From assembly GCA_045105515.1 (NCBI GenBank), contig JBGCDR010000060.1:1-64000 (forward strand): 64,000 nt of DNA, in the 5' to 3' direction. The notes beneath the pieces were generated by a model. That model saw nothing but the letters and a program-made list of their open reading frames with translations, was not told where the DNA came from and did no database searches. The position numbers and the translations under genes were made by a program. Each line of letters begins with the position of its first letter. The stretch's first letter is position 1. This document shows positions 1-64,000 of this stretch, one piece after another. The DNA comes from Oligoflexales bacterium (GTDB lineage Bacteria; Bdellovibrionota_B; Oligoflexia; Oligoflexales; Bog-1112).

Positions 1-37
1 ATTTCACTTGTCTTTCCGGTAACATGAAAATAAACAT
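1..37 (-). CDS. Possible 5' end of a gene running off the window start (MFIFMLPERQVK...)
   Basis: Minus-strand ATG at 37 preceded by GGGAGG about 7 nt upstream; the frame is open to position 1. Too short to assign. Confidence 0.35.
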   Translation of the reverse strand, partial: MFIFMLPERQVK

Positions 38-272
38 ATCAAGCCCTCCCAGAATTACGTTTGGGATCAGCTTATCAATATTTACATAATAATCATATAA
101 AATAATAATATTAGCTGGTTAAAAAATTAGACAACTCTAACATATTAACCTTATTGACTATTTTTAGTCTTAGCCGGATATTCGCTCTAATTATTTCCTG
201 GTCTTACATTATCAATTACCATAATAAATTAGCACACCAAATTACGTCAAAGACGAATTTTTGATAATTTTT

Positions 273-1166
273 TTATGAATATTTTTTGTTTTGGATAAAA
301 TGACAAATATGTAGGTGCCAGTGCCGATTTATTGCTGACTGTAGGTAAATAACTGCTAAAGGAGGCACTAAGGAAAGTAAAAAAGACAGTAATGGTGAGG
401 TTCGACGATAATGGTTCTGAACTTCCATTTGCAAGACTAAGCGAGCCAAGGAATAAATCTTAAACATATGCGGGCCAGGAATCATAACCTTCCAAAGACC
501 CTTTAAATTCTCGAGCGCATTAGGGTCGTCAATATGGTATGAACATTCGATCATTGCTTGCTCGTACCATGATTTCCACCCATATCCAAAAGTTGCAATC
601 ATCTTGAGTATTAATGTTAAGGGATTATGAAGAGACCCTAAACGTAGCCTACCTTTTAAGATAAGGTGATGGTAAGCAAGGGTTTGTTTGAGATTTTCAA
701 TCTGCTTTTCATTTTCGCTATTTTTTCTTATTTCAACTGCTGGTTTCTTAGTAATTTTTTTTAAGTGGAGATTTGTTGCGACATCCCTTTCGCTAGACCA
801 ATGATTTGTTTTCTTTGTTCCTAGATGCTTGCTACGTATTTTTTTTTCAATAGCAAAATTTTTCCTAGGATCCTGCTTAAACAACTTTCGAGAAAGTTTA
901 CCTTGATTTTTATTAGTGTCAGATAGCCCAACTTGTTCCCAAAATATTTTTTGTATCGGTCGATAATCATACCAGCGACTGAGCCCTTTTCTTGATACCG
1001 AGATTCGATCGCCATCGAAGCTAGACTTTTTATATCCGAATACCTGATCAGCATTATATGGGCCGGACACCTCTCCTTGGCTGTAAATATACCAGCCATC
1101 AAGCCAAAGCTTACCTTGGTTGAATACTTCATGATTAAAGCTCATATTTAAATTGTCAGCATTCAT
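273..1166 (-). CDS. GYF_2 (DUF4339)-domain membrane protein
   Basis: N-terminal WYIYSQGEVSGPY...W motif of GYF_2, a basic linker, and C-terminal hydrophobic segments ending LQSAINRHW (DUF4234-like). Confidence 0.6.
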   Translation of the reverse strand: MNADNLNMSFNHEVFNQGKLWLDGWYIYSQGEVSGPYNADQVFGYKKSSFDGDRISVSRKGLSRWYDYRPIQKIFWEQVGLSDTNKNQGKLSRKLFKQDPRKNFAIEKKIRSKHLGTKKTNHWSSERDVATNLHLKKITKKPAVEIRKNSENEKQIENLKQTLAYHHLILKGRLRLGSLHNPLTLILKMIATFGYGWKSWYEQAMIECSYHIDDPNALENLKGLWKVMIPGPHMFKIYSLARLVLQMEVQNHYRRTSPLLSFLLSLVPPLAVIYLQSAINRHWHLHICHFIQNKKYS

Positions 1167-1361
1167 TTGCTCAGCCGATTCTGCCTTTGGCTAAAATTAA
1201 GCAATCCGTAGCCCTTCGCTCAAAATTAAAACCTGAACTCAAGATCCTGGATTATTCCAGAGGCATTTTCAATTTATGTTTGTATAATAACTATAACAGT
1301 TTCAAATAAAGTCGTCAGGTTTCCGTTTGAATTCTGTACACACAAATATAAGGCAGTAATC

Positions 1362-2903
1362 ATGGCATCCCTTAACCAGCATTTAGTAACAGGCAGTTAC
1401 CCCGTTGAGTGGCATGGCCACTACATTGATGGGGAATGGAAACAGGGGGAAAAAAAGCATGAGGAAAAAATTTCCCTGAACCCGAGCAGGGGGACCCCAC
1501 TCATGGTTTTTACAACTGCTAATGAAATGATGGCCCAGGCAATCGACGCTGCTCATGCAAGTTTTGGATGTATGCAAGAAATTGAATTCGATCAACGAAT
1601 TGAGATCATAAAAAGAATGGCTACACAGTTCCAAAGCAACAAAGATCTTATCGCGAAATGCTTGCAGCTTGAAATTGGTAAACCAGCTTGGGAAGCCCAC
1701 CACGATGTCGAAGCGACCTGTAATTATTTAGAATGGTGCGCGGCTCATGGAGCGAAAATCAAAGATAACCTGCTTGCTCCAGCTATGGTTGGCAATAGCA
1801 AACCAGGGGACTATAACCTTCACCCTATTGGAGTAAGCACCGCTTACCTACCATTTTCAACCCCAACGACAAGTTTTGGATTCTATTTCACAGGAGCAAT
1901 AATCGCCGGTTGTCCGATGATATTAGTATCCTCAACCCAAGCTGCTCTTTGTACTATGCTTTTTACTGAAATGGTGAGTAATCTGGACCTTCCAAAAGGC
2001 ATTTTTAATACTGTTTTTGGAGGTTTTACTGAATTCAAATCTGCCCTAAACGATACTCGTGTTAAAGCTGTAATATATACCGGCTCTAAAGAGCATTGCG
2101 ACAAACTCAGAAAAGATTACAAAGGATTTAGAAATAGGCAACTCATTCTGCAGTCAGGAGGAAAGAATGCAGCTCTGGTCCATTCGTCTGCCGATATTGA
2201 CAAAGCTGTAAGAAATATTATTTATGGAGCATTCAAATCTGCAGGTCAACTTTGTTCTTCTACTAGCAGAGTTTTCGTGTTCCGTTCTCAACTCCCAGAA
2301 TTTGTCGAAAAAATTTCAAAGGCTGTTGGCAATATAGCCATTGGCCCTACCGATAATTTAGAAGATGGACTTAAAGACGGTCCATTGATGGGCCCTCTTT
2401 ATAGTAAAAAATCAGTGGAAAAGTTTCTAAGATTTCAGACTATGGCACGACGAGATGCAATGGAAACCATTCACTGGGGCAAAGAATTCAACGAAGGAAG
2501 CGGAGGATTCTTTGTCTATCCCGGTGTACATCTTATGAAAGAATTTGACAGCAATAGTGCTTTTCAAAGCAATATTCTATTTTCTCCAGATATTGCAATT
2601 TACAGCTATGATATTCTTAACGAAGCCATCGAAAAAATGAACGCTACCGAATCATGCCTATCAATGTCTTTCTTTGGCGATGCTCATATCTTAAAAGACC
2701 GATCACACCTGTTCCATGCTCCTAATCTTCTTGTGAATGCACCTACAACCGAACTAGAAGCTAACCTCCCCTTAGCAGGACGTTCTTTAAGTGGCCATCA
2801 TCGCTACCATGGCCCTGGGCTGACGCTGTATCTTTCCTATCCGCAAGCATTCCGTGATAACCCTGAAGACTCTGAATTAATAATGACTTGGCCTTGGCCC
2901 TAA
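1362..2903 (+). CDS. Aldehyde dehydrogenase family protein (AstD-like) with degenerate catalytic motifs
   Basis: YIDGEW, EIGKP, YTGS, GGKNA and AGQLCSSTSR (catalytic Cys) are present; LQSGG replaces LELGG. Confidence 0.85.
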   Translation: MASLNQHLVTGSYPVEWHGHYIDGEWKQGEKKHEEKISLNPSRGTPLMVFTTANEMMAQAIDAAHASFGCMQEIEFDQRIEIIKRMATQFQSNKDLIAKCLQLEIGKPAWEAHHDVEATCNYLEWCAAHGAKIKDNLLAPAMVGNSKPGDYNLHPIGVSTAYLPFSTPTTSFGFYFTGAIIAGCPMILVSSTQAALCTMLFTEMVSNLDLPKGIFNTVFGGFTEFKSALNDTRVKAVIYTGSKEHCDKLRKDYKGFRNRQLILQSGGKNAALVHSSADIDKAVRNIIYGAFKSAGQLCSSTSRVFVFRSQLPEFVEKISKAVGNIAIGPTDNLEDGLKDGPLMGPLYSKKSVEKFLRFQTMARRDAMETIHWGKEFNEGSGGFFVYPGVHLMKEFDSNSAFQSNILFSPDIAIYSYDILNEAIEKMNATESCLSMSFFGDAHILKDRSHLFHAPNLLVNAPTTELEANLPLAGRSLSGHHRYHGPGLTLYLSYPQAFRDNPEDSELIMTWPWP

Positions 2904-3039
2904 TGTCCGATAGTATAGCCAATATTATAGTTTAGATTGACTTCCTACTCATAAGTCTCAGTCATCCCGAAAAAATCTATGGGACCTTCACTAAATTGGC
3001 TGAGACCTCTCAATGGGTAGGAATGGCCTGGGGACAGTT

Positions 3040-4827
3040 ATGAACTTACCAAGTGGAATATTAGAGAAAATTGAATACTGGTCGAAATCTTCTGCTTTTG
3101 ACCCTAAAACTAGAAAAGAGGTTCAAGATTTATTTGAGCAGAACAATGAAAAAGAATTAACAGACCGATTCTATCAAGACCTCTCTTTCGGAACCGGTGG
3201 TATGCGCGGTATTATGGGCGCTGGCACTTGCCGGATGAACATCTACAACATAAGCAAAGCAAGCACTGCACTCGGTCTTTATTTAAAAGAATACTCCAAG
3301 GACCGTTCCGACCAGTTAAAAGTTGCTATTGCATACGATTCCCGCAATCATTCGAGAGAATTCGCGAAAAAATCAGCTGAAATACTTGCGGCACTTGGAA
3401 TACAGGCAATAATAACCAGACAAATGCGCCCCGTGCCCATGCTCTCGCTTATGGTCAGGCACTATAATTGTGATGCTGGAATTTGCGTGACTGCAAGCCA
3501 CAACCCTCCTGCATATAATGGCTTTAAGGTTTATTGGAAAACAGGTGGCCAGCTGACCCCTCCTCATGATCAAAACATCATCGACTTTTACAATAATATC
3601 AAGAATTATGATAACCTAGCATGCCTTGAGTACGAAAAAGGAATTAAAACAGGGCTTATTAAAGAAGTACTTGACGAAGTAGATGAGGCCTATTTTTTAA
3701 AACTGCAATCGCTAAAACTGCAGAACTATGAAAAACACCCTTTAAAAATTGTCTATTCACCCATTCATGGCACCGGTATATTTGCAGTTCCTAAGGCACT
3801 ACATTTATTTGGTTTTCCACATGTGGATATTCCTCCAGAGCAAGAAACACCTGATGGTAATTTTCCTACAGTTAGCTCACCTAACCCGGAGGACAAAGAA
3901 GCTCTCAGCATGGCGTTAAACCTAGCAAAAGAAAAAAATGCCGACTTAGTTCTTGCTACAGATCCTGACACAGACCGCATTGCATGTATTGTAAAAGAAG
4001 ACTCCGAATATATAAGCTTCAATGGAAATGAACTTTGCTGTTTACTAACTGAATATATATTATCAACTTTAGTAAACCGCAATACGCTTCCTAAAAGCCC
4101 ACTAGTAGTTTCTACAATCGTAACTACCGACCTTCATAAAAAAATCGCAGAGTACTACGGAGTGCACTGTGAGCAAACACTTACGGGATTCAAATGGATT
4201 TGTAAGCTAGTAGAGGATTACGAGCAAGGCATCCGCAAGCCATACCGCAGTTTTATTTGCGGCGGAGAGGAAAGTTACGGCTTTTTAGTTGGAAACTTTG
4301 TTCGCGACAAGGATGCTATTAGTGCCTGTGCTTTAGCTGCTGAGATGGTTGCGTTTTATAAAGACAAAGGCTTACACCTCAGTGGAGTACTTGACCAAAT
4401 TTTCTTACGTCATGGAGTATACGGCGATTTACTTCACAATGTGGTATTGCCCGGTAAGCAAGGTTCTCAGAGGATCGAAAGAATGATGGAGCAATTTCGC
4501 AATACCCCTCCCGAAATTCCCAGCGTAAGTATCACGAAGGTAAGAGATTTTCTAACAAAGTCAGAGAAGATTCTTAATCTCGGAAAATGGGAAGAACAAG
4601 CATTCGATTACCTGCCGTCTTCCAATGTCCTCCAATATCACCTAAGTGATGGCTCGAAGATAAGCATTCGTCCTTCTGGAACAGAACCAAAGATTAAATT
4701 CTACTTTTCCATGCGAGTTGATGTAGGGTCTGATGAAAATGAACTGGCCCAAGCCAAACAAGCTTGCAAAGATAAGTTGAAGATGGTTACTACGGAGTTT
4801 ATAAAGATTGCTGAAGCTACCACATAA
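3040..4827 (+). CDS. pgm: Phosphoglucomutase/phosphomannomutase
   Basis: FGTGGMRG, TASHNP (phospho-Ser), DPDTDR metal loop, GGEES, RPSGTEPKIK. Start moved to ATG 3040 (track gives 3013). Confidence 0.92.
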   Translation: MNLPSGILEKIEYWSKSSAFDPKTRKEVQDLFEQNNEKELTDRFYQDLSFGTGGMRGIMGAGTCRMNIYNISKASTALGLYLKEYSKDRSDQLKVAIAYDSRNHSREFAKKSAEILAALGIQAIITRQMRPVPMLSLMVRHYNCDAGICVTASHNPPAYNGFKVYWKTGGQLTPPHDQNIIDFYNNIKNYDNLACLEYEKGIKTGLIKEVLDEVDEAYFLKLQSLKLQNYEKHPLKIVYSPIHGTGIFAVPKALHLFGFPHVDIPPEQETPDGNFPTVSSPNPEDKEALSMALNLAKEKNADLVLATDPDTDRIACIVKEDSEYISFNGNELCCLLTEYILSTLVNRNTLPKSPLVVSTIVTTDLHKKIAEYYGVHCEQTLTGFKWICKLVEDYEQGIRKPYRSFICGGEESYGFLVGNFVRDKDAISACALAAEMVAFYKDKGLHLSGVLDQIFLRHGVYGDLLHNVVLPGKQGSQRIERMMEQFRNTPPEIPSVSITKVRDFLTKSEKILNLGKWEEQAFDYLPSSNVLQYHLSDGSKISIRPSGTEPKIKFYFSMRVDVGSDENELAQAKQACKDKLKMVTTEFIKIAEATT

Positions 4828-4879
4828 ATTTTTTTGGGTTAAAAAGAGTAGATTAAATTATTCCTTGAAAAATATCTTA

Positions 4880-6022
4880 ATGTTTTTTTCAGGATTCCTT
4901 TCAGTGGGTCACATATTATTATCCCCACTGATACTTAACACAAGCTCTGCCTGGTCAAAAGACATACGTTTTCCTCCCTCAGTTATCAGACATAGCTCCA
5001 AATCATTTCCAAGTTATGATGGTCGGAAGCTCAAAGAATGGGGGGAGATCACAACATATTCCGAAGATATATCCACAGTCGATATCCGATCTTTTAAAAA
5101 ACCAATTGTTGAAAACGAAATCTTATATTTCATCCACCGTAGCAGCCAAAAAGTCATAGCTGAAGGGGTCGTAGAGAACATTCTAGAAAACAGAACTTAT
5201 GCGCAAGTTCGTATCCTTAAAGTAAAGAGAAAAACAAGCTCTTCTTCATTCCAACAGAGCGTTGCTGTCAGACTTATCCAAATTATTGAGAGCTACAAAG
5301 GAAAATCAAGTTATAGTAATAGACCTTTACAAGTTGCAGTAGGAGGATCTTCACAAAAATATCAAAGTTTAGATTTCCTATTGAAAAGCAATTTAGACAA
5401 GCGCATAATAAGAGCTCAAGGAAATCTTACTATGTATCCACCCTACGGAATCGGGTCAAAAATACTAAATCTGTTTGGCCTACGAATAGGCTACGCAAAA
5501 GACTTAGGTAGTAAAGTTAATTTAAAAACAAGCAACTCTTTTTCTAACAAAGCTAGCCTTTCCCATACTGAAACCCATATAGACTTAATTTATTCAAGCA
5601 AATATTTGAAATATTTCTCTAGTCTAACATTTTTTTTAAGGTGCTATAGCAATATCAAAGATAAAATAATATTATACGACGACAGTTCCTTAGTCTTAGA
5701 AGAAATTGAAATTGAAAAACAAGGCTACACAGCAGGCGGATCCTTATTCTACTCCCTAAATAGCACAGTTCTTGCTGGATTTAGTTTCATAGTTCCCATA
5801 AGCAATAAACTATCTATTACTGATCTTCAGCAATCTAGGGAATATTCGGGCAAAACAAGTACATTCGACAAATCGGTTCTTATTCAAGCTCTTTTAAATA
5901 AACAGGTAAAATTTTCTACGGGAATTACTCACAGAAATGAAGTTTATATTGATTTAGACAATGAAATTAATCGATCCTTTGAGGACACAATCGCATGGGG
6001 AATGCTAGGACTTATGTTCTAA
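4880..6022 (+). CDS. Hypothetical exported protein, probable C-terminal outer-membrane beta-barrel
   Basis: Signal-like N-terminus ending SAWS, alternating beta-strand pattern in the C-terminal half, terminal Phe (GLMF). Start uncertain (track 4808). Confidence 0.5.
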   Translation: MFFSGFLSVGHILLSPLILNTSSAWSKDIRFPPSVIRHSSKSFPSYDGRKLKEWGEITTYSEDISTVDIRSFKKPIVENEILYFIHRSSQKVIAEGVVENILENRTYAQVRILKVKRKTSSSSFQQSVAVRLIQIIESYKGKSSYSNRPLQVAVGGSSQKYQSLDFLLKSNLDKRIIRAQGNLTMYPPYGIGSKILNLFGLRIGYAKDLGSKVNLKTSNSFSNKASLSHTETHIDLIYSSKYLKYFSSLTFFLRCYSNIKDKIILYDDSSLVLEEIEIEKQGYTAGGSLFYSLNSTVLAGFSFIVPISNKLSITDLQQSREYSGKTSTFDKSVLIQALLNKQVKFSTGITHRNEVYIDLDNEINRSFEDTIAWGMLGLMF

Positions 6023-6130
6023 GATCAGCATGAAAGCTATTAATTGCAGTCTTAAAACTGTTTAGACAGCTAGTATTATACAATTGTTTTAGAGAGTTAC
6101 ACACATGCCCAGGCACCATATAGATTTACC

Positions 6131-6158
6131 TCAATTTCTTGGGATAGCATTCCGATAG
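6131..6158 (+). promoter_or_regulatory. sigma28/FliA-like promoter
   Basis: TCAA-N16-TCCGATAG upstream of the lipoprotein gene. Confidence 0.55.
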
Positions 6159-6358
6159 TTAACTTACTGCATCAACGTTCGCTGACCCTGTTGAGCTCGC
6201 TCAATGTAGGCTACGCAAATTTGTCATTTGTAAGTATCTAGCTAGGTACTTAAGAGGGAACCATGAGAGAGGGTACTAATTGTCTATATAACTCCATTTG
6301 AATTAAAGTTGAGAGGCCGATGTTTGTTTTCATGAGAAGAAATTCTTGTCCAGCATCA

Positions 6359-8398
6359 ATGAATAGAAATATTTTATTTAAATTCCTTATAGCTTTAGTG
6401 CTCATAATATCAACTATCGGCTGCCACCATGAAAATGAAACCGAATACTATGTAAATTCCAAAAGAGAACTAACCGTTGGCTTAGGGAATGCCGCTTTCA
6501 ATTTAAGAATACCACCATCTTTTTCTTTCTTTCAAATTAATAATGATGGTTTTGGAGTTCCTATCAACGGACGCTATGCCAACGATCATAAAAAGCTAAG
6601 CTTAGATTTAGATCTAAATTTAGCTTTGAATCAAAGTTTAAGTGTTGCAGACCAAATTGCTGGATTAACTGCTAAAACTAACACGACTTTATTAGAAGAA
6701 TCTTCTTGGCATGGAAAAACTTCTAAATCACTTCGGTTTGAATTAAGACCAGCCCTAGAAGAAGAAAAGCTTACCCAAAAATTATGGTATAGCCAAAGCA
6801 CAGTACCTATCAGTCACCTAGAATTCGCATCGAACACCTCTAAAATAAACTCGAAACTCCGTATTGAATTAGTGGAAGTTGGCTTTGCTAAGTTCTACGT
6901 TCACGACACGCTAGGTAATGCCATTCAAGGGGCAAAGCTAACGCCTCTGCTCGAATCAACAACTGACCTAGGGTTTGGTAACACTAGTTTGAGCCTTCAT
7001 GATCCATATAGGCCAGTGCGCTCAGCAACAAATATTCACGGTTTTGCTCAGGTCGGTCCACTATATATCAGTGATGAAAAAGCACATTTTCGTGTCCATG
7101 CTTGGGCACCTGGTTACTGTAGCTATATTACAGAGCCGGTCTTATATAGTGGCCTCGGAGAGGCAGCCCCCCAAATTATGTTAAAAAAATGCGATGAGAG
7201 AGAAGGGGTTCTATTTACAGCTGAGTTTTCAAATATGGAAAATACCTATAGAGAATTCCATGATTTAAAAGAATATAACATTGCCTACACTAATCAAGAT
7301 GAGCTAAGAATAAGGATAGATCACCATTTAGAAATTCCAAGTTCAGGTTTTATCGTTAAAATATTTGAAGGTTTTACTTATCCGTACCAATCTGATCCGA
7401 TATTTGAACATAAGTATGAACGATTTGAGAGTGAAATCTCAATTCCAACTCCTATTGCATTCAAGACAGGAAGTGCTTTAAGCGGCTCTTTTAGCATTGA
7501 TATTTTGACCAATAATAATTCCGAATCTAAGCAAAATGAATCAACAAGATTACTCGCAAAAAAAAATATTGGGAAACCTAGCTTAGAGTTTCTAGATTCC
7601 ATTATCATCGGCAATAACACCGGAGCGAAAAACATCATTTCTGGGACCGATAAAGGCGAATTCTTCATCAGGAGTGAAATGTGTAAAGATGGGAATTCAT
7701 TAGGATTCATGAATAATTTTCAAGAATATTTCTTCTCACTTTGTGAGGATTTAAAAGCAAACTTTAAAAGCAAAGAGATACAGCTATTTAGGGATTTAGA
7801 GCAACAAGGGGGTTATGAACGAATCAAAGTTTATCTTAAGGATAAATTCGGAAACATCAGTGATGATGATCCCAACGGAAATAATGAAAAGCAAATATTC
7901 GTCGATTATGGAGAACCTGAAATTAACTCTCTATCTCTCAAGTTAGGAATTCAAATAGGTTTTATTCAAATAGAGCAAATAATTGGTTCTGGGACCAACC
8001 TTGATCCATATCAATTTAACTCAGAAGAAACCTTGATCTTACAAGCTAAGCAACTGCAGAATTATAGATTTGGTTTTAGCAAACCAGCTAATTGTCTTCT
8101 GAGCAAAGGCAGCATCAAGGATGGAGAAGGTTCTTTAAATACTGGCTTGGAAATTTCAGGATTTTTAGTGAACCCAGAAATTTCTGACCAAACCTATGGA
8201 TGTCAGACCTCAGATACCACAAACATGATAACAATTGAAGATCAGATGCTTGAGTTTCCAATGCAGACAGACCAAAATGCTCTTTTTAAACTACAAATCA
8301 TCGACTCTGCTGGCAACCAATCTCAGCCATACACAATAAATATACCCTCCTGTTCTCAGATAGTTCCAGAAGGAACCCATGTATGCTGGAGCCCTTGA
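6359..8398 (+). CDS. Hypothetical large lipoprotein, beta-rich with paired Cys
   Basis: MNRNILFKFLIALVLIISTIG-C lipobox; carboxypeptidase-regulatory/Ig-like segments (DTLGNAIQGA...APGY; D-x-x-GN repeats). Track start 6320. Confidence 0.65.
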   Translation: MNRNILFKFLIALVLIISTIGCHHENETEYYVNSKRELTVGLGNAAFNLRIPPSFSFFQINNDGFGVPINGRYANDHKKLSLDLDLNLALNQSLSVADQIAGLTAKTNTTLLEESSWHGKTSKSLRFELRPALEEEKLTQKLWYSQSTVPISHLEFASNTSKINSKLRIELVEVGFAKFYVHDTLGNAIQGAKLTPLLESTTDLGFGNTSLSLHDPYRPVRSATNIHGFAQVGPLYISDEKAHFRVHAWAPGYCSYITEPVLYSGLGEAAPQIMLKKCDEREGVLFTAEFSNMENTYREFHDLKEYNIAYTNQDELRIRIDHHLEIPSSGFIVKIFEGFTYPYQSDPIFEHKYERFESEISIPTPIAFKTGSALSGSFSIDILTNNNSESKQNESTRLLAKKNIGKPSLEFLDSIIIGNNTGAKNIISGTDKGEFFIRSEMCKDGNSLGFMNNFQEYFFSLCEDLKANFKSKEIQLFRDLEQQGGYERIKVYLKDKFGNISDDDPNGNNEKQIFVDYGEPEINSLSLKLGIQIGFIQIEQIIGSGTNLDPYQFNSEETLILQAKQLQNYRFGFSKPANCLLSKGSIKDGEGSLNTGLEISGFLVNPEISDQTYGCQTSDTTNMITIEDQMLEFPMQTDQNALFKLQIIDSAGNQSQPYTINIPSCSQIVPEGTHVCWSP

Positions 8399-8491
8399 GG
8401 TAAATTTTTCCCATTCAAAGTGTTTTTTATGCCTTCTTTACTCACTTAAGTCCTATGCTAGAATAGTATTTAACTAAACGTTTATCTGGAG

Positions 8492-9436
8492 ATGCTCTTG
8501 CTCTCTTATATTAGACCAAAAAACCTAAACTTATCTGGTTTGTTCTTTCTTTTCATCTTTCTAGGTGACCTTGCCTTTGCTCAATCAAAACGATTTCGTA
8601 AGGCAACCGAAGACGACGATGTTGTAATAAAAAATAAACTTTTCCCTAAAAAAAAGAAAATAGAATTAGCAGGCCCTGATATCGGATTGATTCTTAATCA
8701 ATCATATGTGCAAAGCTTCGTCCTACATGCAAATATCAACTACTACTTTAATGAGGAGTGGGGATTTACCTTGGAAGGGGCGATGGCTATAAACTCTGAT
8801 AAGTCTGAACGCTATTGCATAGAAAGGTTCTACAACGACTTTCTCAATAACGTAGGATCTTCTTGCCCAGCTCCCGGCCAAGATCCTGCAGATCCACTTT
8901 ACACTACAGATGAGAACAATAACCCTGTTCCCTATAAGGGTGCAAGTTTTGGTCCTGCCTACGTTCCGATAAGAGAATTAGGAACGATTTTAACTGCTGC
9001 AGCTGTTTGGAATCCTGTATATGGCAAACAGCTAGCTTTCTTGACTAACACTGTATATTTTGATCTATTTATAACTATGGGCGGCGGGATCACTCAGTCG
9101 ACCTATTATCCAAAACAAATAAAACTAGGAAACGGCAATATCTCTAGAGGAACAGCACCCCCTGAAGATGAGATTGCCGAGACTTGTAGTGAAGATAACA
9201 TCCCCGGCGCTTGCCCACAGCTTGATGATAGTCACCTAGCGTATATCGGGGATAAAGGTAGACCTGAGGCAGTTGTAGAGTCGACTCCAACTATAACTCT
9301 TGGAGTTGGGCAAAAATTTCATTTCAAAAAACGCTTTAGCTTTAAAGCTGAAATCCGCAACTATACCCTTTTAGGCACCGCTTCCGGTTTCGATAGCTTT
9401 TTTATGACTTGGATTGGCTTGGGTGTACGTTTCTAA
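8492..9436 (+). CDS. Outer-membrane beta-barrel protein, TIGR04565 (myxobacterial GltA/B/H-like) type
   Basis: Signal peptide (AFA), VVIKNKLFPKK, YYFNEEWG, WNPVYGK...YFDLF, GVGQKF, terminal Phe. Confidence 0.75.
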   Translation: MLLLSYIRPKNLNLSGLFFLFIFLGDLAFAQSKRFRKATEDDDVVIKNKLFPKKKKIELAGPDIGLILNQSYVQSFVLHANINYYFNEEWGFTLEGAMAINSDKSERYCIERFYNDFLNNVGSSCPAPGQDPADPLYTTDENNNPVPYKGASFGPAYVPIRELGTILTAAAVWNPVYGKQLAFLTNTVYFDLFITMGGGITQSTYYPKQIKLGNGNISRGTAPPEDEIAETCSEDNIPGACPQLDDSHLAYIGDKGRPEAVVESTPTITLGVGQKFHFKKRFSFKAEIRNYTLLGTASGFDSFFMTWIGLGVRF

Positions 9437-11128
9437 ATAATGGCCGATATGGTTAATCCTTTTTTGCACTGAATTTGCTACTTCCTTCCCAACCAAAATT
9501 GAAATAGCCTGGGGTACAAGTTGAGGGTTATTTTTCAAGTACATTATTTTCTTTGCAAGTTTTTCAGATGGAAACATCCTCCTTAGCTGTTGTTCTCCAG
9601 CTTGTAGGTAAAAGGATGTAACAAACGAAAATCCATGATCAATCAAAATTATTTGACCATCAGATTGAATTAAATAGTTATCTAAATTTCGATCTATATT
9701 GTCAATAATCCAATCAAACAAGACAATGTCGTTAGTGAGCCGGCTATGCCCTTTACCTTTAGATAGCTTATGATTCTTTATAGGAAACCTAGGATTAACA
9801 CGGCTTAGATCCCTTGCCTTGTAGGTATTTTTAATATAATACTGCAACGATCCAATTTTATTATCTAGAGGCACCGTAAGCTTGGTCATGGGAACCATAT
9901 TGAGATCGAGAAGTCTATCCATATGAAATGCTGCTACTTCGTTTTTATGTCCTGCAGCAATATATGCTAGCATGTTTTTATTCCCCTGACGAAAATTAAG
10001 AACTGCCTTTGGTTTATATACACCAAGGATTTCATGAGGAAATTCTACCTTAAAACTTTTAGAAATCCCTCCTCCTAAAGAACGTACATCAATGATGGCT
10101 CCAGGATGCATAATCTTATTGTAAACATACGATTCCAATTCCACTGCCAAAGATTCAAAACCTTTTCTTCTTAGCCTCCATACAGCTCTTTGTAGGTGTT
10201 TATCGGCAATTAACTTCGCCAAAGAAGCATCTCCCTGATGAAATGTTCTAATCAAGTAATAAGTATAATCATCAGCCACGGGAGTCATTACATGGCGTTT
10301 TGCAGGATTACCATAGCTATCTATTTGCTTCGAATATTTAGACTTAGGCTGGAAAAACCTTAATACAATACCGTCACTGGGGTATCTATTATTTGATGCC
10401 TTCGAAATCTCCAAGAAGAATTTATTTTTATAGACAGATTTAAGCTCACGTATGCTGTTATAAAGGTCCACAGCATCAAGCCCAAAATGATTTCCTTCTA
10501 CAAGGTCAACCATATATTTTGTCTCCAAAATTTTACCTGGATAAGACCTTGTTTGTCTCTTGTAATAACTACGGTAATGCAGCATTTTTTTAAAAGAATC
10601 TTTGTGAATGTTTTCCAATTCTTTATTGAAATCTGCCAATAAGTGCGGGCTATCACTTAAAAGATCAACCAATCGTTCATCGTAATCATTTCTGAAGGCT
10701 AAAAATTGTATTCGTAGCCTATCAATAATGCCGTCTAGAGAATCTAGCGATTGCCTAAATTTTTCCATGGGTTTTACCTGGGAAAAATGCCGTTCTTTTT
10801 GCCTCCAAATCTGATAAATAATATTTTTTATCTTTTTTTTATATCTACCTCTGACAAATATCTTAGAATTTTTGCACCAATCCTTATAGATAAATTTGGG
10901 TACTTCATGACTTTTAGGAATTACTAAATAATATGGAAAAAAACTTCGCGGATAATGTAAAGCTAGGTTTATATAGTCACTTAAATATTTTTCTAGTATT
11001 ACATCCAAGCTATATTCAGATATTTCAAAATCGCCTTGCTCCAAAACTTTTGGCCTGTTTATAGCGAATGAACCTTTTTCAAATATAATAGTTACTACTA
11101 GAAAAAATAAGAATAAAAATATCCTCAT
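9371..11128 (-). CDS. Secreted protein with C-terminal PI3/PI4-kinase-like (atypical kinase) domain
   Basis: Signal peptide MRIFLFLFFLVV...SFA; LGGGIS, VYKP, NEVAAF..DRLL....VP, GSLQ, DWIIDNIDRNLDN, LIDHG. Track start 11197. Confidence 0.7.
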   Translation of the reverse strand: MRIFLFLFFLVVTIIFEKGSFAINRPKVLEQGDFEISEYSLDVILEKYLSDYINLALHYPRSFFPYYLVIPKSHEVPKFIYKDWCKNSKIFVRGRYKKKIKNIIYQIWRQKERHFSQVKPMEKFRQSLDSLDGIIDRLRIQFLAFRNDYDERLVDLLSDSPHLLADFNKELENIHKDSFKKMLHYRSYYKRQTRSYPGKILETKYMVDLVEGNHFGLDAVDLYNSIRELKSVYKNKFFLEISKASNNRYPSDGIVLRFFQPKSKYSKQIDSYGNPAKRHVMTPVADDYTYYLIRTFHQGDASLAKLIADKHLQRAVWRLRRKGFESLAVELESYVYNKIMHPGAIIDVRSLGGGISKSFKVEFPHEILGVYKPKAVLNFRQGNKNMLAYIAAGHKNEVAAFHMDRLLDLNMVPMTKLTVPLDNKIGSLQYYIKNTYKARDLSRVNPRFPIKNHKLSKGKGHSRLTNDIVLFDWIIDNIDRNLDNYLIQSDGQIILIDHGFSFVTSFYLQAGEQQLRRMFPSEKLAKKIMYLKNNPQLVPQAISILVGKEVANSVQKRINHIGHYLETYTQANPSHKKAIETGSGA

Positions 11129-11226
11129 ACCTGAATCCATTATAATATAATTTTTTGCTAAATATTTTTTAGATTTATAGATTCTAATATGAGGCATGCT
11201 AATTCAAGATGCAACGACTTTTCCAA

Positions 11227-12084
11227 CTATTTTTCAGCATCTGGTTCAACATCATAAGTAACCGGAGGAGGGCTATCATTCCCTTCACTAAAAAAACCCT
11301 TTGTATATTTTTCTGGATTTAATTGATCTAGATCTATAATCCGATTAAAAGAGACATCCAGCCTTTCAAGCTTAGATAGATTATTGAGGACAGCAATATT
11401 TTTTATTTGGTTTTCGAATAGCGAAAGAATCTTTAATGATTTTAAATTCTGCAATGGACCAACGTCATAAATTTGATTATGTCCTAATTTCAAAACCTCC
11501 AAATTTTTCAAATTCGCAAGGGATGAAATATCAGTAATTTTATTATTCCAGAGATCTAGAAATTTCAACTTCGTAAGACGTTGAAATGGTCTTAGGTCTA
11601 CTAAGTTTTCACTTTGATAGGTTAAAGATGTCTTCTTCCTTAGCTGTTCGTATATATCCTGACAACTTGGTACATTTTCTCCATCAATATACGGTTTAGA
11701 TATAATGGCAACAGTATGTTTAATGTCATCCGAATCTGGATCACTGCAGTGTCTAAAAAAGTTTTTGGGTGCAGTAGAATTACTACATTGATCACCATTC
11801 CAATAAAAGTCATTTCCAAGAAACTGACATTCAGAATCAGAACTAGGTACAGTGCAAAGATAATCACCCTGATTCCAACTCGCACCTTTAATCGCTGAAC
11901 ACTGCTTTTTGTCCAGGCTCCCTTTTTCGGGTTTGACACATTTTGAACCGGACCAAAGGTATCCTTCAGCAGCTTTTTCCCGACACAGCTCTTCAGCAGA
12001 CTTTCCTTTATCTTGCTTACAAGCTGGACCAGTGACAAAAAGCCACAAACACCTAATAATCAATATTTTTTTTACGTCAAACAC
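11227..12084 (-). CDS. Leucine-rich-repeat (internalin-like) probable lipoprotein with Cys/Trp repeats
   Basis: About five LxxLxxLxLxxNxI repeats; GPA-C lipobox-like site; three C-x(7-9)-W-x(4-6)-C units. Start moved to GTG 12084 because the track start 12117 abuts the promoter. Confidence 0.75.
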   Translation of the reverse strand: MFDVKKILIIRCLWLFVTGPACKQDKGKSAEELCREKAAEGYLWSGSKCVKPEKGSLDKKQCSAIKGASWNQGDYLCTVPSSDSECQFLGNDFYWNGDQCSNSTAPKNFFRHCSDPDSDDIKHTVAIISKPYIDGENVPSCQDIYEQLRKKTSLTYQSENLVDLRPFQRLTKLKFLDLWNNKITDISSLANLKNLEVLKLGHNQIYDVGPLQNLKSLKILSLFENQIKNIAVLNNLSKLERLDVSFNRIIDLDQLNPEKYTKGFFSEGNDSPPPVTYDVEPDAEK

Positions 12085-12121
12085 CTTGATGACTCTCTGT
12101 AATGTGCCTTTTGGCAATAGG

Positions 12122-12149
12122 TAATCGGAGTTAATAAGATTAAACTTTA
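12122..12149 (-). promoter_or_regulatory. sigma28/FliA-like promoter
   Basis: TAAAGTTT...TCCGATTA (TAAA-N16-TCCGATTA), close to the TAAAGTTT-N11-GCCGATAA consensus. Confidence 0.7.
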
Positions 12150-12205
12150 AGATATTTTTTAGATAATCATGTGAAATGTCGGATGATTAACTCTTTACAT
12201 CTAAC

Positions 12206-13087
12206 TTAAATTATATACCTATTCAGATCCCCTTGAATATCATCCGCAATAACACGGCCTTTTTCATCCTTTTTGCATCTCGATGCAGAGACTTTAGGAT
12301 CATGGGTATAAAACATCAACCAATTCTCAGGCAAAGCTCGCTTGTATAAGGCCATTTTTTCGTCGATTAACAATTCCGGAAATCGGTCATAACCCATAGT
12401 AATAGGGGTATGTAACCATGCACTTCCAGGAACGAGATCACCACAGAAGAATACTGTTTCTTTGTCTCCTCTGAAAATTGTTAACATCTGGCCCGGGGTG
12501 TGACCATCTGAAAAGAAAAAGCTCATCCTTCCATCAAACATGTCAAATGTTGTTCCCCTTTCCACAAAAATACATCGGTCCATAGCATCATGCAGCTTAT
12601 CACTCAACAGTGGTATAAATGATGCTTTATCCCGAGGGTGAGGATTTTTACTACGCATAAACGCTTCTTTTCCCATGATATACTTTGCTTTTGGGAACAA
12701 GAGATTGTCATCCCCATTTATAATATCCCTATATTTGGGCAAAAGTCCTCCAGCGTGGTCAAAGTGCAGATGAGATAGAACAACGTACGTAATATCATTT
12801 TGTTCAATTCCGAGTTCTTTAAGTTTAGCTAATAAAAGATGTTCCTCTGGATTTTGAACCCCATATCTCTCTGCAAATTTGGGTTCAAAAAATGCGCCGA
12901 TTCCTGTTTCACATAAGATTTTATAGTCTGGACCTTCAATTAATAGGGCACGGCATGCTAACTCAATACGATTGAGTGAATCTGCTTCTGACCAACGACT
13001 CCAAAGAGCCTTGGGGGCATTGCCATACATAGATCCACCATCCAAACGCTGACGATTCCCCTCGATTGCAGTGATTGTAAAACCCAC
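12206..13087 (-). CDS. MBL-fold metallo-hydrolase (YtnP-like)
   Basis: LDGGSMYG..PK.LW, SHLHFDHAGG, GHTPG, GDLVP, MGYD, HDP; RBS AGGAG before GTG. Confidence 0.9.
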   Translation of the reverse strand: MGFTITAIEGNRQRLDGGSMYGNAPKALWSRWSEADSLNRIELACRALLIEGPDYKILCETGIGAFFEPKFAERYGVQNPEEHLLLAKLKELGIEQNDITYVVLSHLHFDHAGGLLPKYRDIINGDDNLLFPKAKYIMGKEAFMRSKNPHPRDKASFIPLLSDKLHDAMDRCIFVERGTTFDMFDGRMSFFFSDGHTPGQMLTIFRGDKETVFFCGDLVPGSAWLHTPITMGYDRFPELLIDEKMALYKRALPENWLMFYTHDPKVSASRCKKDEKGRVIADDIQGDLNRYII

Positions 13088-13140
13088 CTAATCTCCTATC
13101 ACCTAGATAACTAAATTTATTAGCTTATATAAAGATCTAT

Positions 13141-13167
13141 TCAAGCTTGAGGTAAAAAATCCGATCA
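13141..13167 (+). promoter_or_regulatory. sigma28/FliA-like promoter
   Basis: TCAA-N15-TCCGATCA upstream of the metallopeptidase. Confidence 0.6.
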
Positions 13168-13237
13168 TGCTCAGTGAATAGAGCCACCAGATTCTATTTA
13201 GAACGGCTTGTATTCAGAGTCAAGACCAGGACAGCAT

Positions 13238-15106
13238 ATGAAGCAAGTAAAATCATCAATATTTTCTCTATTAATTGTCTCAAGCCTATTTGGTATTTGG
13301 AACAAAACATCTGATGCCTTTTCTTGGCCTATAGAACATTTATTTGATCAGGTTAGGCAATCTGTAGAAAAAGAGACTATAGAGGTAAGTATTCACCCAT
13401 TTCTAGAGCATAATCAGTTCTCATTGTTGGATATAAAGGAACGAATTTTACAACGAATTGAGCGCGGTGAAATTAGGATGGAAGATGGCCTAATCGCCAT
13501 ACTATCAAAACATATTCCCGAAGAATTAGCCGAGATCAAGATTAAGACAGCCCCAATAAGTGAAAATAAGCTTTCTCTCCAAGGTCACACTTCAAGAAAG
13601 ATCGTAAGTGCTGGCTTAGAGCTCAATGGCACTCCCTTCTGTGAATACGAAGTCAAAGCTTTTCAAAACCAGTTAGGATCCGTAAGCATGATTGGACGCT
13701 TACCTACCCTCCCACCCTATGCTACTTTTTCCCGATTAGAAGATTGGCCTGATATTCATGAAAGCTGGGCACTGGCGAAAGAGGAAATTACAGCAACGAC
13801 ATTTGTCGATAATGAAGAGCCTAAGCTCATAAGCTATAAGAGGTGCTATGATGTACACGGTGATAGCATTGTGGGCCTATGGAAAATAGTCGGAAGAGTC
13901 GCCGGAAGAAGCTACACTGTCCTAACTGACAACCACCAGGTCTATCAAATAAGCCCTCTTTATTTTGAAGTTGATGGAAATATTCAAGCATACCGATTAA
14001 ACCCAAAAGATGGACAATTAGCGACATTCACCACCAAGTTAACAGGAGATGGGTATCTTAGAAGTACTTTTTTCGAGACGAATACTGATTCAAATACTAC
14101 AACAGCCGAAGATGAAGCCTTTTCTCAAGATCACAATTTTATCTATCAACCGAATGAACCTGAGTTTGCTGAAGCATCTGTGTTTATACACGCTACGAAT
14201 ATGCTCGCGTTCTTCCAAGGTCTAGGTTATGGATTCGTGGAAAAACAACCCATACTCCTAGAGGTTCATGCAGTATTGGGAAATAACCAAAATAATGCTC
14301 TCTACCAACCTCCTGGAGCGGTATACGCTAACCAAGCAGTAATTTCTATTGGTGATGGAGATGGCTCTGTACTCAAAAATCTAGCTCTTGATTCAGATGT
14401 GGTTTCCCATGAATTTGGACATCATGTTGTATTCAATACTTTAAAAACCACTTCCGGTGACTCTTTAGTTTTACATGAAGGTCTTGCAGATTTTTTTGCC
14501 TTTTCCCGGACTTCAGACCCATGTCTAGGCGAGTCAATTTGTCCAGCAGGTTCAACTAGCTGTATGATTGAATCAAGCTGTTTACGTACAGCCGATCTCA
14601 ACCTGGCTTATGGTGATAGCCAATATGAAATCCTTGGACCACATTTAAAGGGGCAGGTGGTTTCAGGTATGCTGTGGAATTTAAGAGAAAGTATGGGCTT
14701 GGAAAGTATTACTAATGTTACTTATTCTGCCCTCGATTATTTTGTGAGAGATACTGGCTACCAGGATTTTTTAGTGTCACTTATGCTTGCAGATCAAGAT
14801 CTAAATCAAGGTTCAAATGCATGTACAATTTATGACGCAGCCGTAGCAAAAGGACTATCATCTTTCCTCCAGGGAATTGATTGCAATAATTCAAGCTCAT
14901 GGCCTTCTCCCGGCAGCCAACAGTCCTCAGGAAACTCAACTGTGGAATCTTCCAGAAACAGCTCGAGTTCGGATAGTGATTTTTTTAACTGTGGGGCTAT
15001 CGGTTCTGGACAGAACAAAAATAGCAGTCATTTAAGTCTACTTGTACTTTTTCTACTACCTCTTCTTGCTTTAGCACTCATTGGAAAAAACCCTAGAATT
15101 GGGTAA
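13238..15106 (+). CDS. Secreted M36/M4-like (fungalysin/thermolysin-type) zinc metallopeptidase with C-terminal membrane anchor
   Basis: Signal peptide, propeptide, NNALY, DSDVVSHEFGH (HExxH), LHEGLADF, late His; Ser-rich linker, Cys, TM helix and basic tail. Track start 13208. Confidence 0.82.
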   Translation: MKQVKSSIFSLLIVSSLFGIWNKTSDAFSWPIEHLFDQVRQSVEKETIEVSIHPFLEHNQFSLLDIKERILQRIERGEIRMEDGLIAILSKHIPEELAEIKIKTAPISENKLSLQGHTSRKIVSAGLELNGTPFCEYEVKAFQNQLGSVSMIGRLPTLPPYATFSRLEDWPDIHESWALAKEEITATTFVDNEEPKLISYKRCYDVHGDSIVGLWKIVGRVAGRSYTVLTDNHQVYQISPLYFEVDGNIQAYRLNPKDGQLATFTTKLTGDGYLRSTFFETNTDSNTTTAEDEAFSQDHNFIYQPNEPEFAEASVFIHATNMLAFFQGLGYGFVEKQPILLEVHAVLGNNQNNALYQPPGAVYANQAVISIGDGDGSVLKNLALDSDVVSHEFGHHVVFNTLKTTSGDSLVLHEGLADFFAFSRTSDPCLGESICPAGSTSCMIESSCLRTADLNLAYGDSQYEILGPHLKGQVVSGMLWNLRESMGLESITNVTYSALDYFVRDTGYQDFLVSLMLADQDLNQGSNACTIYDAAVAKGLSSFLQGIDCNNSSSWPSPGSQQSSGNSTVESSRNSSSSDSDFFNCGAIGSGQNKNSSHLSLLVLFLLPLLALALIGKNPRIG

Positions 15107-15116
15107 GAGTTGCATA

Positions 15117-15143
15117 TTAACTTTATCAAAATTCGCTCGATAA
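15117..15143 (+). promoter_or_regulatory. sigma28/FliA-like promoter (weaker match)
   Basis: TTAA-N15-CTCGATAA upstream of 15198. Confidence 0.45.
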
Positions 15144-15197
15144 CAACCTTACAAGCAAAATAGATTAAAGTACTAGCTGAATGAACGGGGTACCTTT

Positions 15198-16247
15198 ATG
15201 AGTCCTAAGACCTTAAAGCCAATTGGAATCATTTTTTCCATGTTATCGTTTCTAGTGATTGAAGCTAAGGAAATTAGAGCTGGATACTTTAATCCCATCA
15301 GTGACGACAAACAAGAAAAACAAGTGATACTCACTCTTGGAGTTATCTGGGAAGGTCAGGACTTATTTCCTCACAATTTGAAAGCTTTGAGACAGATCAA
15401 AGAAGACTTACCTTGGATTCCAATGATCCAATTTCTAAATCCAGCCTATTTTACTAAACCTGATACGAACTCAAGCCAAACTCTGGATAAAATTAAAAAT
15501 ACCATAAGTAGCAAGGATATTATCGGCCTCCATCTGCATCCTTGGCGTGGTTTCATTCAATATGCTGGGATCATTTTTCGCAAACAGCCTACCTTTTGGG
15601 GAAACCAGCTTTCAGATCAAAGTTACTCACAAGAGTGGGGTCATGAAGTTCCATTAAGCATTTATACAGAAGACGAGATAACAAGGATGATTAAACGTAG
15701 CCAGTATTTGTTTTCCAAAAACGGTTTAAGGGAGCCGGATGTATTTATGGCTGGAGGATGGATGGCAGCACCACATGTCCTTGAAGCTGTTAGGAAATGT
15801 GGAATACTTTACGATGCATCTGCAATCCCGATTGAAATTATGAAAAATAGGTTAAAACATTTTCCGCTTTTTAATTGGCTCAAAAATATTTGGGGTTCAA
15901 TGGACCCACCTTATCAACCTTTTTATTCTCAAACTGAAAAAGGTTCTCTTGGTCAAATAGTCCTTAATGGAGGAATCCCTGACTACAATAGCAGCAAAGA
16001 AATAGTAGAGCGCTTCTCTAGGATTCTTGAAACTGAGCACTCTGGAAGAGCTAATAGCTTTCATTTTCATCTTGCAATCTATCAAGAGACTGCCTGGAGC
16101 ACGCTCCGATCCCTAATGAGCACTGTAAACCAATTAAAGAAGTATGCTTCGGCGAATAATGTCCAATTTATAGATTTCCATAAGTTAGAGGACTTATTTC
16201 CTAGAAAGAGAAAGGTCTTTAAAGTTAAGTTAAGTTCTAAGAATTGA
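15198..16247 (+). CDS. Exported polysaccharide deacetylase-like (NodB-fold) protein
   Basis: Signal-like N-terminus; FLNPAY, IGLHLH, FMAGGW, YDAS motifs. Confidence 0.6.
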   Translation: MSPKTLKPIGIIFSMLSFLVIEAKEIRAGYFNPISDDKQEKQVILTLGVIWEGQDLFPHNLKALRQIKEDLPWIPMIQFLNPAYFTKPDTNSSQTLDKIKNTISSKDIIGLHLHPWRGFIQYAGIIFRKQPTFWGNQLSDQSYSQEWGHEVPLSIYTEDEITRMIKRSQYLFSKNGLREPDVFMAGGWMAAPHVLEAVRKCGILYDASAIPIEIMKNRLKHFPLFNWLKNIWGSMDPPYQPFYSQTEKGSLGQIVLNGGIPDYNSSKEIVERFSRILETEHSGRANSFHFHLAIYQETAWSTLRSLMSTVNQLKKYASANNVQFIDFHKLEDLFPRKRKVFKVKLSSKN

Positions 16248-16313
16248 AGTATAAATCTTTGATGTTTTTACCTTTCTTAAACCTTTCCAGATATTATTTA
16301 CCCATTAGACTCC

Positions 16314-16341
16314 TCAATTTTTTACTCCTGCCAGTCGATAG
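16314..16341 (+). promoter_or_regulatory. sigma28/FliA-like promoter
   Basis: TCAA-N16-GTCGATAG upstream of the histidine kinase. Confidence 0.55.
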
Positions 16342-16386
16342 AACTAAAGAGTACACAAATTAGGGAAATACCGTAATCGAGATTCT

Positions 16387-17817
16387 ATGAAAGAGTCACT
16401 TGGTAAAAAATTACTGGTTCTTATATTGCTAAGTAGCTCCGTAGTAACTTTGGTTACTACCAGCTTCCAACTCTATATCGACTATAGAAAAGATTTGGGA
16501 AAGCTCAAAGAATCCATTCAATTGATTGAAAAAGCACATATAAATACTTTAACTACAAGTGTTTGGACCTTCGATAAAAAGCAGATAAAAAACATTCTTC
16601 ATGGTATTCAAGACAGTTCTGATGTTCAATTTGTTGGGATTTATGGAGAAAATGATAAAGAGATATATTCGGTAGGAAACCGAAGTGGATCTCAGGTAAT
16701 CGAAAAATCTATCCCTCTTATTTACCAAACTAATAATACTTCCCACAAAGTTGGAAACTTTTACATACACTTATCTCTTCATACTGTTCAAAAAAGGTTA
16801 GTAGACCGGATCCTTTTAGTCCTATTAGGCCAAGCACTTAAAACTTTCATCGTATCTTTTATAATTCTATTTTTAATTCGCTACTATATCACGCGTCACT
16901 TAGAAAATATTGCGTCCTTTCTGCAGCGACTCGACGTACGCAAAGGGAATGTTCCCCTAAAATTACAAAGAAAGCCACGAAATGATGAGATCAATGTTGT
17001 AGTTAAAAACATAAATAGTATGATTAGCGAGCTTAAATCGGTACTTGTGACCTTACAGGTAATGAATGAACGTTTGGAGCAAAAAGTAAAAGAAAGAACC
17101 TCTAAACTAAACTCATTACTAGTCAAAAATGAAAACTTATTGCGAGTGATTTGTCATGATGTGTCAAATCATATAACGGTCGTACAATCTTCTCTATTTC
17201 TATTAGGAAAAGACAAAGTCAAGAATGACCATGAAAAATTCAAGGAAAAGTTAACTAAAGCGCAAGGTCACAATGAAACCATTATTGAGATACTTGAGCA
17301 CGTTAAACAGCTTAAATCTCTTGAATCTGGAAAAGCTGCTTTAACCCTAGAAAAAGTTGAAGTATCTGAAATTATTTCTCAACTTCAGGATACTTTCGTA
17401 GAAAAAATAAAAGAAAAAAATATTAAATTTAATATCGAGGGAGCCAATTCACCAGTTTATGTTATGGCAGACAAAGTCAGTCTTAGGTCAAATATCCTAA
17501 ACAACCTAGTATCAAACGCGATTAAATTTACCCCACCAGGGGAGAGCATAACAATTGCTTTGGAAAGTAATCAGAAAACCGTGGATATCACCGTTGCGGA
17601 TAAAGGCATCGGGATTCCAGATGAGCTGATAAGAAAGATATTTGACCCTAATGAAAAAACATCGAGAAAAGGCACAGAAAATGAGGAAGGTACTGGATTT
17701 GGCTTGCCCATTGTATATATGTTCGTCCAATACAACAAAGGTGAAATTGTTGTTCAATCGGAAACAAGCGGTGAAAACCGGGGAACGAAATTTAAGATTT
17801 CACTGATGGCTGCCTAA
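16387..17817 (+). CDS. Membrane sensor histidine kinase (periplasmic sensor, HAMP, HisKA, HATPase)
   Basis: Two TM helices, ICHDVSN H-box, NLVSNAIKF, DKGIGI, GTGFGL; no adjacent response regulator. Confidence 0.9.
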   Translation: MKESLGKKLLVLILLSSSVVTLVTTSFQLYIDYRKDLGKLKESIQLIEKAHINTLTTSVWTFDKKQIKNILHGIQDSSDVQFVGIYGENDKEIYSVGNRSGSQVIEKSIPLIYQTNNTSHKVGNFYIHLSLHTVQKRLVDRILLVLLGQALKTFIVSFIILFLIRYYITRHLENIASFLQRLDVRKGNVPLKLQRKPRNDEINVVVKNINSMISELKSVLVTLQVMNERLEQKVKERTSKLNSLLVKNENLLRVICHDVSNHITVVQSSLFLLGKDKVKNDHEKFKEKLTKAQGHNETIIEILEHVKQLKSLESGKAALTLEKVEVSEIISQLQDTFVEKIKEKNIKFNIEGANSPVYVMADKVSLRSNILNNLVSNAIKFTPPGESITIALESNQKTVDITVADKGIGIPDELIRKIFDPNEKTSRKGTENEEGTGFGLPIVYMFVQYNKGEIVVQSETSGENRGTKFKISLMAA

Positions 17818-17992
17818 TTTCATTATTCTTAATACTTAACCTAAAATTCAGGTTCGTATATACTTTCAGTTTATCTGCTGACTTATCAGTATGATTGTTT
17901 AAAAAATTGTAGCGTTCAACTATGCTCAAATTTATAAATTTGAATATTGAACAAATACTCCAACAGAAAATATCAACACTTGTGAGGTCAAT

Positions 17993-19540
17993 ATGGATCT
18001 TAGTTTGGGTTCATTGAGATTTGATTTGCGAGCCGGAATCGTGGTGGCTTTGGTGGCCCTTCCACTCTGCTTAGGTATCGCGCTAGCTTCAAACGCACCT
18101 TTATTATCGGGACTGATCTCTGGAATCATTGGTGGGTTAGTAGTCTCAGTCATCAGCGGCTCTCACACAAGCGTAAGTGGCCCAGCTGCTGGCATTGCAG
18201 CTGTCGTAGCAAGCCAGATTTCAAGCTTGGGGAGTTTTGACTTATTTTTAGGAACTGTCGTTTTGGCAGGAATCTTCCAAATCCTATTTGGCTTAATGAG
18301 GACTGGATTTATAGCATCGTTTTTTCCTAACTGTGTTATCAAAGGCTTATTAGCAGGAATCGGAATCTTGCTCATATTGAAGCAGATCCCCCATCTGTTT
18401 GGTGAGGACTCAGACCCCACCGGAGATTTTGCCTTCTCACAAATCAACCATGAAACGACTTTTTCTCAAATATTAACTCTTTTTTCTCATATAGAGTTAG
18501 GAGCATGCTTTATTGGTTTATTATCTCTGGCAATCCTTCTTTACGGCGATCATTTTCGACTTATTAAACGCTTAACTATTCCCCTACCTTTATTCATTGT
18601 GGGACTTGGAGTCTTACTAAACTATCTATTTATCATTTTCTTTCCTCAGCTAGCTATTGGTACATCGCACTTAGTAAACCTTCCAAGCCTGGAAGAAGTT
18701 CAATTCAAAGACTTATGGCACTCTCACAGTATATTTTCATTAATAACCAATAAAACAGCATTAATAGGGGGCTTAACTATAGCAGTTATTGCTTCATTGG
18801 AAACTTTGCTAAATCTCAATGCTGTGGATAAGTTAGATCCAAGGCAAAGAATAAGTCCTCCTAACCGAGAACTAGTCGCCCAGGGAGTCGGCAATCTTAT
18901 TTGTGGATTTATAGGAGGCTTACCAATCACATCTGTTATCGTCAGAAGCTCAGCCAATATTTCAGCAGGCAATGCAAGCAAATGGTCAGCATTTTTGCAC
19001 GGAATCCTACTAACTATTGCTACCTTTGGGATACCCAGCCTACTGAATAGTATTCCTTTGTCAAGCTTAGCAGCAATATTAGTCGCCACTGGAATGAAGC
19101 TTGCCAACCCTAAGCTTGTTAAACGCATGAAAGAGGAGGGTTACCATCAACTCATACCATTTTTGGCTACTATCGTAGGGATTGTTTTCACAGACTTGTT
19201 AGTAGGAATCTTCATTGGACTAGTTTGCTCCATTGGCTTTATCCTATATTCAAACTATAAACGAGCATTCAAAGTAGAAATTGATAATAGCTCGAGTAGA
19301 AAAATTGTTAAGATAAAACTTCCTGTACATGTAAGCTTTTTAGCAAAACCATCGCTACAAAGGAGCTTGGATCTAATCCCACATAATAGCTTAGTTCAAA
19401 TTGATGGGCGTCAAAACGAATTCATAGACACTGATATCCAAGACCTCATTATTGACTTTCAAGAGAAAAGCACTAAAACGAAATCTCATGAAATAGAGTT
19501 AATGGGCCTTTCAGGTTTATCAAAACTCTCAAAAATATAA
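17993..19540 (+). CDS. SulP/SLC26 anion (sulfate/bicarbonate) transporter with short STAS-like tail
   Basis: DLRAGIVVALVALPLCLGIALAS, VSGPAAG, NRELVAQGVGN, PITSVIVRSSAN. Confidence 0.92.
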   Translation: MDLSLGSLRFDLRAGIVVALVALPLCLGIALASNAPLLSGLISGIIGGLVVSVISGSHTSVSGPAAGIAAVVASQISSLGSFDLFLGTVVLAGIFQILFGLMRTGFIASFFPNCVIKGLLAGIGILLILKQIPHLFGEDSDPTGDFAFSQINHETTFSQILTLFSHIELGACFIGLLSLAILLYGDHFRLIKRLTIPLPLFIVGLGVLLNYLFIIFFPQLAIGTSHLVNLPSLEEVQFKDLWHSHSIFSLITNKTALIGGLTIAVIASLETLLNLNAVDKLDPRQRISPPNRELVAQGVGNLICGFIGGLPITSVIVRSSANISAGNASKWSAFLHGILLTIATFGIPSLLNSIPLSSLAAILVATGMKLANPKLVKRMKEEGYHQLIPFLATIVGIVFTDLLVGIFIGLVCSIGFILYSNYKRAFKVEIDNSSSRKIVKIKLPVHVSFLAKPSLQRSLDLIPHNSLVQIDGRQNEFIDTDIQDLIIDFQEKSTKTKSHEIELMGLSGLSKLSKI

Positions 19541-19586
19541 ATCATAATAAATTTACAATACAATCGAAACATATGATACTCTTCAA

Positions 19587-20603
19587 CTAAAAACTAAGAT
19601 TCAAATAAGTTCCGTAAGAATATAATTTGATCCCTTTATTCGCAGACAATGCTCTGAAACCTACAAAAATCCTTTCATCTTGCCAAGTAAAATCTAACTG
19701 ACCAAAATTATTTTCTCCGGCTCTGCCTGCAATCCGGTACCGGTTAGGAAGCCCAACAGGGGTATTATGCGTAAGACCACTGGCCATGAACTCATATAGT
19801 GGCTTTCCATTTCTAAGGGTTTTACGACTTAATTCGCTATAGTGCCGGTCACCACTCAGCAATACCACAGGTTGTGAACATTGCTCTAGCAGCTCAAACA
19901 AGCGATTACGCTCAGATTGATAGCCGGCCCACCCCTCTAAGCCAAAGCCGCTATATTCAGAAAGAACTGCGAGTGAAGAAGCAAGTAAAATCAAGTCACC
20001 GGGACTGGAGATAATCTCCCTTGTGAGCCATTGCCACTGTTCTTCCCCCAACAAGCTATTTCCTTCTTTAAAGAACCGCATGTCAAGCAGAATAAGGTGC
20101 ACGCGCTTAGTATTACCTCCATAAACATAACTCTGATAAATGCCTTGACTATTTCTCAGAGAATGTTGCATGGGCAGTCGAAGAAAATCGCAGAACGCTT
20201 CTTGGCTTCTGTCTTTGTGCTCATAAGTGCCATCAGAATTATTAAAGGCAAAGTCATGATCGTCCCATATTCCTACCACAGGAAAGCTTTTTGCGAAGTC
20301 CTCATAATACCGGTTACTCTGAAGAGCCAAATATTCTAGTTGCCTTTCATCAGGGGATGCAAAATCTGCATAAATATTATCCCCTAACCAGATCCAAAGG
20401 TCTGGATTAGTTTGTGCTATATTTACCCAAAATTCTTGTGAGAGGTCTTGATCATTGCATGAGCCAAAACAGATTCTATTGAGTGAGTCTGTTATATAAT
20501 TTCTTCGAGAAGGTTCCCAAAGAGTCGCTCCAAAGCCATAGTGAGAGAGCCCCAGACCAAATGCCATGGAAGATTTTACAAAAATTCGCCGATCCAAAGC
20601 CAC
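19587..20603 (-). CDS. phoD: Alkaline phosphatase D family phosphoesterase, Tat-exported
   Basis: DRRIFVK twin-Arg signal; FGSC, WLGDNIYAD, WDDHD, LSGDRH. Confidence 0.85.
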   Translation of the reverse strand: MALDRRIFVKSSMAFGLGLSHYGFGATLWEPSRRNYITDSLNRICFGSCNDQDLSQEFWVNIAQTNPDLWIWLGDNIYADFASPDERQLEYLALQSNRYYEDFAKSFPVVGIWDDHDFAFNNSDGTYEHKDRSQEAFCDFLRLPMQHSLRNSQGIYQSYVYGGNTKRVHLILLDMRFFKEGNSLLGEEQWQWLTREIISSPGDLILLASSLAVLSEYSGFGLEGWAGYQSERNRLFELLEQCSQPVVLLSGDRHYSELSRKTLRNGKPLYEFMASGLTHNTPVGLPNRYRIAGRAGENNFGQLDFTWQDERIFVGFRALSANKGIKLYSYGTYLNLSF

Positions 20604-20768
20604 CGCCCTTCTTGGCCTCCAAAGAGTGGAAAATTTTTTTATAAACTAAACTAGGGATAGTTTAGTTCTGTTTCAAGAAAGGTGAATAAGGGATATGTTA
20701 AATAATATTAAATATAAAAGGAAGAGCAAAATCGAAAAATAGGGAATTAGTCTCGAAGAGACTAGGAG

Positions 20769-22409
20769 TTACTGGTTGAAAGGATTTTCATCGAATTCGT
20801 AGCCGTTTCCTCTCCCAAATCGATCATCATACTGAGCTCCATACCGGCCTCCACGTTGGTTGCCATACTGATTATTATCTCTTGCAATAGGACTACCATT
20901 TCCATCAAGTTCATAGTTTCCAGTTTGGACTAGCCTCTGTAACTCTAAGAACTTACGCTGCTTTTCAAGCAAAGGAATCTTTTTCTCGAAATCTTCTTGT
21001 TGTTTTTCCATAAATTCAATAGTCTTTTGCTGCACCCATTCTGAATCTCCATAAGGTCTTTTTAGCACAGCTAGAACCTGATCCAATGGTTCTGCAAATT
21101 TTGATTCCTTATCATCAATGTAGTCAAACTCTGTCAACCTTGGATCAATGCCTCGCAATTCGTCCAAACGGGCAATTGCAAACACTTGTACCAGCTTCTG
21201 TCCTAGTTTAATCATATGATCGTGAGAGTAGCCTTCAGTACTTGGAACAAAGTCATCTTTGATAAGCTGATGGTTGGAGAAGACTCCATCAAAGAAATTA
21301 CTCACTTCAAAGAAAATAGATTTATTTTCGCTACTTTTCTTCGAGCTTAGATTAATGATCGTATCGGTAATACTATTTTTTAGAAGTAACATTCTTACTT
21401 TCGCACTAGGAGTCTTAAAATTAATCCGGTCCTTAAATCTACGGTCCAGCTCACTAGTTTCACTAATTTTTTTTAAGGCTTCACCTACTTCAGCATTAAA
21501 ATTACAACTGAAAAAAAGCGCAAAATTTTCTTGGGAGCTTTCATAGTTCTTCTTAAAATAATTTTGAAACCCACTATTACTAGCAATTTTGTTTAAAAGA
21601 AAGTCGCCTTCTGATATATCAAGAATAATCTTATTGTTTTTATTTGAAACTCGCTTCAACCATTCAGTTATTTCTTTAAAAGTTGCTGTTTCATCTTGTT
21701 TCTGCCCTCTTATAGGTCGACCTCGTTCGAGGTTCATCTGATGACCACTTACACTGTAGACCTTAAATCCTTTCAAGTGAGCGAAAGACCTAGATACTGC
21801 AGACTTTCCTGTTCCTGCATCACCGTAGAATATGGCATTTTTAAGAGGATCTCCTTGTTGGATAGAGCGAAATGTACTCTCAACATGAAGCTTAGCTTCG
21901 TCAGTATGATCAAAAGTTAAGCTACTAAAGGATGCTGCTCCATCTGGGTGTTTTTTTCCTTTTACATTTACTTGAGATAAGCCTTTTGGAGTTTTGTGGT
22001 ATCCAAACAAACCAGCTGCTCCCCACCCTAATTTAGAACCTGCAGTCCCAAACTGTTCAAGACCTTCATTTATACCTCGGATATTAGGATCTGTAATGAT
22101 GGTAATAAGACCTAGGGTACTGGCACCCAAGATCCCTAAAGCAGGACTAATAAGACTACCTGCAGGCATTTTATTTAAAAACTCAAACTTCCCTAGTTGA
22201 GACCCTATTTGCAAAGAATCTTGAACATTTGCAACTAGGTTATTCGCCGCCAATCCGACTCCCCGCCTACGGAAAAAACTCTCTGCATCCCTACTATAAG
22301 CTATATTAGATACTAGTACGTTTAAAAGCAGTGAACAGATCATAAGACTTGCCGATGCTTTTAGCCATGAGCTTGAGGATTTTGAGATCTTTTTTTGTAT
22401 AGAGTCCAA
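20769..22409 (-). CDS. AAA+ ATPase-like protein with N-terminal signal/TM segments, ATAD3-like
   Basis: Walker A GDAGTGKS, degenerate Walker B IILDISEGD, sensor-1 FFSCN, LDRRF Arg finger, TEGYS; RBS GGAG before TTG. Confidence 0.75.
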   Translation of the reverse strand: MDSIQKKISKSSSSWLKASASLMICSLLLNVLVSNIAYSRDAESFFRRRGVGLAANNLVANVQDSLQIGSQLGKFEFLNKMPAGSLISPALGILGASTLGLITIITDPNIRGINEGLEQFGTAGSKLGWGAAGLFGYHKTPKGLSQVNVKGKKHPDGAASFSSLTFDHTDEAKLHVESTFRSIQQGDPLKNAIFYGDAGTGKSAVSRSFAHLKGFKVYSVSGHQMNLERGRPIRGQKQDETATFKEITEWLKRVSNKNNKIILDISEGDFLLNKIASNSGFQNYFKKNYESSQENFALFFSCNFNAEVGEALKKISETSELDRRFKDRINFKTPSAKVRMLLLKNSITDTIINLSSKKSSENKSIFFEVSNFFDGVFSNHQLIKDDFVPSTEGYSHDHMIKLGQKLVQVFAIARLDELRGIDPRLTEFDYIDDKESKFAEPLDQVLAVLKRPYGDSEWVQQKTIEFMEKQQEDFEKKIPLLEKQRKFLELQRLVQTGNYELDGNGSPIARDNNQYGNQRGGRYGAQYDDRFGRGNGYEFDENPFNQ

Positions 22410-23114
22410 GGTCTAATTCTCCGTAATTCAAAACTTTTTATAAGATGAAAACCTTACAATAAGATTAAAACATTACATGTTTACTAGTCGGATTGAATGC
22501 TATGAAGGAATAAACGACATACCTAAGCTCTTTCTCTTTATAAGTCTCAGTTGTGCTTACCCTTTTTGGCTTCCGATCTAAACGTGATGGCAATCTACAC
22601 TAAATTCAACCAAAAATAAAGATGGTATTTTGAATTAACCATAAAATTAGATAGTTAATCCAACAAAAAGGATAACTTTACTTCATATATAAGAGGGATA
22701 GAATATGACAATAGAAAGCAAATAATTCCAAGATTATGCAAAATCCAAGGAGCTCAGGAAAGCAAAGAGAGATCTAGTTAGTTAAACAATAACTGAATGA
22801 TACTAACCAACAAGGTCTCTCCAGAGAGATTTCACACCCTTCAACTGTTTTTTTTGGCGAATGAATAAATCATAAAAAATTGTGAGCGAATTGACCAAGC
22901 CAAATAGGAGAACCATAAGCTTTACTGAGAACATTTAAGTAACCCCAAAAAACCCGTCAAATTGACATATTGGTTTTAAATAAATTCCTTGGTTAATGAT
23001 AGACGGATTTTTGTACAGAAAGATGACTTACCATATAAGGCAAACCATAAACTGAGAAGCTATTTTGGAGCGCAAAAAATTTAGATCTGAGCTCGTGGCT
23101 CAATTTAAAAGGAA

Positions 23115-24530
23115 CTAGTCTAAAAGGAAAGGTCCCCATCGAGGAGTTTGCGCTTGATATAGGCCTGTACTGATCAACCTCTGACTACTACCGTCACGAT
23201 TCATAATATAAAGTTGTGAGCGGCCTTTGTGATTCGAGTCACCGATCCGATTGGAATGAAACATTATCAACTGACCATTAGGTGACCAAGATGGTGATTC
23301 ATTGTCTCCAGACTTTATAGTCAAACGTTCAAGCTTAGTTCCATCATGATTCATTAAGAAAAGATCAAAACGCCCAATATCACGATCAAAGCCAGCAAAT
23401 GCGATTTTTTCGGAATCAGGAGACCAAGCAGGAGTTGCATTATACCAACCTGCATAAGTAAGCCTTTTATCTCCTACCACTTTGACTTGAGATTTATCAA
23501 GATTCCATTCAAGCTGTGCTCTAAAAATATGCGGATTTCCGTAGCGACCTGAAACAAAAGCTAGCCATTTGCCATCTGGTGAAAATGAAGGATCTACATC
23601 GATACCATGTCCCTGTAGCAAAGGCATTCTGTGACTAGATTTTTGCAAAGATTTTAGATATATTTCAGTGTTTCCTCTAATTGAACCAGAAAAAGCCACT
23701 AGCTTTCCATTAGCAGAAAAGACTCCCCCACTATTTAAGCCTTTGTAGGCAGCTAATCCTTCAACTTTGTTAGTTTTCATATCAAGCATATAGAGATCAG
23801 GGTTTCCTGATTCGTAGGAAGTAAATAGCAGCTTTGAACCATCTGGGCTCCAGGACGGAGCAAGGTGCAAGGCCTTTGTAAAGGTGACTTGACGAAGATT
23901 TTTGCCATCTACATCACAGATATAAACCTGCTTATCAGAGTTTTTAGTCTTTCTACCTATAAAAGCTATTTTACTAGAAAATATTCCTGGCTTTCCAGTG
24001 TAAGCAGCTAAAACTCGATCTACATACTGCTTCATAACCATATCAAGATCTTGAAGGTCTTTGACTGTGTATGCTTTACCAACAAGCCTTTCGCCCTTGT
24101 TCAAATCAGCAGTGCGAAGCTCAATCCGGTAACTTCCATCTGCTTGCTTATTGATACTACCTACTGTTAAGGATTCAACCCCGATACTCTTCCACTCAAG
24201 AAAGTTATAACCTTCAAAGCCTGCGATAGTTCCTGATACTAGTTTATTATCTTTTGTAGTCTTTATCCCTTGGTAAGCGAGCTGGTCAATCACTCGAAAA
24301 TATCCGCTAAACTCCAACAGTTTTGACAAGTCCACAGCAGCTTTTTTACCCCACTTTTTAAGGTTTTCGTCTGACTGAGGCGAAATATTAAAATTCGGAG
24401 TCGCTACTACCAATTTACGAAACTTAGGATTATCGATATCAACAACGATTGTATTTGCTTCACTTTTTGCTACAGCGCTAGCCACAACATAAGGAAGTAA
24501 TACTGCAAACAATAAAAAACTAAACTTCAC
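23115..24530 (-). CDS. tolB: Tol-Pal system beta-propeller protein TolB
   Basis: TolB N-domain, TGKPGIFSSKIAF, repeated PSWSPDG (PD40). Start GTG 24530 with RBS AGGAGG. Confidence 0.9.
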   Translation of the reverse strand: MKFSFLLFAVLLPYVVASAVAKSEANTIVVDIDNPKFRKLVVATPNFNISPQSDENLKKWGKKAAVDLSKLLEFSGYFRVIDQLAYQGIKTTKDNKLVSGTIAGFEGYNFLEWKSIGVESLTVGSINKQADGSYRIELRTADLNKGERLVGKAYTVKDLQDLDMVMKQYVDRVLAAYTGKPGIFSSKIAFIGRKTKNSDKQVYICDVDGKNLRQVTFTKALHLAPSWSPDGSKLLFTSYESGNPDLYMLDMKTNKVEGLAAYKGLNSGGVFSANGKLVAFSGSIRGNTEIYLKSLQKSSHRMPLLQGHGIDVDPSFSPDGKWLAFVSGRYGNPHIFRAQLEWNLDKSQVKVVGDKRLTYAGWYNATPAWSPDSEKIAFAGFDRDIGRFDLFLMNHDGTKLERLTIKSGDNESPSWSPNGQLIMFHSNRIGDSNHKGRSQLYIMNRDGSSQRLISTGLYQAQTPRWGPFLLD

Positions 24531-24546
24531 ATTTCCTCCTAACAAA

Positions 24547-25410
24547 CTACATAGGTGTTGGATCAAACCTAAAGCGTATTGGTTTACCCCAAATTTCTTT
24601 CGGGGGCTTAGGAAAAGGGGCCGCATCTTGGACTGTTTTCAATGCGAGTTTATCCATAGCAAGATTCTTTGAAGACTGATGGAGCGTCAATTCTTGAATT
24701 TTTCCAGATTTACCAATAATAATAACGAGAATAGGCATCTGACCCGTTTCAATCCGGTAAACACCAGGCAAACTATAAGTTCTTGAAATTTTATTGGTAA
24801 TAGCAACAATATAAGGATGATTCTTGGTAACTTTGCCCCCTTTATGAGTCGTAGAATCACCAGCAAGCTCACCCTTTCGTTGCTTAATAATAGAATCAAT
24901 TTTTTGTTTTTCTTGCTTAGCTTTTTTTATCGCAAGCGTCTCTTGTCTTTCCTGTTCTTTTTTAAGACGTTTCATCAGGTCTTCCTTGAAGAGTTTGGTA
25001 GCATCATCTTCCGGCTTTGCTTTCGCCACTTCAAGCTCTTCCTCAGTTTCTTTGACTGGTTTTTCCCCTTCTGTTAATTGCGGTATAAGCTTATCGTCTT
25101 GGCCTTTAGGCTCATCTTTTTGCTCTTTTATTGAAAACTTTTTCGGAAGCTGCGGTAACATAGGCCTTTTTTCTTCTTCCTTTTTCAAACTTTTAGCTGG
25201 TTCGTGTACCTTGCCTTTTGGTAATTCTAAGCCCGAAATATCAGCCTCAATTGCCCACTCTTCTAAAGGAGCAGGATTCGGTTCCAGCCACTTACTAGGC
25301 TTTAGAAAAAATCCTCCAAAATGCAATGCCAAGGAAGCAAAAAGAACCCACCTTAGAATCTTTGCCTCTAACTTTTGTGCCTCAGGTTTGTCAAAACTTT
25401 GAGCTGCCAA
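24547..25410 (-). CDS. tolA: TolA/TonB-family energy transducer
   Basis: N-terminal TM with S-x3-H (SLALH), Lys/Glu-rich linker, TonB_C-like domain (SSKNLAMDKLAL...AAPFPKPP); lies between tolR and tolB. Confidence 0.75.
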   Translation of the reverse strand: MAAQSFDKPEAQKLEAKILRWVLFASLALHFGGFFLKPSKWLEPNPAPLEEWAIEADISGLELPKGKVHEPAKSLKKEEEKRPMLPQLPKKFSIKEQKDEPKGQDDKLIPQLTEGEKPVKETEEELEVAKAKPEDDATKLFKEDLMKRLKKEQERQETLAIKKAKQEKQKIDSIIKQRKGELAGDSTTHKGGKVTKNHPYIVAITNKISRTYSLPGVYRIETGQMPILVIIIGKSGKIQELTLHQSSKNLAMDKLALKTVQDAAPFPKPPKEIWGKPIRFRFDPTPM

Positions 25411-25423
25411 TCACAATCTCCGA

Positions 25424-25894
25424 TCACAAGGTCTTCAAAGCTTTGCTCTTATTTTTATTGGAAGCTGCTGTCTGGTAAGGACTTGTAAGCATGGAAAGTT
25501 TTGACACTCCCGCAAGCTTTGCCGCTCCCATAGCATCAATTACACTGCCGTAACGCACCCGTTTATCCGCTCTAATATACATTTCTTTCTTATCACGAAC
25601 CGCAAATATAGCCTGTATTTTAGCTTCTAGCTGTTCGGGAGGAATTTTCTGCTTATCAAGAAAAAACCCGCCATCTGCATTAATTGAAAGGATAATACGG
25701 GACTCATCAACAGTTCCCCCTTTCGCTTTACTTTTAGGGAGCTGCACACCAATTCCACTGATAGAAAGTGGTGCTGCTACCATAAAAATGATGAGGAGAA
25801 CCAGCATAATATCAACAAGAGGGATGATATTAATTTCGGCCATATCTTGGTGCTCTTCATCATGTCCAGATGACGGTCCTATTCTAAAAGCCAT
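25424..25894 (-). CDS. tolR: TolR/ExbD
   Basis: EINIIPLVDIMLVLLIIFMVAAP, IRAD..V.YG. Confidence 0.88.
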   Translation of the reverse strand: MAFRIGPSSGHDEEHQDMAEINIIPLVDIMLVLLIIFMVAAPLSISGIGVQLPKSKAKGGTVDESRIILSINADGGFFLDKQKIPPEQLEAKIQAIFAVRDKKEMYIRADKRVRYGSVIDAMGAAKLAGVSKLSMLTSPYQTAASNKNKSKALKTL

Positions 25895-25897
25895 ATC

Positions 25898-26761
25898 CTA
25901 TATCCTCGGTGCTTGCTCTGAAGCTCCACCACCTTGCGGCTTGCTTCGATCGGAAACTAAATAGCGTTCAACGATATTTAAAAAATCAAAGCCAAAACCA
26001 TCCATATGCGACATCATTCCTCGAATCTTATTTGCAGCAATGTTATAACCTACTACTGCAGGTATTGCTGCGGCAAGACCAAAAGCTGTAGCAATCAAAG
26101 CCTCTGAAATCCCGGGCGCTACTGCTGCTAAACTTGAGCTACCCGTCCTTGCAATACCCTCAAAGGCTGTCATAATACCCCAAACTGTTCCAAATAAACC
26201 TATAAAAGGACAAGCTGAAGCGCTGATCGCTAGTACAGGTAAATAGCGTTCGAGCTGTCTTTTTTCATACTGTTTAGACTTATGAAGCGTCCTGGTCAAA
26301 TTGTCGACGGCAGCATTAATAGCAATGTCCGAAGTTACCGCACTTTCTTTCATTTGACTTCCACGTACTAATTCTGCGTAGCCATTACGAAACACCTCGC
26401 GCAGGGGGCTATAAGGATGTTCGCTCAATCTCCCATTAAGGTCATTGAGCGAACGACTATCCCAAAAACTCTTAGTAAAATCTTTGCAATTAACTTCGAT
26501 ACGGCGAAGGTAAAGCCACTTTGCAAAGAAAATAGCCCAAGTGAGAACAGACATGGTCACAAGGATAAAGAGGACCAAACTTACCACTGGCCCTGCTTCA
26601 AACATCCTTTGAATAAGAGTTGGTGAAGAAATAGCGACTTCTTGTGGTAGAGGAGAGGTTTCTGTCTGAGCAAACATAGCTTCTGTGAATAATAGCCATG
26701 GAAGCATTAATTTAACTGGGGAGCCCACCCTTATAGTGTGTGTAAGCAAGCGTAAATACAT
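25898..26761 (-). CDS. tolQ: TolQ/ExbB (MotA family proton channel)
   Basis: PFIGLFGTVWGIM, VAPGISEALIATAFGLAAAIPAV. True start may be ATG 26707. Confidence 0.9.
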   Translation of the reverse strand: MYLRLLTHTIRVGSPVKLMLPWLLFTEAMFAQTETSPLPQEVAISSPTLIQRMFEAGPVVSLVLFILVTMSVLTWAIFFAKWLYLRRIEVNCKDFTKSFWDSRSLNDLNGRLSEHPYSPLREVFRNGYAELVRGSQMKESAVTSDIAINAAVDNLTRTLHKSKQYEKRQLERYLPVLAISASACPFIGLFGTVWGIMTAFEGIARTGSSSLAAVAPGISEALIATAFGLAAAIPAVVGYNIAANKIRGMMSHMDGFGFDFLNIVERYLVSDRSKPQGGGASEQAPRI

Positions 26762-26991
26762 GAATGGATACCTTCCAAGAAAAAAAAGAACTTATATATA
26801 ATATTGAGTGTAAGGTGGTTATGAAAAAATGATAACCTGTGAGATTAAGTCAGTCAAAACACCAGCGAAAGCTCGATGCGCCGATCCTCACAAAGCATTT
26901 ATTTTATGAACCAAACTGCAGGAACTCAGACTATTACAATGCTAAGAGCGGGAAAAGGCCAAAATGCGTCTTAGAGCTCAGATAGTATATA

Positions 26992-28281
26992 CTACATCCT
27001 CTCACTCAACGGCACATAAGACGACTTTATTTCACCTGTGTAGATTTGCCTTGGCCTTCCAATACGCCCATCACCTTCTTGATTCATTTCCTTCCAGTGA
27101 GCTATCCAACCTGGCAATCGCCCCAATGAGAACATTACCGTATACATGTTGACTGGGATATTAAGCGCGCGGTAAAGCACCCCCGAATAGAAATCAACAT
27201 TGGGAAATAGCTTGCGTTCCGTAAAGTACGGATCATTTAGAGCTTCTTCCTCAAGCCTCTTAGCTATATCTAAGAGAGGATCATGAAGATTAAGCCTAGC
27301 TAACAGTTTATCACACTGCTCCTTAATCACAGCCGCACGAGGATCAAAATTTTTATAGACCCTATGTCCAAAACCCATCAAACGGAAAGGATTATCGCGA
27401 TCTTTAGCAGCTGCTATTGCTGCTTTAACATCCCCACCATTTTTTCGAATTAGCTCAAGCATCTCGACCACCGCTTGATTTGCTCCACCGTGTTTTGGAC
27501 CCCACAATGCACAGATTCCAGCTGCAATTGAAGCAAATAAATTAGCATCTGAAGAGCCAACGAGCCGCACTGTGGAAGTCGAACAATTTTGCTCATGATC
27601 AGCATGTAAGATCAAAAGCATGTTGAGAGCAGCAGAAATTTCAGGGTCCACTTCATAGGGCTCAGAAGGCACTGCGAACATCATATATAAAAAATTCTCG
27701 CAATACCTCAATGAATTTTTGGGGTAAACCACCGGTTGACCAATTGACTTTTTATATGAATAAGCTGCTATAGTTCGTATTTTAGACAATACCCTAGGAA
27801 TTAAATGCTCTACTTGCTCTGGATCATTGGGGTCTAAGGAGTCCGGATAATATGCTGAAAGCGAGCAAACCATGGATGAAAGTATAGCCATGGGATGGGC
27901 TGTAGAGGGGTATCCATCATAAAAGTGTAGCATATCCTCATGAATTAATGAGTGATAGCGCAGTTTATCGCTAAATTCCTCTAGATCTTGCTTTGTCGGT
28001 AGATGCCCATTAATTAGAAGATAACTTGTCTCAACAAAGGTCGAGTTGACTGCAAGCTCTTCAATGGGAATTCCCCTATACCGGAGAATTCCTTTTTCTC
28101 CATCGATATAGGTTATGGAACTACGGCAGGCTCCTGTATTTCCGAAACCTGAATCTAGTGTGATATGGCCACTCTCCGCCCGGAGTTTCCGAATATCAAT
28201 AGCCTTATCACCAATGCTTCCCTCAACCATCGGAAGCTGGTAGGCCTTACCTTTGATTTTAAGTTCTGCTGTTTCGTTCAT
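26992..28281 (-). CDS. gltA: Citrate synthase (type II)
   Basis: ITYIDGEKGILRYRG, HADHEQNCST, HGGAN, LMGFGHRVYKNFDPRA, PNVDFYSG, IGRPRQ. Confidence 0.97.
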   Translation of the reverse strand: MNETAELKIKGKAYQLPMVEGSIGDKAIDIRKLRAESGHITLDSGFGNTGACRSSITYIDGEKGILRYRGIPIEELAVNSTFVETSYLLINGHLPTKQDLEEFSDKLRYHSLIHEDMLHFYDGYPSTAHPMAILSSMVCSLSAYYPDSLDPNDPEQVEHLIPRVLSKIRTIAAYSYKKSIGQPVVYPKNSLRYCENFLYMMFAVPSEPYEVDPEISAALNMLLILHADHEQNCSTSTVRLVGSSDANLFASIAAGICALWGPKHGGANQAVVEMLELIRKNGGDVKAAIAAAKDRDNPFRLMGFGHRVYKNFDPRAAVIKEQCDKLLARLNLHDPLLDIAKRLEEEALNDPYFTERKLFPNVDFYSGVLYRALNIPVNMYTVMFSLGRLPGWIAHWKEMNQEGDGRIGRPRQIYTGEIKSSYVPLSERM

Positions 28282-28484
28282 ACTGCATACTCTCCTGTAA
28301 AATCGGGCCTTAAGCTACCCTATAATGGTGAACCTGACCAATGGTATTGCCGCAAAATAAAAAGAAATCCTCGCAACCTCTAAGCTATATAGTTGCCTCG
28401 AGATTCGGTTTGCATATTTTCAAAATTAGCTGCCATACAAAATGCGATATCTTCTAGCGACAATCCACTTTCCATGCTTTAGAC

Positions 28485-28568
28485 TAGGGCGGATGGTGTC
28501 CCCTTGGGGGTATACCCATGGCGTTTTTAACTAACGCGGTAGGGTTTTTTTCTTCATTTACCCGCCTA
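28485..28568. ncRNA. Unassigned multi-stem (four-way junction) structured element in the gltA-polA divergent spacer
   Basis: Closing stem GGCG/CGCC enclosing three hairpins: ATGG..CCCC-TTG-GGGG..CCAT, GCGTT-N7-AACGC and GGTAG..TTACC. GC-rich relative to the spacer. Confidence 0.35.
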
Positions 28569-28630
28569 AATTGGGGTCGGCTAAAGAAGAGATATCATGA
28601 GACTTGTATATCAATTGAAAGAATTTTTCG

Positions 28631-31411
28631 ATGAAAAAGATTTTTGTGATCGATGTTATGGCAATGGCTTTTCGCACCTTCCATGCACTCAGTCGTAGGC
28701 CTCTAAGCAATTCCAAAGGGTTTCCCACCTCTTCCATCTTTGGAAGTGCAATGTTTTTGATGAAACTTATTGAAGATGAAAAACCTGATTTCCTTGTATT
28801 GGCATGCGATTCAAAAGAAAAAAACTTTCGCCATAAATTGTACCCAGAATATAAGGCCAACCGAAGCGCAATGCCCGAGGACTTGGCTCTTCAAATTCCA
28901 AGGTTATTTGAGCTTTTCGACTTGTGGAAAATTCCTTTTATCAAAATTGATGGCTTTGAAGCTGACGATGTGATTGGCAGCATTGCTGCACAATGGGGAA
29001 GCCCTTCCCACCATTGTTATTTGGTTTCTGGTGACAAAGACTTCATGCAATTGATTAACCCTCATACTTTTCTTTACTCTCCTAAAAAAGGTGGAATATG
29101 TGAAAAGATTGGAGAAGAAGAAGTAATCACACGGTTCAATGGCTGCACACCTTCTCAAGTTACCGATATAATGGCCCTTTGGGGTGATCAAGTTGATAAT
29201 ATTCCAGGAGTCCGTGGGATTGGTGAAAAAGGTGCTGCAAAACTTATCCAAACCTATAACAGTTTAGAAGGGGTTTACGAAAACTTAGAAAATATTGGCA
29301 ATAAAAAGCAAAAAGAAGGTTTGGAAAACTTCAAAGACGAGGCATACCTATCTCGAGAATTGGTAAAGATCAAAACTGATATTCCTCTACCGTTTAGCTT
29401 GGATGACGCCAAGTTTGACCCTGAAGTCGCATTAAGTAATAATGAGCTGCTACCATTTTTTGATGAGATGGACTTTGAAGCCCTTGCAAACAGGGTAAAA
29501 AAGAATGCAAATAAGCCTAAAAAAGAAGGTCTCGATTTAGAAAATGTAGACAGTCCAAAAACAGAAACTAGCAGCGATTCTAAAGACTCCGAACCAGTCA
29601 CCTATGGTTCTTACCATCTTATCAATAACAAAGAAAAATTTGATAGTTTTATTGAAGAAATTAACGCAGAAGATCGCTTTGCCTTTGATACTGAAACCAC
29701 AGGTCTTGATATAGCCAGTGACAAGCCAATAGGACTTAGCTTTTCATTGAAAAGCCAACGCTCATTTTATATTCCCATTATTCCGGAGCACTTAGAAGCA
29801 GACTTAACCCCAAGTACTATCATAGATGCTCTCAAAAGCATATTCATAGACCAGTTAAAGGTTAAAGTTGCTCACAACCTGAAATTCGACTTACAAATGT
29901 TACACAACATTGGAATTGAGATTAAAGCACCCATAGGCGACTCGATGCTGCTGGGGTTTTTAATAGATTCGAATCGACGTAACTTTGGAATTGATCAGCT
30001 ATCTGCTCACTACTTGAGTATAAATAAAATACCGACTGCATCTCTCATTGGAAAAAAAGGAGAGATTTCTATGAAAAGCATCCCACTAGAGCGTATTGTA
30101 CCTTACGCTTGCGAAGATGCTTACTGTGCCTTGCAACTGCATGAAACTCTGCAAACGCAACTCCCAAAACAGTTAAAAGAAGTTTATGAAGACTTAGAAC
30201 TTCCTCTGATCCCAATTATTGCAGACATGGAAGCTCAAGGAATAACTATCAATGCTGAATCCCTAGCAAATATATCAGAATCCTTATTCAGCGAATCTCA
30301 AGAACTTATGAAAGATATTTATGAATTAGCGGGTGAGGAATTTAACATAAACTCACCAAAACAACTCCAATATATTCTCTATGAAAAACTTGCAATTCCT
30401 GAAAAACTTGGAATTAAAAGGATTAAGAAAACTAAAAGCGGATATTCCACTGATATGTCAGTCTTAGAAACGCTATCAGCTCACCCTTTGTCACATAAGA
30501 TCCTCCAATATCGAACTGTGACTAAACTAAAAAATACCTATGTCGATACACTCCCTCAACTGATCAATGAAAAGACCCTACGCATTCATACCAGTTTTCA
30601 CCAAACTGGAACAGCTACAGGAAGGCTGAGTTCCTCTCACCCAAACCTACAAAACATCCCAATTCGCTCTGCAAAAGGCAAAGAGATTCGACAAGCGTTT
30701 ATAAGCAAGCCTGGACATTGTTTGATTTCAGCAGATTATTCCCAGATTGAACTGAGAATTTTAGCTCACATGGCAGATGACCAAGGTTTACAGACTGCTT
30801 TCCATAGCGATGCAGATATCCATACTGCCACTGCTGCAACCATGTTCAAAAAGAACATACCTGATGTTAATGAACTAGACCGCTCTAAAGCTAAGGCAAT
30901 AAATTATGGAATAATATATGGAATGGGCCCTTCCCGACTTGCAAAAACAACTGGTGCCAAGCTAAAAGAAGCTAAAGAATTTATCGAACGCTACTTTAGC
31001 AGCTTTCCTGGCATCAAGGGCTTTATCGACCACTCCATAGCTTTTGCTAAAGAAAATGGATTTAGTGAAACCATAACTGGCAGACGCAGAAATATTGAAG
31101 GCATCGATGGTTCTTTGGGGAACCTAGCTCTAGCCAATGCAAGAAACATAGCAGTTAATTCACCAATCCAGGGGAGCGCTGCCGATTTAATGAAAAAAGC
31201 AATGATCAATATTAAGCAAGTGTTGGACGAGCAAGGATTCAAAGCTAAAATGCTGTTACAGGTGCATGACGAACTTGTATTCGAATGCCCCTTGAAGGAA
31301 AAAACAGACCTAATGGCATTGATCGAGAACCAAATGAACCATGCCATGGACTTAAAAGTTCCTTTAAAGACAGAGGTAGGATGTGGATCAAACTGGCTGG
31401 AGGCTCACTAA
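28631..31411 (+). CDS. polA: DNA polymerase I
   Basis: 5'-3' exonuclease (YKANR, EADD, GDKD), 3'-5' exonuclease (FDTETTG), polymerase motifs (TGRLSS, ADYSQIELR, KAINYGIIYG, QVHDEL). Confidence 0.98.
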   Translation: MKKIFVIDVMAMAFRTFHALSRRPLSNSKGFPTSSIFGSAMFLMKLIEDEKPDFLVLACDSKEKNFRHKLYPEYKANRSAMPEDLALQIPRLFELFDLWKIPFIKIDGFEADDVIGSIAAQWGSPSHHCYLVSGDKDFMQLINPHTFLYSPKKGGICEKIGEEEVITRFNGCTPSQVTDIMALWGDQVDNIPGVRGIGEKGAAKLIQTYNSLEGVYENLENIGNKKQKEGLENFKDEAYLSRELVKIKTDIPLPFSLDDAKFDPEVALSNNELLPFFDEMDFEALANRVKKNANKPKKEGLDLENVDSPKTETSSDSKDSEPVTYGSYHLINNKEKFDSFIEEINAEDRFAFDTETTGLDIASDKPIGLSFSLKSQRSFYIPIIPEHLEADLTPSTIIDALKSIFIDQLKVKVAHNLKFDLQMLHNIGIEIKAPIGDSMLLGFLIDSNRRNFGIDQLSAHYLSINKIPTASLIGKKGEISMKSIPLERIVPYACEDAYCALQLHETLQTQLPKQLKEVYEDLELPLIPIIADMEAQGITINAESLANISESLFSESQELMKDIYELAGEEFNINSPKQLQYILYEKLAIPEKLGIKRIKKTKSGYSTDMSVLETLSAHPLSHKILQYRTVTKLKNTYVDTLPQLINEKTLRIHTSFHQTGTATGRLSSSHPNLQNIPIRSAKGKEIRQAFISKPGHCLISADYSQIELRILAHMADDQGLQTAFHSDADIHTATAATMFKKNIPDVNELDRSKAKAINYGIIYGMGPSRLAKTTGAKLKEAKEFIERYFSSFPGIKGFIDHSIAFAKENGFSETITGRRRNIEGIDGSLGNLALANARNIAVNSPIQGSAADLMKKAMINIKQVLDEQGFKAKMLLQVHDELVFECPLKEKTDLMALIENQMNHAMDLKVPLKTEVGCGSNWLEAH

Positions 31412-32194
31412 GTGACACAACAAATTGAAAACAAAGAAGAAGAAGAAGAAGAAGAACAATTGGTTGATGGTGGCAAGGTTATGTCCTTGTTTGATCACTT
31501 GGTTGAGTTAAGACAAAGACTCGTCAAATCACTTATTGCGGTACTGATATTCTTTGGCGTGGCAATGGCTTTTTCAACAGAACTCATAGAATTTCTGAAG
31601 CAGCCTTTGCTTTCAGCAATTCCTCCAAACAAAGATGCCCTACATTTCACCGGCCCTCTAGACGTTTTTATCACTAGCATTAAGGTCGGTTTCTTATCAT
31701 CGGTCATTTGCGCATGTCCTGTGTGGATTTATCAATTTTGGAAATTTATTGAACCCGCACTATACAAACATGAACGAAAGCTCATTTTACCATTTGTATT
31801 TGCCTCTGTAAGTTTATTTGTGGCAGGAGTTAGCTTCTGCTTCTATATAATTTTACCTTTAGCGCTAGAATTTCTCATTACCTTAGGCATGGAAGTAGGA
31901 ACTCCCATCATCACCATCACTGACTATGTTTCTATGCTGATGCTGATGATTTTTGGCTTTGGCTTTATTTTCGAAACCCCCCTCATTCTGGTGTTATTAG
32001 CAATCCTTGACCTCATTAGCGCCGAAATGCTAGCTAAATATCGCCGATATGTCTTGGTGGGAATTTTATTTGTAGGTGCAATTTTAACCCCTCCTGACCC
32101 ACTATCACAGATCGGAATGGCTGTGCCTCTGTACTTAATGTATGAGTTTTCAATTATTATAATAAGGTTGATAAAAAGAAAGCGTAAGACTTGA
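31412..32194 (+). CDS. tatC: Twin-arginine translocase subunit TatC
   Basis: HLVELRQRL, YQFWKFIEPALY..E, FETP, TPPD..SQ, LMYE. GTG start directly follows the polA stop. Confidence 0.95.
   Translation: MTQQIENKEEEEEEEQLVDGGKVMSLFDHLVELRQRLVKSLIAVLIFFGVAMAFSTELIEFLKQPLLSAIPPNKDALHFTGPLDVFITSIKVGFLSSVICACPVWIYQFWKFIEPALYKHERKLILPFVFASVSLFVAGVSFCFYIILPLALEFLITLGMEVGTPIITITDYVSMLMLMIFGFGFIFETPLILVLLAILDLISAEMLAKYRRYVLVGILFVGAILTPPDPLSQIGMAVPLYLMYEFSIIIIRLIKRKRKT
31436..31456 (+). repeat. (GAA)7 microsatellite encoding poly-Glu at the TatC N-terminus
   Basis: Seven perfect GAA units. Confidence 0.8.
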
Positions 32195-33003
32195 AAACAT
32201 TCCTAAGCATTTTAATAGCTATAATATTGCTCCCTATAGCTGCACAAGCTAAACAACAAGAAGGCCAAAAGCAGTATAAGAACTCTTTCTGGAGCGTTGG
32301 GCTGATAGGTGAGCGACTCTCATATAAAGCTGGCACAGGATATGAACTTCTCGGAAATAGTGGATTGTTATCTGTAGGTTATGGTCACATGCAAAGCCGC
32401 TGGTTTATTATAGGTAGTGCTGATGTAATAACTGGACCTTTTAACCCCAACCAAAGTGATAATATTGAGATGGACTACCAGGGGACAGGGGTTAACGCCT
32501 GGTGGGGTTACAGCGCCCAAGTTCTAGATCTTAGACATCCTGCAGGTGGCTACGGATTTACACTTGGCATCAATTATGTGGATATTGCAGGTAGAAATGT
32601 CTATGAACAAGACGACCCCCTCATACCTTCTTACTACTCACAGGTTGGCCTTAACTACAATAATAGCGTGCGTGTCACCTATGCAGCTCTATCTCCTGGC
32701 ATTTTTTTTTGTTGGATGAAACCTTCAAGAACCTATGGTTCCTCAGTTGAACAATTGAAAACTCGAATCGAAGGCTACTTGCTGACAATAGCATTTAAAA
32801 TGCCTATCTTTGCCAACTATCAGTCTTCACACTATCTATGGAATTTAAAAGACGAAGCCAGCAGCCTCGAAGGCTATGATCCCAATGGCGACCAAGATCT
32901 TTATATACCTGCTGAAGAGTGGGAAAACGAAAAAATTAGTCAGAGTGGTAAACTTAAGGGATTTACCATATTGGTCTCGCTTCAAGCTCTGCTGGGAACA
33001 TAG
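32191..33003 (+). CDS. Hypothetical exported protein, possible beta-barrel
   Basis: Signal peptide ending AQA; Gly/aromatic alternating strands; overlaps the tatC stop by 4 nt. Confidence 0.6.
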   Translation: MKTFLSILIAIILLPIAAQAKQQEGQKQYKNSFWSVGLIGERLSYKAGTGYELLGNSGLLSVGYGHMQSRWFIIGSADVITGPFNPNQSDNIEMDYQGTGVNAWWGYSAQVLDLRHPAGGYGFTLGINYVDIAGRNVYEQDDPLIPSYYSQVGLNYNNSVRVTYAALSPGIFFCWMKPSRTYGSSVEQLKTRIEGYLLTIAFKMPIFANYQSSHYLWNLKDEASSLEGYDPNGDQDLYIPAEEWENEKISQSGKLKGFTILVSLQALLGT

Positions 33004-33014
33004 GCATGCCCTTA

Positions 33015-34205
33015 TCAAGAGGACCAGTAAAAATAACCTTGATTGATCAGATCTAGAAAAAAATTCTGGCTTGTCGGTTCCCTCTGAATCACTTTCAAGA
33101 TCTGTTTTCCATTTAAATCATAAGATCTGCTAATTAAAAGTACTAAATCTAGGAAATTTAGCGGACAAATTATTTCAACACCGTTGACAAAAAATAAGAG
33201 TTCTTGCTTATTTCGAATAAAGTTTATACGGCAAGACTCTTCCCTCATTAAATTAGTACAGCTACTCAAAAGTTGTGCACACTGTTCCCAAGAAAATGAC
33301 TGCTCAGGTGCTATGGCTTGGTATCCAGCAGCATGGTGACCTTTTGGAGAAGAAAGAAGCACCCCTAACCAATGTGGCATGCCCTGTCGCGAGCTACTCA
33401 GTTTTTTGAGCAATAGATCGACTTTCTCAAGTGTTTTAGGCGAGATTTCTGCTGGATGGTCAACTTGACTTAGGTCAGCGTCACCCAAACGTTCTTCATC
33501 ATCTAGCAAGCTTAAACAATCTTCAAGATGACTCTTTAGAAGCTCTTTGTATGCAGGAGCATGAAAACCTATGGAAAAAGTCATTCCTGCATCTATAGTC
33601 ACCCCATGATGGGCATGCCTAGGTGGCAGATAAAGAAGATCCCCCGGACCCAAAATAAATTCTTGATCTGGATTAAAAGTTTCAAGTTGTCTCAATTCAA
33701 TTCCATCGATATGAGCATCTTCTCCCTTCTTGCGTGCTTTGCTTTCAATACTCCAGCGTTTTTTGCCAGTGACCTGCAACAAAAACACATCATAATGATC
33801 AAGATGAGCCCCAACGCTCCCACCTTCGGGACTATAACTAACCATAATATCATCAAAACGCCAATCTGGAACAAACCTAAAAAAGGATTTTAATTCCGAT
33901 AGTTCGGAAACCCATTTATCAACATCTTGTACCAGAAGTGTCCATTTTATTGCAGGTAAGGAAGTCAAAGTAGCCTCGTCGAAAGGGCCAGATTTTAATT
34001 CCCAAGGAATTTTACCATTTTCTATAACTAAACGAGACTCAACTCCATCTTCGCAAGATAAACCTGCTAGTTCATTCTCCGAAAAAGGAGAAGAAAATTT
34101 TTTTACTCCATCCCTTATAAAAAGGGGTTTTTTTTGCCAAAATTCTCGCAAAAAATCTTTTATTTCCATCCCCAACTCTAACACAAGTGAACTCCCTTTA
34201 ATCAA
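33015..34205 (-). CDS. roxA: JmjC/cupin-4 oxygenase, RoxA/YcfD (ribosomal protein uL16 hydroxylase)-like
   Basis: FWQKKPL, ELAGLSCE..VESRL, WTLLVQ, PDWRFDDIMVSY, GGSVGAHLDHYDVFLLQ, PGDLLYLPP..AHHG. Confidence 0.85.
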   Translation of the reverse strand: MIKGSSLVLELGMEIKDFLREFWQKKPLFIRDGVKKFSSPFSENELAGLSCEDGVESRLVIENGKIPWELKSGPFDEATLTSLPAIKWTLLVQDVDKWVSELSELKSFFRFVPDWRFDDIMVSYSPEGGSVGAHLDHYDVFLLQVTGKKRWSIESKARKKGEDAHIDGIELRQLETFNPDQEFILGPGDLLYLPPRHAHHGVTIDAGMTFSIGFHAPAYKELLKSHLEDCLSLLDDEERLGDADLSQVDHPAEISPKTLEKVDLLLKKLSSSRQGMPHWLGVLLSSPKGHHAAGYQAIAPEQSFSWEQCAQLLSSCTNLMREESCRINFIRNKQELLFFVNGVEIICPLNFLDLVLLISRSYDLNGKQILKVIQREPTSQNFFLDLINQGYFYWSS

Positions 34206-34365
34206 TTGCTGCGACAGTGTATTGCTACCATAGTAATTCCTGGATTTGTACCATTAAACATAGCAAATTTAGCCTCTCATTAAATTCCACTAGTAACCGT
34301 AGATTAGAAGCATTATCCTAACTTAAAAATCCAGATCAGTTCACTTAACCAAGGACGGCTAAAAT

Positions 34366-35160
34366 ATGAACTACATCAAATCCTCAAATATTGTAACTCT
34401 TTTACTTTTCACATTACTTTCGAGCCAGATTTTTGCTCATGATTTGTCTCGTGAAGAATTTATAGATTCAACAATCGGTCGCTACGCTCATTATGATATC
34501 GTGGCTTACAATCAAAAAGTCGGGCCGAAGACAATGAAAACCCTAATCGTTACCTATGGGTTTACTGATCTTAAAACAGAGGGTGACCAGTTGATTGCAA
34601 CCGAAAGTTTCTGCCATTCAGAGCAACTTAGCAGTGAGCCATTTATTACAACTATACCAGATGCTATGACCACAAATATCGTACCTAAATCAACCCCTGT
34701 CAGCATAAGTAAACAGAACGGAAAGTGGGGATTCTATAGACCTGAAACTCCAACACCTATTGGTGTAAAATTTGATGATTGGATAAATGAACCATTTCCC
34801 CAAGACGCCAAAGACCCAAGACTCAGTGATGATGATGGAGATGGCAAACCAGGAGTTACCATCAAAATCAGAGCTTATTGGTTGTTCCCTGTAGAGATCT
34901 ATATTGCAAGAAGAGAAATTTTTGCCTATCACGTTTTACTAGCAGAGAATGGCAATCTAACTGGCCATGTCCGTGACCGTTCAGAACAATTAATCATTGG
35001 TTCATCTCCAGAATTTTTAAAAATTCCAAACACTCCATTTGTACAGGATAAAGATCCAAATAGGTCTCCTATCATTCTAGTTCCTGTTTCAGAAGACTAT
35101 GATTGTAATCGTCTAATGAAAGAGCGCAGAAAGCTTTTTCCAAAAAATCCAAAACCATAA
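34366..35160 (+). CDS. Hypothetical secreted protein with a DxDxDG calcium-binding-like loop
   Basis: Signal peptide (IFA), DPRLSDDDGDGKPGVT, two Cys. Confidence 0.65.
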   Translation: MNYIKSSNIVTLLLFTLLSSQIFAHDLSREEFIDSTIGRYAHYDIVAYNQKVGPKTMKTLIVTYGFTDLKTEGDQLIATESFCHSEQLSSEPFITTIPDAMTTNIVPKSTPVSISKQNGKWGFYRPETPTPIGVKFDDWINEPFPQDAKDPRLSDDDGDGKPGVTIKIRAYWLFPVEIYIARREIFAYHVLLAENGNLTGHVRDRSEQLIIGSSPEFLKIPNTPFVQDKDPNRSPIILVPVSEDYDCNRLMKERRKLFPKNPKP

Positions 35161-35249
35161 GGACGAGTGAAAAGCTCAATTGAACAAGGAGTGCCATCAA
35201 ATAAAAGAAGATAAACACCTTAATTTAAAGGTTTATATTTATTCTTAAC

Positions 35250-35276
35250 TAAACTTCTTGTTCATCTCTCCGAAGC
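35250..35276 (+). promoter_or_regulatory. sigma28/FliA-like promoter
   Basis: TAAA-N15-TCCGAAGC upstream of the PAS kinase. Confidence 0.5.
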
Positions 35277-35310
35277 ACACCTTGGACCGAGGATTCTTCG
35301 AGAGCATGGT

Positions 35311-36438
35311 ATGAGTAAAAACCCGCAAGAAAAAACTGACGAGCTGCAACTCACAAGCGCCCTTGCACAAGGTCTCACTGGAAACATATTTGAAAATATC
35401 GTTCGTCACTTCCCTGACATCATTCATTCAGTAGATGAAAATGGTAGGCTAGTTTCAGTTAACCTCAAAGCGGTAGAGTTACTTGAATATACCGAAGAAG
35501 AATTAATCGGGAAAAGCGTTTTCGAAATATATGCCGATGAAGTGGTTCATAAAGTAAAAATTGGCTTTAAGCAGTTAAAGCAAGAAGGAATTATGGATCA
35601 CATTGAGAGTAAACTAAAATCCAAATCAGGCAAAGTTATCGATGTGGAAATGCGATCATTATCTCTTTATTCGGAAGATGGTAAGTTTATAAAAACTTTC
35701 AGTATTATCCGTGATATACGAGCACTGAATAATATGAAATCCCAGCTCATACAACAAAGCAAACTCGCAGCTATTGGAGAACTAGCTAGTGGCATTATGC
35801 ATGATATTAGGAATCCTTTGTCAGTTATAACATCATGCAACGACTACCTTCTAGATCAAGCAATAAAAAACGATGATAAGAAACTCATGGAAAAATGTCG
35901 ACAGAAGATGACAAGAGCCTCAGGTAAAATCCAAAAACTTACCGACCACCTCCGTAGTTTTTCTCGATTAGATCAGGAAAAAAAGGAGACCATAGATTTA
36001 AGAGCTCTGATGGATGACTGTTTGTTAATGGTTGAAAACCGTGTAAAAGAATCTGGAGCAACAATTACTTGCTCTGACATTGATGAAAATACAAAAATTC
36101 TCGGACGTGAAAATCAGTTAGAGCAGGTTATCATAAATCTATTGTCAAATGCTTGTGATGCGATAAAGGAAAATAAAAACAAGTCAATAGATGTAAAATT
36201 TTCCGAAAGAGGTGCTTATTCTCAGATATCTATCAAAGATTATGGTGAAGGTATAAAGGAAGAGAACTTAGAGCATATATTTGATGCTTTTTTTACAACT
36301 AAGCCGAAGGGGCTGGGAACAGGTCTTGGGCTTTCCATTAGCTATGCAATAATTCAAGATCATGGTGGAGAACTTTGCGTAGAATCAAGCTTGGGAGAGG
36401 GTGCTGAATTCATCATCAAAATTCCTCGTATCGAGTAG
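35311..36438 (+). CDS. Cytoplasmic PAS-domain histidine kinase (NtrB-like)
   Basis: PAS (DENG...VN...LLEYTEEELIG), KLAAIGELASGIMHDIRNPL, QVIINLLSNA, FFTTK..GTGLGL. Confidence 0.92.
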   Translation: MSKNPQEKTDELQLTSALAQGLTGNIFENIVRHFPDIIHSVDENGRLVSVNLKAVELLEYTEEELIGKSVFEIYADEVVHKVKIGFKQLKQEGIMDHIESKLKSKSGKVIDVEMRSLSLYSEDGKFIKTFSIIRDIRALNNMKSQLIQQSKLAAIGELASGIMHDIRNPLSVITSCNDYLLDQAIKNDDKKLMEKCRQKMTRASGKIQKLTDHLRSFSRLDQEKKETIDLRALMDDCLLMVENRVKESGATITCSDIDENTKILGRENQLEQVIINLLSNACDAIKENKNKSIDVKFSERGAYSQISIKDYGEGIKEENLEHIFDAFFTTKPKGLGTGLGLSISYAIIQDHGGELCVESSLGEGAEFIIKIPRIE

Positions 36439-36466
36439 GGCTTGAACCTGATCCAGTCTTTAAAGA

Positions 36467-37435
36467 TTAGCTATAGTGATCTATAATCATCCCTGCAAGC
36501 AACAAACCAAACCCCCAAAGACTAAATTTATAAGCATCCTCATCGTGCTTCAAATATAAGATAAGATTCTTATTCCGACCCGAGTGGAAAATTCCGAGCA
36601 CAAGACCTGCAAGCCCACCGATTCCATGTATAGTATTGGCAACTGGCATACCAATTAAAGTTAAAACTAAACACAAACAGTACCAAAAGATAAAAAACTT
36701 TGAAGCCTGCCCATCAAGATTCCTATGCTTAGAAGAGAATCGCTCCATTGTCCAGATATAAGCTAACAAACCATAGTTTACTCCAGACATTCCTATAAAC
36801 CTAGGTCCCACAACAAGATAGAAAACCACGTGAGAGCTAATACTAATCACCAGCAACAATGAGAGTAGGCGCTTCGAAGAAAAATGACCTTCTACTTGTT
36901 TTGCAAACTGATAGAACCAAAGCATATTGAATATGATATGAAACCAATCTCCGTGCATAAGGGCTGGGGTGAACAAGCGCCAAATTTGGCCATTCAAAAT
37001 TTCAGCAAAGTTTTTAACTCCAGTCAGATGGTTTAATGGATCCCTTGAAAAGCTAAGATATGGTTCCAAGATGTTTTGACTTAAAAAAACTACCGTACAG
37101 ATCACGATAATGGCAAAAGTCACCGGGAAGTTCGTAAAAAACGATTCACTACTAGCCCGACGAGCCCGCTTTCGTTCCTTCTCTGCTTTCAGGCTCGCAA
37201 CTTTATGCTCCTTTGCAGCTTTTGCCGATGTTTCTTTGTATAGAGAGCCCTCAGGGTTTTTTTTAAACTCTTGTAACAGCTCGATTGCTTGATCTTTTTG
37301 TCCATCTTGAACAAGCCACACGGTAACACTGTTTGAATCCTCTTCATCCAGCCACGCCTCAATACCCTGGCTTTCCAGATACCAGCGAAAACACTTTGCA
37401 TCTTCATGATTTTCTAAGTCGCCAAGCTTCCGCAA
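36467..37435 (-). CDS. Rhomboid intramembrane serine protease (GlpG-like, with N-terminal soluble domain)
   Basis: WRLFT, H...HIIFN, GMSG catalytic Ser, later His. Start probably TTG 37435 with RBS GGGAG (track 37504). Confidence 0.88.
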   Translation of the reverse strand: MRKLGDLENHEDAKCFRWYLESQGIEAWLDEEDSNSVTVWLVQDGQKDQAIELLQEFKKNPEGSLYKETSAKAAKEHKVASLKAEKERKRARRASSESFFTNFPVTFAIIVICTVVFLSQNILEPYLSFSRDPLNHLTGVKNFAEILNGQIWRLFTPALMHGDWFHIIFNMLWFYQFAKQVEGHFSSKRLLSLLLVISISSHVVFYLVVGPRFIGMSGVNYGLLAYIWTMERFSSKHRNLDGQASKFFIFWYCLCLVLTLIGMPVANTIHGIGGLAGLVLGIFHSGRNKNLILYLKHDEDAYKFSLWGFGLLLAGMIIDHYS

Positions 37436-37574
37436 GAAGTATGCTCCCTTCAATAAAGTCATGTACTGGCTAATTTTAGCCCAATGACAGAAAATCCCCC
37501 ACATTTATTGTAGGAGAACTTTTTCTAAGCAAAAATAACAAGGAATATATAAGGTTAAAAGATAGAAGTATTTA

Positions 37575-37853
37575 TTAGTTGCGTGAACCGAAGTTGCCGC
37601 GTTGGGGGCGATCTTGTGCTTCATTCACACGGATGCTACGGCCATCTAAATCAGTGCCATCCATAGCAGAAATTGCGCTCATAGCTGCTTCATCATCGTC
37701 GAAAGTTACAAAACCAAAGCCTCGTGACCTTCCTGTTTCTCGGTCTAAGATTACTCTGGCATCACTAACAGCACCAAATCTTTCAAAAGACTGGCGCAAT
37801 AAAGTATCATCAGTGTTCCAGCTTAACCCGCCTACAAATAATTTCTTTGACAT
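37575..37853 (-). CDS. RRM (RNP-1) RNA-binding protein
   Basis: KLFVGGLSW (RNP2), DRETGRSRGFGFVTF (RNP1), VNEA. Start ATG 37853. Confidence 0.95.
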   Translation of the reverse strand: MSKKLFVGGLSWNTDDTLLRQSFERFGAVSDARVILDRETGRSRGFGFVTFDDDEAAMSAISAMDGTDLDGRSIRVNEAQDRPQRGNFGSRN

Positions 37854-38141
37854 AACTCGAAACTCCAAAAAATCTAAACAGTTTTCCTTAGACTCGCAAG
37901 AAAAACTAGGTAAAAACCCTATAACTTAAATTCCAAAAATAGACAATCATTCTTTGTCTTTAGAAACGCTTATCATTCACTTCTCAGGAGTAAAAGTTTA
38001 GCAAAGGAAGCACAATAATTCGAAAAGAATGCAGAATCAGTATTATTCCTTTTCTTGGCAGGTTCCAGAGAGGCAGTTTAAAATCTTTTAACGCCATTCA
38101 AATCCAAGATTTGATCAAAAAAGCTTAAGCTAAAGAATGAG

Positions 38142-38255
38142 GAGCTCCACAGTAAGCACGCTAGGTGAAAGCCGAACGAAACTCTCAGAAAAAGGTTTAT
38201 AAATCCGTCTACCTTTGGGATCTCAATGCTACCTTGTTTTCACAGTGGAGGGCTC
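38142..38255. ncRNA. Unassigned structured RNA candidate
   Basis: Nested stems GAGC/GCTC, TCCAC/GTGGA, AGCA/TGCT and AAAGGT/ACCTTT, plus a GGT-GAAA-GCC GNRA hairpin on the + strand. Confidence 0.35.
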
Positions 38256-38269
38256 GAAATGTTCTATCT

Positions 38270-38312
38270 AAAAAAAAATAAAACCCGCGAGGCAATCATA
38301 CCTCTGCGGGTT
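38270..38312 (-). terminator. Rho-independent terminator
   Basis: Minus strand AACCCGC-A-GAGG-loop-CCTC-GCGGGTT followed by TTATTTTTTTTT. Confidence 0.8.
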
Positions 38313-38418
38313 ATTTAGGGGGAGCAAAACTCATGCCTCTAAAGTTTAGCTAAGCAGGCAAAGCTTAGCCAAAAAACTGTCTTGAACCTTGAGAACAAAT
38401 CACTTTCATGCTCTCTTA
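38270..38418 (-). ncRNA. Putative sigma28-dependent small RNA or leader with a 14-codon ORF (MKVICSQGSRQFFG, 38409-38365)
   Basis: Promoter-like motif upstream, AGAGAG before ATG, three consecutive hairpins, strong terminator. Confidence 0.5.
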
Positions 38419-38424
38419 ATAATC

Positions 38425-38452
38425 TATTCGGGTTTTTACATGGGAATCTTTA
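38425..38452 (-). promoter_or_regulatory. sigma28/FliA-like promoter
   Basis: TAAA-N16-CCCGAATA. Confidence 0.6.
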
Positions 38453-38650
38453 GCCCAATCTATAGGCATTAATTCTATATATAGAATAATCATTATATTT
38501 TAAATAGATATGGAAATTTTAATATCAAAAAACTTACATTTTTGAGCTTTCTTAAATCAATGATCGGTCCGATCTTAAAAATGCGAGGAATTATGACGAT
38601 TCTGCTAAAATAGTAAAAGCTAAGTATTATGTGCCACCAAGGATATTTCC

Positions 38651-40045
38651 ATGCCGGAATTTGACAATACTATTCTACCCTTATTAGCATCTCCAAAAAC
38701 TGGGGGAGACCTTAAATTAGAGGGCTCCCAACTCACTAGCAACGACAAGGCAGATGCATACCCTTTTTGTAATAACATTCCATGGCTTTTCCTCAACCCT
38801 GCACATTCTTGGACGGAATGGGGAGCCAGAATTTCACAGTCTTTCAAAAGCATTGAAACTGAAATTGGTGAACTAACGCAAAGCATAGCTGACAAGAAAG
38901 TCATAAGCAGTACAAAGAACCGCCTCAAAAAAGTTCTCCAAGGAAAAAATGAGCAACTAAAAAGTCTTAAAAATCTGCTCAAACCAATTCTTAGCTCATC
39001 TCCACTTCAAGATGTAAATCTTGCGAATGCTTTTTGGGGAAAGTTCCCTGTTCAACAACAGCTTCTTAGCTATGAGCGCAATATTTTTAGAGACTGGGCT
39101 TGGGATGCTGAGGAAAATGAAAAAACCCTACAACTTTTAAATAAGGTTTGGGAAAACAAAAAACAGGATCTAGGTAAAACCCTTTTTATTGGTGCTGGTA
39201 GCTGCCGCTTTCCGATTGATTTACACCGCTTACTTAAACCTGAGCTGAGTATAGCATGTGATTTGAACCCTTATCTCTTGCTTGTGGCTGAAAAAATACT
39301 TGCAAGGCAGGAAAGCAAATTCTTTGAATTTCCCCATCCAGCTGTGGATATTGACCAAGTCTGTGTAAAGCACACTCTCACGGATCAGGGACCACCTTTG
39401 GATAACTTTCATTTGGTATTTTGCGATATACTAAAACACCCATTTAAACCAGCTCAATTCGACACCATCATAACTCCTTGGTTCATAGATATTGTTCAAG
39501 TTGATTTTAAAATACTGGCAAAGATAATTAATCAGCTATTAAGACCAGGCGGCAATTGGCTTAATCTTAGTCCTTTATTGTTTGACCATTGCTCATCTCA
39601 AACCCGCTATACTCTTGAGGAAGTGAAACATATCTCTATGAAATCAGGATTGCAAATTGAATTCCAAGAGTTCGCAGATCTTCCTTATCTCAATTCTCCT
39701 CATAGCAGCCATAGACGAAATGAAAGAGTCTATGCTTGGCAGGCAACTAAAGATAAAGAGAGTCCCTTACTTGAAATCAAGAGCCAAAGCCATCTACCTT
39801 CATGGCTATTAAATCCAGAAGAGCCAATTCCATCTTTGGACTTTTTCAATGCCTTCAAAGGAACTCATCAGACCTATTTTGAAACAGTCTCTATGGTAGA
39901 TGGCAAAACTTCTTTAGCGGCTGTAGCAAAAAAACTGGCTAATAACCACAAAATGCCTGTAGAAACAATGCAAGCTTCAGTCTACCGATTTTTTCATACA
40001 ATTTTTGAACAACACAAAGACAGCATGTTCAGAGGCTTAAGTTAG
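38651..40045 (+). CDS. SAM-dependent methyltransferase (N2227/carnosine N-methyltransferase-like) with Trm112-like N-terminus and C-terminal winged helix
   Basis: LLASPKTGGDL...YPFCNNIP (Trm112-like); FRDWAW; LFIGAGSCR; FDTIITPWFID; LLRPGGNWLN; VDGKTSL..VAKKL tail. Confidence 0.75.
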   Translation: MPEFDNTILPLLASPKTGGDLKLEGSQLTSNDKADAYPFCNNIPWLFLNPAHSWTEWGARISQSFKSIETEIGELTQSIADKKVISSTKNRLKKVLQGKNEQLKSLKNLLKPILSSSPLQDVNLANAFWGKFPVQQQLLSYERNIFRDWAWDAEENEKTLQLLNKVWENKKQDLGKTLFIGAGSCRFPIDLHRLLKPELSIACDLNPYLLLVAEKILARQESKFFEFPHPAVDIDQVCVKHTLTDQGPPLDNFHLVFCDILKHPFKPAQFDTIITPWFIDIVQVDFKILAKIINQLLRPGGNWLNLSPLLFDHCSSQTRYTLEEVKHISMKSGLQIEFQEFADLPYLNSPHSSHRRNERVYAWQATKDKESPLLEIKSQSHLPSWLLNPEEPIPSLDFFNAFKGTHQTYFETVSMVDGKTSLAAVAKKLANNHKMPVETMQASVYRFFHTIFEQHKDSMFRGLS

Positions 40046-40062
40046 TCGTTTGGAGCAAGAAA

Positions 40063-40884
40063 TTACAAGGAATGTAGCAGAATTTTCAAAATCTCAAGCT
40101 TAGATTTTAACCAGTGAGTCAGTGCATTACTAAGCTTAGGGTTTAGCAACAGAACGATAATAACGATGCATAAGCTAAAAACTGCTGCTACTAAAAATCC
40201 ATAAAAAGATGTTTTCAAAACATCCATTTGCCTATCACGTTCAATGCCCCCAATTAAACCACTAAGATCGGTGGCATCAGCATCATTTACTTGTGGAAAG
40301 GGATAAACGTCCAAATTGCTAATTGCTTTGCGAGGATCTGGAGGTAAGTTAGGGACATTGTTTTTTATCAGTTTTATAGCCTTGCCATAATGTTCCTCGA
40401 CAAAATCTCTCGAGTGGCCCATAACTTGGGCGATCTCGCTAAAAGTAAACTTAATACGCAGGTGAAGGATCACAATCTCCCTACCATGACCTTCGCATGT
40501 GGAAATAGCCTGGTTCAAATGGCTGTATGCCTTAGCCCTCTTGAGGGCCTTACGGTCGGATTCCGGGTTACGCAAAACATGAATTAAGGAGGGATGCTCC
40601 AACTTAGTCACATCGGCATTCCAAACCTTTATCATCAGGTTTCTCGCCTTAAGGTACAATGCTAGCCTTAACTTATTCAATTGTTGCCAAACTTCTTCAG
40701 AATTTAGCATTTGATTTAAAACCTGTTCGACCACACTGATAGAGCGATTTTGGTCTCCAGTCATCCTAATCAAAAAGTCATAGAGGTATGATTTCTCTAT
40801 GTCCAATATCTCAGGTAACTTGCTTTTTTGCCCTTGCGTATAAGATTCAAAAAGTTCATTTTGGTAGAGAATATCTAAAGCCAT
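40063..40884 (-). CDS. ECF sigma-factor-like protein with C-terminal transmembrane helix
   Basis: Region 2-like LYDFLIRMTGD, region 4 REIVILHL...FTFSEIAQVMG HTH, and a hydrophobic helix near the C-terminus. Confidence 0.6.
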   Translation of the reverse strand: MALDILYQNELFESYTQGQKSKLPEILDIEKSYLYDFLIRMTGDQNRSISVVEQVLNQMLNSEEVWQQLNKLRLALYLKARNLMIKVWNADVTKLEHPSLIHVLRNPESDRKALKRAKAYSHLNQAISTCEGHGREIVILHLRIKFTFSEIAQVMGHSRDFVEEHYGKAIKLIKNNVPNLPPDPRKAISNLDVYPFPQVNDADATDLSGLIGGIERDRQMDVLKTSFYGFLVAAVFSLCIVIIVLLLNPKLSNALTHWLKSKLEILKILLHSL

Positions 40885-40938
40885 GATTCATCCTATTTTC
40901 GAATAAAAACCCTCCGAGCCTTAACTTTGCTAAGCCAA

Positions 40939-41439
40939 CTAGTGCTTGCCAGCATTGCGTTTCTTCAGGTCTTTTTTCAAAGCTAAGCGAGCATCTCGAC
41001 GTTTCAAAGCAGCCTCGTAGCGCTTTTTTTCATCAGTTGTAGTTGGCTCAACAGGTGGTATAGGAGTAGGTCTACCATTGCTATCTAGTGCAACCATAGT
41101 TACATATGCGCTAGCGGTATGGTGGTATTCATTGGTGAGTGGATTCTCCGCTGAAATTCTTACTCCTATTTCACAACTGGTTTGAGAAGCGAAGTTGACT
41201 GATGCTTTTATATTGACGATCCATCCAAGGCGTATCGGTGCAAGAAAGTGCATGGCATCAATTGAAGCTGTAACAACGGACTTTAAGGTATGTCTTTGAG
41301 CACAGATTGCGGCTGCAATGTCTACCCAAGACAGGACAACACCACCAAAAATAGTTCCTAAAGCATTGGTATGCTGAGGAAGCACTAGCTCCGTCATTTC
41401 AACCAGCGAATTATTGGGTGGTTTCCCTTCTAACGCCAA
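40939..41439 (-). CDS. Acyl-CoA thioesterase (YciA/hotdog fold)
   Basis: VLPQHTNALGTIFGG..LSWVD, VVTASID..HFLAPI, VALD..GRP. Confidence 0.92.
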   Translation of the reverse strand: MALEGKPPNNSLVEMTELVLPQHTNALGTIFGGVVLSWVDIAAAICAQRHTLKSVVTASIDAMHFLAPIRLGWIVNIKASVNFASQTSCEIGVRISAENPLTNEYHHTASAYVTMVALDSNGRPTPIPPVEPTTTDEKKRYEAALKRRDARLALKKDLKKRNAGKH

Positions 41440-41537
41440 AAGTTTTTCCTTTCACAACTGTCATAGGAGTAAAACCCACCTATCCTATCAGGCACAGGCT
41501 TCAGTCCTTCTCCTAAAGAGAGGCTTAGTAAGTTGAG

Positions 41538-42584
41538 TCAAGTTCTGGCCAACACCTCACCCACCCCTAAATTCGCTTTATTACTGACGACCATCACCAA
41601 GTTTTTCCCAAGGCGCTTGCTTTGATACATAGTTTCATCAGCGAGCCTCAATAGTTTCTCTTTACTTCTTCCATGTTCAGGATAGCAGGCAACTCCTAAA
41701 GAACAAGTCAGTCTGATACGATGGCCATCCAATTCAAATATATTTTCGGCTATACGATTGCGGATACGTTCTGCGACTGCAACTCCAACATGAGTGTTAG
41801 TGCCCAAGAGCAAAATAACATACTCATCGCCTCCATACCTTATTATAGTATCAACTTCTCTCAGCTCTTCTTTCAGAATTTTTGCAAACTGTTTCAAGAC
41901 ACCACTACCGACTAAATGCCCAAAACGATCATTCACTTTTTTAAAATCATCAAGATCAATGAATAATAAACTAAAACTATTTTGGTACCGGCTTGCTCGT
42001 CTCAACTCGCTATCAAGGGCAACGTCTAGGTATCTGTAATTAAAAAGTCCCGTTAATTCATCTAAGTACAGCAAAGCTTGTGTTTGGTCTAACTTCCGAT
42101 ACCAAGCTGCTTCATTTTGCAGGAGTTGGATTAAGCAATCGAATTGATCTGGATTTTCACATTGCTCAGCTTCCCACAAACACAACCAGGAGTCTTGCCT
42201 TGGATTACCCAAGCAAACCCATTGCAAAGGTATATCTTTAAAACTAAGGTTCATACAACTGCTAGAAAATTCATCCTTACCAATTGCTATGCTCAGCAGT
42301 TCCTGAACACCCAATAAAAAATCCTGATCGAACTCACTTTGAGGCAAGGGGGAGCTAGCTCCAAAATTAACCGGTGCAAATGAATACCGGCCCCCCCGCA
42401 TACTAACTCTAAAACAAATATATTTTTTTACAGAATAAATCTCTCGCAGCTTTGCTAGAAAACATTTTATCAAACCAGAAATATTGTTTTCTGAACAAAA
42501 ATCACGAAAAATATCGCTGACAAACATATAAGTTTTTCCATCTTGTTGCAGCCTGCTAAAAGATGCTGCGGTAGGTTTTTCCAT
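41538..42584 (-). CDS. Diguanylate cyclase (GGDEF domain, GGDEY variant)
   Basis: DELTGLFN, DLDDFKKVNDRFGHLVG, REVD I-site, RYGGDEY, ADETMY..K..GKN. Confidence 0.9.
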   Translation of the reverse strand: MEKPTAASFSRLQQDGKTYMFVSDIFRDFCSENNISGLIKCFLAKLREIYSVKKYICFRVSMRGGRYSFAPVNFGASSPLPQSEFDQDFLLGVQELLSIAIGKDEFSSSCMNLSFKDIPLQWVCLGNPRQDSWLCLWEAEQCENPDQFDCLIQLLQNEAAWYRKLDQTQALLYLDELTGLFNYRYLDVALDSELRRASRYQNSFSLLFIDLDDFKKVNDRFGHLVGSGVLKQFAKILKEELREVDTIIRYGGDEYVILLLGTNTHVGVAVAERIRNRIAENIFELDGHRIRLTCSLGVACYPEHGRSKEKLLRLADETMYQSKRLGKNLVMVVSNKANLGVGEVLART

Positions 42585-42596
42585 TTAACCCCCATA

Positions 42597-43475
42597 TTAA
42601 AAATAGAAAAAAAGCTCCTGGACTTGACGACTTAAAAACATATGTAGGAGAGCCCCAACCGCTAAAAAAGGTCCAAAAGGAATCTCAGATTTTAAGTTCA
42701 AACGCTTTTTTAATATCATAGCACTTACCCCGAAAAGTGACCCTAAAATAGAACCATAAAAGAATGTCGGGAAAATGGCTTGATAGCCTAACCAGCCACC
42801 TATAGCCGCAAGCAGCTTAGCATCCCCCATTCCAATCCCAGTTTCACCGCGCAGCAAATAATAGATCCGGTTGATCAAGATTACTGAGCCTCCTCCCAAT
42901 AAGACTCCAATAAGTCCACTTTTCCAGTCTAATTCGGGGTGAAGCCAAATGATAAGTGGAGTCAATAAGATCATGGGTATGCTAATTACATCGGGAATAA
43001 TTTTATGGTCTATATCGATAAAAGAACAAATCAAAAGCAAGGAAGTAAAAGAAAAAGCATGCAGAAATCTAAGTAAATTATTAAAATCGACAACCCTAAT
43101 TAGAGGAAAGTCGGACAAAAACGAAAACTTCCAGTAAATAAGACACAAACTCAAACCTGTAAGAAACTCTACTAATGGATAGCGAAGGGAAATCCGCATT
43201 TTACAGCAGTGAGCCCTTCCTCTTAGCCATAAATAACTAAAAATCGGAATGTTGTGCCAAGATGGAATGAGTGCGCCACAGCCAGGGCAATGAGATCTCC
43301 GAGAGTCCCAGAAACTCTCCCTGGGAATGCGATAGATACAAACATTATAAAAACTTCCTAATAGTAGACCTATTGTTCCAAGAATCCAGGAGATTGGTTG
43401 CATTAGATAAGCCTTAAATTGCCAAAGCATGATTTCACTCAAAGATTCTATCCTTTCCCAAGTACAATTTCTCAA
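42597..43475 (-). CDS. pilD: Type IV prepilin peptidase/N-methyltransferase
   Basis: GSFYNVCIYRIP, SHCPGC, LRGRAHCC, RYPLVE, DIDHKIIPD, GMGDAKL, IPFGPFL. Start uncertain. Confidence 0.93.
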   Translation of the reverse strand: MRNCTWERIESLSEIMLWQFKAYLMQPISWILGTIGLLLGSFYNVCIYRIPRESFWDSRRSHCPGCGALIPSWHNIPIFSYLWLRGRAHCCKMRISLRYPLVEFLTGLSLCLIYWKFSFLSDFPLIRVVDFNNLLRFLHAFSFTSLLLICSFIDIDHKIIPDVISIPMILLTPLIIWLHPELDWKSGLIGVLLGGGSVILINRIYYLLRGETGIGMGDAKLLAAIGGWLGYQAIFPTFFYGSILGSLFGVSAMILKKRLNLKSEIPFGPFLAVGALLHMFLSRQVQELFFYF

Positions 43476-43530
43476 TTAAAAACAGGAATACTCATGAAGG
43501 TAACGAAACCAAACAAGAGATGCCAAGTTT

Positions 43531-46002
43531 ATGACGCAAGATTCAATTTATAATAAATTAGACTGGAACCTCCTCATTGAAAAGCTGGCAAACTTTTGCC
43601 AAACCCAGGAAGGCCTTGAAAACACAAAGGAATATACTCCCAGTCTCAATCGAGAACAAATAACTTCGCGATGGTCTCGCGTCAGTCCCTTGAGAGAGCT
43701 TTTCTCTCAAGGATATCTAGCACCTATTGGGGAACTACGTCCAATTAGATCTTTAATAAAATCTGCGCAAGTAGGCCAGATTCTCGAGGGGAAGGATTTA
43801 AGGGAACTGTTCGACCTGCTCCAGGCGGTATCTAGAGTCCATCAATTTGCCAATGATTTTACGCCGCGCTGCTTAAGCTTGGATAGCTTCAAAAACTCTT
43901 TGCAACCTCTTGCCACTGTTCAAAAATCAATTGAAAAAGCGATCGATAAAGACGGTCAAGTTCTCGACAGCGCTTCAAGCGAACTTTCTAGTATACGCAA
44001 GCAAAAAACAAGCCTTGGTAGAAAGATCGAACAAAAGCTGAAATCTCTATTACATGACCAAAATTGGGAACTATATATACAGGACGACTTTTACACCATT
44101 CGTTCCGAAAGATATGTTCTACCGATAAAACTAGATGGACGAGGTCGAGTATCAGGAAATATCATAGATACTTCAGATAGCGGACAGACTCTATATATCG
44201 AACCTCTAGCAATTGCGGAGCTAAATCAAACACGCCAAGACTTAGAATTATCAGAAAAACTCGAAATGCTGCGCATTCTGAGAAGTCTAACCCAAAGTGT
44301 GGCCATGAATGCAGAAACCTTTGCCAATAATTATGAGCAGCTCATACTGCTTGATCAACTTTCGGCTGAAGCACGCTTTGCCTTTGAGCTAGGAGCTAGG
44401 TCGATAAACCTTTCCAGCAAACCCAAGGTTAAGTTGCTAAAAGCAAGACATCCGCTAATAACGGGTCCTCAAGGGCAAGCTCCTGTACCAAACCATATAG
44501 AACTAAGCCAGGAGCAAAGCGCCCTAATAATTTCTGGTCCTAATGCAGGTGGAAAAACGGTAGTTTTGAAAACTTTAGGTATGCTCTTGTTGATGGCCAA
44601 AACTGGCTTACTTATTCCAGCAGAAGAAGAATCAGAACTGTATCTATTTGAAAACTTATATATTGAAATGGGAGACTCTCAATCTCTTACAGCAAATCTT
44701 TCAACCTTTTCTGGGCATATTCAGGGATTGATGCCAATCATAAATCACGCAGGGCCTACTGACTTGGTACTCTTGGATGAGCTTGCAGTAGGAACAGAGC
44801 CAGCCACCGGTGCCGCAATCGCACAAGCAGTCATTGAACGCCTAGTCCAAAGAGAAACGACCCTTCTAGTCACAACTCACTACGATAACCTCAAAGGCTT
44901 AGCTCTTAAAAATAAAAAGTTCCGCAATGCATCTATGGAGTATTCCTTAAGCAACTTCAAGCCAACCTATCAATTGATTCTTGATATACCAGGTCAAAGT
45001 TATGGACTAGAGCTGGCTCAACAGATTGGAGTTCCAGAGCAAATTATCAAGAGAGCTATAGAGCTTCGTGGCAGCTCAGTCTCAGACCTGGATGAGGCGA
45101 TCAATCAGCTTATGAAGGCACGCGAAGAATCCCAAAAAACCAAGGCGCAGTTCGAGTCAAAAATCGATGAGGCTGAAGCATCAAAAGCCCGCTGGAGCCA
45201 TGAAGTAACGCTTATCGAAGAAACTAGGCAAAATGCCGCTAAAAGCCTAAAAACAAAGTATGATAAGGAGCTGGCTGAGATCAGAGAGCGATTTGAATTA
45301 ACTATTAAGGATATGCGACTTGAGCTTAAACAACTAAGATCCGGGTCAAATATCAATACCGACAAACAACTCGAAGAACTTGCAGCACATAAGAAGCAAG
45401 CAAAGGCCCAAATAGAAACTTACCAGCGCACAATTGGCGACTTAAATCAGCACCAAAAAAGTCTTAAATTACCTGGCAAAGTCGTTGAATTTAATGAGTT
45501 AGGGATTGGAGATCATGTGTTCATTGTGCCATTAGGGCAACAAGGCAAGGTTGTCAGGCTTAACCCCAACCAAAGTGAAAAAGTCGAGGTGGAAGCTGGA
45601 TTATTGAGCCTCAAAGCTGATTTCAAAGACCTTAGAAAAATATCAGGGAATAAGCCTCTACAAGCCAAAAAAAACCAACAAAGAAGTGGCTCAAAAAAGA
45701 AGCGAGTAACCAGTGGAGCCGGACGTGAGGGACCAGAGTTGGTGATCCAAACCAGCACCAACACTATAGATTTAAGAGGCTGCCAACTGGAAGATGCATT
45801 GCAAAAAACTTGGCGATTCATAGATGCTGCAGTTCTAAGAGGAGAAAAGCAAGTTATTCTAATACATGGCCATGGCACTGACTCTCTAAAACAAGGAATT
45901 CGAAATGCATTAAATAATGAGAGGCCTTACGAGCTCAAATTTCAGGCAGGTGATAGATATTGTGGTGGTGATGGCGTTACGGTAGTATACTTTGAAGATT
46001 AA
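43531..46002 (+). CDS. mutS2: MutS2 ATPase/endonuclease with Smr domain
   Basis: ARHPL, SGPNAGGKT, LSTFSGH, LLDELAVGTEP, TTHY, coiled coil, KOW-like region, IDLRG...IHGHGT...GGDGVT (Smr). Confidence 0.93.
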   Translation: MTQDSIYNKLDWNLLIEKLANFCQTQEGLENTKEYTPSLNREQITSRWSRVSPLRELFSQGYLAPIGELRPIRSLIKSAQVGQILEGKDLRELFDLLQAVSRVHQFANDFTPRCLSLDSFKNSLQPLATVQKSIEKAIDKDGQVLDSASSELSSIRKQKTSLGRKIEQKLKSLLHDQNWELYIQDDFYTIRSERYVLPIKLDGRGRVSGNIIDTSDSGQTLYIEPLAIAELNQTRQDLELSEKLEMLRILRSLTQSVAMNAETFANNYEQLILLDQLSAEARFAFELGARSINLSSKPKVKLLKARHPLITGPQGQAPVPNHIELSQEQSALIISGPNAGGKTVVLKTLGMLLLMAKTGLLIPAEEESELYLFENLYIEMGDSQSLTANLSTFSGHIQGLMPIINHAGPTDLVLLDELAVGTEPATGAAIAQAVIERLVQRETTLLVTTHYDNLKGLALKNKKFRNASMEYSLSNFKPTYQLILDIPGQSYGLELAQQIGVPEQIIKRAIELRGSSVSDLDEAINQLMKAREESQKTKAQFESKIDEAEASKARWSHEVTLIEETRQNAAKSLKTKYDKELAEIRERFELTIKDMRLELKQLRSGSNINTDKQLEELAAHKKQAKAQIETYQRTIGDLNQHQKSLKLPGKVVEFNELGIGDHVFIVPLGQQGKVVRLNPNQSEKVEVEAGLLSLKADFKDLRKISGNKPLQAKKNQQRSGSKKKRVTSGAGREGPELVIQTSTNTIDLRGCQLEDALQKTWRFIDAAVLRGEKQVILIHGHGTDSLKQGIRNALNNERPYELKFQAGDRYCGGDGVTVVYFED

Positions 46003-46090
46003 TGAAGAAAAAATAGTCCTTTAGCTAAAAGCCAAGGCCCAGTGCTTACCCAGTTGTTTTCTCCGCGCTTCTTTTGACTAGAGGAAAGCC

Positions 46091-46225
46091 AGTGGTATAT
46101 TAACCGTGGCTTAGACCAAGGGCTCCGAGCAAGATCTAAATTGTAGCTGTTACCTTCCGATACTCTGATCAAGCTGGGAGGGTTTAAATGACCCACTCGT
46201 AACTCATCCACAATGTATATCCATC
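46091..46225 (-). ncRNA. ffs: Signal recognition particle RNA (4.5S-type), divergent helix 8
   Basis: Minus strand UCAGAG-UAUC-GGAA-GGUA-ACAGC at the apex of a long rod (CGAGUGGGUC/GAUCUUGCUCG; AUUGUGG/CCACGGU); upstream TGnTATCCT extended -10. Confidence 0.7.
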
Positions 46226-46308
46226 GTCAGGATAACATAGGTGAGGACACGCGCTTATGGTGGAGAAAGGCTATTAAGGCGAGCACGCAAATCTAATGAG
46301 GTTATAAG

Positions 46309-48723
46309 ATGCAAAATAACACAGTTCCTCTTACCCCTCTCCCGCTCCCTAAAGAAGAAATCATTAAGGATTACCGCATAGGTTTTTTAAGCAGGCAGGC
46401 GAGCTTAGTTGGCCGGAAGATAGTGCTTGGAGGTAAAGCAAAATTCGGCATTTTTGGCGATGGTAAAGAAGTTGCCCAACTTGCAATGGCTAGAGCCTTC
46501 AAAAATGGTGACTGGCGGTCGGGATACTACAGAGACCAAACCTTCATGTTAGCCATAGGGCAGTGCACAGTTAAACAATTTTTTGCCCAACTATATGCCG
46601 ATGCATCGTCTAATAATGATCCCGCGTCTGCTGGAAGGCAAATGAATAGCCACTTCTCCACATCTTACCTTGACAAGCATGGATTATGGCTTAACCAAAC
46701 CAAAACCAAAAACTCTTCTGCAGATATTTCTCCAACAGCGGGACAAATGGCTAGATTATTAGGTTTAGCTTACGCGTCAAAACTTTATCGGAAATCCAAT
46801 GCAATTAAGTCATGGACAAAAGCTAATAATTTCTCACACAAAGGAAACGAGGTTGCATTCGGCACCATAGGAAATGCCTCTACTAGTGAAGGATTATTTT
46901 GGGAAAGCCTGAATGCTGCAGGAGTGTTGCAAGTTCCGATGGCTCTTTCCATTTGGGATGACGGCTACGGTATTTCAGTACCCAATGAATATCAAACAAC
47001 GAAGGGTGATTTATCAAAAGTTTTAGTGGGTTTTGCAGATGAAGCGAAACATCCAGGAATTTCCTTGTACCAGTGTGCTGGCTTTGATTATCAAAACCTT
47101 CTCGCCACCTATTCGAAAGCGATTGAACGCTGCCGATTGACCCATACCCCTTGCATAGTTCATATAACACAGCTTACCCAGCCGCAAGGACACTCAACGA
47201 GTGGCAGCCATGAACGATACAAATCTGCTGAGCGTCTCGAATATGAACAAGAATTTGACTGCCTAGTCCATATGAAACAATGGATGATACTAAAAGAGGT
47301 TTGTACTGAGCAAGAGCTTGCCATTTTAGAGGCAGAAGTCATCGATGAAGTGGAAAATTTAAAAGATGAAGCCTGGAACGATTTTTGTAAACCAATTCAA
47401 AAGGAGAGAGATTCTGCTATAAGCCTCATTGAAAAAGCTAATCACACTTTTTCACTTCCAGACTTGGAGAAAATAGTATCCGACCTTAGTAAAATAACTT
47501 TCCCACTTAGAAAGCATATTCAATCGGCTCTATCAGATACTGTAATGCTACTCAGAAACCAAAAATCTGAAGATCTAATCCCCATCATTTCTGCTTACCG
47601 AGAGTACAAACAAGCGAATAGATCTATTTATAGCGACCATCTTTTTAGCGAAAACAATGGTTTAAGCAAGATAAATCAATATGTAAAACCTAGGTATGAT
47701 TCTAACTCCATCAATATTGACGGAAGACAAATTATCCTAAAGTACTTTGAGTATACCCTAGCTCATATGCCTCAGAGTTTCATTATCGGTGAAGATGTTG
47801 GAGTGCTTGGTGGAGTAAACCTCGAATTTGAAGGCCTCCATGCAAAGTTCGGTGAACATCAAATATCCGACACCGGCATAAGAGAAGCAACCATTTTAGG
47901 CCAAGGAATCGGCGCTGCCATGCGTGGTCTTAAACCGATCGTCGATATTCAGTATCTCGATTACCTAATCTATGCTCTCCAAGGACTAAGTGATGATCTT
48001 GCTACCCTCCATTATCGATCTGCTGGACAGCAATCAGCTCCTGTAATCATTCGTACGAAAGGACATAGACTAGAAGGAATTTGGCACACCGGCTCTCCAA
48101 TTGGAATGCTTCTTGGCTCAATAAGAGGTATTCATCTTTGTGTACCTAGAAACTGTGTACAAGCGACAGGAATGTATCAAACTTTATTAATGCAAGATGA
48201 TCCAGCCATAGTTATCGAGGTTTTAAATGGTTATCGGGTAAAGGAACAGTGCCCGAACAATATTGGTGAATATTCTATTCCACTGGGTAAGGTCGAGGTG
48301 CTTAGCGAAGGAACTGACGTAAGTATTGTAACTTACGGTGCCAATATCAGAATTGCTATGCAAGCGATGAAGAAGTTAAAACTTATAGATATTTCCATTG
48401 AACTGATAGATGTGCAAACATTGCTTCCCTTTGATCTCGACCATCAAATTGCAAATTCTTTAAAGAAAACTAATGCTGTTCTATTCTTGGATGAAGATGT
48501 ACCTGGAGGAAGCAGTGCTTATATGATGCAACAAGTTCTAGAAAACCAAGGTGCGTACGAATACCTGGATGCTCCTCCACGAACTCTGAGCGCTAAAGAT
48601 CATAGAGCAGCATATGGCTCTGATGGAGATTATTTTTCAAAACCAAATATAGAGGATATTGTGCACACTATTTATGAAATGATGCATGAACGTTTTCCAA
48701 GCAAATATCCCACTCAACTATAA
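46309..48723 (+). CDS. Fused E1 alpha/beta 2-oxoacid (2-oxoisovalerate-type) dehydrogenase, TPP-dependent
   Basis: GKAKFGIFGDGKE, SGYYRDQT, GRQMNSH, GNASTSEG, GHSTSGSHERYK, GEDVG, DTGIRE, IQYLDY, DEDVPGG. Confidence 0.9.
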   Translation: MQNNTVPLTPLPLPKEEIIKDYRIGFLSRQASLVGRKIVLGGKAKFGIFGDGKEVAQLAMARAFKNGDWRSGYYRDQTFMLAIGQCTVKQFFAQLYADASSNNDPASAGRQMNSHFSTSYLDKHGLWLNQTKTKNSSADISPTAGQMARLLGLAYASKLYRKSNAIKSWTKANNFSHKGNEVAFGTIGNASTSEGLFWESLNAAGVLQVPMALSIWDDGYGISVPNEYQTTKGDLSKVLVGFADEAKHPGISLYQCAGFDYQNLLATYSKAIERCRLTHTPCIVHITQLTQPQGHSTSGSHERYKSAERLEYEQEFDCLVHMKQWMILKEVCTEQELAILEAEVIDEVENLKDEAWNDFCKPIQKERDSAISLIEKANHTFSLPDLEKIVSDLSKITFPLRKHIQSALSDTVMLLRNQKSEDLIPIISAYREYKQANRSIYSDHLFSENNGLSKINQYVKPRYDSNSINIDGRQIILKYFEYTLAHMPQSFIIGEDVGVLGGVNLEFEGLHAKFGEHQISDTGIREATILGQGIGAAMRGLKPIVDIQYLDYLIYALQGLSDDLATLHYRSAGQQSAPVIIRTKGHRLEGIWHTGSPIGMLLGSIRGIHLCVPRNCVQATGMYQTLLMQDDPAIVIEVLNGYRVKEQCPNNIGEYSIPLGKVEVLSEGTDVSIVTYGANIRIAMQAMKKLKLIDISIELIDVQTLLPFDLDHQIANSLKKTNAVLFLDEDVPGGSSAYMMQQVLENQGAYEYLDAPPRTLSAKDHRAAYGSDGDYFSKPNIEDIVHTIYEMMHERFPSKYPTQL

Positions 48724-48900
48724 GCTTAAAAATTCAAAAAAAATCGTAATTTTGCCTATACTACAGGCTAGTCGACCGAGAACCCAAAGCAGTCAACAGA
48801 CCTTGAAAAAAAAGTAGGCAGGTTTTACCCCTCTGAATATATTGCTTCCTTATTCCACAGATGAAACAATATCCATAGGTATGTATACCCAAATATACAA

Positions 48901-49983
48901 ATGTTTATATATTGGTTGCCTATGTTTAAATTTCCACCTATCGCTGTCGATATCGGATCATCTGCTATAAAGATTGTAGAGATATCTGGCACAAACAAAA
49001 AAAAGCTACGAAGCGTTGGTATCGAACTTGTACCAGAGGGAACAATTAGCGATGGCATGATTTCAGACATACCTACAGCTCAACAAGCCTTAAAAAGGCT
49101 CATAAAGCGCCTTCGCATTAGTACACTACGCAGAAGGGCCTGTCTTTCTTTAGGTGGTAGTTCGGTAATCATCAAAAAAGTTAGCTTTCCAAACAAAGAT
49201 GAAGACGAATTAGCTGATATGGTGGAAGCTGAGGCAGAACAACATTTTCAGCACGATCTTGACGATTTGCACTATGACTGGCACGCATTAGAAGCCCAAC
49301 CAAATCAACAAGATCGATCAGTAGTCTTAATAGGGGCAAAAAGAGAAATTGTTGACCAACATATTGAAGTTGCTAAAGCTATTGGACTCAGGATTGCTGT
49401 CATAGAATGTGATGTTTTTGCCCTGTTCAATATGTTTGAATATAACTTTGGAACAGTTCCAGGCTTGATTGCGCTCACTAATATTGGCGCCACTTCTTCT
49501 CAAGTTTCTCTAATTGGAAATGGTCAATATCTTTTTACTCGTGATATCGCAATTGCTGGAGACAACTACACTAAAGCTCTATCTTCAGCATTGAATATTG
49601 CTCCTGAAAATGCTGAAGCTGTAAAAATTGCAGCTAGTGAGGGTGGAGCTTCTGTAACTCCCGAAATCCAAAAAGTAATTGCCGAGATCAATCAACAACT
49701 AGTATCTGAACTTCAAGTTACAACTGATTTCTTTTTTCAAAGTGGTGAAGCTCCTTTAGATTTAAATGCACTATCCGCAATTTTTCTTACTGGCGGAGCT
49801 TCAAGAACAATTGGACTGGACTCTGCAATATCTTCTGCAATGAATATTCCGGTAAATATCATAAATCCATTTCATAAAGTTGAAATTCCCAGCAAATTTC
49901 CAATGGAAAGCATCCTAAGCCAAGGACACTTATATGGTATAGGAGTTGGGCTTGCTCTCAGAGAGGTAGAAGACAATATTTAG
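48901..49983 (+). CDS. pilM: Type IV pilus assembly protein PilM
   Basis: AVDIGSSAIKIVE, NIGA, FTRDI.IAG, LTGGAS, VGLALR. Start may be 48922. Confidence 0.93.
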   Translation: MFIYWLPMFKFPPIAVDIGSSAIKIVEISGTNKKKLRSVGIELVPEGTISDGMISDIPTAQQALKRLIKRLRISTLRRRACLSLGGSSVIIKKVSFPNKDEDELADMVEAEAEQHFQHDLDDLHYDWHALEAQPNQQDRSVVLIGAKREIVDQHIEVAKAIGLRIAVIECDVFALFNMFEYNFGTVPGLIALTNIGATSSQVSLIGNGQYLFTRDIAIAGDNYTKALSSALNIAPENAEAVKIAASEGGASVTPEIQKVIAEINQQLVSELQVTTDFFFQSGEAPLDLNALSAIFLTGGASRTIGLDSAISSAMNIPVNIINPFHKVEIPSKFPMESILSQGHLYGIGVGLALREVEDNI

Positions 49984-50013
49984 GAGAATTACCGCCAATA
50001 AGGTAAATGCATT

Positions 50014-50769
50014 TTGATAAATATTAATCTTTCTCCAATTGAAGAACGTGAAAACAAGCTATGGTTCCTTCCAGATGTAATCTTATTTTGCCTAATTACG
50101 TTTGGTGGATATGCTGCAGCCACCTTTTATTTAGGCCAAATTGAAGATGAAATTATTAGAACCAATGTGGAAAGGCAAGAGCTAGAAAAAAGCTATCGTA
50201 GACTCAAACCTGATTTAGAAAGATTTGCGCAGCTCAATAAGGAAGTTGAACAGCTAAAGAAAAAACTCAATTCTCTAAAACAGATTACTGTTTCAAAGAT
50301 TGCCAGATACAAACCAATAATTCTTCTTGAACATTTACAAAACCTAAAACCAGATGGAGTATGGTTTACCTTCTTAAAAGATGAGTCACAAGACAATATT
50401 ATACGACTTACTGGTCGGTCATTTGACAATCTTTTAGTTGCTGAATTTATGTCTGCATTGTTAGCCACGCGTCTTCAAGAGGTCGATTCTAGCGACATTA
50501 GAACCCAAGTATTCTTTTCAGCTGCAAACTTAGGGAGAGTCGCAATTGCAGATGCTAGAGCGAACCAAGTACAAACACAAAGATCTGATGAAGAATACAG
50601 AGCTTTTATTGCTACTCAAGATAATAAACTCGCTGAAGGTGCACCAAGTAGTTCAGGTGGAGGTTCAAGCTCTAGCGCTTTTCCCGAAATGGATAAATTC
50701 CCATCTTTTGAATTGAGTCTTCAATATCAAGAAAGAGGCAGCTTAGCAGATGAATCTATTGAAAATTAA
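50014..50769 (+). CDS. pilN: Type IV pilus assembly protein PilN
   Basis: MININLSP motif, TM helix, coiled coil, PDGVWFT; follows pilM. Confidence 0.85.
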   Translation: MININLSPIEERENKLWFLPDVILFCLITFGGYAAATFYLGQIEDEIIRTNVERQELEKSYRRLKPDLERFAQLNKEVEQLKKKLNSLKQITVSKIARYKPIILLEHLQNLKPDGVWFTFLKDESQDNIIRLTGRSFDNLLVAEFMSALLATRLQEVDSSDIRTQVFFSAANLGRVAIADARANQVQTQRSDEEYRAFIATQDNKLAEGAPSSSGGGSSSSAFPEMDKFPSFELSLQYQERGSLADESIEN

Positions 50770-50791
50770 TTTGAGCTTGGAAAATTAAAAA

Positions 50792-51523
50792 ATGGATCTG
50801 GAAACAATAAAAACAGGCTATAGACAGCTAGCTATAATTAAAAAGCTTGTAATTATAACCGTGATTGGCGTAACTCCAGGAAGTTGTAAATTTTTTGAAG
50901 AGGGCCCTCTACTTAGAGATGACCTTGAGAGAGCTACTAATTCACGTGATGCCGCAAAGCTAAAATTTAAGAAAGCTGCAGAACAAAAAGAAAACCTCCC
51001 AAAGCTTGAAGAAAAGCTAGCTTATACCGAGGACGAATTACAAAAAGCTAGCAATAAATTACCAGACGAATTTATTATGGGAAAGATATTACAAAAAACT
51101 TCTATGATTGCCCAAGATGTGGGCATAGAACTAAGGTTATTTCAACCAGGACAAGGGGTACCTGCAGGGACAGTTTTTAAATATGTAGAGCTTCCTATTG
51201 CTTTACAAATAATTGGAACATATGGGCAAATAGCTACTTTTTTTGACCGAGTTGTCCACTTAGACCTTCTAGTTCACGTAAAAAATATTGAATTATCATT
51301 AGCGGGAAACTTAGATGCCAGTAGTTCTGAAAAAGCTGCACAACAGATCAAGGATAAAGACCTGCAAACGGAAGCAATTCAACGAGCTAGACGTGAAAAT
51401 GCAAAAATAATGGGTAGCGCAAACATGATAATTTTCAGAACTTTAAGTCGTCAGGAAGAGCTCGCCCTAGAAGCAGCAGCTCAGAAGAGCGCAAAAAAGA
51501 ATAAGAAAAGTGGCAAGAAATAA
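50792..51523 (+). CDS. pilO: Type IV pilus assembly protein PilO
   Basis: TM, coiled coil, KLP, LFQP, YVELPI.L.IIGTY.QI..FFDRV. Confidence 0.85.
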   Translation: MDLETIKTGYRQLAIIKKLVIITVIGVTPGSCKFFEEGPLLRDDLERATNSRDAAKLKFKKAAEQKENLPKLEEKLAYTEDELQKASNKLPDEFIMGKILQKTSMIAQDVGIELRLFQPGQGVPAGTVFKYVELPIALQIIGTYGQIATFFDRVVHLDLLVHVKNIELSLAGNLDASSSEKAAQQIKDKDLQTEAIQRARRENAKIMGSANMIIFRTLSRQEELALEAAAQKSAKKNKKSGKK

Positions 51524-51551
51524 AATATTTTAGCCAAAATTTAGGACCACT

Positions 51552-52433
51552 ATGATCAATATTTTTCTAATATTTATATATATTATTACCCCAATTACCT
51601 TAATTGCTCAAACAGATACTCCTCAGCAAAAAGGAACTGAAGATCCGGATATCTATCAAGAAGATGGATATTGGGAAAGTTATTCCCAATCGCCTACGAG
51701 CGGAAATATAGGTAAAGAGGTAACAAAGGATGTCAATATCAAAAATATAGTATCAGTTTCAGATGACTACACTTATGCTTCTTTTGGTAGACCAGATCCA
51801 TTTGTACCTCCACTCTTATCAAGTCACATAACTCAATTAGAAATACCCATCGTAAGTCTTTTACAAAAGTATCGACTAGATGAACTGAGAGTAGTAGGTA
51901 TTTGGACCCTTGAAAACAATGCACGAAAAGCACTCATGACCTCAAGTAATGATGAAGGAGTCATTGTTTCTATTGGCGATCATGCAGGTAATAGAGGTGG
52001 AAAAATAATAGCCATAGAGCCCGATGTCGTAAAAGTTAGAGAATTTACCCTTGCACCAGATGGCACAAGACAATTCAATGACCGAGAGCTCTGGTTAGGC
52101 GACGAAATGCCAGAAAGAGAGGAAAAGCTATTTATAAAGTCTACTAACAAGCCTCTCGACGATGAAGCAAGTTATAGTGGTCAAGACTTTCTTGACACAA
52201 CAGATCAAGAACAGAACCGTGTCAATAAACTTATGGGAACTCCTACTGAAGGAAACATTGAGGAAAACCTAGGGGAAGACAGGGGGCCTACAACAGACAG
52301 AGAGCCAATAAAAGAAAATGCACCAGAAGCACCATTTCAGTCTGATACAGAAAACATAAAGAATCCGAATAATGCTGACACAAAGAAGGTAATCGAAAGC
52401 ATAGGAAAACAATTACCTGTTGAAGGAAAATAA
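51552..52433 (+). CDS. pilP: Type IV pilus assembly protein PilP with acidic C-terminal extension
   Basis: Y...GRPDPF.P, LQKYRLDELRVVGI, V.IGD..G.RGGKI. Confidence 0.85.
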   Translation: MINIFLIFIYIITPITLIAQTDTPQQKGTEDPDIYQEDGYWESYSQSPTSGNIGKEVTKDVNIKNIVSVSDDYTYASFGRPDPFVPPLLSSHITQLEIPIVSLLQKYRLDELRVVGIWTLENNARKALMTSSNDEGVIVSIGDHAGNRGGKIIAIEPDVVKVREFTLAPDGTRQFNDRELWLGDEMPEREEKLFIKSTNKPLDDEASYSGQDFLDTTDQEQNRVNKLMGTPTEGNIEENLGEDRGPTTDREPIKENAPEAPFQSDTENIKNPNNADTKKVIESIGKQLPVEGK

Positions 52434-52463
52434 TCACAAAAAAACTGGTATAAAGAAGGAATT

Positions 52464-55400
52464 TTGATGATCAACATACAAAAACTGTTATTTTTGTGCA
52501 TGCACATTGTGTTGACAAGCCTTTATCTTGCATGCGCCAGTACGCAAGAGCAGGCTGATACGCAGAAAGTTCAAGAACCTGGTTTTTATGTTGACGAAAA
52601 CAATATTGGCCCATCTCCAGATAACAACAATTCGAATAAGCAAGAAGATTACGGCGAACAGGGCAATAATTATGAAAATGAGGGTAATCAAGGCAATTAT
52701 GATAACGAGGGTAATCAAGGCAATTATGATAGCGAGGGTAATCAAAGCAATTATGATAATGAGGGTAATCAGAAAAATTCAAATGAATATTCAAATGACT
52801 CCACTTCCAATTATGACGAAGAAAATAATCTGTTTGAAAACTCGACCGGAAATCAGTTTAGTTATAATGAAGAGTACGAAGATGGTGATGAGCAACAAGA
52901 AAATCAGCAAAATCCCAATGAACAGCTTCCTACTGAAAATCAAGAAAACTATACAAACGAATATTCTAAAGAAGAGCAAAGTGAACAAGTCGATGAACTT
53001 AACAATGAGGAAATTTCAGGCAACCTATTATGGTGGTTAGGGCTAGATTTTAGAGAAAAAGAAAGTACAGTGAAACTAGAAATGGTAACTATAGGTAAAC
53101 CAATTTATAAATTTTCGCAAAATCAAAACCCTTCAGGACAACCAGAATTAATCATCAAATTTTTAGATACAAAAATGCGGCGTAAACTTAAACGGCCTAT
53201 CGATGCAAGCGAATTTCTTAGTCCGGTAGCTTATATTCGTACCAGATATCATGGCGAAGATAATAGCACAGATGTAATCATCACCCTCAGGGATGCAATA
53301 AAACCTGAACTATTTTCTCATGATGGAAATATATTGTTAAGTTTCAAAATACCTGATCGATATTTTGGCAACTCTGAAGTAGGGCAGACTCCAAGTGGAA
53401 AAGTTGAAGTTTTAGGAGATTCCGACATAACTCCGGTTCTGTTGGCAGGAAGTGTTGGTCCGGATCAGGATGGTTTTCAACCTTCAGATCCTGCAACGGA
53501 GATGAACGAAAATTCACAAAACTACGGTGAAAATAACCAATCTAGTAATGAATCTGATTTTGACGAATATAACGATTCCGACCAAGATGTAAATCTATTT
53601 CAAAATAATAACAACTCCAATAATTTTGACAATAAACAAAAGAATAGCAAGGGAAATAATTCTAATAATAGCTATGAAAATCAAAATAGTGAAAAAATAA
53701 ATAACGAGAGGAATAGTAACGAGGAAGATCAGTATGAGGAAAATGACAATAACGCTGAACATGTTCCTCACACTAATGATTTAGAAATTAAGTCAATTAG
53801 TCTTTTTGCTGTTGCTCAGGACGACTTTGAAAATAACTACACAGACAATAATTACTATGGTGATGAGCCAATCAATTCTCAATCTGGACAAAGTGGCGAA
53901 AAAAATGTATTCAATGACTCCGAAGGCAACCAGTTTGACAATGGACTTTTTCAAGACAACGAAACTAATGAAATTAACACAAGCAATTTAGACAACAACT
54001 CAGACAATTTATTCAACGAACAAAATGTAGAAGCAAATAGCTATGATAACTATGATAATGTCGATCTTTCAGGAGAAGAAACCGAAGGACGAGATGCAGC
54101 TATCGAATCAAATTCACAGGCTCTACAGCCGATCAGCATGAACTTCAAAGGGGCAACTTTAAAAGAAGTAATCCGAACATTCACTACAGAAAATGGTGTT
54201 AATTTTATCTTTCCAGAAGATGTCGGAGCGGAAAAAGTATATTTAAGTTTCACAAACGTTCCATGGGATCAAGCACTTCAAGCTGTTCTTGAAACTCACT
54301 CCTTGGGAATCTCTAAACTTGATGGGGATGTAATCAGGATTGATCGTTTAACCACATTAGACAAGGAAAAGAAGGAGTTAGAAAAAGCGAGAGAAAGTGC
54401 TTCTCGCTTAATCCCAACAAAGGTCCTCATTGTTAGGTTATCTTATGCCACTGCTAAAGATGTCGTAAAAGTTGTCACTACTATGCTTGAATCTTACAAG
54501 CATGACAAAAGAACACGAGTTGAAGCTGACAATCGAACAAACTCAGTTATTGTGGAAGCGATCCCAACAGCCCTTTCGAAAATCAAAGCGCTAATCAATA
54601 GGGTAGATTTACAGACCCCACAAGTAAAAATTGACACACGAATTGTTGAAGTTTTAAAGAATGATACATTACAGTTAGGTATCAATTGGGCTATGCCATT
54701 ACGCACCGATCAAAGTCGAGGACTTGGTCTCGGAAATCTTCCCTTTCCAAATCAAATGTATTCTGCTTTTAGTGTTGATACCGGGATTGAACCAGCTAAC
54801 CTTAGTGGTCGATCCGCAATAGACTTTCACTTTGGTAGCATCAATAATTTGTTCGAACTCGACGTTCGTCTTAGAATGGCTGAACAGCAAAATCAATTAA
54901 GGAGTATACAAAACAACAGCGTAGTAGTCCTTGATAATGAAAAAGCTGAGACAAAAGTTGGACAGGTAATCTATACGCCTATACCAATTGGTGCTGGTGA
55001 AGATAGGCTCGTTGATGTTGAATATGCGCTAAAACTGACTGTTACTCCGCATATAACTGCCGATGGAGCTGTTCAAATGGACATAGAAGTAGAAAACTCC
55101 TCTGCCATTCAAGGTCAGGCAAAACCTATCCCTGACAAAAACACAAGGGTTGTCAAGACAAAGCTTCTGCGAGAAAATGGTGAAACCGCAGTCATAGGTG
55201 GAGTTTATACTACCGATTATACTCAAGAAATCGTGGGTGTTCCTTTCTTCTCTAAAATACCAATCCTTGGGGTTTTCTTCAGAAGCAAATCGAAACAAGA
55301 GGCTAAACGTGAGTTGATTATTATGGTGACTCCAACCGTCATTAATAGTGCTAAATCCCTTAGCGAATCATCCAGTAACAATGGAAATTTCGCAAGCGAT

Positions 55401-55700
55401 GGTAATGGATACGGCAACTCAAGCAGCAACTACGAAGCTAACAATAGTTACGGTTCATCAAACAATGCGGATTCTGGAAACTATTACAACAATCAAGGTA
55501 CTGAAGGTCAATCTGAAGATTACGGCAATGCAAATAATGCTGAAAGTAACGAGCAATACCAAAATGACAATTCAAACCAAGAAGAAAGCCAAGGCAATCA
55601 GGAAGCTGAATATGGAGAACAAGGAGAGCAACAATATCAAGATCAAGGCGAACAACAATCAGAAGGGCAAACTGAAAGCCAAGGTGATAACTACTACTAA
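52464..55700 (+). CDS. pilQ: Type IV pilus secretin PilQ with large low-complexity insertions
   Basis: Lipobox LA-C, AMIN-like domain, ISMNFKGA..., NVPWDQAL, LSYATA, DNRTNSVIV, PQVKIDTRIVE, LGINW, VTPHIT, GETAVIGG, VPFFSKIPILG.FF, ELIIMVTP. Confidence 0.92.
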   Translation: MMINIQKLLFLCMHIVLTSLYLACASTQEQADTQKVQEPGFYVDENNIGPSPDNNNSNKQEDYGEQGNNYENEGNQGNYDNEGNQGNYDSEGNQSNYDNEGNQKNSNEYSNDSTSNYDEENNLFENSTGNQFSYNEEYEDGDEQQENQQNPNEQLPTENQENYTNEYSKEEQSEQVDELNNEEISGNLLWWLGLDFREKESTVKLEMVTIGKPIYKFSQNQNPSGQPELIIKFLDTKMRRKLKRPIDASEFLSPVAYIRTRYHGEDNSTDVIITLRDAIKPELFSHDGNILLSFKIPDRYFGNSEVGQTPSGKVEVLGDSDITPVLLAGSVGPDQDGFQPSDPATEMNENSQNYGENNQSSNESDFDEYNDSDQDVNLFQNNNNSNNFDNKQKNSKGNNSNNSYENQNSEKINNERNSNEEDQYEENDNNAEHVPHTNDLEIKSISLFAVAQDDFENNYTDNNYYGDEPINSQSGQSGEKNVFNDSEGNQFDNGLFQDNETNEINTSNLDNNSDNLFNEQNVEANSYDNYDNVDLSGEETEGRDAAIESNSQALQPISMNFKGATLKEVIRTFTTENGVNFIFPEDVGAEKVYLSFTNVPWDQALQAVLETHSLGISKLDGDVIRIDRLTTLDKEKKELEKARESASRLIPTKVLIVRLSYATAKDVVKVVTTMLESYKHDKRTRVEADNRTNSVIVEAIPTALSKIKALINRVDLQTPQVKIDTRIVEVLKNDTLQLGINWAMPLRTDQSRGLGLGNLPFPNQMYSAFSVDTGIEPANLSGRSAIDFHFGSINNLFELDVRLRMAEQQNQLRSIQNNSVVVLDNEKAETKVGQVIYTPIPIGAGEDRLVDVEYALKLTVTPHITADGAVQMDIEVENSSAIQGQAKPIPDKNTRVVKTKLLRENGETAVIGGVYTTDYTQEIVGVPFFSKIPILGVFFRSKSKQEAKRELIIMVTPTVINSAKSLSESSSNNGNFASDGNGYGNSSSNYEANNSYGSSNNADSGNYYNNQGTEGQSEDYGNANNAESNEQYQNDNSNQEESQGNQEAEYGEQGEQQYQDQGEQQSEGQTESQGDNYY
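52668..52772 (+). repeat. 27-bp in-frame tandem repeat (about 4 copies; NYDNEGNQG) within pilQ
   Basis: AATTATGA(T/A)A(A/G)(C/T)GAGGGTAATCAA(G/A)GC repeated. Confidence 0.9.
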
Positions 55701-55735
55701 TTAAATCCCTAATTATTCCATTTTCGGGAGCAATA

Positions 55736-56698
55736 ATGAAGTCATGGGTTGAAGTCCTAAAAAACAAGAAGTTTGAAAGAAAAGATCAGAAAATGGTCAA
55801 ACGCTTCTTATCTAAGCCTTTCAACCAGGGTTTTCTGCCAATTGTCGAAGTACTCAAAAAGTATGATTTTCTCGATGAAGCCTTTGAATTGCTCAACTAT
55901 GGTGTAGGTAAGTATCCGCGGTATACTGCAGCGCGCATTTTATTTGCCAAAGAGCTGTATGAAAAGGGTTTGATACAAGATGCTTGGGATAAGGTGAAGA
56001 CCGCCAAAACTCCAATACATGAAAATATATTGGCTCAGAGAATATTATTCAAAGTCGCTATACTTAATGAACACGAAAACACAGCTAAGTCGGTTCTGCA
56101 ACATATGACCCACCGCAGACTCTTGGATAGAGAACTAGAACTTCTTGGTAAAAAGCTCAACTTAGGAGGCATAAAAGTAGCTAAGGCTTCACTTGTAGAG
56201 TACTTTAAAAATAAAGGAATTAGCATTGCCCTTGCAGTTAGCTCAAGACGAGCAGAAGGAGAAAAGCAAGGTAATATTCTCGGAAGTAATTCTCAGGCTT
56301 TTAACTTCAACCACAAGGTAATTTCTGACCCATCCCTTAAGCACTATCATGTAGTGCCACTTTCTCAGATATTTCATGCGAAAGATGAGCCCGATAACTA
56401 TAAAAAATCAAACGACACCAAGAATCTGGAAAGTCAAACCCTTGCAGAAATATACCAAAGACAAGGTCACTTTGAGAAATCACTTGAAATATATAGACGT
56501 TTGTTAAAAATATCTCCAGGAAACGACTATTTAAAACGGATGGTCATTGAAATTGCTAAAAAATCAGATGCTCAACAGCGCCAAGACCTAATGATTGATC
56601 CTGAGCTCGTTGAGACTGAAAATGAACCTAAAACAAAAGCAAATGTAAAGTTTTATAAGCATTTATTGGATAAGCTCGGCCATGAATCAAGCCCCTAA
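55736..56698 (+). CDS. TPR-repeat protein
   Basis: YPRYTAARILFAK and TLAEIYQRQGHFEKSLEIYRRLL..SPGN TPR motifs; overlaps the aroQ start. Confidence 0.75.
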   Translation: MKSWVEVLKNKKFERKDQKMVKRFLSKPFNQGFLPIVEVLKKYDFLDEAFELLNYGVGKYPRYTAARILFAKELYEKGLIQDAWDKVKTAKTPIHENILAQRILFKVAILNEHENTAKSVLQHMTHRRLLDRELELLGKKLNLGGIKVAKASLVEYFKNKGISIALAVSSRRAEGEKQGNILGSNSQAFNFNHKVISDPSLKHYHVVPLSQIFHAKDEPDNYKKSNDTKNLESQTLAEIYQRQGHFEKSLEIYRRLLKISPGNDYLKRMVIEIAKKSDAQQRQDLMIDPELVETENEPKTKANVKFYKHLLDKLGHESSP

Positions 56699-57155
56699 AA
56701 AATCATACGAAATCCTAATAGCAAATGGAGTGAATCTCGACCTATTAGGGCAAAGAGAAGAGAAGCACTATGGTTCTCAGAGTTTAAAAGAATTAGAATC
56801 CTACCTCATCGCCAAAGCAAAAAGGCTGAACAAATTTTTTGAATCAAGCAAAATAAACTTAAGCTTTTTTCAAAGTAATGATGAGTCCAAATTTTTAAGT
56901 GAACTGGACAAGCCTTGGGATGGTGCTGTCATCAACCCTGGCGCCTGGACTCACACATCACTTGCATTGGCTGACCGCTTGCTTGCCTTAAAACTAGTAT
57001 TTGTGGAAGTACATTTATCCCAACTTGCTTGCAGAGAGGAATTTAGGCAAAGATCTTTTTGCGCAGCCCATGCATTGGGGACAATTGCTGGGTTAGGCTT
57101 TGATTCTTACCTTACTGGTATAATAGCAATCACCCAATATTTAGAAAAATCTTAG
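56682..57155 (+). CDS. aroQ: Type II 3-dehydroquinate dehydratase
   Basis: NGVNLDLLGQRE..HYG, FQSN, INPGAWTHTS, EVHLS...REEFR. Confidence 0.93.
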   Translation: MNQAPKKSYEILIANGVNLDLLGQREEKHYGSQSLKELESYLIAKAKRLNKFFESSKINLSFFQSNDESKFLSELDKPWDGAVINPGAWTHTSLALADRLLALKLVFVEVHLSQLACREEFRQRSFCAAHALGTIAGLGFDSYLTGIIAITQYLEKS

Positions 57156-57475
57156 GTCTGATGCAACAACTTGACCAGATCAATAGCATTGGTTTTTGCC
57201 ATAAAACCGTATCTATGAGTTCCCTGTTCATCATTTTGAGCAAGACCCCAAATCAAGATTAATGGCACTTCGCAAGAATTCATTTTAAACACAAAATTGA
57301 CATCTGGCAGTATACGCTCGACGGTAGTGATTCCTAAACCACCCATCGAGTAGTCTTTTATTTGGAAAGTAATTTCTCTACCATCAGAAACTGCCACCAA
57401 CTTACCATCACAAACACCTTTAAAAGCTAAGCGTTTATGCTGTCTCAGATCTTTTACAGATAATGCACTGGCCAT
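57152..57475 (-). CDS. Stand-alone PilZ domain protein (c-di-GMP receptor)
   Basis: RQHKR (RxxxR) and DYSMGG (DxSxxG). Confidence 0.8.
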   Translation of the reverse strand: MASALSVKDLRQHKRLAFKGVCDGKLVAVSDGREITFQIKDYSMGGLGITTVERILPDVNFVFKMNSCEVPLILIWGLAQNDEQGTHRYGFMAKTNAIDLVKLLHQT

Positions 57476-57511
57476 ATCAATATCCTACAGCTTTTTTACT
57501 TCCACTAACTA

Positions 57512-57538
57512 CTGTCGGGTTTAAAAAGCGATAGTTTA
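57512..57538 (-). promoter_or_regulatory. sigma28/FliA-like promoter
   Basis: TAAA-N15-CCCGACAG upstream of the PilZ gene. Confidence 0.6.
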
Positions 57539-57587
57539 GCATACACGACAAACATTTAATTATTTGGTATAAATAGAGGGGATGGAC

Positions 57588-58289
57588 CTAGATCCATGCT
57601 AGTGTCCAGTTGCTTGGAGCTGGAGAGCCGGACCTTCGGAACGAATTCCAAAGCTGCGGCTCCGAGTAAGTACAAGACCGGAGAATGGTAATATTCTCCG
57701 GGCTTATACCGAAATTAATGAGTTCAAAGGCTCCAATAATAGCAAGATCCATATGCCAGCGGTCATGCTTACCCCGGTGCACTGCACAAGTGAGTTGACT
57801 CTGTGTTAATCCAAAACTTTCCTCGGCAAAAGAGCTCAAAACTTCAGGACCAACCTCGAAAGCCCCAAATCCAATACATGGACCAAAGAACGCAAAAAGA
57901 TCTTCCTTATCAGCATAAGTCATAGCTAGGCTAAGACCTCTTTTGACAATACCAGCAGCCAAACCCTTCCATCCAGCATGAATCACACTAACAAAGCTTT
58001 TAGATCGACTAGCAATGATGACAGGAAGACAGTCTGCAGTTTTTATCGCTAAAACTTGGCCTTTGGTCATACTGAAGAGGCCATCTCCTTTCTGAAGATG
58101 CTCAGGCAGATCCGTGCAGCCTTCCTGTGCCCGTACAAATTCAGTTCCATGCACTTGTTTCAGCTTATGACAACGAACTTCATCTGCCTTCACCACTCCA
58201 TGAATACAATATTGCAATCCAGCCCTGGAGAATGGATTTGTCTCGCTTGGAGAAGCGATGAAGCTCATTTTATTGATAGTTTCAAGCAT
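57588..58289 (-). CDS. pgeF: YfiH/PgeF family purine nucleoside phosphorylase/peptidoglycan editing factor
   Basis: QVHG, TADCLPV, HAGWKG, GPCIG..AFEVG, CT, SFRR. Confidence 0.88.
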   Translation of the reverse strand: MLETINKMSFIASPSETNPFSRAGLQYCIHGVVKADEVRCHKLKQVHGTEFVRAQEGCTDLPEHLQKGDGLFSMTKGQVLAIKTADCLPVIIASRSKSFVSVIHAGWKGLAAGIVKRGLSLAMTYADKEDLFAFFGPCIGFGAFEVGPEVLSSFAEESFGLTQSQLTCAVHRGKHDRWHMDLAIIGAFELINFGISPENITILRSCTYSEPQLWNSFRRSGSPAPSNWTLAWI

Positions 58290-58303
58290 ATACTTCTCTA
58301 AGC

Positions 58304-59758
58304 CTAGATATCTACACTAACAAAAGCAAATCCTGAGCCACCCTGCATATTGCGTTTTATACGCATCAATACAGACTTCTGTTTATTTTTTCGAGCTTGC
58401 GCGATTGCGGCCTTGAAACCTTTTACAGCATTACCAAGATTCTTAGTACCTTCTACTTCAAAACTATCAACACTCAAAATAATATCTCCTTCCTGCAATT
58501 GTCGGATTGCAGGCGAACTATTCTCTATTGAGATGATGTAAAGGCCCCCTTCTTTCAACTGAAATTCAAGGCCCAATGATTCCTTTGTAGCTTTTTGCTT
58601 GTCATTAGACGCACTTTGCTCACTTCCCGGATAAGTTCCAATAACCAAAGTTCTCTTTAACTCTTTACCATTTCTGAAGACTGTCAACTTCGCTTTAGCA
58701 CCAGGTTTCATAAGCCCGACACGATTGACCAAATCTCTATCTTTTTCCAGTTTTTTATTATCAACCTCTGTGATAACGTCTTTAGGTTTAATCCCAGCTT
58801 TATCGGCTGGTCCGTTCGGTTCAACCTGCACAACAACGACCCCATTGTTGTCTTCAGGAATCTTAAGCAACTTTTTAATATCATTGGACAGTGGTTGAAA
58901 GTGCACACCAATATAACCTCGAGATAGTTTAACTCCATTTATAAGGTTAGTAGCAACTTCTCTCACTAAGTTAGAAGGCACAGCAAAACCTATGCCGTTA
59001 TAACCTCCTGATTTGGAGAAAATAGCAGTATTTATTCCAATAACCTTTCCTTCCATATCGACTAGCGGACCTCCACTATTGCCAGGGTTAATAGCAGCAT
59101 CAGTCTGGATAAAGTCCCCTAACTGAGTTATCTGTAAGCTACCCCGACCAAGAGCTGATACAGCTCCAAACGAAACACTTGCCTCAAGTCCAAATGGAGC
59201 TCCTAAAGCAACAACAAAAGAACCTACTTTTAGACCATCAGAATTTCCGAGCACTAAGGATGACAGGCCATCACGCTTATATTTTTCGTCTATGATTCTA
59301 AGTACTGCAACATCAGTATTTGGGTCTACTCCTACTACTTTAGCTTTATAAGTCTCTCGGTTAGCAAGCTTTAAATTGATTTCATCGGCATTATCTATCA
59401 CATGATTATTTGTCATAACAAGGCCTTCATCTAGGTCGATAACAAATCCTGAACCAAGCCCTTCTTGCTTGGGTACTGGAATTTGCCTTCTCCCAAAACC
59501 AAAAAGATCATAAGGGTCTATCCCCCCGGGCAGGCCTTTCACTGTTTTGGAAACAGAAACAAAGACTAAAGCCTTTTTCGAAGCTTCAGCAATAGCACCA
59601 ATTCCTTTTGAGAGTTCCTGCAGCAGCTTAGTATCTTGGCCTAAATCCACTTTAGTATCTGCTGGAGGTAAATCATAAGCTAAAAGGGGCTTAAGTATGA
59701 AAAAATTCGCAGTGAATGCTAATAGCCCAAACCTTAAAAAATTCTTAGCAAAAATCAT
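58304..59758 (-). CDS. DegP/DegQ (HtrA) periplasmic serine protease with two PDZ domains
   Basis: GLGSGF, TNNHV, TDVAV, FIQTDAAINPGNSGGPL, RGYIGV, two PDZ domains; signal peptide. Confidence 0.95.
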   Translation of the reverse strand: MIFAKNFLRFGLLAFTANFFILKPLLAYDLPPADTKVDLGQDTKLLQELSKGIGAIAEASKKALVFVSVSKTVKGLPGGIDPYDLFGFGRRQIPVPKQEGLGSGFVIDLDEGLVMTNNHVIDNADEINLKLANRETYKAKVVGVDPNTDVAVLRIIDEKYKRDGLSSLVLGNSDGLKVGSFVVALGAPFGLEASVSFGAVSALGRGSLQITQLGDFIQTDAAINPGNSGGPLVDMEGKVIGINTAIFSKSGGYNGIGFAVPSNLVREVATNLINGVKLSRGYIGVHFQPLSNDIKKLLKIPEDNNGVVVVQVEPNGPADKAGIKPKDVITEVDNKKLEKDRDLVNRVGLMKPGAKAKLTVFRNGKELKRTLVIGTYPGSEQSASNDKQKATKESLGLEFQLKEGGLYIISIENSSPAIRQLQEGDIILSVDSFEVEGTKNLGNAVKGFKAAIAQARKNKQKSVLMRIKRNMQGGSGFAFVSVDI

Positions 59759-59889
59759 AAATTAAGATCCTTCAGTAATGTTATGACAATCCCACGCTCC
59801 TTAACCAAGCTACAATACAAGCAGGCAGGTGAGGGGAGACTAAGATAATCTAGGAAAATAATAAAATTTTTATAAGAACACAAGGTAGT

Positions 59890-61005
59890 TTAAACAAGAG
59901 GTTCACTAACTTTTATACAGCTTGCAAGCATCTTTTGCCTTAGAAAATGATCCATGATTACCAGCAAGGTCATAGCCTCTACCATAGGTACAGCTCGTGG
60001 GAGCACACATGGATCATGCCTTCCAGCCTTCGGCTTAAAAGTCTGAGGCTTCATATCGCGATCAACCGTCATCTGTTCTTTGAAAATGGTTGCCACGGGC
60101 TTAAACGCTACGCGCATTGAGATGAGCTCACCATTGGAGATTCCCCCTTGTATACCACCTGAAAAGTTTGTTTTTGTTCTGATCTCATTATTTTGAACTT
60201 CAAAATGATCATTATGTTCGGAGCCAAAAAGCTGGGTGGCAGCAAACCCCTCGCCCACCTCAAATCCCTTGGTGGCTGGTAAGCTCATCATTGCTTTTGC
60301 TAAATCTGCCTCCAATTTATCAAAAACCGGTTCACCTAGGCCTTTGGGAGGATTGAGGCAAAGACCCCGAATACATCCTCCGACACTATCTCCCCTTTTT
60401 TTAGCTCCAAGGATTAATTTGCTCATTTCCTCCCTAGCCTTTTTATCTGGGCATCTAAGCATATGCTCGTCGATTTTATCTCTGGTAAGGGAATGTGGGT
60501 CAATCGGGCCAACTTTGAGATTCTTTACTGACTCTACATAAGCAAGAACTTTTAAAGGAGGGTGCAATTCCTCAAGAATTTGCTCTGCTAAGGCTGCAGC
60601 TGCAACCCTAGCAATGGTTTCCCTAGCACTTGCTCGGCCCCCTCCACTAAGCGCCCTCACACCATACTTTAACTCAGTTGTATAGTCTGCATGAGATGGT
60701 CTAAATATCTTTGCCATATCACTATAATGCTCTTTATTTGCGTCCTGATTATACACAACTAAGGCAATTGGAGTTCCCAAAGTCTTGCCGCCTTCGAGAC
60801 CCGATAAGCAGACCACTTGGTCTTTTTCCTTGCGAGGGGTGCTCAAAACGCTTTGCCCAGGCTTTCTCCGATCAAGAAATTCTTGGATTTTTGCCAATGA
60901 TATGGAGTAACCGGGAGGGCAGCCATCAATAACTACTCCAACACCACCACCATGAGATTCACCAAAGCTCGTTACTTTAAAAGAATGGCCAAAACTACTC
61001 GCCAT
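59890..61005 (-). CDS. aroC: Chorismate synthase
   Basis: FGESHG, RPSHADY, GGGRASARET, GLGEPVFDKL, GGIQGGISNG, GRHDPCV. Start ATG 61005 (track 61017). Confidence 0.96.
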   Translation of the reverse strand: MASSFGHSFKVTSFGESHGGGVGVVIDGCPPGYSISLAKIQEFLDRRKPGQSVLSTPRKEKDQVVCLSGLEGGKTLGTPIALVVYNQDANKEHYSDMAKIFRPSHADYTTELKYGVRALSGGGRASARETIARVAAAALAEQILEELHPPLKVLAYVESVKNLKVGPIDPHSLTRDKIDEHMLRCPDKKAREEMSKLILGAKKRGDSVGGCIRGLCLNPPKGLGEPVFDKLEADLAKAMMSLPATKGFEVGEGFAATQLFGSEHNDHFEVQNNEIRTKTNFSGGIQGGISNGELISMRVAFKPVATIFKEQMTVDRDMKPQTFKPKAGRHDPCVLPRAVPMVEAMTLLVIMDHFLRQKMLASCIKVSEPLV

Positions 61006-61054
61006 AAGTTCTTCCAATCTACAATTGCTAATTAATTAACCGGGGAAGTCTTGC

Positions 61055-64000
61055 TTAAAAGAATGCATCAAAGCCAAAGGTAGCATAAAGTTCAAAATCT
61101 TCTTCAAGTACCTGCCCAGATCCCAAACTAGCATTAAAGCCTACTCCTTTGTTTTCAAAGAGCAAGTCGATTTTATAGCCATGGGCAGCAATGAAATTAT
61201 CACTAAGGTCTTCATCTCTTTGATACCAGGCTCCACCATAATTATAGAAAGCAGTGAAGTTTAAACTCTGGAGATAAAACAACCATAGCATCGTGTCCAT
61301 CCTAGAGAGAATCGGAAAGGTGTAAGAGGTCTTTAGCCTTGCTTGAGTATCCCCATATTTAATTGCAAACAAGCTTCCACTCCCCAAAATGGGAAAATTA
61401 TTTTTGTTATATCCACCGCCACTTCCAGGAACAAAAGTTTTCAGAGCTTGGTATGTTTCTCGAAGCTGAGGAAGTTTTTTTCCTCGAATGCGACTTCCCT
61501 CAATCCCTAGAGAGAATCTTGATCGTAAAAACGGTAAACCGACACTACCATTCAGAGAACTTGTAATAGTATTATAATCATAATGCGGGTTTACTTGCTC
61601 TGGAGCAAACTTCGTTTTCAGGTAGTAACTTAAAGAAAATCGACCAAATCTTCGACTCAAAGTAAGTTGGGCATAAGGCTCGTTAATACGGCCCTCGGGC
61701 AAATTACAGACCCCTAAATAATGATGGAGAACTCCAGCTCGCACACCAAAACTAAGATTAACATTGTAGTTCCAACCAAACCAAGGGAAGCTAATTTCAG
61801 GCCTTACACCCTTTTCATCATAGTAGGATGTGGAAGCAGCAAGCTCGTCACCGACCCTATATATACACCGTCCATTCCAGGTCTGCTTGCGATAGAGCCC
61901 GAGAGTAATAGTGGGCCAAAAGCGCGTAGAAATCATAGACACTTCTGTGTTTGGATAGCGGCTGTCAACCCCCACCAGTACTGTGGCTCTTATAGATTCA
62001 TTTTGCATATGTTCCATTAACGGTACAGACACTATACCGATTTGGGTTCCCAAAACGTCTTCAGCCCCTATCCAGGGAAAGGCAAAAAGGGGCCTAGCTC
62101 GCCATCCAGCTGACTTGGTTTTTGCTGGTGTCACTGAGTTTGGACCTCGGGAAGAATTAACACGATCTAAACCAGAAGCCAAAGCAAGCTGGTTAGCATT
62201 CTTTTTAACTTCTAACTTGTCGAACTTTTCATTCCAGGTAGAAGCCTTAAGCAAGGCTCTGCCAAACCTAACTTTTCTATCCTGACGCATGGCCCAAAGG
62301 AGTGGCGATGAAGGTGGCATACTATAACTACAGGACTTGGTTTTTAGAAGCTTTGCATCGATTTTTCTGAGAACGTTGAAAGATCCGCGATACAGCCCAA
62401 AAATAACGCTACCATCTTTAAGCCCTTTTACTTGTAATGGATAATCTTCAAGGTGAAAGGTTCCTTGGCAATCTCCTTGGATGTCAATTTTTTTTAAGGA
62501 ACGTCTGTTGTGCTCAGATACTAGCAACCAAAGCTGCCTCCCAGCTTGTGCTAGCTGTAGCGGATATCCTCCACCACTATAGTACACAGTCCTGGACTTT
62601 TCCTTCGTGGTATCCCAAGCAATGATTCGATAACGATCTCCCACAAGGGTTTCTTCCCTAAGTGCCAGCCAAATCTCGGTGCTAAGCGAAAGGTCTTGGT
62701 TACTTGGAGGAAAGACACCGATTGCCGGGTAGGGCGACTTAATGTCACCAAGAATGCGAAGACTTGCTGGCAAACTAGTTTTAATAGGACAAATTACCTC
62801 ACTCCGCCCCACAGGCAAGCGCCCTTTCAGCTTGGATTTGTTAATATAGCATAATCGATTGAGCCCGCCTTTTTTCTCAAGCCAAACAATTTTATCCGGT
62901 GCTTCAAACAAACCGAAAACACTGTTTTTTAAGTTTACAAGAGTTTTTTTGATCTTGGCATTTTCACCTTTGTACCTTGAATCAATCAAGACCAAGCGAT
63001 TTTTAAAGAAGCCAGTTTTTCCCTCGACAGTACTAGCAACTGCCACCTGAAATCCTGCACGAGCGATCTGCAAATTTGAACTAGACGGATCTGGAATTTT
63101 ATACGGAGTAGGTTCTACATTTTCGAGCCAGCCAGTTGCTGAATCAAAATTCAAATTCATCCTAGTTTTCTGGCCATCATGCCTGAAGATCAAATGAGCT
63201 TGATCCATATTTGCAGAAAACCCTGATAGGCTAGAAAGCAGTAGCGGTTGTCCAGGTAGCTCCAGCAAACTCGGGCCTTTTCGATGCTCTTTCCAGTAGC
63301 TGGCAGCTTCCTTTTTATACTGCTCGTAAAGCTCCTCACCCGATTTGCCTAAAAAATCTCGAAGAACCTCATCCATCGGCATAAAGCGACTAAAAGGGTT
63401 AAACGACCAAGGGTAGTATTTAGGTGTGGTATAACTCGAAAGTTTGCCAAGGAATTTCCGAAGAAAGCCCGGCTTGTTATTTGCTTTAATACGACGAAAT
63501 AGCCAGGAGACAAAGGCACCCGCTGTGGCATAACCTCTTTCGGAAGAGCTTGATCTATATAAGTGGTGGAGGCTGTCAAAACTAGGCCAATCATTACGGG
63601 AAGCTTGGTAACGTTCTATGGAAGCTTGCACATCTGAGCCAGTAGAGACTGTAAGGGCTTCAGCAAACCCTTCAATGAACCAGGCTGGAACCCACGGTAA
63701 GTAAATGATACCTTCGGCTGGTCCAAGGAAATGATGAAAGTGCTCATACATGATAGTGTGAGCAAATTCGTGCCAAAATAAGTCACGCCCACCTTCAGCA
63801 AGAGTCTGCAACTCAATAGTATCAAAAATAAGGTTTGCAAACGAAGCATTAGAGGTCACTGCCGAAGAAACTATCGGCAGCTTGCGCCTAAGTCGTTTTC
63901 CTGCCCAGCGTTCAATTATGGGCTTAGCCGCTTCCAGTGCGTTGACAGTCATTGCCCCTTCTGCTGCGGCTTCCTTATCATGGTAAACATCAAAATTTCT
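61055..64000 (-). CDS. Large outer-membrane protein: gluzincin (peptidase MA-like) domain, beta-rich middle region and C-terminal BamA-like barrel; 5' end lies outside the window
   Basis: Frame open to the window edge (RNFDVYHDKE...); HEFAH...PAWFIEGFAE; amphipathic strands; terminal GFDAFF. Confidence 0.7.
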   Translation of the reverse strand, partial: RNFDVYHDKEAAAEGAMTVNALEAAKPIIERWAGKRLRRKLPIVSSAVTSNASFANLIFDTIELQTLAEGGRDLFWHEFAHTIMYEHFHHFLGPAEGIIYLPWVPAWFIEGFAEALTVSTGSDVQASIERYQASRNDWPSFDSLHHLYRSSSSERGYATAGAFVSWLFRRIKANNKPGFLRKFLGKLSSYTTPKYYPWSFNPFSRFMPMDEVLRDFLGKSGEELYEQYKKEAASYWKEHRKGPSLLELPGQPLLLSSLSGFSANMDQAHLIFRHDGQKTRMNLNFDSATGWLENVEPTPYKIPDPSSSNLQIARAGFQVAVASTVEGKTGFFKNRLVLIDSRYKGENAKIKKTLVNLKNSVFGLFEAPDKIVWLEKKGGLNRLCYINKSKLKGRLPVGRSEVICPIKTSLPASLRILGDIKSPYPAIGVFPPSNQDLSLSTEIWLALREETLVGDRYRIIAWDTTKEKSRTVYYSGGGYPLQLAQAGRQLWLLVSEHNRRSLKKIDIQGDCQGTFHLEDYPLQVKGLKDGSVIFGLYRGSFNVLRKIDAKLLKTKSCSYSMPPSSPLLWAMRQDRKVRFGRALLKASTWNEKFDKLEVKKNANQLALASGLDRVNSSRGPNSVTPAKTKSAGWRARPLFAFPWIGAEDVLGTQIGIVSVPLMEHMQNESIRATVLVGVDSRYPNTEVSMISTRFWPTITLGLYRKQTWNGRCIYRVGDELAASTSYYDEKGVRPEISFPWFGWNYNVNLSFGVRAGVLHHYLGVCNLPEGRINEPYAQLTLSRRFGRFSLSYYLKTKFAPEQVNPHYDYNTITSSLNGSVGLPFLRSRFSLGIEGSRIRGKKLPQLRETYQALKTFVPGSGGGYNKNNFPILGSGSLFAIKYGDTQARLKTSYTFPILSRMDTMLWLFYLQSLNFTAFYNYGGAWYQRDEDLSDNFIAAHGYKIDLLFENKGVGFNASLGSGQVLEEDFELYATFGFDAFF

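Follow-up and report, generated by a model that had tools for sequence, protein, structure and literature searches.

The question raised by this locus is whether a gene of an Oligoflexales bacterium encodes a relative of ATAD3 and, if so, where its product acts and whether it turns over ATP. ATAD3 is essential in mitochondria and is tied to human disease. The ATAD3 literature cited below treats it as a eukaryotic protein and does not address its origin. All coordinates refer to the window, which is the whole stretch of 64,000 nucleotides that was analysed.

The gene and its surroundings

The gene and the sites next to it are as follows.

20769..22409, minus strand: gene for P0001, a divergent AAA protein of putative ATAD3 lineage, 546 amino acids, TTG start
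22419..22422, minus strand: ribosome-binding site GGAG, 9 nt before the TTG, kept in G001, a genome of the same genus
22538..22646, no strand: conserved non-coding block, 84% with G001, including a 39-nt identical run (22587-22625)
22803..22934, minus strand: previously unlisted 43-codon open reading frame (ORF), hydrophobic N-terminus and basic tail, KD19 1.92
20748..20764, minus strand: 7-bp hairpin directly after the stop codon, without a U-tract, -7.6 kcal/mol
20643..20668, minus strand: second, stronger hairpin before phoD, -10.4 kcal/mol, z -3.8

The first-pass annotation was right about the ORF, the DISEGD Walker B, the AAA module and the signal-like start of the protein. Both the TTG and the GGAG are kept in G001 although synonymous sites are saturated, which argues that the signal starts at residue 1 and not at 'MICSLL'. 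The AAA core is 76% identical to that of the G001 orthologue, again with saturated synonymous sites, compared with 72% for phoD. This comparison indicates that the gene is under purifying selection. Database sequence searches revealed a family of 12 members with an overall identity of about 30%. A word search with the family profile added none, and no member was present among the at least 79 metagenome loci listed (best E 2e-6), most of which are DUF815-type by motif (two confirmed). A viral scan with an ATAD3 alignment gave generic AAA matches only (best E 1e-14), and single-sequence searches of PDB and NCBIfam with P0001 gave nothing specific. The spread of the family is patchy (3 of 131 genomes), and its earlier description as a rare bacterial relative was right.

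The locus had also been taken for an accessory insertion. This is contradicted by its composition and synteny: the gene has a GC content of 0.380 and a GC3 of 0.303, the latter inside the range of nine neighbours (0.283-0.379), and is single-copy in backbone DNA syntenic with G001. The AT-rich upstream spacer of about 700 bp was correctly seen (705 bp, GC 0.325) but is not empty, since it contains the 43-codon ORF. In G001 this ORF has the same length, with 29 of 43 residues identical and differences by codon position of 13/3/17, and its predicted product is probably a small membrane protein. Because it is conserved and lies on the same strand, the description of the P0001 gene as monocistronic or stand-alone is unproven. 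The conserved block likely represents a promoter or regulator site; Rfam gave no match at E <= 1 across 20550-23200. The hairpin after the stop codon is exactly where it had been reported (z -3.3 in a 38-nt window and -1.7 in an 86-nt window), but it lacks a U-tract, and in the interval up to phoD the terminator scan listed no site. The second hairpin has a positional counterpart in G001, the pairing of which was read by eye. No conserved partner gene was found beyond the genus. A connection with the tol genes upstream was rejected, as G001 carries a permease gene at that place.

Kinship with ATAD3

Analysis with hhalign matched P0001 to a bacterial ATAD3-like profile over its full length (99.0%, E 1e-17) and to the eukaryotic ATAD3 profile over 220 columns (97.2%, E 3e-11). 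All six motif pairs previously aligned to ATAD3 by eye are in register in the latter alignment. With the AAA domain, the bacterial ATAD3-like profile scored 144, eukaryotic ATAD3 115 and the best other AAA group 95, with FtsH at 72 and Cdc48 at 63-65. This ranking was controlled using 9 queries and 14 templates. Eukaryotic ATAD3 scored above all 12 non-ATAD3 AAA profiles for the P0001 family (ratio 1.21) and above the non-ATAD3 templates for one near relative (1.27); in seven control families it never beat all of them (0.47-0.95). A phmmer search of 1.84 billion representatives returned a sole match outside the family, the bacterial ATAD3-like protein P0014 (E 9.5e-5). Among ESM Atlas structural neighbours, clusters with the ATAD3 N-terminal domain PF12037 accounted for six of the best ten listed in both searches, and generic bacterial AAA clusters ranked first when the feature search was confined to the AAA part. 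The noted resemblance to ATAD3 is therefore upheld by profile ranking, phmmer and the Atlas structure search. The top solved-structure matches were spastin, Cdc48 and Vps4 (E about 5e-8); no ATAD3 entry was among the PDB results, and so we regard these matches as generic. Counts of diagnostic residues did not discriminate (0/16, and in a second count 5/35 versus 1-10 for controls). P0001 is 23% identical to sponge ATAD3 over 176 amino acids.

In the trees, the P0001 family clustered with the ATAD3-like group and not with FtsH or Cdc48 (support 99 in two trees and 99/99 in a 39-row tree), but AU tests rejected no alternative placement (p 0.68, 0.42 and 0.17, the last joining the family with the eukaryotes), and the trees, though in agreement, do not decide the matter. 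Eukaryotic ATAD3 formed its own clade, which excludes the family (100/99, 39-row tree). The label "eukaryote-like" therefore has to be amended, the nearest profile also being bacterial. Clamp loaders, an unrelated long branch, were pulled into the ATAD3-like clade of the careful 39-row tree, which was rebuilt without them; the 71-row tree is a quick version only. The trees were made without cellular Bcs1 or SpoVK, and the viral "Bcs1-like" rows were labelled by eye and match PF00004 only. No FtsH, Bcs1, Cdc48 or SpoVK family domain matched P0001 in Pfam or NCBIfam.

It is improbable, in our judgement, that this is a long-branch AAA family from outside the ATAD3 lineage (an offshoot of DUF815 or of tandem-AAA proteins, for example) whose likeness to ATAD3 reflects convergence or attraction. 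Such an origin would suit the weak Pfam matches to DUF815 (E 0.001-0.009; PF05673 at 15.7-18.6 bits, below the cut-off of 23.8), the Walker A string common to both, the nonsignificant AU tests and the negative residue counts. However, DUF815 scored 86 over 154 columns compared with 115-144 over 211-212 columns for the ATAD3 profiles, the family joined DUF815, Bcs1-like, FtsH or Cdc48 rows in no tree, and the common spacing of signal, helix and AAA domain falls outside the aligned domain. Moreover, the relative G005:C121, whose Walker B is intact, falls with the family in the tree (95/97) and itself ranks ATAD3 profiles first. The first-pass interpretation is partly supported: kinship with ATAD3 holds at the level of profiles and predicted structures, and P0001 would be a highly diverged AAA protein of that lineage. 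New here are a rewired ATAD3-like subfamily and a second phylum beside Dependentiae. Among the literature search listings, we found no publication on bacterial ATAD3-like proteins or on Oligoflexales translocases and no earlier description of such a Walker B change; the Chromulinavorax paper has no occurrence of AAA, ATPase or ATAD3.

Membrane layout and ATP site

The following parts of P0001 were distinguished, all on the minus strand.

22293..22409, minus strand: predicted Sec-type signal peptide, residues 1-39, with 4 Lys, a hydrophobic core (18-37) and A-Y-S before R40, the likely cleavage site as judged by eye
22152..22292, minus strand: short, predicted periplasmic N-terminal segment, residues 40-86, where ATAD3 has its long coiled coil; pLDDT < 50
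22095..22151, minus strand: single Gly-rich membrane helix, residues 87-105, KD19 1.87, predicted by hydropathy only
21972..22094, minus strand: two short helices and FG-x4-P motif (G136 12/12, P141 11/12), not a second membrane helix
21405..21929, minus strand: AAA alpha/beta subdomain, residues 161-335, pLDDT mostly 83-92
21801..21824, minus strand: Walker A GDAGTGKS (K202 12/12, S/T203 12/12)
21603..21632, minus strand: altered Walker B IILDISEGD (D264 12/12, S266 at the Asp position 12/12, catalytic E267 12/12)
21438..21509, minus strand: sensor 1 (S-C-N303), 9-residue insertion and Arg pair R323-R324, R324 aligning with the ATAD3 arginine finger position
21153..21404, minus strand: helical lid, with S395-H396-D397 in place of the ATAD3 S-G-R motif
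20922..21152, minus strand: family-specific C-terminal helices (W458 and P479-L480 invariant; long helix 457-496)
20772..20921, minus strand: disordered Gly/Arg/Tyr-rich tail

The core of the putative signal reaches 1.80 in a 19-residue Kyte-Doolittle window, and 10 of the 12 family members have a hydrophobic N-terminal segment (KD15 >= 1.5). Signal and membrane helix are about 43 residues apart in P0001, where the eukaryotic ATAD3 median is 214, and Pfam searches found no PF12037 in P0001 (E <= 1) or in five other members (E <= 0.01). Two Gly-rich hydrophobic segments had been proposed. The first, residues 87-105, is membrane-like and as hydrophobic as the TolA (1.70) and PilO (1.69) anchors encoded within the window; in the second, residues 122-136, every 19-residue window is below 1.0. 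The helix scores 1.57-2.02 in the five closest members and is weak (1.10-1.33) in 3 of the 12 (P0011-P0013). P0007 and P0008 have an extra, moderately hydrophobic Gly/Ala-rich segment ahead of it (1.24-1.26); in P0001 and the three close members whose N-terminus is intact, the region between signal and helix never exceeds 0.65. By hydropathy, the P0001 helix ends 91 residues before Walker A, and the median distance is 88 in its family, 82 in bacterial ATAD3-like proteins and 87.5 in eukaryotic ATAD3. A single membrane helix best fits an inner-membrane anchor with a cytoplasmic AAA domain; a clear positive-inside bias was not seen in the flanking charges. ATAD3 itself is placed in the mitochondrial inner membrane with its ATPase on the matrix side in the topology outlined in part of PMC10419812. 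The FG-x4-P motif, matched by eye outside the hhalign-aligned region, is probably the counterpart of the ATAD3 LG-x-P motif. The AlphaFold model shows an AAA fold, and PF00004 matches at E=0.0017, below its cut-off. The Gly/Arg/Tyr-rich tail noted in P0001 is present there but in only the five closest of the 12 members.

All 12 members have the residue set of active AAA+ ATPases (Walker A Lys and Ser/Thr, Walker B Glu, sensor-1 Asn and Arg finger). K202, E267, N303, R323, R324 and R339 are invariant, as are the substitutes D264, S266 and H396. The sensor-2 position is occupied by Asp in 8 members, Ser in 2 and Asn in 2 and nowhere by Arg. The corresponding GFSGR Arg is invariant in the eukaryotic ATAD3 rows (14/14), and we infer that it equates to human R528, termed sensor 2 in a portion of 10.64898/2026.09.23.753918. 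In many P-loop NTPases, loss of the Walker B Asp is described as blocking hydrolysis but not binding (in part of 10.1101/2022.06.23.497301). As neither the Walker B Asp nor the sensor-2 Arg is kept in any member, slow or absent ATP turnover is probable, and members probably bind ATP and hydrolyze it slowly or not at all. The earlier suggestion of impaired hydrolysis is plausible and better founded than first thought, both residues being lost in 12 of 12. A rewired but active site, in which Asp264 or His396 stands in for the two lost residues, is possible but somewhat unlikely wherever the protein is located. In its favor, the six residues from K202 to R339 are kept in all members despite about 30% identity, and there is no variation in the replacements D264, S266 and H396 either, which looks like selection for a new site rather than decay.

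Possible roles and comparison with known systems

ATP/ADP translocases occur in 16 of 16 genomes of the Oligoflexales family to which this bacterium belongs and in 1 of the 115 genomes from the rest of the phylum; six full-length copies are encoded in this genome. The bacterium probably lives on ATP taken from its host cell, judging by these genes, and we flag the family as probable energy parasites. A type II secretion cluster is also encoded (GspD twice, GspE and GspG above the cut-off and GspF just below), as are four intact ATAD3-like paralogs, which lie amid signal-peptide ORFs on repeat-bounded, low-GC contigs. Contamination was considered as their origin and rejected. Their contigs have a lower GC content and for the most part find no match in G001 (two of four tested), but they share their terminal 140-bp repeats with large core contigs, and we therefore treat them as islands belonging to this genome. 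An obligate partnership between P0001 and an intact paralog was also rejected, none being found in G001 (94% complete) or G003 (59%) with 9-11 candidates scored per genome. Another signal-peptide AAA protein of this genome, C452, has no obvious anchor by eye.

The best explanation, which we hold tentatively and at slightly less than an even chance, is that P0001 is an inner-membrane-anchored, nucleotide-gated scaffold or switch of ATAD3 lineage in a host-dependent bacterium. The signal peptide would send the short N-terminal piece to the periplasm and then be cut off, helix 87-105 would stop transfer, and the AAA domain would remain in the cytoplasm, oriented like ATAD3 in the mitochondrial inner membrane. 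The domain, which we infer to form a ring, would still bind nucleotide through the invariant Walker A, catalytic Glu, sensor 1 and Arg finger, and hydrolysis would be slow or absent with the Walker B Asp changed to Ser and the sensor-2 Arg lost. With so little turnover, P0001 would serve as a scaffold or switch and not as a motor that pulls on substrates. P0001 would thus work in the bacterium's own inner membrane, in a cell that imports ATP.

The first-pass annotation proposed an exported effector. This is not the simplest reading of a signal, one membrane helix and an AAA domain, although export to the host is possible. As a host-directed effector, the whole protein would cross by Sec, leave through type II secretion or vesicles and insert into the membrane of a host vacuole or mitochondrion; there, as a non-turning, nucleotide-binding ATAD3 mimic, it would alter host ATAD3 or membrane contacts. 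The translocases, the secretion cluster, the paralog islands among signal-peptide ORFs, the patchy spread and the named relatives in Babeliales/Dependentiae are in keeping with this, and in one isolate of that group 44% of genes have signal peptides, by a figure in part of PMC6561590. We nonetheless find it doubtful: helix 87-105 is hydrophobic enough for stop-transfer, also in the closest members, a single gene copy lies in backbone DNA, with a core as conserved as housekeeping phoD, the ATAD3 coiled coil for oligomer contacts is absent, and identity to sponge ATAD3 is low. A periplasm-facing ATPase merits little credence. Here a hydrophobic hairpin or passage through the translocon would leave the AAA domain to use host ATP en route to the inner-membrane translocases. 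The extra segment of P0007 and P0008, the weak helices of P0011-P0013, the six translocases and the unanchored appearance of C452 fit such an arrangement, but the low hydropathy between signal and helix in P0001 and its three close members argues against it. Also unlikely is a pool of ATAD3 relatives in ATP-importing bacteria of at least two phyla that was the source or recipient of the eukaryotic gene, with the P0001 subfamily as a secreted, non-turning, nucleotide-binding mimic acting on host mitochondria or the membrane around the bacterium.

Bacterial relatives offer simpler material for studying ATAD3 structure and mechanism and, for its history, point to host-dependent bacteria outside the alphaproteobacteria. 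The P0001 family is a natural experiment in which the Walker B Asp and sensor-2 Arg were dropped while other catalytic residues stayed under strong selection, and the Arg lost occupies the site reportedly affected by the R528W disease change. Comparison with the four intact paralogs of the same genome would bear on whether ATAD3-type proteins require hydrolysis or just nucleotide binding, and on whether a P-loop site works without the Walker B Asp.

Among known systems, DUF815 (PF05673) has the same Walker A string, yet its Walker B is hhhhDD and it is distant in every tree. FtsH, Cdc48/p97, spastin/Vps4, viral Bcs1-like and IteA-like proteins have the classical AAA fold in common with P0001, and FtsH is anchored in the inner membrane, as proposed here; they differ in their scores (55-95) and separate clades, and P0001 has no protease domain or second AAA module. 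The bacterial ATAD3-like proteins (Ca. Babeliales, Dependentiae and the four paralogs), which carry the database label "ATPase family AAA domain-containing protein 3A/B", are likewise found in host-dependent lineages and have the same order of signal, helical region, one helix and AAA domain, a layout by which that set was partly picked, so that its own counts are not independent. Unlike the P0001 family, they retain hhDE at Walker B in 22 of the 23 matched, their sensor-2 Arg is nearly invariant, and their N-terminal region is longer (median 140 versus 64); the paralogs of this genome lie in repeat-bounded islands, whereas the P0001 gene is in backbone DNA. Eukaryotic ATAD3 (ATAD3A/B; PF12037 ATAD3_N with PF00004) is the best eukaryotic match of P0001 by both profile and structure. 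Both have one AAA module behind a Gly/Ala-rich helix at an equal distance from Walker A, an Asn before Walker A, a Trp in the helix before Walker B and one lid motif ending G-x-S. P0001 differs in its predicted Sec-type signal, about 45 residues where ATAD3 has the coiled coil, absence of PF12037, Walker A GDAGTGKS, Ser for the Walker B Asp, missing sensor-2 Arg, 9-residue insertion before the Arg finger, and extra C-terminal helices and tail.

The P0001 gene and its surroundings

The AAA protein P0001 (546 aa) is encoded at 20769 to 22409 (minus strand) by an ORF with a TTG initiation codon. The orthologue from a genome of the same genus (G001) retains this TTG, together with a GGAG site lying 9 nt ahead of it, despite saturation of synonymous sites, and two relatives carry Met at the equivalent position; the TTG is therefore taken as the true start. 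Signal and membrane helix were assigned by hydropathy alone (Kyte-Doolittle, 19-residue window [KD19]). A hydrophobic stretch spans residues 18 to 37 (KD19, 1.80) and closes near A-Y-S, as would be expected of a cleavable Sec signal. Of the two Gly-rich hydrophobic segments in the first-pass annotation, the first (residues 87 to 105) resembles a single membrane helix (KD19, 1.87), but the second (residues 122 to 136) always stays below 1.0. An AlphaFold model built from a 12-row alignment (mean pLDDT, 69; pTM, 0.56) gave a confident AAA domain and lid with additional C-terminal helices; the N terminus and tail had no resolved fold.

The gene had been read as consistent with an accessory insertion. 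A recent insertion is contradicted by its GC content (0.380) and GC3 (0.303), which are in line with those of nine neighbors, and by G001, where the same gene is followed by the same phoD-like gene (identity of 76% for the AAA core versus 72% for phoD). The 705-bp upstream spacer contains three blocks 78 to 86% identical to G001, including the following features:

22803-22934, minus strand: unlisted 43-codon ORF with a hydrophobic N terminus, same length and frame in G001 (29/43 identical)
22587-22625: part of a conserved noncoding block, a 39-nt run identical in G001, ~180 to 215 nt upstream of the AAA gene

Differences from G001 in the 43-codon ORF fall 13/3/17 by codon position, and its product is probably a small membrane protein; a Pfam search gave no match. 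The ORF was found in 2 of 131 genomes, with one further weak match, and none was seen ahead of the family gene in G003, another genome of the phylum. The noncoding block, which had no Rfam match, is likely regulatory. The reported downstream hairpin (20748 to 20764) is real but lacks a U-tract. Upstream lies a tolQ-tolR-tolA-tolB cluster without pal (23115 to 26761, minus strand; best Pal match on contig C51), a linkage not kept in G001.

A small family with an altered ATP site

A word-index search with P0001 returned 5 matches among 8,000 candidates, itself included. When 1.84 billion representatives were searched without an index (E ≤ 0.001), nine matches came back, comprising eight family members and P0014, a bacterial ATAD3-like protein outside the family. 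The family totals 12 sequences, 29 to 71% identical to P0001. Its profile found three full members (in the source genome, G001, and G003) and one partial match (G005:C121) among 131 phylum genomes, and all four genomes belong to one family. The distant members P0008, P0011, and P0012 terminate in P-A-A; P0011 and P0012, each with a longest contig of 5,776 bp, may be tandem paralogs.

K202, S/T203, E267, N303, R323, R324, and R339 are kept in 12/12 members. The altered Walker B motif noted earlier proved to be a family trait: Ser (S266) occupies the Asp position in all 12, with an invariant Asp (D264) two residues before. The register is fixed because E-x-D-x-L-L matches both D-E-A-D-x-F-L and the Walker B motif of spastin. 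The lid motif, S-G-R in ATAD3, is S-H-D/S/N here. All 14 eukaryotic ATAD3 rows have the lid Arg, which is also almost invariant across 23 bacterial ATAD3-like rows. Loops at two positions that we take to be pore loops are shortened or replaced, which would fit a nonthreading role. G005:C121 has an intact Walker B motif, shares A-G-T-G-K-S and S-F-A-H with the family, and lacks the lid Arg, making it a possible intermediate. This signal-bearing protein (L178:1305-3140) groups with the family, and a long insertion precedes its Walker B motif; by eye, a strong membrane helix is not obvious.

From residue offsets, the lid Arg would correspond to human ATAD3 R528, termed sensor 2 and required for ATP binding in a preprint (10.64898/2026.09.23.753918). 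A structural survey (10.1101/2022.06.23.497301) describes the Walker B Asp as strictly conserved and reports that binding is not lost when Asp-to-Asn changes block activated hydrolysis. Because both residues are replaced, low or no ATP turnover is the likelier reading. We leave room for a rebuilt catalytic site, since the replacement residues are themselves invariant.

Relationship to ATAD3

All six motif pairs matched by eye to ATAD3 in the first-pass annotation were in register when the family profile was aligned with 14 eukaryotic ATAD3 proteins (220 columns; 97.2%; E, 3e-11). With AAA domains alone, the family profile scored 144 against 28 bacterial ATAD3-like rows, a set chosen by eye with source names on few rows, and 115 against 15 eukaryotic ATAD3 rows, followed by the third module of a tandem-AAA protein (95), DUF815 (86), a viral Bcs1-like template labeled by eye (79), FtsH (72), and Cdc48 (63 to 65). 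Template bias was controlled by comparing eukaryotic ATAD3 with all non-ATAD3 templates, also with seven control queries. Eukaryotic ATAD3 topped all of these non-ATAD3 templates only for the family (ratio, 1.21) and G005:C121 (1.27); none of the seven controls preferred it (0.47 to 0.95, clamp loaders nearest). In ESM Atlas structure searches with whole P0001 and with residues 120 to 430, clusters bearing PF12037 (the ATAD3 N-terminal domain) filled 6 of the 10 listed rows each time (TM, 0.64 to 0.67), and a bacterial cluster, most commonly Chlamydiota, was also listed; in a feature search on the AAA domain, the top ranks went to generic bacterial AAA clusters. Independent of the AAA domain is the spacing from helix end to Walker A: the family median is 88 aa, compared with 82 aa for the bacterial ATAD3-like proteins and 87.5 aa for ATAD3 of eukaryotes.

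Phylogeny agreed in part. LG+C20 trees joined the family plus G005:C121 (95 to 98) to the ATAD3-like group (99), with eukaryotic ATAD3 a separate clade (98 to 100), but clamp loaders were also pulled into that group in one of these trees. Three alternative placements of the family went unrejected in AU tests: outside bacterial plus eukaryotic ATAD3 (P = 0.68, with a likelihood higher by 2.9), at a position further out (P = 0.42), and together with the eukaryotic proteins (P = 0.17). Counts of diagnostic residues came out negative, at 0/16 for a first set, in which a conserved Trp was misaligned, and 5/35 for a second, versus 1 to 10 in controls. Membership in ATAD3 proper was ruled out: P0001 has no PF12037 domain and is 23% identical to a sponge ATAD3 over 176 aa. 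We consider an ATAD3 lineage highly probable, with the family on a long branch beside, or budding from, the bacterial ATAD3-like group rather than a recent capture from a eukaryote.

Four further AAA proteins of the source genome carry a signal and an unaltered Walker B motif and score 110 to 225 bits against the eukaryotic ATAD3 profile (next AAA protein, 59). These intact ATAD3-like paralogs, all with signal-like N termini, are:

L001, C66:6255-7703
L002, C249:6988-8094
L003, C305:164-1444
L004, C351:1051-2961

A search with one intact paralog retrieved PF12037-bearing eukaryotic ATAD3 (rows named as sponge, Fonticula, plant, and alga), along with bacterial matches under the names Babeliales, Dependentiae, and Cellvibrionales, of which four bear the JGI label ATAD3A/B. 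The C66 paralog has a weak PF12037 match (E, 0.0011). Intact genes were found in 2/131 phylum genomes, both within the family of the P0001 host. The four contigs are short, low in GC, and flanked by high-copy repeats; identical 135- to 145-bp sequences end very many contigs of this genome, which suggests that insertion elements in high copy number interrupt the assembly. A further signal-peptide protein, Cdc48-like (C452:125-1651, minus strand; cut at the contig end), has by eye a degenerate first and intact second AAA module and no obvious membrane anchor.

Probable host dependence, proposed topology, and role

ATP/ADP translocases mark host-dependent bacteria. The source genome encodes six, all full length (contigs C74, C181, C166, C40, C393, and C190); each of the remaining 15 family genomes has one to six copies (16/16 in total), against 1/115 in the rest of the phylum. 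These genomes probably represent a family of energy parasites within the Oligoflexales, apparently undescribed so far. The genome, 91% complete, also encodes flagella, type IV pili, and a type II secretion cluster (contig C36, L187:1598-14746) with two GspD secretins in tandem; no T6SS VipB was found in it. Within the window, a 608-aa candidate host-directed kinase (9371 to 11197, minus strand; PI3/PI4-kinase-family match, E of 8e-7, above the cutoff) adjoins an LRR protein gene (11227 to 12117), and a pilMNOPQ operon (48901 to 55700, plus strand) encodes an unusually long PilQ secretin (1,078 aa). Carnosine N-methyltransferase-family (38651 to 40045, plus strand) and JmjC-family (33015 to 34205, minus strand) genes are also present; both families are more usual in eukaryotes.

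By hydropathy, P0001 would most simply be a type I inner-membrane protein, with a signal, one helix, and a cytoplasmic AAA domain, which with its altered ATP site could act as a nucleotide-gated scaffold. We favor this proposal tentatively, at somewhat short of even chances. Export to the host seems unlikely, though the host-dependent lifestyle, the type II secretion system, the carriage of intact paralogs on islands, and the weak membrane helices of distant members speak for it. Still less probable is a periplasm-facing AAA domain, a form made conceivable by host ATP having to cross the periplasm. The cytoplasmic placement predicted for the proposed scaffold matches ATAD3, whose ATPase faces the mitochondrial matrix according to two sources (PMC10419812; 10.1101/2025.10.06.680775).

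Our search of literature listings, which covered few subscription journals, turned up no publication on relatives of ATAD3 in bacteria or on ATP/ADP translocases in Oligoflexales; some bacterial proteins already carry ATAD3A/B labels in databases. In PMC3790746 and a Plasmodium preprint, ATAD3 is listed only for animals, plants, and protists. New here are a second phylum with bacterial ATAD3 relatives, a subfamily whose rewired ATP site is fixed, and the tie to an ATP-importing lineage.
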